Positions 1 to 64,000 of a DNA stretch of 64,000 nucleotides are shown one piece after another (position 1 is the stretch's first letter; each line of letters begins with the position of its first letter). The notes beneath the pieces are model-generated. The model was given only the letters and a program-made list of their open reading frames with translations, did not search any database and was not told the origin of the DNA. The stretch is from assembly GCF_963853765.1 (NCBI RefSeq), contig NC_088857.1, positions 46,004,001 to 46,068,000 of the forward strand, in the 5' to 3' direction. Position numbers and translations under genes: made by a program. This DNA comes from Magallana gigas. Its lineage: Eukaryota.

Positions 1-185
1 CTTTACAAATTCCATTAAATCAAGACAACTACTTTCGGCTGATGAAAAAATTGCATCCTTTGACAAAGTTTTGCTGTGATCAAAATCAATGTTCTTTTCG
101 CTTGAAGAGGAAGAGGCAAGGTTTCCCAATGAAGCAGCCATATGAATAAGTTTCCTTTCAATCATACAAGTAGTTTGTACCAAGC
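1..185 (-). CDS. Probable further alternative exon T5, truncated by window edge
   Basis: gttctttttacatag|GC TTG GTA, phase 1. 61 open codons to position 1 (LVQTTCMIERKLIHMAASLG...LMEFVK). No finger visible within the window. Confidence 0.55.
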
Positions 186-457
186 CTATGTAAAAAGAAC
201 AAAATTATTCTACCTGTATTACACCTATTAAGAATGTATTTGAATAACACAACATTAACCATCAAAATATATCAACTAATGTCAAATCCTTTTTTATTTG
301 AGGAAAATATTGTGTCAAACAATAATTCCAACCCTTTTCTCTGACTACCATGTTCAACATCTGTCTTCAGTTGGAATGTTATAATCATTATTTCTTCTTA
401 GATGAATGTACATGAATAATAAGTTATATTGGCATACACTAAATTTCTGTTAACATT

Positions 458-675
458 TCACTGATGCTCCCTATGTTCCTTCATGTGCCTTTTCAGATTA
501 TCTTCTCTCGTGTAAGACTTTTGACAAATCGGGCAAAAAAATTTTGGACGAATTTTAGAGTGTGTCACAATGTGTCGTTCTAAATTCCGTCGAAGAGATG
601 AAGAGTAACTGCAATGAACACACTTTAACAGGCCTCTAGATGTTCTTGGTCTGAGTGGATCATTGAAATTCCCAC
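458..675 (-). CDS. Alternative terminal zinc-finger exon T4 (2 C2H2 fingers; not in the ORF track)
   Basis: caatttag|GT GGG AAT, phase 1. Manual translation: GGNFNDPLRPRTSRGLLKCVHCSYSSSLRRNLERHIVTHSKIRPKFFCPICQKSYTREDNLKRHMKEHREHQ*. Confidence 0.85.
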
Positions 676-854
676 CTAAATTGATACATAAATACTGTTT
701 GTTATCAAAATTTTAAAAAGGTTACAAAAGTTACAATACTTAAACAGACATCTCCTGTAACAAACAATTTTCCAACTTCTAGAAAAATCTGGTAAAACTT
801 CCAGGAAGTGTGAAGAATACTACACAAATCACTACGGACACGAACCAAATCACC

Positions 855-1216
855 TCACTTGTTAGTTTTCTTGCAAGAAAGCTCCATGTGACTTTTAAGA
901 TGAAACTTGTGTTTAAAGCTTGAAGTACAATTAGGACAATAAATACGCTTTTCTAAGAAGTGTACCGACTTCACATGCCTCACAGCTGTTCCTTTTTGAG
1001 AGAAAATTTTTCCACATATCTTGCAGGTGCACCTATCATACTTTCCACTACCTGATGTTTGAACATACTCTGATACATTAAAAGATGTTTTTGTTTTAAT
1101 AACTGGCAACAACATTAAAGATTCTTCTGTATTTTCAAATTCTCCAGAAAAGGGGAGGTTGCCACCAGCTTTCAATTTGGATCCTACACTTCTTCCTGGA
1201 GTTGTTTCGTCTGATC
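855..1216 (-). CDS. Alternative terminal zinc-finger exon T3 (C2H2 + C2HC)
   Basis: ttgtttcactgtag|GA TCA GAC, phase 1, in frame with ORF 855-1175. CKIC..RHVKSVH, CPNC..SHMELSC, TGA. Confidence 0.85.
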
Positions 1217-1372
1217 CTACAGTGAAACAAAGGATAGAACCTTATTCAGGTTTTTTTTTACTGTGCAAGGTGGGGGTTGACTAACAGACTCAAAAGTAGA
1301 CAAGTGCCCCCATGGTTATTTGCTCTTTCATCAGTTTCAAAGGATTCAAGATCATATTATCATTGATATGAC

Positions 1373-1587
1373 TTATCCTGTAACATGTTTCTGTATATGT
1401 AGTTTCAAGTGATCACTTCTCTTGAAAGTCAATTTACAGATATGACACAAAAAAGGTCTAGCATCTGTGTGTGTTTTTAAATGTCTTGTCAAATTGCTTT
1501 GGTAGCTAGTGTTAAATGAGCAAAGTCTGCAATGAAGAATTTTGGAATCACTGGAAGGTCCTTTAGCCACTTTGAATCTGTTCATCT
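1373..1587 (-). CDS. Alternative terminal zinc-finger exon T2 (2 C2H2 fingers)
   Basis: gttgttgcag|AG ATG AAC, phase 1. CRLC..RHLKTH, linker TDARPF, CHIC..LHIQKH, TAA. Confidence 0.85.
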
Positions 1588-2115
1588 CTGCAACAACCCC
1601 TATATGCAAAATAAAAAACAACCAGTCAACCCTTGCCATTTCACCCTTTAAAATACCAAACTAATTGATATTTAACAAACCAAAAACCAGAATTATAAGG
1701 CATCAATGATGAGAGAGACAAATTTGATCACAACAAAAAAGTCAACAATCTACTTTCAAATCCTTCAAGTTAAACACCAGACAAATTGAACCTGAACCCT
1801 TAATCAAAATACCGGGATGGTTTTTTTTTTACATTCTTTAATTAAATGTTTTCCAGTCTATATTGAAATTAATCAATATAGCAGTAATCATTTACCAATA
1901 ATTAACAGCAAGTTCTTATACCAGTATCAGACTGAAGAAAGTAGAACAGAATAGGTGATTTTTGTTTTTTAATATAAGATAGAATAATAATGCATTGCAT
2001 TTCTTGCTTCATCATCAGCTGTAACAACTTTTTGTAACAGAGGAACCATTGGGAGTTTGTTCAACAAATAACAACGTAATAAAACTTTTAGTATATCAAC
2101 AACGGAATTTTTTTT

Positions 2116-2465
2116 TCATTTTTGAGCACTACGACATTTTTCTAAATGATCCTTTAAATGACACTTGTGCTTAAACGAGCGGTTACAGTACGGACAAGCA
2201 AACGCACGAAATGTTGTGTGATAGGTTTTCATGTGTCTGACAGTGTTTGCCCGCGTGGAAAATTTCTTTCCGCACACCCTGCAGGTAATGGAACACGCCA
2301 TCTTATGATTCTGGAGGTCAGATTCACTATTAAACTGCTTCCTACAGGTTGAGCAAGTATAGAGACTGAGGCCAGTGTTAAGTAGTTTTCTTATTGTCTT
2401 TGACGAGGCTTTCAGTGGAGTACCACTCAGTCGCCTAAATGATTTAAGCCGTGCTTTGGAAAATC
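2116..2465 (-). CDS. Alternative terminal zinc-finger exon T1 (3 fingers: C2HC, C2H2, C2HC)
   Basis: tttcttctgtag|GA TTT TCC, phase 1, open to TGA. CSTC..NHKMAC, CRVC..RHMKTYH, CPYC..DHLEKC. Confidence 0.85.
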
Positions 2466-3386
2466 CTACAGAAGAAAGGAAATAATTTTCAATTTAAGCC
2501 TTTGCAAGTCCTGTATCTTACATTGCCACCAAGTACTATGTATCCAACTACCCAAGTATCTTTGAAGCCATCTCAAAATCCAGATCAAGATTGACAGAAC
2601 CAAATGCCAAAACCAAACAAGAAGACACGAAGGGCCCAAATCCTTAAAAGAGTTTTGGTTACTTTGAATTACAATTACGGGTTCACAGAAATTTTTGTCT
2701 TTGTATACATTTCTGCTTCAGGGTCTCTCATTGTTTTGTAAAAGGTGTTTTTCTTCTATTCAAATGATTATTTCATTTGAATAATTTCTTTTTTTGGAAA
2801 ATTTAACAGAAATCTAATATCACATGCTACATCTATTTCACTAATGGCAAGTGTAGAAACCAGAATCAGGAATGTAAAACAAGACAAAAATTTCTGAGAA
2901 TAGGAGAAATTTGATATCATTAAATTCAACTCCTTAATACCTCACAAAAGGTGGTGAAAAGTACAATTCCTTTATCATGTTAATTAATTTTTCTTAATAC
3001 ATATCCTTTAATTGACTCAATTCAAAATACAAAGCATTTATTTAACCAAAATAATAAACTGGTTTTCTGATTTAGTATTCAAAGAAAAACAAAATGATTT
3101 CTACACTTACTATTGTGGATAATTGTTAATAGTTATAATAAAATTATCAAATCTCTCTGCATTATCAATTATTAAAAATCACCAAGATAATAATATTCAA
3201 AGGATAGTAGAACCAAAAGTCAAATTACCAAATTACATTAAAAAGATATATAATGCAGAAGATTCAATAACATTATAGGTATGGAAATTTCAGCATGCTA
3301 AAGTTCGTTTAATTCGAACTCAAATTTGACGAACTTTGGCTACTCTACTTCTCATGCTTTGTCACACAATACCTACCGCTGCTTAC

Positions 3387-3425
3387 CTTGAAATCCCAAG
3401 TCCATCAAAGTTGTGGGGTGGATAC
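3387..3425 (-). CDS. Candidate symmetric mini-exon of the BTB-ZF gene
   Basis: Strong donor TTTCAAG|GTAAGC at 3387. Acceptor ccag| at 3425 (39 nt) or ttag| at 3431 (45 nt), both in frame: (VP)GIHPTTLMDLGFQ. Weak polypyrimidine tract. Confidence 0.4.
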
Positions 3426-5490
3426 CTGGTACTAATGTGTTTGCATGTGTATGTCTGAGTGGATGATGGCAATAAGGGGGGCGGGGGGTGGGGGGTCATG
3501 TAAAACCTGTTGACTTGCTAAATTATTTAAGAAAGTCTAAATTCTATCATTAGTCAATTTATCAAGTAATTTCCATCTGCATCACAGATTAGAGTGAATA
3601 TTGTGTATGTCATCCATAATAAGATTCCAATAATCTCCTCTTTCCTCAAAAACTAAATTAGCCATCTCTGGGTTTTTTCACCAATTTAAAATAAGTTTAA
3701 ACATTTACAAGCAATCTATAAATTCAGCATTTACTGTATATGAATACCATTGAAAAAATTAAAATCTATGGCAATTAACATAATTATCAAAACTTTGAAT
3801 TATGTGGTGAAAAATATTTATTTAAAAATTTGATAAGAAATCTTGAACAAAAACAATTGCTATGAAACGTAAGAATGAAGGGATAAAAAAGAGAGAGTCG
3901 TATGTTTTTTTCTCGAATAGAACAAGACCATAACTGCTGAAATACTTTCATTCCTCCCTCACATACTTATTTGAAGTGATTCATTAAAAAAACTTCATCA
4001 TTATTCAAACATGCACGTGGTCTTCACTATGAATTAGGGATGTCAACAAGTATTCAAATACTTAACTTTTGCTCAGTTATAACAATCAGCAATTCAAATT
4101 TTTCAATCAATTAATCGTAATAGTCAACAACAAAAAAATGTCTTTATTATTTCTAAATGCATCAGTTTTTGGGCCACTGATAAGCTTTCTTTTCTTTGCA
4201 TTTTCTAATTGAAGTCGGTTCCATCTGTGCCCCCGAGTATATTTTTTAAGCAGCTAATATATTAGTCTGATCAAATTAACTTTTTGAATAAAAGCAGTGT
4301 TAAAGCACTTAAGCATACATTTGATCAAGAAGACAAATTTGATGTTTCTTTATATGTCATATATTAAATAAGTCATTAAATTCGTTGATGATATGTAGCT
4401 CAATTATGTGTAAACATCACAAGAAAATGGAAAAGCCAAGACATTTTCAATTTAATTTTAAATCAAATACATTAAGAAAATATTCATAATTATACGTCTT
4501 TGAATGTTTATGTGTTATAGATAGTCTGATAAGGTGTTTTTGCCAGTAGCATTATCTTTTTTTGAAAAGGACACACAATTTCAAACAAATCAACGAGCAC
4601 TCAACTATCGCTCAACTAAAGCCCCAGAATAACGACTAGTCTCATTGAATAAAATTGACATCCCTACTATAAATTCAATTCAAAGCAATCTGTTTAAAAC
4701 ATTTCCTCCATTACATGTTTTTCCTATCTGACCAGATTTTACAGAAGTACAACACAACACTAACTTGTACAGATAATCTATTCAACAGATTTAATTTTCT
4801 TCTCACTTTTGCAGACATACATTTTTCATTGTGTAAGATATGCACGTGGTTTACCAATCCACATACGGAGAGAGTATTCAGTGTCAGTAAAATGAACTGC
4901 GTACAATATACCACGAAAGTGTTAACTACGCAAAATTTATCAAAATTTACATCTGCATACATATGATTCTGTATAGAAACCTATAGAAAAACATAAATGT
5001 TTCATTCTGTGTGAACTTTTATATGCGTCACAATGATTGTTGCACATGCCCATCATTTGATTGTTGCATTATCGTTAACAAAAAAACACAGTTATATTAA
5101 TGGTTCTGAACAATTTGTTTTTCTCATACGTAAACATAAGTAATAAACAGCAATGTTAAAAAGTTCACCAGGATATGAACTTGGTTGGTACGAGTTCAAA
5201 TCTTCTGAGAAGCCCTTTGTGACTCTTGGTCATTGTTCACTAGACCAATCAAGTGTCATATCCCAGCTAACTTTTTCACTTGCTGTTTATTTCTTAATTA
5301 ATTAATTGAAAATCAATTTTTCATTGATTTAAATTTTGAGTTAATCAATGATATCAAATATCAGTATAGTAAGAAGTATGAAACAATTCTTCTTTCTATG
5401 ACAAAATCTCAAAATGCACGATACTTAAAATTTGACTAAAATGTCAATAAAGATCAATTTAACAATAGTATATTGTTAAGATAAGCTGAC

Positions 5491-5595
5491 TTCTGAGTTC
5501 ATTTTGCCCACTGAACACTGACTCATGTTTTAGTGTAGATTGTGTTGAATTTCCATTGGTTCCAATCTTCCTCTTCCTCTCTGGGTCATCTTTCA
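5491..5595 (-). CDS. Candidate symmetric (phase 1-1) internal exon of the BTB-ZF gene
   Basis: tatatag|TG AAA GAT...AGA A|gtcagc; 105 nt, open, encodes VKDDPERKRKIGTNGNSTQSTLKHESVFSGQNELR (basic KRK patch). Splice sites only moderate. Confidence 0.45.
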
Positions 5596-6304
5596 CTATA
5601 TACTAAATTTTCATTTGAAGCACAGAATATGTTGTAATTTCTTTAACCTTCACACAATTTCATATTGCAAAAATTCAATATTTCAATAGAACTTAAATCA
5701 AAGTATACATCACATTTTAAATATTATCATGTTTATATTTATACCATTCAAGATATTCTGATTAATGATATTGTTAAACTTTCTAGATGGTTTTTATAAA
5801 TGTGTATTTCTGAAGTATTTGTTTTGTCTATCAAGTCATATAAACAAAATATATCTATCAAAGACTCTATTATGGTTTAAATACTCAATCAATCATATTT
5901 TGTGCTTCTAAAAATTTTAAAACAGGATATGCTTGCACAAAAATAATCATGAAATTGTCTTTACCATGTTTATTAAACATAGGTCCAATTGTAAAACAAC
6001 CATTATTTTGGATTTTTGTTTTTGGGTTTTTTTTCATCGAACATTTCCACAATATTTTGGATTAGACTGAGAGAAAAGATTTGTGCAAACACAAGCAATA
6101 TACCCTATGGAGAAAAATGCTGGACTGCTAAGTATATCAATCTGAAGAATATATTCTTAAATCTTAAAATATAGATTTTTTATGTTAACACAGAAGCATA
6201 CAGCCACTTACTTAGCATTCAAGCATGACCCTCCACAAGTGCATGATGAAATTTCCATACCAGAATAAAGAGGATGTATATAACAATAAGAAAAGAAAAC
6301 CAAC

Positions 6305-8369
6305 CTTGAAACGCTCCCTCTTGACCAGAGAGAGACATGTTTTGTTCTCCGCTTAGATTGCTGCCTTCGTTGGATTCATCCCGCGTCCATTCATATGGAA
6401 TTTCTCCTGTGTCGTCATCCCCTTCATCCTGACTGCTCAGTAGAGCTCCCTTGGCATCATCCGGAATATCCACATACATATCTAATCCACCAGTATCCGA
6501 CTCCTCCACTTTGATAAAGCTTATATCAGGAGCCAGGTCTGAGGAACTTGAGGTCTCTTTACCACTACAACAAATTAACAAATTTTCTTAATAAGTTAAC
6601 ACCTACATAAAACCATATGTCTGAGATGCATGATTTGGAAAAAAAACAGATCATTAGCCATATATGCTTGCAAACCTAATGATCCATGCTATATAAATTC
6701 TAAAAAAACTTTTAGTACAGTTCCTAAAATATGGTCATGGAACTCAATAATTGCAAGAAATCATGACAACAGAAATCATTATATTTTTATGATGATAAGT
6801 TGCATTTTAAGTTAGCTACAATCTATACTTAGTGATTAAAATACCTTTGCTCAGATGACCCTTCGCCAGCCAAGAGTTTTTCTATATTCTGACTAGCTTG
6901 TGTGTTAGATAAATGTTGCTGAATGACTTGGCTGCTTCCACTGGCTCCTTTATTCTGAAATCTGTCCTGGGTCCGACTGTCTTGACTAGAACTTGATCCT
7001 GGACTCTGGCTAGATACTGGCTGCACTGCAGTTAAAGATCCTGGAATTGGTATGGCAGGTCTTGCTGGCGTTGGCTGTGGCATGCTTGCTGCCTGCACTG
7101 CGCTTCCAACAGCAAAAGGCTTTGGCTGAAGAGGTGGCATTTTTGGTGTGAACGTTGAGAGTGGCGGTGGGTTAATTGTCGGAGTTGAGTGAGATGGAAT
7201 GGAGGCTTGTGGGCGCTTGGCTGAACTTGGGGAAAATGATGATTCTGATGTACGTGTGTGAGTTGATGGTCCTGGTGGCTGGTTTCCAAAATTAGAGAGG
7301 TCTGAATATCTCTGTTGATCCCTCCTTGTGGATTCAAATGAAACTCTGTCTGAGGATGATGATGAAGATGATGAATGAGTATCTCGTAATGGGGACTGTT
7401 CGTGTCTAGCACTTGAGGAATGTATTGAAATGTCAGCTGAAGAATTTACGGCATGAGTTCTTGAATCTCCTTCCTCAACATTAACTATTTGAATGTCAGA
7501 GTTTGCTGACATTTGACTAGTAGAGGCTACAGATATTGACTGTGATGTTCTGATTGGTGGTAATTCTGATTCTTTAGGCCATCCTTCAGAATCTCTGAGG
7601 GCTGGCTCCTTGTGAACTACTTCTAAACTGTCTTCTATGATTTCTACAACATCTGCTGAGTTATTATAGCCCTGACTCATGGTGGTCCTGTCATCCACTC
7701 GCTGTACTCTTGGTCGCTTTCCACTGGGACTCGCAGAATCAAGTGACCTCTTTATGCCCATATCTTGAGCTAGTTTCTGAAAGTCTGAGGTTCTCACATG
7801 GCGGAATTCAACACTGTCCTGGAAATTCATTTGAGGCCCACTTCCCATTTTCATTCCAGTGTTATCACTTAAGCACTTGTAGAAATCTGAGCAACACTTA
7901 ACAACACTTTCAACCTGTAAAAGTTTTCCCATTTTTTCAATGTCTCTGCAGTTTTCTTCTGTAAGCGTCATGAAACCCTCATAAAGGTAGCGCAGAAACG
8001 AGATGACCGAGGATTGTTTAATGTCAGCTGCCATTCTGACTTCTAAATGAGATCCTAGAGATGCATTCTCTAGATGTTGCAGCATTGGGCAGGCTGCTAT
8101 CAGTACAAGCCTGTGTGCCTTCAAAAAATAAATCAAAACAATGAAAGGATATCTCCGATACCAAATTCTACTTTCATTACGACACACTGTTTATGTTCCG
8201 GATAACAAAATTAGTGAAAAAGGAAACACAATGTATGTCTAACCTTAGTGTTGATTGAACCTGTTTTAATGACAGCATCACACAGAAGTTGATTTTTCCA
8301 CATCTGGGTCAGGTAGCTCATAGTGGAACTTGAGTATATTTGATTCATGTACATCTTTTGGTAACTCAT
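6305..8369 (-). CDS. BTB/POZ-domain transcription factor, constant N-terminal region (3 coding exons)
   Basis: Exons 8369-8244 (MSYQKMY...MWKNQLLCDAVIKTGSINTK), 8118-6845 (AHRLVLIAACPML...FLRYLYEG...LLQVESVVKCC then S/P/Q-rich linker) and 6564-6305 (acidic, IKVE SUMO-type motif). All junctions are GT-AG and in frame (phases 0, 2). The last donor, TTTCAAG|GTTGG, is phase 1. The LCD...AHR.VL motif is typical of BTB. Confidence 0.9.
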
Positions 8370-8408
8370 GTTGGATTTCTTTTTGGTTTACACACTTCAA
8401 GGATGTTC

Positions 8409-8517
8409 GGTGCTTCAAAAAGTATGGATTTCTACATAGAAAAAATAGTATATTCGTACAATGTTAGGTGCTTCAAAAGTATGGATTTCTACATAGAAAA
8501 AATAGTATATTTGTACA
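8409..8517. repeat. Tandem direct duplication, ~58-bp unit x2
   Basis: ggtgcttcaaaa(a)gtatggatttctacatagaaaaaatagtatatt(c/t)gtaca starts at 8409 and at 8467. Confidence 0.9.
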
Positions 8518-8858
8518 GCAGCTACCTCAGAAATTCTGATTTGTCTGTATACAGCTGGCACAAACAAAAAAGAGGCATTCCCTATGGTTTTCCACACATG
8601 TGAAAAACAGGTGGTATCAACAGTTTCAACAGAAAAAGTGTTACCTATGTTAAGAATGGTTTGATTTGGAATTTTGTAACCTCATTATGTTTTCTTACTA
8701 ACAATACCACGTTATTTTATTTTTGAACAGATTTTTTTCTTTGAAATTTATGTATGATGACTTGCACCTATCAATGCCTTACACTACATTAAGTGTCCAT
8801 GTTGTAAGAGGCATTCAATCCTAATTATTTATTTATAAACATGATAGAGACCTTTTTT

Positions 8859-8862
<4 letters not shown>

Positions 8863-8896
<34 letters not shown>
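8863..8896. repeat. Poly(A) tract (34 nt)
   Basis: Direct reading. Confidence 0.95.
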
Positions 8897-8899
<3 letters not shown>

Positions 8900-9145
8900 A
8901 ACTGATGTAAGCATGCAACCCATCAATTTAAAGTTTGAAAAATCCAAAATGTAAGACACAAGGAACAGTTCTTTGAAAAGTCAAAGCTGGTCTTGAAAAT
9001 TTAACAAGAGTAATGATTTACACTTTATTAAGATGATCATAATAATTTGAAAATTCATTAGTGGAACAATTGTTTCTATGATATCTTGATAAACACAAGT
9101 AATAATCACTTATTATATAGTTTTACCCTTATGTGTTCCTAATAG

Positions 9146-9296
9146 AATCATTCATTATTACAAGAGTGGGATAGTGAAATTCCACCGATGGGGACAAGAT
9201 TCACATTCTAGGACGAGGCTGTGCCGAGTCCTTGGCCGTGAATCTTGGTCCCGAGGTGGAATTTCACTATCCCACACGAGTATATAATAAATGATT
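9146..9296. mobile_element. Palindromic MITE-like element
   Basis: Perfect 21-bp stem 9166-9186/9255-9275, imperfect extensions on both sides, central cgaggctgtgccgag. Confidence 0.7.
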
Positions 9297-10834
9297 ATTT
9301 TTCTTGAATTATTTCACATTAAAAAATGATGCCTGACAACTTTCTGTTATGACATTCAAAAGATAACTTTTGGTTTATCCCTCCGTGTGCTTCAAATAGT
9401 GCAAGTCAAAATGAGAGCATATGACAGTTTTTTCAATAAAAATTTGATAAATTGTATTTAACTAAGCAAAACAATTACTTAGTAAATAAAATAATCTCAA
9501 TTAATCATTGTGCATATCCCTATAGCAGACGTTTGTTTACGTTTTAAAGTGGCGTAGTAATACACAGTGTAAGAGTCTTACAGTAAGACAAAAAAATCTC
9601 ACACTGCTGTCTCACACTGGACAAACCGATCTCGCATCAGTGATAATGTGAGAATAATGTTTATTTCTTAAAACTGAAAAGCCCATGATTTTGCCTTCAA
9701 ATTATATAAAGCAAATCTGTTTACTGCGAGCATATTTTCACAACATAAGGAGTGTTTTCATGAATGTGCTTTAATATTTATAAATACATGCTGAAGTCTT
9801 CATAAAAATCTACTTTAAGCTAAAAATTCTACATTTCATTCAAATCTTATTAATTTTTTTTATGAAATCACAACTTTTATACAATACATATGGGGACAAA
9901 ACTTATTCCAGATATACAATAAGTGCATGTAAGTTGACAAAATGTGTAACTCTGTAAAAAATAACTGGTATAAACTAAACCAGCAACTCCTGTGAACCGA
10001 TCGCTTTGTCTAAATGACAGGTTTCTGACAGGCAAATTTAGTGTGCAGAATATCAGATCATGATGATAAAAACAGTTATCAAAATGAAGTTAATTTTATG
10101 AAAATAATGAGGAAGTTCATTGGCCAAAATATTATAAAATTAATTCTATAGACATCTACAAAATAGAAGTAACTGATCAAACGAAGTAACATGAAAGATG
10201 GTCCAAGAAGATTTTTAAAATTGTATGTGGTTAAAGCTGCTCTACGGGACAAAACCTGTGTTGTAGAACTAACAACGGGATAGTCGACCCTGCATTACAG
10301 GCAGGTGGACTAAAATATGACATGATAAATGTGTTGTAAAATTTGGGTCATTTAAACAATTAGTTGGGAAAAACCTTCAAAATATGTGTCAATATATGAC
10401 ACTCAGCTGCAACTTGATCCATCAAGACTTTAATGTTCATTAATCGTGTTGTTTTCACTTTTTAAACTACACTTTGGTAGTACTGTCACACATAATGTAT
10501 CATCAGGCTGCAGATGAGTTATTTCCCTTAACTTATAGACCAACATTGCGCGAATATCGAATTTTGAGGATGATTACACCCGTTTTCATTATATTTTGAT
10601 GATATATTGATATATTCACAAAATGCACAAGAGGCTTATACCATTAGCATACATATTCAAGAAAACAATTTCAGCTTTTCTTCCACTTGCCGACTTGGGC
10701 ATGGCGGTTCATTTCCTCCTCACCAATGTTAACGTTTTTACCCCACCTTTTAACATCAAAGCCAAAAAAAGATATATAAAATTAAATCACCACACATAAG
10801 ATAATAACTGAATTCCTTTAACACGTAAATATAC

Positions 10835-10905
10835 CTTCTTTCCAGCAGAAATTTCGAATTTTTCTGGGTCACGATTTCCTCTTTGTTCGGTCGGCCATTT
10901 GCAAT
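10835..10905 (-). other. Candidate non-coding first exon / promoter of the BTB-ZF gene
   Basis: Locally CpG-containing segment ending in GAAG|GTATAT donor at 10835; contains AAATGGCCG (YY1-like). No transcript evidence. Confidence 0.35.
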
Positions 10906-11433
10906 CCTATTATCGCAGCATGGTCATGTGACTAGATACGTCACACATATTAGGCCCCACCGGTGAATCTGAAGGATATCGATAATCTTGACATCTTAAC
11001 AATATCAAAATTATACATTTTCCAATTAAAAATAGAGAGAGACCAGATTGCTTTGAAATTGACTTTTCCATAATTTTGTGAATACTGATTATGCAAAAGA
11101 GGAGCAATATATTAAATTTCAAATTAAAAAAAAAAAACAAACAAAAAACAGAGAACTCGATCGGGACCGTACCCCCCCCCCCCCCCTCCGGCCGCAACCC
11201 CTCCCCCATTGCGAGCAAGTTTTAAGAAATCCACCCAGATTTTTTTTCCGTAGAAGCACAGATCAGATGCTATAGTTCCTCGGATAAACATGTATGGGAT
11301 TTAAATAAATCTATAAAATCAAAAATTGATCAGGCACATATATACATGTGTAGTTGTGTACAGCATCAAATGGCAACCAAACACGTTAAGTAAACATTTT
11401 GTTTTACTTACCATGCATGTTGATGTGCCTCTA

Positions 11434-11452
11434 TCGATCGATCGATCGACCG

Positions 11453-11488
<36 letters not shown>

Positions 11489-11512
11489 GAGAGAGCTAGA
11501 GAGAGAGAGAGA
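11434..11512. repeat. (CGAT)n + interrupted (GA)n microsatellite upstream of A1
   Basis: Direct reading; shorter paralog ~37474-37508. Confidence 0.9.
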
Positions 11513-11717
11513 ATGTTTGTATACTAGTATTACTATAATCATATGTAGAACAAACATTAATGTACATATAACTTTACACTCATTGTAAATAATTAAAGGT
11601 CACTCAAAGATTCAGTATTGAAAGGTAATTCTAAACAACCTTAATAGGTAAACATACATGTATGTATACTTGCGACAAATATCTATTTTTAGATTTAAAC
11701 TCAGTCCCAGATCTGTG

Positions 11718-23463: not shown

Positions 23464-23901
23464 AACAGAGCAGAATTATCATTTAATTGATTATATCATA
23501 TAATTTGATAATCTAAATTATATAAGTGACTTAAACGGTCCAATATTTGACTGCTATTTTTAAACATCCCGAAGTATACAAACAGTTGTTTATATGTATT
23601 AAAGCTCCTCTGTACATTTATACCTAATATCTATTTTTAGATTTAAACTCAGTCAGATAAACATATAAGGTAAAAGTAATATAAGTAAGACTCATTATAA
23701 GTTGTTTACTCAAGAAAAGGAAAAAAATTGTATTTATTAATAATTCCGTATGATGTGATAATATCTCAATGATTTGTTTATAATCATAGTACTAGTGTAT
23801 GACTGTATGCATACATAAAAACGATAAGTAATGCTTATATTTATTGGTGAAACAAGACAGACTATTTATATTTAGATTATTTAGATACATGTACTAATCT
23901 T

Positions 23902-24180
23902 CATGCGCGGATCTAGAAAGGAGGGGGTCAGGGGATCTGGACCCCGTCCTCGGGAAAATTGGAGCTTATTAAATTTACATAGTAAAATTATTTAAAATTA
24001 GCCTAGGACCCCCTACAGAAAAAATAGCTACGCTTATGAAGTTCTCTACCATAACCGCATTTTTACACAAAAGGGGTGAAAAAACCCAGGTTTTAAACTA
24101 TTACTGGTGGTGAAATACCCCAGGGTTCAAACGCATCAGGTGGAAATGCACCAGGGCAAACAAAATCACTTAGATCCGCG
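23902..24180. mobile_element. MITE-like element with CGCGGATCTAG/TTAGATCCGCG inverted termini
   Basis: Termini 10/11 complementary; paralog 48663-48943. Confidence 0.6.
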
Positions 24181-24536
24181 AAGCACACTGCATTATTACT
24201 AGTCTACTTAAATATTCTGTGTTAAAGTAAATACAAATAATTATTTAGTTAGGTAGGGAGAAGTGAGCATTTATTTGTATATAAGAGCATGTACGGATGA
24301 TTTTTATTAAGAAAACAGCAGTTATACTCATCCCTTTCTCCTAAATGAGAGAAAAATCAAAAATCAAATAGTTGGTAAATACTGAAAACTTTTTACACCC
24401 CTACTGCTTGCGAAATGTACAATAAAACCTAAAACCTTTACAAAAAGGGGGCATCCAGAACATTTAGCACTATACGAATGCAAAATCAATATGAATGCAT
24501 TATTAACGTATGTTTATGCGTTTACAACTCTTCTAT

Positions 24537-24537
<1 letters not shown>

Positions 24538-24572
<35 letters not shown>
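24538..24572. repeat. (GA)n microsatellite upstream of A3
   Basis: Direct reading; paralog 49306-49330. Confidence 0.95.
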
Positions 24573-24575
<3 letters not shown>

Positions 24576-24761
24576 AACAGAGCAGAATTATCATTTAATT
24601 GATTATATCATATAATTTAAGTGACTCAAACGGTCCAATATTTGACTGCTATTTTTAAACATCCCGAAGTATACAAACAGTTGTATATATGTATTAAAGC
24701 TCCTCTGTACATTTATACCTAATATCTATTTTTAGATTTAAATTCAGTCATATAAACTGTG

Positions 24762-24941
24762 TCATATAAGGTAAAAGGGAGGAGACATCTCCTTGTTTGG
24801 AAATTGACTAAGTTCGATGAACAAGATTGTGTCCATTTCTGGCAGTGTTCTCAGAGATGACACGGTGTGTGGAGTATATAAGGCTGCCCGGTACCTCTAT
24901 TCCAGTCATACCAACAACTGCAAGACTAAAGCGATCCTGAG
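24762..24941 (+). promoter_or_regulatory. Actin A3 core promoter + non-coding exon 1
   Basis: Three CArG-like boxes, TATATAA 24875, donor 24941. Confidence 0.75.
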
Positions 24942-25522
24942 GTAAGAAATGATTTTAAAATAATTTTTAAAAAATAAAGAATTACATGTATTTGAATCAA
25001 CGTCGCCAACATTTAATTTTTACAGCTTGTGCTATTTTTCCCCCGGAGAAACTTGCATTAGTCTTAGTCTTTTGGACGAATTAAAATCGGAGCAATGTTT
25101 AACATGTTTCCGTTCGAGTTTCTAAATAAACTCAGGCACGTAGCATAGTTTTTGAAAGTGGGGGTTAGGTAGAGGGACAGATTTATCCCTAACCTTGACG
25201 ACCATACAAATTTAAAAAAATGAATTTTAAAACTTCGCAATTTTTCTAAATCATAATCTGTGGGGGAGGGAATGGTAGGAGAGTAAATTAAACTTCGATT
25301 TTAAGGATAATTTTTATAATTTTCCTTTTTTCCTTTAAATGCTCCTAAAAAGTGCGGGGGGGGGGGGTGGCCTCGTGTTAGTTATGTGTTAAAGTGGGTG
25401 AACGGTTGGGGTGAAGGCAGCCCCCTCCCTTATACTTCCTTGCTTCAAATTTTCTCCATACTCTCAATGTTTCATTACCTTTCAGAAACAAATTTCGGTA
25501 ACCAAACCAAAAATAACGTACC

Positions 25523-27539
25523 ATGCCTATTAACTTGGTTGAGGACGACGTTGCCTGTGTTGTGATTGACAATGGCTCGGGCATGTGTAAGGCGGGCTTT
25601 GCCGGAGATGACGCCCCGCGGGCCGTGTTTCCCGCCGTCACCGGACGACCGAGATACGACGTAAGGCAGCTGTTTTCTTGACAAGTCAATTTCATTCAGT
25701 ATCTTATTTTTAAAAATAAGTCTTCATCTAGAATCAACGAGATTCATTCTTCTAGATATTATTGCATATAAACCGGTTTACTAGCTTTGCGTACAAATAA
25801 AAATATAATAATATAGATAAAATACTTGTACATGTTCAATTCATATTTATAACGTAATTTTAATTTTTAGATTGTAATGGCGGGAATGGGAAGCAAGGAT
25901 TGCTACATTGGAGACGAGGCCCAGAGCCACCGGGGAGTTCTCTCCCTGAATTACCCAGTAGAACATGGCGTCGTCAATAACTGGGACGACATGGAGAAGA
26001 TCTGGCACCACACGTTCTACAACGAACTAAGGGTGGCTCCCGAGGACCACCCAGTGCTGCTGACTGAGGCACCACTCAATCCCAAATACAACAGGGAACA
26101 AATGACGCAGGTGATCATTTATTTATAAAAGTAAAAGAAATCATAGAGAATTTATTTTCTTTATTCATGTTATTTTTATCTTGAAGTGATTTAATATTAG
26201 TATTCGATTTTTTTTATTGATTTTTTTTTCAATTCTTTTAATGTAACATTAAATATTCAGATTATGTTCGAGACCTCAAGTGCCATTTTTCATTCTTTAT
26301 TAGAAAGCTTCATTTCAATTGTATATTATTGAAATGATCTTAACATCATTGGTTTAACCCTAAATCTTTTATTTCAACGTACAGATCATGTTTGAGACAT
26401 TCAACGTGCCCGGGTTCTACGTCAGTATCCAAGCCGTCCTCTCTCTGTACGGCGCCGGAAAAACAACAGGAATCGTGTTCGATTCGGGAGACGGCGTGTC
26501 TCACATCGTCCCTATATACGAAGGTAAATCGAAAGCAGCTGTGTTCCCACATTAAAACATTAATATAGGTGATACACTGAATAGTCAAATCTATAATGAA
26601 TACATTGTATATAAAATTTAATATATGAATCGATATTTTGCTCAGGTTACGCTCTTCCACATGCTATTAAGAGAGTGGACCTAGCAGGCAGAGATCTGAC
26701 CAAGTATCTACAAAGGATTCTTCATGAACGAGGATACAATTTTGTCAACTCTTGTAAGTATTTCAACTACTCCACTTTTGAAAAGAAAAGAAACATTTCT
26801 TAATAGAATTCGAAATGCTAATGGAAACACATTTGTTTAACTATTTCAGCCGAACAAGAAATCGTCCGTGACATCAAAGAAAACCTCTGTTACGTTGCTA
26901 TGGATTTTGAACAAGAACTCTGTGCCTCTGCACAATCCTCCGCACTGGAAAAATCTTACGAACTTCCGGACGGTCAAGTGATCACCATTGGAAACGAGCG
27001 TTTCCGGTGTCCGGAAGTGCTGTTCCAGCCATCCTTTACAGGTAGGTGGTCAGATTCTAGGTCTTTTATAAAGATTGGGTTTTTTGTATTGATATAGCAT
27101 ATTTTCGATTATAGGAAACCAAAACAATAGAAGATTTTATGCTCAATGGTTTTTTTTTTACATGAAATATAGGTGACAGTTATAAAAAAAATTAAGTATG
27201 GTTTCTCTTACAGGTCTAGAAGCGAGTGGAATACACGAACAGATCCACAACTCCATCATGGCGTGCGACATTGACATCAGAAGAGACATGTACAGTAACA
27301 TCGTGCTGTCAGGGGGCTCCACCATGTTTCCGGGGATCAAGGACAGACTAGCCAAGGAGGTCACGGCCGTTTCTCCCAGTTCAATGAAGGTCAAGATCAG
27401 CGCCGCGCCAGAGCGGAAATACTCAGTGTGGATCGGTGGATCTATTCTAGGTTCTCTGTCCACTTTCCAACGGATGTGGATCACCAAACAGGAGTACGAC
27501 GAATGTGGACCAGGAATAGTGCACAGGAAATGCTTTTGA
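25523..27539 (+). CDS. ACT: Divergent actin A3 (380 aa)
   Basis: Exons 25523-25660, 25871-26110, 26385-26523, 26646-26753, 26850-27041, 27214-27539; frame intact. Confidence 0.97.
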
Positions 27540-30500
27540 TATTGATCCACAGCTCGATACAATATTACCGATCTAGGGGTGACACTTCGGAGGTAAAATT
27601 AAGGACCATTGGGGTACAAGATTCCACTTTTCCGGAACTTCCTACATTGACGTTTCCAGGTTCCAAATTTCCCATCACATGACCGTCCAAGAGTGAATTC
27701 AGACAAGAATCAAATACATACACGTATGATGCGTTGTTGCAAGCCAGTACATCGTTTTCTGCGATTGTCGTCATAACCATGTACTATTTATATTATATGT
27801 TGTTGATACTCATTAGCGGCTTTTTGTTTATATTTGTTTTGTTATTCAAAAGAAGCCCCATACATTTATTTATCAATGTTAATGGCATAAAAAAATATCA
27901 ATAATGCTTGTTTTATTTATTGCATAGTTATTTCACACATGTTGTCACTTATTTTGATACTCTGTTTAATACGTGGATGATTATTATCGAATAAACATAT
28001 GAATAAAAGATAATTCAAGTTTCTTCTCGGTTTCTCTCCTTAAATGTGACACCCCCTCCCAAATATTATAAACAATACAAGTTTGGAAATGCTCGTTAAA
28101 GGATTGCATCTTTTTTTTTTAATTTGACGATTACATATAAGAATACTTTAAAATCATATTACTCTGCGTCGCCACAAACAAACTCTGAACGATATTTGAT
28201 TTATACACTATACTGATAAAAGATTGAATGGGAAAGAAAACTAAAACGAACTACAACTCTCCTCTTGTAAGGAACGTCGCATTGCTCAAGTCGTTCACGC
28301 GGATTCAAAGGTTCCCCTTTGAAATATGTTGATGAGATATTACATTGCGTACATGTCACATTTCAGTCAATGTTTGGATCAGCGAAATATTTTTTATCTG
28401 TCGGCCGTAAAACACATTCGGCTGACAAAAAAATATATCGACAGGGCGCAATCACAATCAGTCAATATATAACCTCTGAACCAACAACTTCAGTACTACC
28501 ATCTAAGAATCATCAGTGGTAGTATATTCTAATTAAAATTAAATCCATTGATCCACTCCAGTAGATCGCTACACAATTGGAGCAGATGAAGAGATCTAAT
28601 TTTATTTAGATTGGTGAAAATAAAGTTACCTTCAAGTGTTCAACATTTTTAAATATTAGTGAATAAGACCTAGTTAACTGAAAACCAAAGCTCTTGAAAC
28701 AGTTTAATTGGAATAATTTGGAAAAAATTGCTAGAACAGGTAATAGAATGTTCTTGCAACAATTGCACAAATGATAAAACATCATACGTGTAAACATAAA
28801 TTTGTTTGTTCTATGATGAAATGATAAAAATTCTGTTCCTTCATTGAAACAATATGAAATGTAGTGAAACACCACAATACAGATATAAAATATGAAAACA
28901 TAACAATTCTTTCATGAAAAACAATTGCAACAAAATGTTTGGAATAACAATACATGTATTTTACACAAAATAAAATAGTAAAACCCATCTTGATCATAGC
29001 ACCCTTAATTTGTTTTCTCTAACGAAGTATACCAATGTCACATGTCTCCCTACCCCTTACTATTAAAAGAGATAATGGTGATTTAAAACTGAAAAATATA
29101 AAAAAAAAAAATTAAAAAATCAGGGATTTGTTGAATGTGTTGCTAAACTATAAAATGAAAATTTGAGTACATGTGGATTACAATATCATGTAAAAAAAAA
29201 ATGGAAACTTAAAAATTCAGTTGATATTGTTAAATCTTTAAAGGGCTAAAGAGACATTATTCATTTATTAAATTCAATAAATTAAAAAATTCTAAACCAT
29301 CAAGCACATGTAACATACAATAATGCTACATCAAATGCATGTTATACATGTATTTTAATGTAAGAAAATAGAAAAAAAACTGCCTATGTATCAATATGAA
29401 ACATACATGTACATGTACACTGTACATGCTAGCAGTATGACCACCACTTCAACATAAAAGTCTTAGACAACAGTGCATGTAAATACAACAGCTATACAAT
29501 CACACAAATCAGAGGACACTGGAACAAGTATCTCTTCTTTGAAGAAATAATCATGATCAACTATAAAGTGGCATATTCTTTCTTTTAAAAAAAAGACGAT
29601 TTATAAAAATCAAGAGAATGCAGACCTTTCTAAAAATAGTTCTGTAAATATTGGAATAAAAAAACCACAAGTTGATGTAAATCATAATGGAAACAGTTAA
29701 TAAAAACAACTAAATTATTGCACTATAATAATGGATTTCTATAACCATGGAGATCAGTTATTATGGAATATACAAATGAAACAGAGAAATCAATTGCTAG
29801 AATGTCAACAACTTGGGACAACAAACGAAAACAGGGGAAGCATCAAGGAAAAGACAAAATACAGGACTGTCTTGTTTGTGAGGTAAATATAAACACCCAA
29901 AGCTTTGGAATTGCACCACACAAGACAGCAGCTGATTTGTTCCTTCATAAACTGAGTATATCATTATCATTAATCTTTCTTTAGGCATCAACTACAGCAT
30001 CCACCTTTTTTCTTCTTAACACCATCTTCCAAATGAAGGGCTTTTTCAATCTCATCATCTTCTTTTTCCTTTAAAATTCTAAAAAGAAAATTTAAAACAA
30101 TATGTAACAAACAATTAAAACAATCATATTAGATAATACAATTAAATGGATATTCCAATATATAAAAACTGTATAAATATTAAATACTACGTGTGAACAA
30201 TATTTGATGGAAAACAGATATTCAACAAGGTAGCATATATTTGATTTAGCACTTTTCTGAATTACCTATGTCAAAACATATATGCATATTTAACAATGCA
30301 CTGGATTGAGTTGAAGCTGCTTCAACCAAAATTTCAAAATATAATAGATATACTATAGTAATTGTTCTAATGTAATTAAAAGCTACACTAATCACCTGGC
30401 CAGAGATTCCATACACTCCTTTACTTTTGTTCCAGACTTGGCACTGACTTCAAAAAAGGAGGCATCATATTCCTGTTTAAAAAGCAGTTGTTAACTTGAA

Positions 30501-30721
30501 TATAAACCAAATGAATATTATTAGCAGCAACATGAATTATCTATGCCTGCATCACCGGAACCAGGGGTTTTCTATCTGTCCAGTGTAACAGATAGAAAAT
30601 ATGTGGCTTTTGACGATGCTATGCCCTGAAAGTAACCTACAATGACCTAAGAAAAATCACAAACTTCACAAAATAATCATGATGATGTCAGAATCGCATT
30701 CCCGTAGGAGACGAGACACAA

Positions 30722-30868
30722 TAGTAGCAAGATTATAATTTTACAAACAAGAAATTTCGTACTTTTTTATTTTTAGTTCGAGTCCTGTTGATGCCAACTT
30801 TCATTAGTATAGCAGATTCTATATTGATATGTTATACATTTAAAGATCAATACATCAGCATGCAATGT
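30722..30868. repeat. Dispersed repeat fragment in Rab intron
   Basis: tagtagcaa...ttacaaacaag(c/a)aatttcgtacttt...ttcattagta...tatattgatatg is also present at ~15809-15935, ~41780-41905 and ~60824-60970. Confidence 0.65.
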
Positions 30869-31140
30869 GCAAAATTGATACATTTCAAGCAAAATCCCAT
30901 AGGGTCCTATGTTAAAAATTAACAAACGTTGAGATGGCCCCTTAAACAAACGGTGTGGTAAATGTCTTATTTTTTTTTTTATCTTAAAATAATAATTATA
31001 TCAGTAGATATTCATGTTAAAAAAATTCAATCAAAAATCTAGGGCAGAACAAATTAGACCCAGCCTCGTTAAACAGTAATTCAGTGAATTTAACTTACTT
31101 TTTACACTCATCGTATTAATTTGTTAAAAAAAACCAATAA

Positions 31141-31252
31141 TTTTGATAATTCATGCAGGTTATGAAGGCGACGATCATTGCAGAAAAAATTTACATAATC
31201 TGCATTTTTTCTGCAATGTCGTCACCTTCATTTCCTGCATGAATCATCAAAA
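31141..31252. mobile_element. Palindromic MITE-like element in Rab intron
   Basis: ttttgataattcatgcagg...cattgcagaaaaaat pairs imperfectly with attttttctgcaatg...cctgcatgaatcatcaaaa; paralog 61245-61356. Confidence 0.65.
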
Positions 31253-34200
31253 AAAGCATTTTATTATTTAAATATATCCAAAATTAATGCATTCTTGATA
31301 TTCTAGTTGAACTGAAGTAACTGTATTAATGAAAACTTACAGCAGCTAATTTGTTGCCGTCCTTGACTTTCACTGCTCTTCTGTCCTGCTCTTCAATCAA
31401 GTATGTCTTGTTACCAACAAGAACCAAGGCTGTTCCTTCTTCCACCCCCTCCTGGATACTAGTGATCCAGTTCCTGACATTGGTAAAGGTGGCTTCAGTT
31501 GTAACGTCGTACATCAGAATCACTCCGTCTGCTTTTCGAAAGTACTGCTTGGTGATACTTCGAAACCTAGGAAGTAATTTCAATTAAGCACATGATCATA
31601 TTATAAGTGGACTGAGCTTAACAAACTTGTGGGTGCATCAACGAAGCAAAATAAATCATTTAAATATTGTTTTCAATTTGATTGTTTAACAAATAAAGAC
31701 TTGAATTTTAAAAATAAGAAATGGAAAAATCTTAAATTTACTCTTACATTTATATTAGTGAAATGACAACAATTTTAAAAGGACTGTGGGAGTTACCTTT
31801 CCTGGCCGGCTGTGTCCCACAGCTGGAGCACAATCACCTGCCCTTCCATCACTATACTCTTCACCTGAAAATCTACACCTGTAAAAGTCCAAACAAAACA
31901 ATTCAAGCCTCCATATCTATAAGTTCTTAGCCAATTGAACACATGCTTGGCACTAACAGTACTTGTACTGTATCATAAAATGAGGAGAAAACATGTATAA
32001 TATATGTCTACCGCTACTTTATTTAAATTTTTAGAGTGAAAGAAAAGTTACTGATCAGACTAATTCTGCTTTTACACTGACCTATGGTAGCACTGAATGT
32101 TGGGTTGAATTGATCGTTACAGAATCGATGTATGAAGCTGCTCTTGCCAACCCCTGAGTCTCCCACAAACACGACCTTAAACAGCCTCTGTCTGGGGGGT
32201 GGGGTCACTTCCTCATCAGTCTGTTAATGTAACAAACAAATCATGACAACATCAACCAATGCAAGGATAACATCTTATGAACTGTATAATTAAAACACTC
32301 CAACAAAATGAGAGAAATGTCTGCAACACATGACAATCTGTACCAATCCAATACAAATATTTTCATTTCAAAATAAAAATTAATATCATCAATCAAGAAT
32401 GATTGTTGAAACATATAAAAAATTGTGTGTAAGCCGAATTCTAAAGAGAGCCAATATTACTGCTTGTTTACAAAGTCATTTTAGCCCCTTATTTGCTTTC
32501 ACTTTATCAAAATATACAGAGATTTTACCCCATTTAAATTTTGAACACCAATGTAGTTCTGTTTAAAATTTCTATGACACAGTAGTTCTAAAAATATTTA
32601 AAGGCATTTTCGAAAAAACTTTCATTCCTTCAACCAGTAAGAGTTATGTACCTTATCTTCTCCAACAGGCTGCCCCCTTGGACTTTCAGGAACGATGCCA
32701 TTTCTGTTGTTAAAACAAATCCAGCAATAAATCAAAATGAATATCTATTTATTCAACAAAACAATGAAGCAAACTATGATGAAAACTAAATCATTAGTTT
32801 ACCCATCTAACTGGTCTTCACTGTCTTCCATTATGTTAGTATGTGATGTATCAACCCTGAAATTTGATGTTAGTTCTATGTATCAGGTTCATTAAATGTT
32901 ATAAACATAGCATTCAGACAGGTAGGGCAATGAAATATGAAATGAGTTAAAGGATTAGAAAAATGTTAGAAGGATGTTATTAAAAAGAAAAACTGTTCCC
33001 ATGCAAAACTCACTACATTAAATAATCACCTCTCTAGCTGACCAGGGAATTGAACCTACAACCTCCACCACCAGTATATAAACCACCCCAGTGAATCGGA
33101 CCCATAGTAGCAGGCACCAGTATCTGGCTAAGCTATACAAGTCCAAAGGGCTGAACATGGCTTCCAAATAGCAGGTCCCTCTTAAGAAAACATTCTCAAT
33201 ACTGCTTTTAATGCATACATTGATTTTCTAGTAGCACCCATGGACCACTTTCGGTTACCCCCTCTCTCTAGAACTTCTGTTTTAAAAGCAGGTGCTGCTA
33301 CTGATTTTTGTTCACTAGGGGCTAGTGTTTGTTCTTGATGTGAATGTTTGTCCAGTCGCATCATGTAATCCTCCATTGTTTCCATGAATATGGATTCTCT
33401 CCTTTGGTCGCCGTTCAATAAGTTTTCATATGCTGGTGCCACCTGCTGGTCAATATTGTCCCCTTCCTCCTCCAGATCTTCGCTGAAACAGTTTCCACCA
33501 CCATGGAATCTAGTTTTGTGCAAACTAAGCAAAAACCAGGTGAAATTAATGTTCTGTCTCTACAGGAATTCAACTGTCTACAGCAAAATGGTATTACTGT
33601 CGTATATACTGTCAATCACATTTTATCATTCTTTTTCTTCAAAAAAATCTTTTAACAAACTTATATTTTGATTTCAAAATTTTATTTTTTTTTCTTGACA
33701 TTAGGCACATGTGTTTCTACAATACAGTAATTGACAGCATTTGAACATTTGAAAACAGAATGTTAGCCAAGAATAATTCTGTCAGACTAAAAGCATAGTA
33801 ATGAATTCTAATATTACTCTCTTCTAAATGATTCCCCTCAAACCCTCATTTGGGGAAATATTTCTGCTGCTTATCAAGAGTTAGATGTTAATGAGATCCA
33901 CTTCAAACCCATATCTTCATAGCCATGCATACTAAAATTACCTATTCTCGTCAACTGTCGCTTTGTGAGCTTTCTTTCTCTGTCGTTTGTGCTGCTTGTG
34001 CCTTTCTCTGTTGACAAAAAACAATGTCTGTGTTAGAGCGATAAAAATACAGTAAGTAACAAGTACCAAGAATTTACAATCAAAGATCTGCTACATTTAA
34101 GTTTTTAATATACTGTCACTTACAAATCACTTTGACATATTCATTAAATTCGAGATATCGGTGTTCAAGATGTAAAAGTTCAACTGTACATGATCAAGTT

Positions 34201-37150
34201 TATATATTTCTCTCTAAATAATTTTAAACCAGATAAATTTAACAATCAAAAGGTAAAGAAAACGTTTCTATTACATTTACTTTGACAATGAAGTACTATT
34301 TCTTTATACTCCCTCAGTTAAGTGACAGAGGAGGTAATGAAATAGTAAAATTTTCCAACTTTCTCCAGAGGAGGATATTTAGAAAATTTGTTTTTCTTCC
34401 TAAAACAGTTTGAAATTAACCTCTTCTTTTTCTGGTCTGTTAAAATTGTATCACAATTTATTTAATGAATTGAATTTAACCAAGGAAAATACAGACTGAT
34501 GCAATATATTTTTCAAACAAAATTTAATATAAACCTTTGGAATCTTTCTCCTAAAGTACCCCATATATGGATATTTTATAAGCTATAGGTACCTGGTATT
34601 TCTAACATTGATTTCACCATCGCTGCTTGTCGTCTGATCCAAGTTGTGGCTGTCCTTAATTTCTGACCTCTGCGTCCCTATTCCATAATGACTATCTATA
34701 TGATCTAGCGACTGTGTTTGTTGATGTGATATGACCTCATCATCGCATTCTATGTCATCAGTGATGTCCGTGATGTCATGAAGTGAGTGATGATGAGGCG
34801 GAGATTCTTCTAAATCCTCGTCGTTCGAAAACTTCGAGATGGATTCTTGGGTGGAGTCCATTCTACCTCTGCGTAAAACAACAATTCTCCATAATTCAAC
34901 TGTATTGTACAATGATATCTTCAATCCATATTGGAACATATTTCACCTATTCTAAATTTGTTCCCATTCAATGAAATTTTCCAGGTAAAAGTGCATGAAT
35001 TTGCTTTAGGAGTTTCATATCTACATAAAATTTAATGCATCACTATAAAAGAAATGATAAAGGTACCCATTTATTTCACAGAAATAATTATATAAGTATC
35101 CAATTTCTTTCATAGAAATATCAGTTTGTGAGTGGTACACCAGTAGGTATACAGTACCTGCTTGGAGGGAAGTAGTTTCCGAGAATGGAGCCGCGTTTGG
35201 CTGGATCCTGGTTCCGGAAGCACTGCCTCTTTGCATTTGCTTCTGACTCCAAAATCTGTAACAGTTCACAAATGTATCTCCATTATTTTATAGTAAAAGA
35301 ACACCTTTTTATGGAAATGTTCACTAACAATTAAAATCTATGAAAGAAAGAAAAGAAAACATTTAACACATTCTGTACTTTTTATATGAATATCAATCTA
35401 CCTAAAATATCAATCTGTGATAACAACAGGAAGTCATTTAAAAAACTCCCACTAGATTTCCTCTACTGCTGGTACAAATTTCAGGTAAAACTAAGCATTA
35501 AATGCATTTCAACAAATCATATTTGTTCAAGGTGATTTTAAAAACTTGTGCAACAATAGTCAACTAACTTCTTTAGTTACTAACATGCAGGATTAAAAAA
35601 AAAAGTGAATTAATGCTAAAAATCTTTGTCACTATCTTTATTTGTCCAGAGGCATTGCTAATAGCACCATGCAATATGAAATCAATTCGTTAAATTCATC
35701 TTATTCAATTAGCTGCCTGCCATGCAATGAAATCTAGTAATATAAAGCAAATAACTGTGAAATAAGGAACTTGGATAAAATTAACTACAAACAAGAATGT
35801 AAATCAAAACTTCAACATAATTCAAAATCATTCCACTGGTGTTTGTTTGTTTGTCTGTTTGTTTACCTGGTGTAAATCATCTGAACTGTCCGTCTCACTG
35901 ACAGCAAACTGACAAAATGACAAACTGTCATCAAATTTCTATTCACTGCACTGACAAATCAATTGATATAAAATCAACCTATGATCAAGCTTCCCTGATC
36001 TCCAATATCAAGAAGACACTGTATCATCACATGTTTTATGATTAAAATACATATATGATTATTAGTTGTACGGTGTGCAAAAAATTGTATATATACTAGT
36101 GATTTCTTAAACGAATATGCAGAGTTCAGATTTCAATAAACACAAGACATTGTGCATTTCTCTGAAGATTTACTCCCATCTTAAGTTAGTTCTTAGTATT
36201 TCAATTGTCCCAAACTTTACCAAATGTTGGTTACTTCAACATGCACTTAGTTAAAATTACTAATCATCTAAAACTCTAAATAAAAGTCTGCATATTGTTT
36301 GTTTTGTACTTAGATGGTATGCAATAATGACATATAGTGCTGTCCTATCCAATAATGAAGAAGATCATATACATGTACTAGAAATAGATATGAAAGAGAA
36401 AATGAGATAGTGTTGTTTGATGGAAAGAGCTGCTTATATGTTGGAGGATATCTAAATAAAAGCTCATATGTACCCGCCTTGTTTCTGCCTCATCCTTGTC
36501 ATCACGAAGCTTCTTGTTCACATCTCTGGTGATTAAAAAGAAATACACAAATCAGAATGGTTATGAACTTTTGGTGAAGCAAAATTCAAACAGTGAAACT
36601 CCTCATCTACAGATGGAGGTTTAGATACCTACCTCAATAAATCAAGTTGTTTGACCAGACTTTCTCTTTCTAATGCAATATTTTCGGTTAAATGCAAAGC
36701 TGCTCTGTTGAATAAAAGAAAGAAGTAATACTTAACAAAGATATTCTATATCATTACCTAGTACAAGAAAAAAATCCATCCAGACACAAAGAATTATTTT
36801 CCTTAGGTTTCGAAGAGACTAATCACAACAATACTTTTAACATTACTTTGATTGGTATAATGCATCTAGGATTATATGTACACGCATTGGTATCATCTCT
36901 GTGTGACAATTCGTGTAACAAACTCGTAGACTGCCTCCACATACCTTGCTCTCTCACGTTTTTCGTCCTTCTGTTGGGATCTCAGCTGTCCTATGTAGGA
37001 CTTGGATTCTTCCAGGCTTTCCTGGGACTGCTGTAACATCTCCTCTAAAGCTTCTTTCTCCTGGAAAACCATAAACAAATGTCAGTCTCAATATTCATCC
37101 CAAAACCCTATTATCATAAGCACAGGTATGAATAGATTTGAAGTGAAATA

Positions 37151-37355
37151 CTGTGGTTTCATAAATATTCAAGGGTATCAATATTTGTGGATAAAGTAAA
37201 ATTCACAGTTTCAACGATATATAAATTTGTGGCCAATGACCCTATTAATACAAAAGTTAATAGAAACTGCACTTCAATGAACATTTAATTTGTGGATCAA
37301 CTTAACAATGAAATCAACGAAAATTGGTATTCAACGAATATTGATGAAACCGCAA
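37151..37355. mobile_element. TA-flanked MITE (Tc1/mariner-like) in Rab intron
   Basis: TA|ctgtggtttcataaatattc ... gaatattgatgaaaccgcaa|TA; ~20-bp TIR with 3 mismatches. Confidence 0.7.
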
Positions 37356-37714
37356 TATTTCAAGTACCGGTAAACCCACCTTCATCAATTTGTCATTCTC
37401 CAGCATCAAATGGCAACCAAACACGTTAAGTAAACATTTTGTTTTACTTACCATGCATGTTGATGTGCCTCTATCGATCGATCGATCGACCGATCGAGAG
37501 AGAGAGAGAATGTTTGTATACTAGTATTACTATAATCATATGTAGAACAAACATTAATGTACATATAACTTTACACTCATTGTAAATAATTAAAGGTCAC
37601 TCAAAGATTCAGTATTGAAAGGTAATTCTAAACAACCTTAATAGGTAAACATACATGTATGTATACTTGCGACAAATATCTATTTTTAGATTTAAACTCA
37701 GTCCCAGATCTGTG

Positions 37715-37894
37715 TCATATAAGGTAAAAGGGAGGAGATATCTCCTTGTTTGGAAATTGACTAAATTCGATGAACAAGATTGTTTCCATTTCTGGCAGTG
37801 TTCTCAGAGATGACACGGTGTGTGGAGTATATAAGGCTGCCCGGTACCTCTATTCCAGTCAAACCAACAACTGCAAGATTAAAGCAAACCTAAG
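37715..37894 (+). promoter_or_regulatory. Actin A4 core promoter + non-coding exon 1
   Basis: Three CArG-like boxes, TATATAA 37828, donor 37894. Confidence 0.75.
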
Positions 37895-38192
37895 GTAAGA
37901 AATCAAATAATATAGCTACATGTATTTAATATGAGTCTTAATTCCTTTACCGGCTGTGCAAAAGTTTATCTGTTGAGCCACAAATAGTTTTTCAAATTTC
38001 AAAATCATTTTATTTTTTTAATTGATTTATTCACTTATTTATCTAATGGGTTGTATCAACATGCAATTTTTTTTTTGCACTGCAACCGAGACATTTTTTT
38101 GTCCGACTTTCCCTTTTAAAAGCTTCGATGTAATTTAATACTATATATATGCCTTCATTTTAGAATATAACACACCAAACCAAACAATAACC

Positions 38193-40167
38193 ATGCCTAT
38201 TAACCTGGTTGAGGACGACATTGCCTGTGTTGTGATTGACAATGGGTCGGGCATGTGTAAGGCGGGCTTTGCCGGAGATGACGCCCCGCGGGCCGTGTTT
38301 CCCGCCGTCACCGGACGACCTAGATACGACGTAAGAAGGCTGTTTGAAACAAATTACGGATGCACACTTCAAATATCTATTTCATTATTGTTTTTTGTTT
38401 AATTACATTCTAAAATGAAATAAACAGGATTACTGTTTTAAACAATCAATTATTTAAGTATCATGTTCAGAATAACCTAATTACATTAAGCAAATCTAAA
38501 ATAATATTTATGTATTCTTTAACAACGTTGAACAAGGATATTATTTTTATTGATCATAGATTGCAATGGCGGGAATGGGAGGCAAGGATTGTTACATTGG
38601 AGACGAGGCCCAGAGCCACCGGGGAGTCCTGTCCCTGAATTACCCAGTAGAACATGGCGTCGTCAATAACTGGGACGACATGGAGAAGATCTGGCACCAC
38701 ACGTTCTACAACGAACTAAGGGTGGCTCCCGAAGACCACCCGGTGCTGCTGACTGAGGCACCACTCAATCCCAAATACAACAGGGAACAAATGACGCAGG
38801 TGAACATTTTTTTTTATTATTTTTTTTTTTACTAAAGACGAATATTTGGTTTTGTTGTGTTTTCTTTATTGATATTTCTTCCAAATGTTATTTACTTCCA
38901 ACTCTAATATTTACAGTATTTGAGATTATGCTAGAAACTTGCTAAATTTTCATTTAAAAAATGAAATATGTTAAAGTGTAGCAATAGAATATATTGACTT
39001 CAGTGCTTTTACGCTAACTTCAATTTATTTCAACGTACAGATCATGTTCGAGACGTTCAACGTGCCCGGGTTCTACGTCAGCATCCAAGCTGTCCTCTCT
39101 CTGTACGGCGCCGGAAGAACGACAGGAATCGTGTTCGATTCGGGAGACGGCGTGTCTCACATCGTCCCCATATACGAAGGTAAATCGAAAGCAGCATTGT
39201 TCTTATATTAAAACTTAAATATACCTGACATCTCGAATTAATTGCGAAATACAACTCATATAATGAGTACATTGTGAATGAATTGATATTTTGTTCAGGC
39301 TACGCTCTTCCACACGCTATTAAGAGAGTGGACCTAGCAGGCAGAGATCTGACCAAGTATCTACAAAGAATTCTTCATGAACGAGGATACAATTTTGTCA
39401 ACTCTTGTAAGAATTTCTGCATAGTTTTGAAAATATTTATCAATAATCTATTGAAAATTTCTATTGAACAACTTAACTATTTCAGCCGAACAAGAAATCG
39501 TCCGTGACATCAAAGAAAGCCTCTGTTACGTTGCTATTGATTTTGAACAAGAACTCTGTGCCTCTGCGCAATCCTCCGCACTGGAAAAATCTTACGAACT
39601 TCCGGACGGTCAAGTGATCACCATTGGCAACGAGCGTTTCCGGTGTCCGGAAGTGCTGTTCCAGCCATCCTTTACAGGTAGGTGGCCAGGTCTTTTATAG
39701 ATATTGAGCTTTTTGCATTAATATAGCATATTTTCGATTATAGGTAACCAAAACAATAGAAGATTTTATGCTCAGTTGTTTTTTTTACATGAAATATAAG
39801 TGACAGTAATAAAAAAGAATTAAGTATGGTTTCTCTTACAGGTCTAGAAGCGAGTGGAATACACGAACAGATCCACAACTCCATCATGGCGTGCGACATT
39901 GACATCAGAAGAGACATGTACAGTAACATCGTGTTGTCAGGGGGCTCCACCATGTTTCCGGGGATCAAGGACAGACTAGCCAAGGAGGTCACGGCCGTTT
40001 CCCCCAGTTCAATGAAGGTCAAGATCAGCGCCGCGCCAGAGCGGAAATACTCAGTGTGGATCGGTGGATCTATTCTAGGTTCTCTGTCCACTTTCCAACA
40101 GATGTGGATCACCAAACAGGAGTACGACGAATGTGGACCAGGAATAGTGCACAGGAAATGCTTTTGA
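38193..40167 (+). CDS. ACT: Divergent actin A4 (380 aa)
   Basis: Exons 38193-38330, 38560-38799, 39041-39179, 39299-39406, 39486-39677, 39842-40167; frame intact. Confidence 0.97.
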
Positions 40168-42874
40168 CATTAATATAAAAGTAACTAATAGGTACATGAT
40201 CTTATAGGAATTAACTTTAAAAAGGAATAAGGTATGAATGTGAGGGTATACGGTTTTTGTTCCGGAATCACTGCAAACAGGCTTCACATTTCCTATTCTC
40301 AGTGTTATACTCTCTAAGATGGAACGGGTCCGAACACTTCAAGGGAAAATTACTGGCTAGTGTCATATGTACTATGTTGGTGGTGCAAACCAGTATTGAT
40401 ATCGACCATTTCTTTCTAAGTATATTCATATTGTATATTGTAAATGCATGCAAAGATCATGTATATATTTATTCATATTTTCTCGTACATGTGTACATAT
40501 ATTGGCAGTCCGTCTTAACACCATTGACTTTTTCATCACTTTTCCATCACTTTTCATAAAAAAAAAATGGCCAAAGGTGTTTGCAATATAATAGTTATTT
40601 CACATATTCATATATATTTATATATGTTTTTGTGTATTGATATCATTTATATAATTGTGTATATCATGAAATAAATAATTACTTCATAAAATTAAAACAA
40701 TTTTTCCTTTTTGATAAAGAATATTCCACCTGCACTATGGTTTGAAAAAATCGGACTAGGCATAATACAACTTGTTTATTATTTGGTTGAAGGTATTTTT
40801 TTTTTATTAGGAGAAAAATATCTAACGTCAGGTGTTTATGTCTCACGTATCAGTCGATAATACCGATGCATGATACAGAGTCAGCATTTACATGTATACG
40901 TACTATATCTTTTTCATGTTCATCATCGAGAAAAAATGATTGGTTTACATTGTTCGAAAAATGAACCATATAAGCCTAGGAATAAATAAAGAAGGTTATA
41001 TGAATCATAAAAAATTAGTTTAGAAAATAAATAAGATTGTAATATAAGCCATTGTCTTCTCAAGCCTCGGTACGGTGTTCGCCTAGCGCTTTCCAGATGG
41101 GAGGGGATCGATGCCGTGGTTTCCAACAATGAATATATGTATAAGCAGAACATGCAAATATTAAATAAAATGAAATAAAAAGCATCTATTGAATAACATT
41201 TAGATAAGAATGATTTAAACGCGGACGATTGTGAATGAAAAAAAAGTATATTTTGATTAATATTTACACTTCCTTGGACAATAAACCGATTTATTTCAAC
41301 TAGAGACAATGTAAAAGCGTGAATTAAAGTTTTTGTTTTTTTATTAAATGTATTGTTATCTCGTTTTTTATTTAACAGAAACTACTATCTTACTTTTAAA
41401 CAATTAAACGTCTTACGAAAAAGTCAATGATGTTTGAATACTAAAATAAAAATCGCATCCATAATAAACGTATTTTAATTATTCAGATATAACAATTTTA
41501 AATTCGATATTTGTCATATATATTTATATAAAGGCATTTTATTTATCACATTATCCAGCTTTTCAAAAGCCAGAGGTGTAAGCGAGTGTTGAGCGTTTGG
41601 ATCAAAGGTGCTAGCTATAGCGACCCAAAGGTTGTTGGTTGAAGCAACACCGTGGTCACCTTGGAAACAGAGGATACATATACCTAAGACGTGACGTGTA
41701 GATAATGTTACGTTGTATCAGTCAGTGTTTGGAAGTCAACTACGTTGTTGCCCTATTACATATTACCGAAGCACACAGAATAGTAGCAATATTATAAGTT
41801 TACAAACAAGCAATTTCGTACTTTTTTTTTGTTGGCGACGTTTCATTAGTACAGCAGACTCTATATTGATATGTATACATTCAAAGATCATTACGTCAGC
41901 AATGTCGGCCTTGGAATAAGTTTGAAAAGTGAAATGAGGACATTTCATAGAAGGTTAACTAAACAGCTGTTCCATGCATGGTTTGATTTTTAATTTTTTT
42001 TTTTACAGAAATTGCAAAACATGCAGAATAATGCACCAGACGCAAACGAAAATATTTTGAAAAAGCGTGTTTATGAAGATTTACATAAATGATTTGACTT
42101 TAGGTTTTCCTCGAAACGCAGTATTTACCGCTAACTGCAAATAATGTGAATGTTTTTAAATCAAGTTCCATGCACCCCCTCCTCTGAAAACAAGAAGCGT
42201 AGAATTTTCTTTAAAAATACAATGTCTGGATTAATATTTAAAATTTTTTACTCCAAATAATTTGTAAATAATTTAAACAAACATCCTTGACACGGACATC
42301 ATGTACATCGTATCCATCTATCGTTTGATTCTACACCTCTATCGAATCAAATAATCTTAAGTCAGAATTGTATCACAATCTGGCTCCATGCATCAGTTAT
42401 CAGTTGCTACATGTGTTTTTAAATCTGGCTTCATGCATCAGTTATCAGTTGCTACACGTGTTTTTAAATCTGGCTCCATGCATCAGTTTCTACATGTTTA
42501 GTCTAAGCATACCCCCGTACAAAACAGAAGCGTAGACATTTTTAAATAATACAATGTTTGGATTTGTCTTTAGTTTTTACTCGGAATGATTCGTCCAAAA
42601 AAAAAATAACAAACAGCCTTGTACATTTAAACCATGTACATCGTGTCAATCTAACTATCGAATCAAATAATCTCAAGTCAGACTTGTATCACAGCAGTTA
42701 TTTGTCCCTTTATCGAATAAATAAGAGAGAAAGCACATAGTTGGTAAATACTGTAAACTTTTAACAGTCTCCTACTGCATTCAAAATATTCAATAAAACA
42801 TAAAACCTCTACAAAAAGGGGGCATCCAGAACATTTAGCACTATGCGAATACATGTACATAACATGTACAGCTG

Positions 42875-42877
<3 letters not shown>

Positions 42878-42952
<75 letters not shown>
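42878..42952. repeat. (GA)n microsatellite upstream of A5
   Basis: Direct reading. Confidence 0.95.
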
Positions 42953-42955
<3 letters not shown>

Positions 42956-43134
42956 AAATATCAAACGGAACAAAATGATCATTTATTTGATTATATCATA
43001 TAATTTAAGTGACTCAAACGGTCCAATATTTGACTGCTATTTTTAAACATCCGAAGTATACACACATTTGTATATATGTATTAAAGCTCCCCTAATATCT
43101 AATTTTAGATTTAAACTCAGTCATATAAACTGTG

Positions 43135-43300
43135 TCATATAAGGTAAAAGGGAGGAGACATCTCCTTGTTTGGAAATTGACTAAGTTCTTTCCATTTCTG
43201 GCAGTGCTCTCAGAGATGACAAGGTGTGTGGAGTATATAAGGCTGCCCGGTACCTCTATGCCAGTCAAACCAACAACTGCAAGGCTAAAGCGAACCTGAG
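43135..43300 (+). promoter_or_regulatory. Actin A5 core promoter + non-coding exon 1
   Basis: Three CArG-like boxes, TATATAA 43234, donor 43300; shares the 14-bp deletion with A2. Confidence 0.75.
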
Positions 43301-43892
43301 GTAAGAAATGATTTTGAAATAATTTAAAAAAAAAAAAACCAAAGACTTAAATGTATTTGAATCAAAGTCGCCAACATTCAATTTTTATAGCTTGTGCTAT
43401 TTTTTCCCCTGAGAAACGTGCATTAATCTTAGTCTTTTGGACGAATTAAAATCGCAGCAATGTTTAACATGTACTTATGTAGGTTTCCGTTCGAGTTTCT
43501 AAATAAACTCAGGCACGTAGCATAGTTTTTGAAAGTGGGGGTGAGGAAGAGGAACAGATTTATCCCTAACCTTGACGAGCATACAAATTTTAAAAAATAA
43601 ATTAAAAAATTCGCAATTTTTCAAAATCATAATCTGTGGGGGAGCGAATGGTAGGAGAGAACATCAAAATTCGATTTTAAGGATAATTTTTAGAATTTTC
43701 CTATTTTCCTTTAAATGCTCCCAAAAAGTGAGGCTGGGGGTGGCCTCGTGTTAGCTATGTGTTAAAGTGGGTGAAAGGTTGGGGTGAAGGCAGCCCCCTC
43801 CCTTATACTTCCTTGCTTCAAATTTTCTCAATACTCTCAATGTTTCATTACCTTTCAGAAACAAATTTCGGTAACCAAACCAAACAATAACC

Positions 43893-45878
43893 ATGCCTAT
43901 TAACCTGGTTGAGGACGACATTGCCTGTGTTGTGATTGACAATGGGTCGGGCATGTGTAAGGCGGGCTTTGCCGGAGATGACGCCCCGCGGGCCGTGTTT
44001 CCCGCCGTCACCGGACGACCTAGATACGACGTAAGACAGCTGTTTTCTTGACAAGTCAATTTTATTCAATATCTTATTTTTAAAAATAAGTCTTCATCTA
44101 GAATACATTGTAACTAGATTCATTCTTTTCTATAGAACACATTCCTATGACTTCTAGATATTATTGCATATAAACCCGTTTACTAGCTTTGCGTATAAAT
44201 AAAAATATGTCAATAGATAAAATACATGTAAAAGTGCACATATGTACATTTCATAGTAAACGTAATTTTCATTTATAGATTGTAATGGCGGGAATGGGAG
44301 GCAAGGATTGCTACATAGGAGACGAGGCCCAGAGCCACCGGGGAGTCCTGTCCCTGAATTACCCAGTAGAACATGGCGTCGTCAATAACTGGGACGACAT
44401 GGAGAAGATCTGGCACCACACGTTCTACAACGAACTAAGGGTGGCTCCCGAAGACCACCCGGTGCTGCTGACTGAGGCACCACTCAATCCCAAATACAAC
44501 AGGGAACAAATGACGCAGGTGAACATTTATTTATAAAAGTTACATGCATTTTTTTTTCATTGATTTTTCTTTCAATTTTTTTAATGTACCGGTAACATTA
44601 TATATTCAGATATGTTTGAGACCTCAAATGTCATATTTTTCTAAAAATTCATTGGAAATGTATATGTATATTAGTAAAATGATCTCAATATCATTGGTTT
44701 ATTACCCTAAATCTTTTATTTCAACCTTCAGATTATGTTTGAGACGTTCAACGTGCCCGGGTTCTACGTCAGCATCCAAGCCGTCCTCTCTCTGTACGGC
44801 GCCGGAAGAACGACAGGAATCGTGTTCGATTCAGGAGACGGTGTGTCTCACATCGTCCCTATATACGAAGGTAAATCGAAAGCAGCATTGCTTTCATATT
44901 CAAACATTGATATAGATGATACATTGAATTGTTAAATCAATAATTAATACATTGTGTATAAAATTGAATAAATGAATTGATTATTTGATCAGGCTACGCT
45001 CTTCCACACGCTATTAAGAGAGTGGACCTAGCAGGCAGAGATCTGACCAAGTATCTACAAAGGATTCTACATGAACGAGGATACAATTTTGTCAACTCTT
45101 GTAAGAATTTCAACTACTGCACTTTTGAAAAAAAGGTGATACATTTTTCAAAAGAAATGCTAATGGAAACACATTTGTTTAACTATTTCAGCCGAGCAAG
45201 AAATCGTCCGTGACATCAAAGAAAACCTCTGTTACGTTGCTATGGATTTTGAACAAGAACTCTGTGCCTCTGCACAATCCTCCGCCCTGGAAAAATCTTA
45301 CGAACTTCCGGATGGTCAAGTGATCACCATTGGAAACGAGCGTTTCCGATGTCCGGAAGTGCTGTTCCAGCCATCCTTTACAGGTAGGTGGCCAGATTCT
45401 AGATCTTTTATAGAGATTAGGCATTTTGTATTAATATAGCATATTTTCGATAATAGGTAACAAAACCAATAGAAGATTTTATGCTCAATGTTTTTTTTAC
45501 ATGAAATATAGGCGACAGTAAAATAAGATTTTAAACATGGTTTCCTTTACAGGTCTAGAAGCGAGTGGAATACACGAACAGATCCACAACTCCATCATGG
45601 CGTGCGACATTGACATCAGAAGAGACATGTACAGTAACATCGTGTTGTCAGGGGGCTCCACCATGTTTCCGGGGATCAAGGACAGACTAGCCAAAGAGGT
45701 CACGGCCGTCTCTCCCAGTTCAATGAAGGTCAAGATCAGCGCCGCGCCAGAGCGGAAATACTCAGTGTGGATCGGCGGATCTATTCTAGGTTCTCTGTCC
45801 ACTTTCCAACAGATGTGGATCACCAAACAGGAGTACGACGAATGTGGACCAGGAATAGTGCACAGGAAATGCTTTTGA
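43893..45878 (+). CDS. ACT: Divergent actin A5 (380 aa)
   Basis: Exons 43893-44030, 44279-44518, 44732-44870, 44993-45100, 45192-45383, 45553-45878; frame intact. Confidence 0.97.
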
Positions 45879-48171
45879 CACTAATATAAAAGTAACTACA
45901 TGTAGGTACAGGATCTTATAGGAATGAACTTTAAAAAGGAATAAGGTATGGATGTGAGGGTATACGGTTTTTGTTCGGGAATCAACGTAAACAGCTGGTT
46001 CCACATTTCCTATTTTCAGTGTTATACACTCCGAGACGGAACGGGACCGAACACTTCAAGGGAAAATTACGAGATCGTGTCGTATGTACAATGTTGGTGG
46101 TGCAAACCAGTATACCGACCATTTCTTTCTGGGTATATGCATGTTGTATATTACAAATGCATGCAAAGATCATGTATATATCTAATCATATTTTCTCGTA
46201 CATGTGTACATATTTTGGCAATCCATTATGACGCTATGACACCATTAATGTTTTCATCAATTTTCATAAAAAAATGTCCATGGGTGTTTGCAATATAATA
46301 GTTATTCCACAAATTCATATATATTTTGATGCAGTTTTTGTTTATTGATTTTATTCATTTGATTGCATATATATCATGAAATAAATAATTGCATACTATT
46401 TGAACAGTATTTCCTTTTTGATAGAAAATCATATTCTAGCACTAAGGTTTGAAAACATCGGGCTGAGCATATTACACCTTGTGCATTATTAGGTAGAAGG
46501 TTATTATACATTTTTTTATTATGAGAAAAAATTATCTAACGTCAGGTGCTTGTATCTCCTGTATCAGTCGATAATACCGATGATACAAAGTCTGACATTC
46601 ATTCAACGTTCACAGTATTAACGTATACGTACTATGTCTATTTCATATTCACCATTGAGTGCATTAGGTGTATAATTAATGTAAAAAGACTAATTATGTT
46701 CGTTCGATAAATGAACCTTACAAGCCTAGGAATGAAAAAAAAATTATGGATCGTAAAGAAAATTCTTGGAAATTATAATAAGATTGTAATAAAAGCCATT
46801 GTCTTCTCAAGCCTCGGTACGGAGGCCGTGTAGGGCTTTCCAGATGGGATGGGATTGCAGTGGTTTCCGACAATGAATACATGCATAAGCATAACATGCA
46901 TAAATAAAATGAAATAAAAAGCATATATTGAATAACATCTAGATAAGAGTGATTAAAGTGTTGGTAACTGTAAATGAAAATAAATAATTAAAACAATCAA
47001 ATGTATTTAGCAGTATCTTTTTATTGATATTTACACTTTCCCGGCCAATAAACTGATATATTTCAGCCACAGACGATATAAAAGCGTGAATTAAAGTTTT
47101 TATATAGAATGTATTGTGTTAACTAACATTAGTTTTCAACAGAAACTGCAAACTTACTGTTAAACAATTATAAATGTCTGACGAAAAACATCATTACACA
47201 TATTTAAATACATAAAAAACAAACGCATCCATAAAAAACGTATTTTGATATCTCAGTATGACAGTTTTTAATTCTATATATGGCACGCATATACATAAAT
47301 GCATTTAATTTATCACAACACACTTGTAACTGTTCAAAAGTCAGAGATGAAGGCAAGTGTGGAGCGCTTGGATCATAGGACTAGGTGATAGGCCAGCGAC
47401 CCAAAGGTTGCTTGTTGAAGCACCACCGTGGTCACTTTGGAATCAGATGTTACATAAGACGTGACGTGTAGATAACGTTACGGCGCATTAGTGAGTGTTT
47501 GGAAGTCGTCTTCATTGCCTATCTAGATTATTACCCGGTTATAAATTACAGAAGCATACAGTTATTAGTTTACAAACTACGAAAGCCGAGAAGGGTCATT
47601 CGAGATTCGAGATTCCAAATACGAGATTCGATATACGAGATTCAAGATTCGAAATTCAAGATTCAATATCTAAATTAACCAATCAAATCATGGATCTGAA
47701 ACCTGTATCCTAGCAACATCAAACTGTTCTAAATAAAGATCATTCGTACATGCTCTTTCCTACAAATAAATGTCTTAATAGCTTTTATATAGTGGTTATG
47801 GAATGGTTAAATTAAACTTGATGAATTAACCCCACACAGTATAAACAATTAAATTAGAAATAACACTGTTGGCTTTGCGAATCGAAGTGGTTTTGTTTGC
47901 CCTGTACGTATTTCCCCCCGAGCAATTTTAACCCGAAGTGTATTTGCCCCAACTGTGTAAAAATCGACTCGCGAAGAAAGATCTGTTTAATCTAAATAAT
48001 TAAAACTGAGTGTGGTTTTAGCTATGAAACGAAACTCAATGAAATAATCGACATGTCAAAATATAGGTTATGATAAAGTTTTAAACCATAGAAGATATAA
48101 TGATTTACAACCTCAACGACATTAATCCAGATAAGAATAGTGTATTGTAGGGTATGGCAATGCCATTGTCG

Positions 48172-48221
<50 letters not shown>

Positions 48222-49519
48222 TTAAACAGAGCAGAATTATCATTTAATTGATTATATCATATAATTTGATAATTTAAATTATATAAGTGACTCAAACGGT
48301 CCAATATTTGACTGCTATTTTTAAACATCCCGAAGTATACAAACATTTGTTTATATGTATTAAAGCTCCTCTGTACATTTATACCTAATATCTATTTTTA
48401 GATTTAAACTCAGTCATATAAACATATAAGGTAAAAGTAATATAAGTAAGACTCATTATAAGTTGTTTACTCAAGAAAAGGAAAAAAATTGTATTTATTA
48501 ATAATTCCGTATGATGTGATAATATCTCAATGATTTGTTTATAATCATAGTACTAGTGTATGACTGTATGCATACATAAAAACGATAAGTAATGCTTATA
48601 TTTATTGGTGAAACAAGACAGATTATTTATATTTAGATTATTTAGATACATGTACTAATCTTCATGCGCGGATCTAGAAAGGAGGGGGTCAGGGGATCTG
48701 GACCCCGTCCTCGGGAAAATTGGAGCTTATTAAATTTACATAGTAAAATTATTTAAAATTAGCCTAGGACCCCCTACAGAAAAAAATAGCTACGCTTATG
48801 AAGTTCTCTACCATAACCGCATTTTTACACAAAAGGGGTGAAAAAAACCCAGGTTTTAAACTATTACTGGTGGTGAAATACCCCAGGGTTCAAACGCATC
48901 AGGTGGAAATGCACCAGGGCAAACAAAATCACTTAGACCCGCGAAGCACACTGCATTATTACTAGTCTACTTAAATATTCTGTGTTAAAGTAAATACAAA
49001 TAATTATTTAGTAAGGTAGGGAGAAGTGAACATAGCATTTATTTGTATATAAGAGCATGTACGGATGATTTTTATTAAGAACACAGCAGTTATACTCATC
49101 CCTTTCTCCTAAATGAGAGAAAAATCAAAAATCAAATAGTTGGTAAACACTGAAAACTTTTTACACCCCTACTGCTTGCGAAATGTACAATAAAACCTAA
49201 AACCTTTACAAAAAGGGGGCATCCAGAACATTTAGCACTATACGAATGCAAAATCAATATGAATGCATTATTAACGTATGTTTATGCGTTTACAACTCTT
49301 CTATTAGAGAGAGAGAGAGAGAGAGAGAGATTAAACAGAGCAGAATTATCATTTAATTGATTATATCATATAATTTAAGTGACTCAAACGGTCCAATATT
49401 TGACTGCTATTTTTAAACATCCCGAAGTATACAAACATTTGTATATATGTATTAAAGCTCCTCTGTACATTTATACCTAATATCTATTTTTAGATTTAAA
49501 TTCAGTCATATAAACTGTG

Positions 49520-49699
49520 TCATATAAGGTAAAAGGGAGGAGACATCTCCTTGTTTGGAAATTGACTAAATTCGATGAACAAGATTGTGTCCATTTCTGG
49601 CAGTGTTCTCAGAGATGACACGGTGTGTGGAGTATATAAGGCTGCCCGGTACCTCTATTCCAGTCATACCAACAGCTGCAAGACTAAAGCGATCCTGAG
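49520..49699 (+). promoter_or_regulatory. Actin A6 core promoter + non-coding exon 1
   Basis: Three CArG-like boxes, TATATAA 49633, donor 49699. Confidence 0.75.
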
Positions 49700-50279
49700 G
49701 TAAGAAATGATTTTAAAATAATTTTTAAAAAATAAAGAATTACATGTATTTGAATCAACGTCGCCAACATTTAATTTTTACAGCTTGTGCTATTTTTCCC
49801 CCGGAGAAACTTGCATTAGTCTTAGTCTTTTGGACGTATTAAAATCGGAGCAATGTTTAACATGTTTCCGTTCGAGTTTCTAAATAAACTCAGGCACGTA
49901 GCATAGTTTTTGAAAGTGGGGGTTAGGTAGAGGGACAGATTTATCCCTAACCTTGACGAGCATACAAATTTTAAAAAATGAATTTAAAACTTCGCAATTT
50001 TTCAAAATCATAATCTGTGGGGGAGAGAATGGTAGGAGAGTACATTAGACTTCGATTTTAAGGATAATTTTTATAATTTTCCTTTTTTCCTTTAAATGCT
50101 CCTAAAAAGTGTGGGGGGGGGGGGGGGGGGGCTCGTGTTAGTTATGTGTTAAAGTGGGTGAACGGTTGGGGTGAAGGCAGCCCCCTCCCTTATACTTCCT
50201 TGCTTCAAATTTTCTCAATACTCTCAATGTTTCATTACCTTTCAGAAACAAATTTCGGTAACCAAACCAAACAATAACC

Positions 50280-52302
50280 ATGCCTATTAACCTGGTTGAG
50301 GACGACATTGCCTGTGTTGTGATTGACAATGGGTCGGGCATGTGTAAGGCGGGCTTTGCCGGAGATGACGCCCCGCGGGCCGTGTTTCCCGCCGTCACCG
50401 GACGACCTAGATACGACGTAAGGCAGCTGTTTTCTTGACAAGTCAATTTCATTCAGTATCTTATTTTTAAAAATAAGTCTTCATCTAGAATCAACGAGAT
50501 TCATTCTTCTAGATATTATTGCATATAAACGGTTTACTAGCTTTGCGTACAAATAAAAATATAATAATATAGATAAAATACTTGTACATGTACACATGTA
50601 CAATTCATATTTATAACGTAATTTTAATTTTTAGATTGTAATGGCGGGAATGGGAAGCAAGGATTGCTACATTGGAGACGAGGCCCAGAGCCACCGGGGA
50701 GTCCTGTCCCTGAATTACCCAGTAGAACATGGCGTCGTCAATAACTGGGACGACATGGAGAAGATCTGGCACCACACGTTCTACAACGAACTAAGGGTGG
50801 CTCCCGAGGACCACCCAGTGCTGCTGACTGAGGCACCACTCAATCCCAAATACAACAGGGAACAAATGACGCAGGTGATAATTTATTTATAAAAGTAAAA
50901 GAAATCATAGAGAATTTATTTTCTTTATTCATGTTATTTTTATCTTGAAGTGATTTAATATTAGTATTCGATTTTTTTTATTGATTTTTTTTTCAATTCT
51001 TTTAATGTAACATTAGATATTCAGATTATGTTCGAGACCTCAAGTGCCATTTTTCATTCTTTATCAGAAAGCTTCATTTCAATTGTATATTATTGAAATG
51101 ATCTTAATATTATTGGATTAACCCTAAATCTTTTATTTCAACGTACAGATCATGTTTGAGACATTCAACGTGCCCGGGTTCTACGTCAGTATCCAAGCCG
51201 TCCTCTCTCTGTACGGAGCCGGAAAAACAACAGGAATCGTGTTCGATTCGGGAGACGGCGTGTCTCACATCGTCCCTATATACGAAGGTAAATCGAAAGC
51301 AGCAGTGTTCCCACATTAAAACATTAATATAGGTGATACACTGAATAGTCAAATCTATAATGAATACATTGTATATAAAATTTAATATATGAATCGATAT
51401 TTTGCTCAGGTTACGCTCTTCCACATGCTATTAAGAGAGTGGACCTAGCAGGCAGAGATCTGACCAAGTATCTACAAAGGATTCTTCATGAACGAGGATA
51501 CAATTTTGTCAACTCTTGTAAGTATTTCAACTACTCCACTTTTGAAAAGAAAAGAAACATTTCTTAATAGAATTCGAAATGCTAATGGAAACACATTTGT
51601 TTAACTATTTCAGCCGAACAAGAAATCGTCCGTGACATCAAAGAAAACCTCTGTTACGTTGCTATGGATTTTGAACAAGAACTCTGTGCCTCTGCACAAT
51701 CCTCCGCACTGGAAAAATCTTACGAACTTCCGGACGGTCAAGTGATCACCATTGGAAACGAGCGTTTCCGGTGTCCGGAAGTGCTGTTCCAACCATCCTT
51801 TACAGGTAGGTGGTCAGATTCTAGGCCTTTTATAGAGATTGGGCATTTTGTATTAATATAGCATATTTTCGATAATAGGAAACCAAAACAATAAAACGTT
51901 TTATGCTCAGTGTGTGTTTTTTTAATGAAATATAGGTGACAGTAAAATAAGATTTTAAACATGGTTTCCTTTACAGGTCTAGAAGCGAGCGGAATACACG
52001 AACAGATCCACAACTCCATCATGGCGTGCGACATTGACATAAGAAGAGATATGTACAGTAACATCGTGTTGTCAGGGGGCTCCACCATGTTTCCGGGGAT
52101 CAAGGACAGACTAGCCAAGGAGGTCACGGCCGTCTCTCCCAGTTCAATGAAGGTCAAGATCAGCGCCGCGCCAGAGCGGAAATACTCAGTGTGGATCGGC
52201 GGATCTATTCTAGGTTCTCTGTCCACTTTCCAACAGATGTGGATCACCAAACAGGAGTACGACGAATGTGGGCCAGGAATAGTGCACAGAAAATGCTTTT
52301 GA
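50280..52302 (+). CDS. ACT: Divergent actin A6 (380 aa)
   Basis: Exons 50280-50417, 50635-50874, 51149-51287, 51410-51517, 51614-51805, 51977-52302; frame intact. Confidence 0.97.
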
Positions 52303-54643
52303 CATTAATGCATAGTTCGATACAAAATTGGCGATCTAGGGATGACAATTCAGGAAAAAAATTAAGGACCATTGGGGTACAAGATTCCACTATTCTGGAA
52401 CTTCCTTCATTGACGTTCCCAGGTTCCAAATTTCCCATCACATGACCGTCCAAGAGTGAATTCAGACTAGAATCAAATACTTACCCGTATACATGTATGA
52501 TGCGTTGTTGCAAGCCAGTACATCGTTTTCTGCAATTGTCGTCATAATGATGTACTATTTATATTATATGTTGTTGATACTCATTACCGGCTTTTTGTTT
52601 ATATTTGTTTTGTTATTCCAAAGAAGCCCCATATATTTATTTATCAATGTTTATTGTCATCAAAAAATATCAGTGATGCTTGTTTTATTTATTGCATAGT
52701 TATTTCACACATGCTGTCACTTATTTTGATACTCTGTTTAATATGTGGATGATTATTATCGAATAAACATATGAATAAAAGATTATTCAAGTTTCTCCTC
52801 GGTTTCTCTCCTTAAAAATAAACACCTATTGATACCACTAATGTGACCCCCCCCCCCCCCGGCCAATATTATAAACAATAAAAGTTTGGAAATGTTCGTT
52901 AAAGGATTGCATTTTTTCTTTAAATTTGACGATTACATAATAAAATATTTTAAAAACATGTTACCCTTAGTCCTCTGCGTCTCCACAAACAAACTCTGAC
53001 CGATATTTGATTTATTTATACACTATTCTGATAAAAGATTGAATGGGAAAGAAAACTAAAACGAACTACAACTCTGTAAGGAACGTTGCATTGCTCAAGT
53101 CCTTCACGCGGATCCAAAGGTTCCCCTTTGAAATATGTCAAAAAGATATTACATTTCGTACATGCCACATTTCAGTCAATGTTTGGATCAGCGAAATATT
53201 TTTTATCTGTCGGCCGTAAAACACATTCGGCTGTAAAAAAAAATATATCGACAGGGAGCAATCACAATCAGTCAACATATAACCTCTGAACCAACAACTT
53301 CAGTACTACCATCTAAGAATCATCAATGGTAGTATATTCTAATTAAAATTAAATCCATTGATCCACTCCAGTAGATCGCTACACAATTGGAGCAGATGAA
53401 GAGATCTAATTTTATTTAGATTGGTGAAAATAAAGTTACCTTCAAGTGTTCAACATTTTTAAATATTAGTGAATAAGACTTAGTTAACTGAAAACCAAAG
53501 CTCTTGAAACAGTTTAATTGGAATAATTTGGAAAAAATTGCTAGAACAGGTAATAGAATGTTCTTGCAACAATTGCACACATGATAAAACATCATACGTT
53601 TAAACATAAATTTGTTTGTTCTATGATGAAATGATAAAAATTCTGTTCCTTCATTGAAACAATATGAAATGTAGTGAAACACCACAATACAGATATAAAA
53701 TATGAAAACATAACAATTCTTTCATGAAAAACAATTGCAACAAAATGTTTGGAATAACAATACATGTATTTTACACAAAATAAAATAGTAAAACCCATCT
53801 TGATCATAGCACCCTTAATTTGTTTTCTCTAACGAAGTATACCAATGTCACATGTCTCCCTACCCCTTACTATTAAAAGAGATAATGGTGATTTAAAACT
53901 GAAAAATATAAAAAAAATTAAAAAATCAGGGATTTGTTGAATGTGTTGCTAAACTATAAAATGAAAATTTGAGTACATGTGGATTACAATATCATGTAAA
54001 AAAAAATTGGAAACTTAAAAATTCAGTTGAATTCAGAAAAAACATGCAGAATAATGCATCAGACGCAAAAAAAAATATTTTGAAAAGGCGTGTTTATGAA
54101 GATTCCCATAAATGATTTGACTTTAAATTGTTCTCGAAACGCAGCATTTACCGCAAACTGCAAATAATGTGAACGTTCCATGCGTCAGTAGCTACATGGA
54201 TATTTTAACACCCCTCCTCCCTAAAAAAAACGAAGCGTAGAATTTTTTTGTTAAAAAATACAATGTTGGGATTAATTTTTAAAATTTTTATATATACTCG
54301 GAATGCTTCTTAGAGAATTTAAACGAACATCTTTGAGATGCACACCGTGTACATCGTATCAATTTATCGTTTGATTCTACACCTCTATTGAATAAAATAA
54401 TCCTATGTTAGTCAGACTTGTATCACAGCAGTTACTCATCCCTTTCTCCTAAATGAGAGAAAAATCAAATACATGTAGGGGGCAAATACTGTAAACTTTT
54501 TACACCCCTACTGCTTGCGAAATGTACAATAAAACCTAAAACCTTTACAAAAAGGGGACATCCAGAACATTTAGCACTATACGAATGCAAAATCAATATG
54601 AATGCATTATTAACGTATGTTTATGCGTTTACAACTCTTCTAT

Positions 54644-54644
<1 letters not shown>

Positions 54645-54690
<46 letters not shown>
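54645..54690. repeat. (GA)n microsatellite upstream of A7
   Basis: Direct reading. Confidence 0.95.
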
Positions 54691-54695
<5 letters not shown>

Positions 54696-54882
54696 AAACA
54701 GAGCAGAATTATCATTTAATTGATTATATCATATAATTTAAGTGACTCAAACGGTCCAATATTTGACTGCTATTTTTAAACATCCCGAAGTATACAAACA
54801 TTTGTATATATGTATTAAAGCTCCTCGGTACACTTATATCTAATATCTATTTTTAGATTTAAACTCAGTCACATAAACTGTG

Positions 54883-55062
54883 TCATATAAGGTAAAAGGG
54901 AGGGGACATCTCCTTGTTTGGAAATTGACTAAGTTCGATGAACAAGATTGTTTCCATTTCTGGCAGTGTTCTCAGAGATGACACGGTGGGTAGAGTATAT
55001 AAGGCTGCCTGGTACATTTATGCCAGTCAAACCAACAACTGCAAGGCTAAAGCGAACCTAAG
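54883..55062 (+). promoter_or_regulatory. Actin A7 core promoter + non-coding exon 1
   Basis: Three CArG-like boxes, TATATAA 54996, donor 55062. Confidence 0.75.
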
Positions 55063-55665
55063 GTAAGAAATGATTTTGAAATAATTTTAAAAAAAATAAA
55101 GAAGTACATGTATTAAAACCAACGTCGCCAACATTTAATTTTTACAGCATGTGCTATTTTTTTTTCCTGAGAAACTTGCATTAATCTTATTCTTTTGGAC
55201 CAATTAAAATCGCAGCAATGTTTAACATGCACTCTTGTAGGTTTCCATTCGATTTTCTAAATAAACTCACGCACGTAGCATATAGTTTTTGAAACTAGTG
55301 GTGGGGAAGAGGGACATATTTATCGCTAACCTTGACGAGCATACAAATTTAAAAAAAATAAATTTAAAAATTCGCGATTTTTCAAAATCATTAACTGTGG
55401 GGGAGGGAATGTTAGGGGAGTACATTAAACTTCGATTTTAAGGAAAATATTTATAATTTTACTATTTTCCTTTAAATGCTCCTAAAAAGTGTGTGTGTGG
55501 GGGGGGGGGGGGGGGGGGCTCGTGTTTGTTATGTGTAAAAGTGGGTGAAGGTTTGCGGTGAAGGCAGCCCCCTCCCTTATATTTCCTTGCTTCAAATGTT
55601 CTCAATACTCTCAATGTTTCATTACCTTTCAGAAAAAAATTCGGTAACCAAACCAAACAATAACC

Positions 55666-57649
55666 ATGCCTATTAACTTGGTTGAGGACGACATTGCCTG
55701 TGTTGTGATTGACAATGGGTCGGGCATGTGTAAGGCGGGCTTTGCCGGAGATGACGCCCCGCGGGCCGTGTTTCCCGCCGTCACCGGACGACCCAGATAC
55801 GACGTAAGACAGCTGATTACTTGACAAGTTAACTTGATTTATTCTTTTCTAAAGAAAACATTCCTATGAGTTCTAGATGCGTACAAATAAAAGTATGTCG
55901 ATTGATAAAATACATGGAAAAGTGCACATGTACATTTTATATTAAACGTAATTTTCATTTATAGATTGTAATGGCGGGAATGGGAAGCAAGGATTGCTAC
56001 ATTGGAGACGAGGCCCAGAGCCACCGGGGAGTTCTCTCCCTGAATTACCCAGTAGAACATGGCGTCGTCAATAACTGGGACGACATGGAGAAGATCTGGC
56101 ACCACACGTTCTACAACGAACTAAGGGTGGCTCCCGAGGACCACCCAGTGCTGCTGACTGAGGCACCACTCAATCCCAAATACAACAGGGAACAAATGAC
56201 GCAGGTGAACATTTTTTATTTATTTTTTACAAAAGACAAATATCTGGTGTCGGTATGTTCACTTTATTGATATTTCTTCCAAATGTTATTTACTTCCAAA
56301 TCTAACATTTAGCAGTATTTGAGATTATGCTAGAAACGTATATTGCCAAACATTGCTAAATTTTGATTTCAAAAATGAAATGCTTGCTTTCAAATGTTAA
56401 AGTGTAGTAGTAGTAGAATATCTTGACTTTAGTGCCTTTACGCTAACTTCAATATATTTCAACGTACAGATCATGTTTGAGACGTTCAACGTTCCCGGGT
56501 TCTACGTCAGCATCCAAGCCGTCCTCTCTCTGTACGGCGCCGGAAAAACAACAGGAATCGTGTTCGATTCGGGAGACGGCGTGTCTCACATCGTCCCTAT
56601 ATACGAAGGTAAATCGAAAACAGCATTGTTCCTATATTAAAACTTTAATATAGTTGACATCTCGAATTAATTGTGAAATACAACGTATATAATGAGTACA
56701 TTGTGAATGAATTGATATTTTGTTCAGGCTACGCTCTTCCACACGCTATTAAGAGAGTGGACCTAGCAGGCAGAGATCTGACCAAGTATCTACAAAGGAT
56801 TCTTCATGAACGAGGATACAATTTTGTCAACTCTTGTAAGTTTTTCTGCATAGTTTTGAAAATATTTATCAATAATCTATTGAAAATTTCTATTGAACAA
56901 TTCTAACTGAAATACAAAATTAATGTCTTAATGTATCGATCGTTTTATATTTTTCCAGCTGAGCAAGAAATCGTCCGTGACATTAAAGAAAACCTATGTT
57001 ACGTTGCTATGGATTTTGAACAAGAACTCTGTGCCTCTGCGCAATCCTCCGCACTGGAAAAATCTTACGAACTTCCGGACGGTCAAGTGATCACCATTGG
57101 CAACGAGCGTTTCCGGTGTCCGGAAGTGCTGTTCCAGCCATCCTTTACAGGTAGGTGGCCAGATTCTAGATCTTTTATAAAGAGTGAGCTTTTTGTATTA
57201 ATATAGCATATTTTCGATTATAGGAAACCAAAACAATAGAAGATTTTATGCTCAATGGTTTTTTTTTTTACATGAAATATAGGTGACAGTTATAAAAAAA
57301 ATTAAGTATGGTTTCTCTTACAGGTCTAGAAGCGAGTGGAATACACGAACAGATCCACAACTCCATCATGGCGTGCGACATTGACATCAGAAGAGACATG
57401 TACAGTAACATCGTGCTGTCAGGGGGCTCCACCATGTTTCCGGGGATCAAGGACAGACTAGCCAAGGAGGTCACGGCCGTCTCTCCCAGTTCAATGAAGG
57501 TCAAGATCAGCGCCGCGCCAGAGCGGAAATACTCAGTGTGGATCGGTGGATCTATTCTAGGTTCTCTGTCCACTTTCCAACAGATGTGGATCACCAAACA
57601 GGAGTACGACGAATGTGGACCAGGAATAGTGCACAGGAAATGCTTTTGA
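55666..57649 (+). CDS. ACT: Divergent actin A7 (380 aa)
   Basis: Exons 55666-55803, 55965-56204, 56470-56608, 56728-56835, 56959-57150, 57324-57649; frame intact. Confidence 0.97.
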
Positions 57650-60090
57650 CATTGATCCATAGCTCGATACAATATTACCGATCTAGGGGTGACACTTCGG
57701 AGGTAAAATTAAGGACCATTGGGGTACAAGATTCCACTTTTCCGGAACTTCCTACATTGACGTTTCCAGGTTCCAAATTTCCCATCACATGACCGTCCAA
57801 GAGTGAATTCAGACAAGAATCAAATACATACACGTATGATGCGTTGTTGCAAGCCAGTACATCGTTTTCTGCGATTGTCGTCATAACCATGTACTATTTA
57901 TATTATATGTTGTTGATACTCATTACCGGCTTTTTGTTTATATTTGTTTTGTTATTCAAAAGAAGCCCCATACATTTATTTATCAGTGTTAATGGCATAA
58001 AAAAATATCAATAATGCTTGTTTTATTTATTGCATAGTTATTTCACACATGTTGTCACTTATTTTGATACTCTGTTTAATACGTGGATGATTATTATCGA
58101 ATAAACATATGAATAAAAGATAATTCAAGTTTCTTCTCGGTTTCTCTCCTTAAATGTGACACCCCCTCCCAAATATTATAAACAATACAAGTTTGGAAAT
58201 GCTCGTTAAAGGATTGCATCTTTTTTTTTTAATTTGACGATTACATATAAGAATACTTTAAAATCATATTACTCTGCGTCGCCACAAACAAACTCTGAAC
58301 GATATTTGATTTATACACTATACTGATAAAAGATTGAATGGGAAAGAAAACTAAAACGAACTACAACTCTCCTCTTGTAAGGAACGTCGCATTGCTCAAG
58401 TCCTTCACGCGGATCCAAAGGTTCCCCTTTGAAATATGTTTATGAGATATTACATTGCGTCACATTTCAGTCAATGTTTGGATCAGCGAAATATTTTATA
58501 TCTGTCGGCCGTAAAACACATTCGGCTGACAAAAAAATATATCGACAGGGCGCAATCACAATCAGTCAATATATAACCTCTGGACCAACAACTTCAGTAC
58601 TACCATCTAAGAATCATCAGTGGTAGTATATTCTAATTAAAATTAAATCCATTGATCCACTCCAGTAGATCGCTACACAATTGGAGCAGATGAAGAGATC
58701 TAATTTTATTTAGATTGGTGAAAATAAAGTTACCTTCAAGTGTTCAACATTTTTAAATATTAGTGAATAAGACCTAGTTAACTGAAAACCAAAGCTCTTG
58801 AAACAGTTTAATTGGAATAATTTGGAAAAAATTGCTAGAACAGGTAATAGAATGTTCTTGCAACAATTGCACAAATGATAAAACATCATACGTGTAAACA
58901 TAAATTTGTTTGTTCTATGATGAAATGATAAAAATTCTGTTCCTTCATTGAAACAATATGAAATGTAGTGAAACACCACAATACAGATATAAAATATGAA
59001 AACATAACAATTCTTTCATGAAAAACAATTGCAACAAAATGTTTGGAATAACAATACATGTATTTTACACAAAATAAAATAGTAAAACCCATCTTGATCA
59101 TAGCACCCTTAATTTGTTTTCTCTAACGAAGTATACCAATGTCACATGTCTCCCTACCCCTTACTATTAAAAGAGATAATGGTGATTTAAAACTGAAAAA
59201 TATAAAAAAAATTAAAAAATCAGGGATTTGTTGAATGTGTTGCTAAACTATAAAATGAAAATTTGAGTACATGTGGATTACAATATCATGTAAAAAAAAA
59301 ATTGAAAACTTAAAAATTCAGTTGATATTGTTAAATCTTTAAAGGGCTAAAGAGACATTATTCATTTATTAAATTCAATAAATTAAAAAATTCTAAACCA
59401 TCAAGCACATGTAACATACAATAATGCTACATCAAATGCATGTTATACATGTATTTTAATGTAAGAAAATAGAAAAAAAAACTGCCTATGTATCAATATG
59501 AAACATACATGTACATGTACACTGTACATGCTAGCAGTATGACCACCACTTCAACATAAAAGTCTTAGACAACAGTGCATGTAAATACAACAGCTATACA
59601 ATCACACAAATCAGAGGACACTGGAACAAGTATCTCTTCTTTGAAGAAATAATCATGATCAACTATAAGTGGCATCTTCTTTCTTTTAAAAAAAAAGACG
59701 ATTTATAAAAATCAAGAGAATGCAGACCTTTCTAAAAATAGTTCTGTAAATATTAGAATAAAAAAAACCACAAGTTGATGTAAATCATAATGGAAATAGT
59801 TAATAAAAACAACTAAATTATTGCACTATAATAATGGATTTCTATAACCATGGAGATCAGTTATTATGGAATATACAAATAAAACAGAGAAATCAATTGC
59901 TAGAATGTCAACAACTTGGGACAACAAACGAAAACAGGGGAAGCATCAAGGAAAAGACAAAATACAGGACTGTCTTGTTTGTGAGGTAAATATAAACACC
60001 CAAAGCTTTGGAATTGCACCACACAAGACAACAGCTGATTTGTTCCTTCATAAACTGAGTATATTATTATCATTAATCTTTCTTTAGGCA

Positions 60091-63000
60091 TCAACTACAG
60101 CATCCACCTTTTTTCTTCTTAACACCATCTTCCAAATGAAGGGCTTTTTCAATCTCATCATCTTCTTTTTCCTTTAAAATTCTAAAAAGAAAATTTAAAA
60201 CAATATGTATCAAACAATTAAAATAATCATATTAGATAATACAATTAAATGGATATTCCAATATATAAAAACTGTATAAATATTAAATACTACGTGTGAA
60301 CAATATTTGATGGAAAACAGATATTCAACAAGGTAGCATATATTTGATTTAGCACTTTTCTGAATTACCTATGTCAAAACATATATGCATATTTAACAAT
60401 GCACTGGATTGAGTTGAAGCTGCTTCAACCAAAATTTCAAAATATAATAGATATACTATAGTAATTGTTCTAATGTAATTAAAAGCTACACTAATCACCT
60501 GGCCAGAGATTCCATACACTCCTTTACTTTTGTTCCAGACTTGGCACTGACTTCAAAAAAGGAGGCATCATATTCCTGTTTAAAAAGCAGTTGTTAACTT
60601 GAATATAAACCAAATGAATATTATTAGCAGCAACATGAATTATCTATGCCTGCATCACCGGAACCAGGGGTTTTCTATCTGTCCAGTGTAACAGATAGAA
60701 AATCTGAGGCTTTTGACGATGCTATGCCCTGAAAGTAACCTACAATGACCTAAGAAAAATCACAAACTTCACAAAATAATCATGATGATGTCAGAATTGC
60801 ATTCCCGTAGGAGACGAGACAGAATAGTAGCAAGATTATAATTTTACAAACAAGAAATTTCGTACTTTTTTATTTTTAGTTCGAGTCCTGTTGATGCCAA
60901 CTTTCATTAGTATAGCAGATTCTATATTGATATGTATACATTTAAAGATCAATACGTCAGCATGCAATGTGCAAAATTGATACATTTCAAGCAAAATCCC
61001 ATAGGGTCCTATGTTAAAAATTAACAAACGTTGAGATGGCCCCTTAAACAAACGGTGTGGTAAATGTCTTATATTTTTTTTTTATCTTAAAATAATAATT
61101 ATATCAGTAGATATTCATGTTAAAAAAATTCATTCAAAAATCTAGGGCAGAACAAATTAGACCCAGCCTCGTTAAACAGTAATTCAGTGAATTTAACTTA
61201 CTTTTTACACTCATCGTATTAATTTGTTAAAAAAAAAACAATAATTTTGATAATTCATGCAGGTTATGAAGGCGACGATCATTGCAGAAAAAATTTACAT
61301 AATCTGCATTTTTTCTGCAATGTCGTCACCTTCATTTCCTGCATGAATCATCAAAAAAAGCATTTTATTATTTAAATATATCCAAAATTAATGCATTCTT
61401 GATATTCTAGTTGAACTGAAGTAACTGTATTAATGAAAACTTACAGCAGCTAATTTGTTGCCATCCTTGACTTTCACTGCTCTTCTGTCCTGCTCTTCAA
61501 TCAAGTCTGTCTTGTTACCAACAAGAACCAAGGCTGTTCCTTCTTCCACCCCCTCCTGGATACTAGTGATCCAGTTCCTGACATTGGTAAAGGTGGCTTC
61601 AGTTGTAACGTCGTACATCAGAATCACTCCGTCTGCTTTTCGAAAGTACTGCTTGGTGATACTTCGAAACCTAAGTACATGTAATTTCAAATAAGCATAT
61701 GATCTTATTAAGAGGCACTGAACTTAACAAACTTGTAGGTGCATCAACGAAGCAAAATAAATCATTTAAATATTGTTTTCAATTTGATTGTTTAACAAAT
61801 AAAGACTTGAATTTTAAAAATAAGAAATGGAAAAATCTTAAATTTACTCTTACATTTATATTAGTGAAATGACAACAATTTTAAAAGGACTGTGGGAGTT
61901 ACCTTTCCTGGCCGGCTGTGTCCCACAGCTGGAGCACAATCACCTGCCCCTCCATCACTATACTCTTCACCTGAAAATCTACACCTGTAAAAGTCCAAAC
62001 AAAACAATTCAAGCCTCCATAGCTATAAGTTCTTAGCCAATTGAACACATGCTTGGCACTAACAGTACTTGTACTGTATCATAAAATGAGGAGAAAACAT
62101 GTATAATATATGTCTACCGCTACTTTATTTAAATTTTTAGAGTGAAAGAAAAGTTACTGATCAGACTAATTCTGCTTTTACACTGACCTATGGTAGCACT
62201 GAATGTTGGGTTGAATTGATCGTTACAGAATCGATGTATGAAGCTGCTCTTGCCAACCCCTGAGTCTCCCACAAACACGACCTTAAACAGCCTCTGTCTG
62301 GGGGGTGGAGTCACTTCCTCATCAGTCTGTTAATGTAACAAACAAATCATGACAACATCAACCAATGCAAGAATACCATCTTATGAACTGTATAATTAAA
62401 ACACTCCGACAAAAAGAAAGAAATGCCTGCAACACATGACAATCTGTACCAATCCAATACAAACATTTTCATTTCAAAATAAAAATTAATACATGTATCA
62501 TCAATCAAGAATGATTGTTGAAACATATAAAAAATTGTGTGTAAGCCGAATTCTAAAGAGAGGCAATATTACTGCTTGTTTACAAAGTCATTTTAGCCCC
62601 TTATTTGCCTTCACCATATCTTTATATCAAAATATAAAGAGATTTTACCCCATTTAAATTTTGAACACCAATGTAGTTCTGTTTAAAATTCCAATGACAC
62701 AGTTTTCATAAAAATATTCAAAGGCATTTTCAAAAAAACTTTCATTCATTAAACCAGTAAGAGTTATGTACCTTGTCCTCTCCAACAGGCTGCCCCCTTG
62801 GACTTTCAGGAACGATGCCATTTCTGTTGTTAAAACAAATCCAGCAATAAATCAAAATGAATATCTATTTATTCAACAAAACAATGAAGCAAACTATGAT
62901 GAAAACTAAATCATTAGTTTACCCATCTAACTGGTCTTCACTGTCTTCCATTATGTTAGTATGTGATGTATCAACCCTGAAATTTGATGTTAGTTCTATG

Positions 63001-63644
63001 TATCAGGTTCATTAAATGTTATAAACATAGCATTCAGACAGGTAGTGCAATGAAATATGAAATGAGTTAAAGGATTAGAAAAATGTTAGAAGGATGTTAT
63101 TAAAAAGAAAAACTGTTCCCATGCAAAACTCACTACATTAAATAATCACCTCTCTAGCTGACCAGGGAATTGAACCTACAACCTCCACCACCAGTAAATA
63201 AACCACCCCAGTGAATCGGACCCATAGTAGCAGGCACCAGTATCTGGCTAAGCTATACAAGTCCAAAGGGCTGAACAAGGCTTCCAAATAGCAGGTCCCT
63301 CTTAAGAAAACATTCTCAATACTGCTTTTAATGCATACATTGATTTTCTAGTAGCACCCATGGACCACTTTCGGTTACCCCCTCTCTCTAGAACTTCTGT
63401 TTTAAAAGCAGGTGCTGCTACTGATTTTTGTTCACTAGGGGCTAGTGTTTGTTCTTGATGTGAATGTTTGTCCAGTCGCCTCATGTAATCCTCCATTGTT
63501 TCCATGAATATGGATTCTCTCCTTTGGTCGCCGTTCCATAAGTTTTCATACGCTGGTGCCACCTGCTGGTCAATATTGTCCCCTTCCTCCTCCAGATCTT
63601 CGCTGAAACAGTTTCCACCACCATGGAATCTAGTTTTGTGCAAA
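60091..63644 (-). CDS. Large Rab GTPase gene, second copy, 3' exons (5' part beyond window)
   Basis: Exons 63644-63339, 62976-62923, 62823-62772, 62326-62188, 61984-61903, 61670-61445, 60575-60499, 60181-60091. Intact G1 GDSGVGKS, G3 WDTAGQE, G4 NKTD, G5 SAK, prenylation [12 protein letters not shown] resembles CRACR2A (from recall, not searched). Confidence 0.9.
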
Positions 63645-64000
63645 CTAAGCAAAAACCAGGTGAAATTAATGTTCTGTCTCTACAGGAATTCAACTGTCTA
63701 CAGCAAAATGGTATTACTGTCGTATATACTGTCAATCACATTTTATCATTCTTTTTCTTCAAAAAAATCTTTTAACAAACTTATATTTTGATTTCAAAAT
63801 TTTATTTTTTTTTCTTGACATTAGGCACATGTGTTTCTACAATACAGTAATTGACAGCATTTGAACATTTGAAAACAGAATGTTAGCCAAGAATAATTCC
63901 GTCAGACTAAAAGCATACTAATGAATTCTAATTACTCTCTTCTTAATATTTCCCCTCAAACCCTCATTTGGGTAAATATTTCTGCTGCTTATCAAGAGTT

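Follow-up and report, generated by a model that had tools for sequence, protein, structure and literature searches.

Gene structure and constant exons

The window, the whole stretch of 64,000 nucleotides that was analysed, carries the gene LOC105334027 of the Pacific oyster, Magallana (Crassostrea) gigas, on its minus strand. Positions below are those of the window, with negative numbers for positions past its start. A noncoding first exon (5' UTR) is located at 10835..10903. The Logan transcript L028 runs from 10903 to 10835 and then jumps to 8433/8431, a donor GT was read in the sequence at 10834-10833, and the 5' end lies at least as far out as 10903. The first coding exon (8244..8431) was placed from the sequence and transcripts L028 and L029. 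Its ATG is at 8369, and its 42 codons encode the N-terminal strand and the start of the BTB domain, followed by a phase-0 donor after 8244. The large constant exon 2 (6845..8118), supported by Pfam PF00651 and by transcripts, encodes the remaining BTB domain and a long Ser/Pro-rich linker and ends in a phase-2 donor. The PF00651 match had an E value of 2e-7 for exon 2 alone and of 1.7e-13 with exon 1 added. Exon 3 (6305..6564), the last constant exon, encodes an acidic linker and was defined by the sequence, the RNA joints at 6304 and transcripts L028-L031. It ends in CAA G/gttggt, and this single phase-1 donor at 6305 serves all of the downstream terminal exons, here called tails.

In exons 1 to 3, Pfam detected the BTB domain only, so that the common exons lack a DNA-binding domain in the manner of lola and mod(mdg4). 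An earlier note on this DNA had claimed a constant BTB and linker region without a DNA-binding domain and with a phase-1 donor at 6305, and reading of the minus strand together with the Pfam result confirmed this. Its guess of a probable mollusc was also correct. The product of the constant exons is a BTB domain of the ZBTB-like kind followed by a long linker that is disordered. Stranded raw reads came from one strand only across the whole array; transcription starts at about 10903 and proceeds on the minus strand through the entire array.

The array of terminal exons

Approximately 28 phase-1 3' splice sites, each opening a terminal exon, are spread over 23.5 kb. They range from window position 2465 to -16894 (chromosome 46,006,465 to 45,987,106), and the array continues another 17 kb beyond the window start. 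Two or three C2H2/C2HC fingers were found in each of 27 tail exons and none in one exon, and every exon has its own stop. All fingers are on the minus strand through 27 kb past the window start, and the tails are co-linear, in one order. The recognition residues of the fingers are distinct in 28 of 28 exons. As in lola and mod(mdg4), the tails carry different modules, here zf-C2H2 fingers that are predicted to bind DNA. A five-finger cluster at window -26600..-27220 was excluded from the gene, because no isoform or orthologue tail maps there.

The acceptors have the form YAG/G with pyrimidine tracts. With splice-site scores from a leave-one-out matrix, 23 of the 28 phase-1 acceptors outranked every other AG, whatever its phase, in the interval -300..+150, and among strong acceptor-like AGs across 51 kb the long open frames were nearly all in phase 1. 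These results indicate that the array did not arise by chance. A scan with the acceptor matrix revealed no further phase-1 tails with a long frame.

The earlier note had listed five phase-1 acceptors. The AGs at 2465, 1216, 675 and 185 indeed open phase-1 frames, but for 1587 the RNA joint is at 1599, 12 bases away; both positions are in phase 1. The array that the note described exists but was understated in size, as these are the first five of about 28 acceptors. Its claim of two- to three-finger sets with separate stops holds for the frames at 2465, 1599, 1216 and 675, which encode 3, 2, 2 and 2 fingers, respectively.

The candidate alternative terminal exon e2465 (2116..2465, minus strand like all tails), delineated from the sequence and Pfam, has 116 codons, three fingers (C2HC, C2H2 and C2HC) and its own stop. 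Its acceptor has the highest score in its neighbourhood, and a 66% identical open frame is present on the RNA-run contig P0210, presumably from another oyster species. Neither a junction read nor a model was found for e2465, and the protein search gave only unspliced open frames and the P0210 frame. The alternative terminal exon e1599 (1373..1599) has 75 codons and two C2H2 fingers, and e1216 (855..1216) has 120 codons with C2H2 and C2HC fingers. The exon e675 (458..675), whose acceptor is used by RefSeq XP_034321404.2, has 72 codons and two C2H2 fingers. Orthologous tails join at residue 1 in isoforms of C. virginica, S. echinata and S. cucullata, with 63-68% identity. The exon e185 starts at 1..185 and continues past the window start; it has 125 codons, and its two fingers and its stop occupy window -21 to -191, with the stop read at -189. 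It is supported by the C. angulata RefSeq isoform P0135, whose tail maps with 100% identity to 183..-188.

Junctions and isoforms

The earlier note had set junctions from 6305 to more than one tail as a check beforehand, and in independent RNA assemblies this donor was found joined to four tails, at 1599, 1216, -1406 and -10516. The joint 6305->1599 was present in RNA contigs of two runs, X12 and X4 (1598/6304, with ends CT..AC, equal to GT..AG on the minus strand). The tail of RefSeq isoform X23 (P0145), which begins with GVVAEMN, fits the same acceptor. The joint 6305->1216 was present in the full-length Logan transcripts L028 and L029 from the runs SRR10867513 and SRR10799834, 6305->-10516 in transcripts from SRR2601709 and SRR21843888, and 6305->-1406 in the Logan ORF P0130. 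In addition, nine loose ends at 6304 had an agreement of only 0.48, indicating that the donor has several splice partners. RefSeq isoforms of LOC105334027, which number up to X30 and are listed under unrelated names, have tails that map to single exons. RefSeq and orthologue models from M. gigas, C. angulata and other oysters together cover 25 of the 28 tails; RNA-assembly junctions account for four tails and these models for the remaining ones, with the sequence as the sole basis for e2465, e-1046 and e-15296. Raw-read depth was high between exons too, so the depth over a single exon says little about its usage.

The organization described above, with one donor and many stop-ended terminal exons, is that of lola and mod(mdg4). 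It could also be imagined that the tails are chained into long multifinger proteins, or that they are separate small genes or decayed copies and the isoforms are annotation artefacts. One exon, at -7480..-7790, is in fact decayed, and the 806-aa UniProt entry A0A8W8NDC9 joins three tails. Within e1216, a donor (AA/GTGAGG at 859/858) overlaps the exon's own stop codon and splices to acceptor 675. This splice reproduces the RefSeq X8 protein exactly but adds only four residues. The three-tail chain of A0A8W8NDC9 was judged to be artefactual, since every tail is closed by a stop. For the same reason chaining of the tails into one protein is impossible, in agreement with the earlier note. Assembled transcripts terminate translation in the first tail, and later tails become 3' UTR: L028 continues after 1216 to -312 through e675 and e185, showing that an mRNA spliced to an upstream tail can carry downstream tails as untranslated sequence. 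The tails also lack a start context, and RNA shows them joined to exon 3, which argues against separate genes. One tail per reading frame is already seen for four tails. Chaining, separate genes or artefacts are therefore highly improbable as an account of the locus. We consider it very probable that LOC105334027 is one gene, which produces a family of BTB transcription factors by the choice of an alternative last exon.

RNA of the first variable intron

A block of polyadenylated RNA was observed in the first variable intron (3040..5840, minus strand) in the depth profile of stranded raw reads. It ends beside an AATAAA at 3042 and is mostly single copy, and it contains neither a finger frame nor a long frame in phase 1. 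This transcribed block falls outside the alternative-last-exon model and is not explained by it. Optional cassette exons in this intron (5595-5491, and one with a donor at 3387) were rejected. The extra donors 5491 and 3387 suggested in the earlier note had zero joints, RNA contigs cross both places unspliced, and the pyrimidine tract of the acceptor at 5595 is poor.

In polyA+ stranded reads, the depth was low at 5840-6239, past the donor, and rose 4- to 7-fold further downstream. This rise could mean internal initiation, in which case the architecture would be the same but the mRNAs would be partly or wholly trans-spliced, with tails from transcripts begun inside the array. The tails of mod(mdg4) do have independent promoters (PMC13490949). 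In the oyster gene, however, all tails share one strand and a single order, and RNA contigs extend without a break out of exon 3, into the intron and over several tails. No 6-8-mer was enriched upstream of the acceptors compared with random intronic sets, as would be expected of a shared selector or docking motif, and nothing in the data requires trans-splicing, which we regard as unlikely here.

In the preferred model, donor 6305 is joined to one of about 28 phase-1 acceptors, giving one tail per protein. If the BTB domain dimerises, as modelled below, each isoform would place a different short finger set on a common dimerisation and cofactor platform, and homo- and heterodimers would recognise different bipartite DNA sites. 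The earlier proposal of a specificity swap on a shared dimerisation domain is supported by the single donor with many tails and by the distinct recognition residues, with DNA binding itself predicted.

Type and dimerisation of the BTB domain

The N terminus of the BTB domain, MSYQKMYMNQIYSSSTMSYLTQMWKNQLLCDAV, does not contain the FxLRWN motif, which defines the Tramtrack group (PMC11426971). That group is further characterised by a dimer-dimer interface that builds hexamers and is confined to arthropods. The best solved BTB relatives were ZBTB17, BCL6, BACH1 and ZBTB18, and no Tramtrack-type chain was among the 48 solved relatives at E<=0.001. The nearest feature clusters in a protein atlas were of the vertebrate ZBTB type and a Tramtrack-like cluster ranked 100th, which is to be taken as a lead only. 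By sequence, the oyster BTB is ZBTB-like.

A homodimer model scored 0.76, compared with 0.00 for the best control; of 30 proteins whose solved form is a pair of one chain, 21 came up to this mark, against 0 of 23 solved as single chains. In the model runs, contact agreement was at least 100% and partner pLDDT was at least 87. Residues 2-9 touch residues 90-94 of the other copy, so that the N-terminal extension and strand-swapped homodimer of ZBTB/POK proteins appear in the predicted model, whose pass may reflect memory of solved BTB dimers. Like ZBTB/POK proteins, the oyster protein has C-terminal C2H2 fingers in the same polypeptide.

Because the BTB domain lacks the FxLRWN of the arthropod Tramtrack group, the design of the oyster gene is probably convergent with that of lola. 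The possible convergence with insects raised in the earlier note is supported by this absence, by the kinship with ZBTB17, BCL6 and BACH1, and by a published search in which Mollusca and Annelida yielded no BTB of the Tramtrack type (PMC11426971). Alternatively, the design may have been inherited from a protostome ancestor in common with arthropod lola, fru and broad. The logic is the same, with a BTB domain and short finger pairs in alternative 3' exons, and some oyster tails combine C2HC and C2H2 fingers. The tails of lola likewise combine the two finger types. Both the missing motif and the vertebrate ZBTB type of the nearest solved relatives and feature clusters argue against shared ancestry, as does the failure of the published search to find this BTB type in the two phyla, and we consider such inheritance quite unlikely.

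Conservation and related loci

Single tail exons can be matched one to one with orthologues in Crassostrea, Saccostrea and Ostrea. The identity of a tail to its best match among the isoform tails of oysters of other genera was 45-86% (65-86% for most), whereas the next-best exon within the array shared 35-61%. The orthologue was clearly closer than the next-best array exon in all cases except e185 and e-8586. These exons arose via tandem duplication; oyster genera have retained them individually, apart from some gains and losses. A search for orthologous loci in other bivalves, which the earlier note had called for, gave these orthologous tails in oyster genera and the same junction in scallop and mussel.

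The same phase-1 "G" junction is present in paralogous oyster loci and in loci of scallop and mussel; the tails at these loci are made up of zinc fingers, of a piggyBac-type zinc ribbon (PF13842) or of a BEN domain. Pteriomorph bivalves may have independently evolved a family of BTB/many-tail loci with a common phase-1 G junction, with tails that are pairs of fingers, zinc ribbons of the piggyBac type or BEN domains, and with mRNAs at least partly trans-spliced from array-internal transcripts, as in mod(mdg4). If so, the common junction phase could even permit trans-splicing between paralogous loci. This combined proposal is an unlikely one.

Significance

Among insects, genes in which a BTB domain precedes an array of alternative DNA-binding exons are a textbook oddity, and the literature links such arrays to trans-splicing and to the Tramtrack type of BTB, which occurs in arthropods only. 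No description of such BTB/tail arrays in molluscs was found in the literature, subscription journals aside. The bivalve case is a second one, which is large, conserved and expressed, has a vertebrate-like BTB, comprises several loci and sometimes has transposon-derived tails. It suggests that the design is a recurrent solution rather than an accident of history. Bivalves also provide an independent setting in which to study why BTB genes evolve in this way, how a choice is made among about 28 acceptors and whether trans-splicing accompanies the design. In the oyster annotation, some thirty differently named "genes" would collapse into a single regulatory system.

Comparison with known systems

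Both lola and the oyster gene join common 5' BTB exons to one of many 3' exons, mostly encoding zinc-finger pairs, and both place many DNA-binding specificities (predicted in the oyster) on one oligomerisation domain. The lola BTB is of the Tramtrack type, with FxLRWN, and forms hexamers, whereas the oyster BTB lacks the motif and is predicted to resemble ZBTB dimers. Splicing of lola is a mixture of cis and trans. There are 20 lola isoforms, 17 of them with fingers (PMC11426971), compared with about 28 tails in the oyster gene and several paralogous loci of the same design.

In mod(mdg4), a common BTB region is likewise combined with alternative 3' exons, of which there are more than 30. All of its mRNAs are trans-spliced, and its tails have their own promoters and are in some cases on the opposite strand; the oyster tails, in contrast, are all co-linear on one strand and nearly all encode C2H2 fingers. 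The mod(mdg4) tails carry FLYWCH domains of transposon origin, and some bivalve loci have a piggyBac-type zinc ribbon or BEN domain in this place.

The arthropod genes broad and fruitless are BTB genes with a few alternative 3' exons for zinc-finger pairs. They differ from the oyster gene in having only 3-5 tails and a Tramtrack-type BTB and in being restricted to arthropods. The vertebrate ZBTB (POK) proteins, such as ZBTB17/Miz-1 and BCL6, provide the closest solved BTB sequences; they share C-terminal C2H2 fingers with the oyster protein, and its predicted dimer has a swapped N-terminal strand as they do. To our knowledge, vertebrate ZBTB genes have one fixed finger array and no menu of mutually exclusive finger exons.

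Constant exons and alternative terminal exons

The gene, LOC105334027, is on the minus strand of the window (G000:C5:46004001-46068000), which lies on a 57.3-Mb chromosome of the 564-Mb genome. The translated constant exon is identical to Magallana (Crassostrea) gigas RefSeq proteins. By direct reading, the start codon ATG is at 8369, and the phase-0 end of coding exon 1 is at 8244. Exon 2 (8118-6845) encodes the BTB domain together with a long linker rich in Ser and Pro, and exon 3 (6564-6305) terminates in a phase-1 donor. The earlier note had placed such a donor at 6305, at the end of a constant region without a DNA-binding domain; the minus strand indeed reads CAA G|gttggt there, and BTB is the sole Pfam domain in exons 1-3. 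One donor faces many phase-1 terminal acceptors, with continuous transcription of the same strand and one tail (alternative terminal exon) translated per mRNA.

Of the five phase-1 acceptors previously proposed, 2465, 1216, 675, and 185 were retained, while 1587 was replaced by 1599, since 6305 was joined to 1599 and not to 1587 in RNA contigs of two runs. The tail of RefSeq isoform X23, which opens with GVVAEMN, agrees with acceptor 1599; 1587 and 1599 share phase 1. The proposal of distinct finger sets with their own stops also held, the frames from 2465, 1216, and 675 encoding 3, 2, and 2 fingers, respectively, each followed by a stop. Exon e185 (terminal exons are named by acceptor position) extends past the window start, encodes two fingers, and ends at window -189.

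The search was extended to 60 kb past the window start, and all further finger clusters there were on the minus strand. In total, 28 candidate terminal exons were found, with acceptors from 2465 to -16894, and 27 of them encode two or three C2H2/C2HC fingers. The only tail without fingers (-9991 to -10215; 75 residues) had no match in a Pfam search, and Saccostrea echinata isoform X28 retains it at full length with 79% conservation. At finger positions -1, +2, +3, and +6, no two of the 28 exons had the same set of residues. All 28 acceptors have YAG and a pyrimidine tract, followed by G in 24 and A in 4, and no shared motif was found upstream of them. With a leave-one-out matrix, 23 of the 28 outscored every other AG, whatever its phase, within -300 to +150. 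In 51 kb scanned, long open frames after strong acceptor-like sites were almost exclusively in phase 1, indicating that the common phase is not due to chance. A further strong acceptor-like site (score, 12.4) is present at window 6104, 200 bases past the constant donor, where a 23-residue finger-less phase-1 tail is possible; no read evidence was seen for this site.

Junction evidence for tail use

Stranded raw reads from two polyA+ runs fell on one strand only across the stretch examined, except at a repeat at 5130-5300, indicating that the array is transcribed from the minus strand. The earlier note had proposed that several tails are joined to donor 6305, and junctions to four tails were recovered from independent RNA assemblies. 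The 6305-to-1599 joint described above came from contigs of two RNA runs other than the polyA+ pair. In transcript contigs from SRR10867513 and SRR10799834, the complete reading frame follows a minus-strand path from a 5' untranslated region (UTR) exon (10903-10835) through 8431-8244, 8118-6845, and 6564-6305 to 1216 onward. One of these two contigs runs unspliced to -312, so that the downstream tails e675 and e185 lie within its 3' UTR. Donor 6305 was joined to -10516 in contigs from SRR2601709 and SRR21843888 and to -1406 in a Logan frame of 628 residues. Nine reads with loose ends at 6304 had continuations that agreed at only 0.48, as expected for a donor with many partners. Contig word depth, a poor measure, was 666 and 542 on exon 3 versus 28 to 57 on tails, which fits one constant part common to many tails.

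RefSeq isoforms are numbered up to X30, and each of their tails maps exactly to one exon, as do the tails of the sister species C. angulata. The isoform names (such as PR domain zinc finger protein 2, BCL6 homolog, protein abrupt, Krueppel-like factor 8, and myoneurin) are automatic and unrelated. An internal donor, AA|GTGAGG at 859|858, overlaps the e1216 stop. Splicing from 859|858 to acceptor 675 exactly reproduces XP_034321404.2, with a gain of WEFQ only, indicating that acceptor 675 is in use. No junction to e2465, e-1046, or e-15296 was found. Logan open frames P0211 and P0212 have TGG (Trp) in place of the e2465 stop TGA (window 2116-2118), and the frame is thereby about 70 residues longer. 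Trp also occupies this position in P0210, a related frame that presumably comes from a different oyster species. The difference is a probable stop-gain or stop-loss polymorphism.

RNA from the first variable intron

The polyA+ depth was low just past the donor, rose 4- to 7-fold at about 5840, stayed high to about 3040, and then fell to near zero. This polyadenylated minus-strand block (3040-5840) lies inside the first variable intron, adjoins an AATAAA at 3042, and contains no finger frame. An internally started transcript, a stable intron product, or a terminal exon lacking fingers could account for the block. Tails of mod(mdg4) have promoters of their own (PMC13490949), and internal starts, if present in the oyster array, would resemble that system. 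Within the intron, a short multi-copy element at 5130-5300, with inverted-repeat joints, reads on both strands, very high contig depth (190 to 320), and many loose ends, probably represents a MITE-like repeat. Elsewhere in the window, the composition profiles of 14000-34000 and 44000-64000 repeat at an offset of about 26 to 30 kb, which suggests a large tandem duplication.

Conservation and related loci

The earlier note had suggested looking for orthologous loci in other bivalves, and multi-isoform counterparts were found in C. virginica (isoforms numbered up to X31), Saccostrea echinata (X31), S. cucullata (X35), and Ostrea edulis (X24). Of the 28 exons, 24 were each the single best M. gigas match of a tail from another oyster genus. 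Identity to the matched exon was 45 to 86% (mostly 65 to 86%) versus 35 to 61% for the next-best exon, indicating that most individual tails are old and kept under selection. Only e185 and e-8586 were not clearly nearer to their match than to another array exon. The array also gains and loses members. A decayed exon with in-frame stops at -7480 to -7790 (G000:C5:45996210-45996520), between e-6999 and e-8083, has an intact counterpart in two S. cucullata isoforms (45 to 49% identity). Among the tails that lack an M. gigas counterpart are one with seven fingers in C. virginica and one with a piggyBac-type zinc ribbon in S. cucullata.

At least 16 further places in the genome match the BTB exon, 11 of them at 54 to 65% identity. 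All 17 matches (a minimum, as scoring was confined to the best candidates) are on G000:C5, from 6.6 to 54.8 Mb. One is on the opposite strand 83 kb away, at 45,920,594. The locus at 9.04 Mb has 12 finger clusters on the same strand, and each of its eight strong acceptors preceding a finger frame is in phase 1; its neighbor at 9.026 Mb has five finger clusters. At related loci in scallops (Pecten, Mizuhopecten, Argopecten, and Ylistrum) and mussels (Mytilus), the isoforms part at one point. Their tails open with G, D, E, V, or A, all from codons beginning with G, which indicates the same phase-1 junction, and contain three or four fingers, a piggyBac-type zinc ribbon (PF13842), a BEN domain (PF10523), or unknown sequence. 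The design of one BTB region with many tails is that of a family of loci and not of a single locus. A full-text literature search found no paper describing such loci in molluscs; a 2025 survey of oyster transcription factors covers BTB clusters and alternative terminators in general, and this gene is absent from it (PMC12111275).

Predicted dimerization and comparison with Drosophila BTB genes

By analogy with the ZBTB and lola families, the BTB domain would dimerize and recruit cofactors, and each short finger set would read its own short DNA site. Pairing between copies of one isoform or between two isoforms would then give dimers that recognize different composite sites. A predicted dimer of residues 1-135 (two copies) scored 0.76 versus 0.00 for the best control. 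Of 30 proteins with structures solved as same-chain pairs, 21 reached the mark, versus 0 of 23 solved as single chains. The model runs shared at least 100% of contacts, the partner pLDDT was at least 87, and the N-terminal strand of one copy contacted residues 90-94 of the other. Memorized structures of BTB dimers may account for this pass.

The nearest solved relatives by sequence are ZBTB17, BCL6, BACH1, and ZBTB18, with no Tramtrack-type chain among the solved relatives. Language-model features, taken as a lead only, placed the BTB domain beside chordate ZBTB clusters, with a Tramtrack-like cluster ranked 100th. The motif FxLRWN, which defines the arthropod Tramtrack group (PMC11426971), is absent from the BTB N terminus, and a search of Mollusca and Annelida reported in the same paper found no Tramtrack motif. 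The oyster gene is thus like lola in architecture but outside the Tramtrack group, and its lola-like design more likely arose by convergence.
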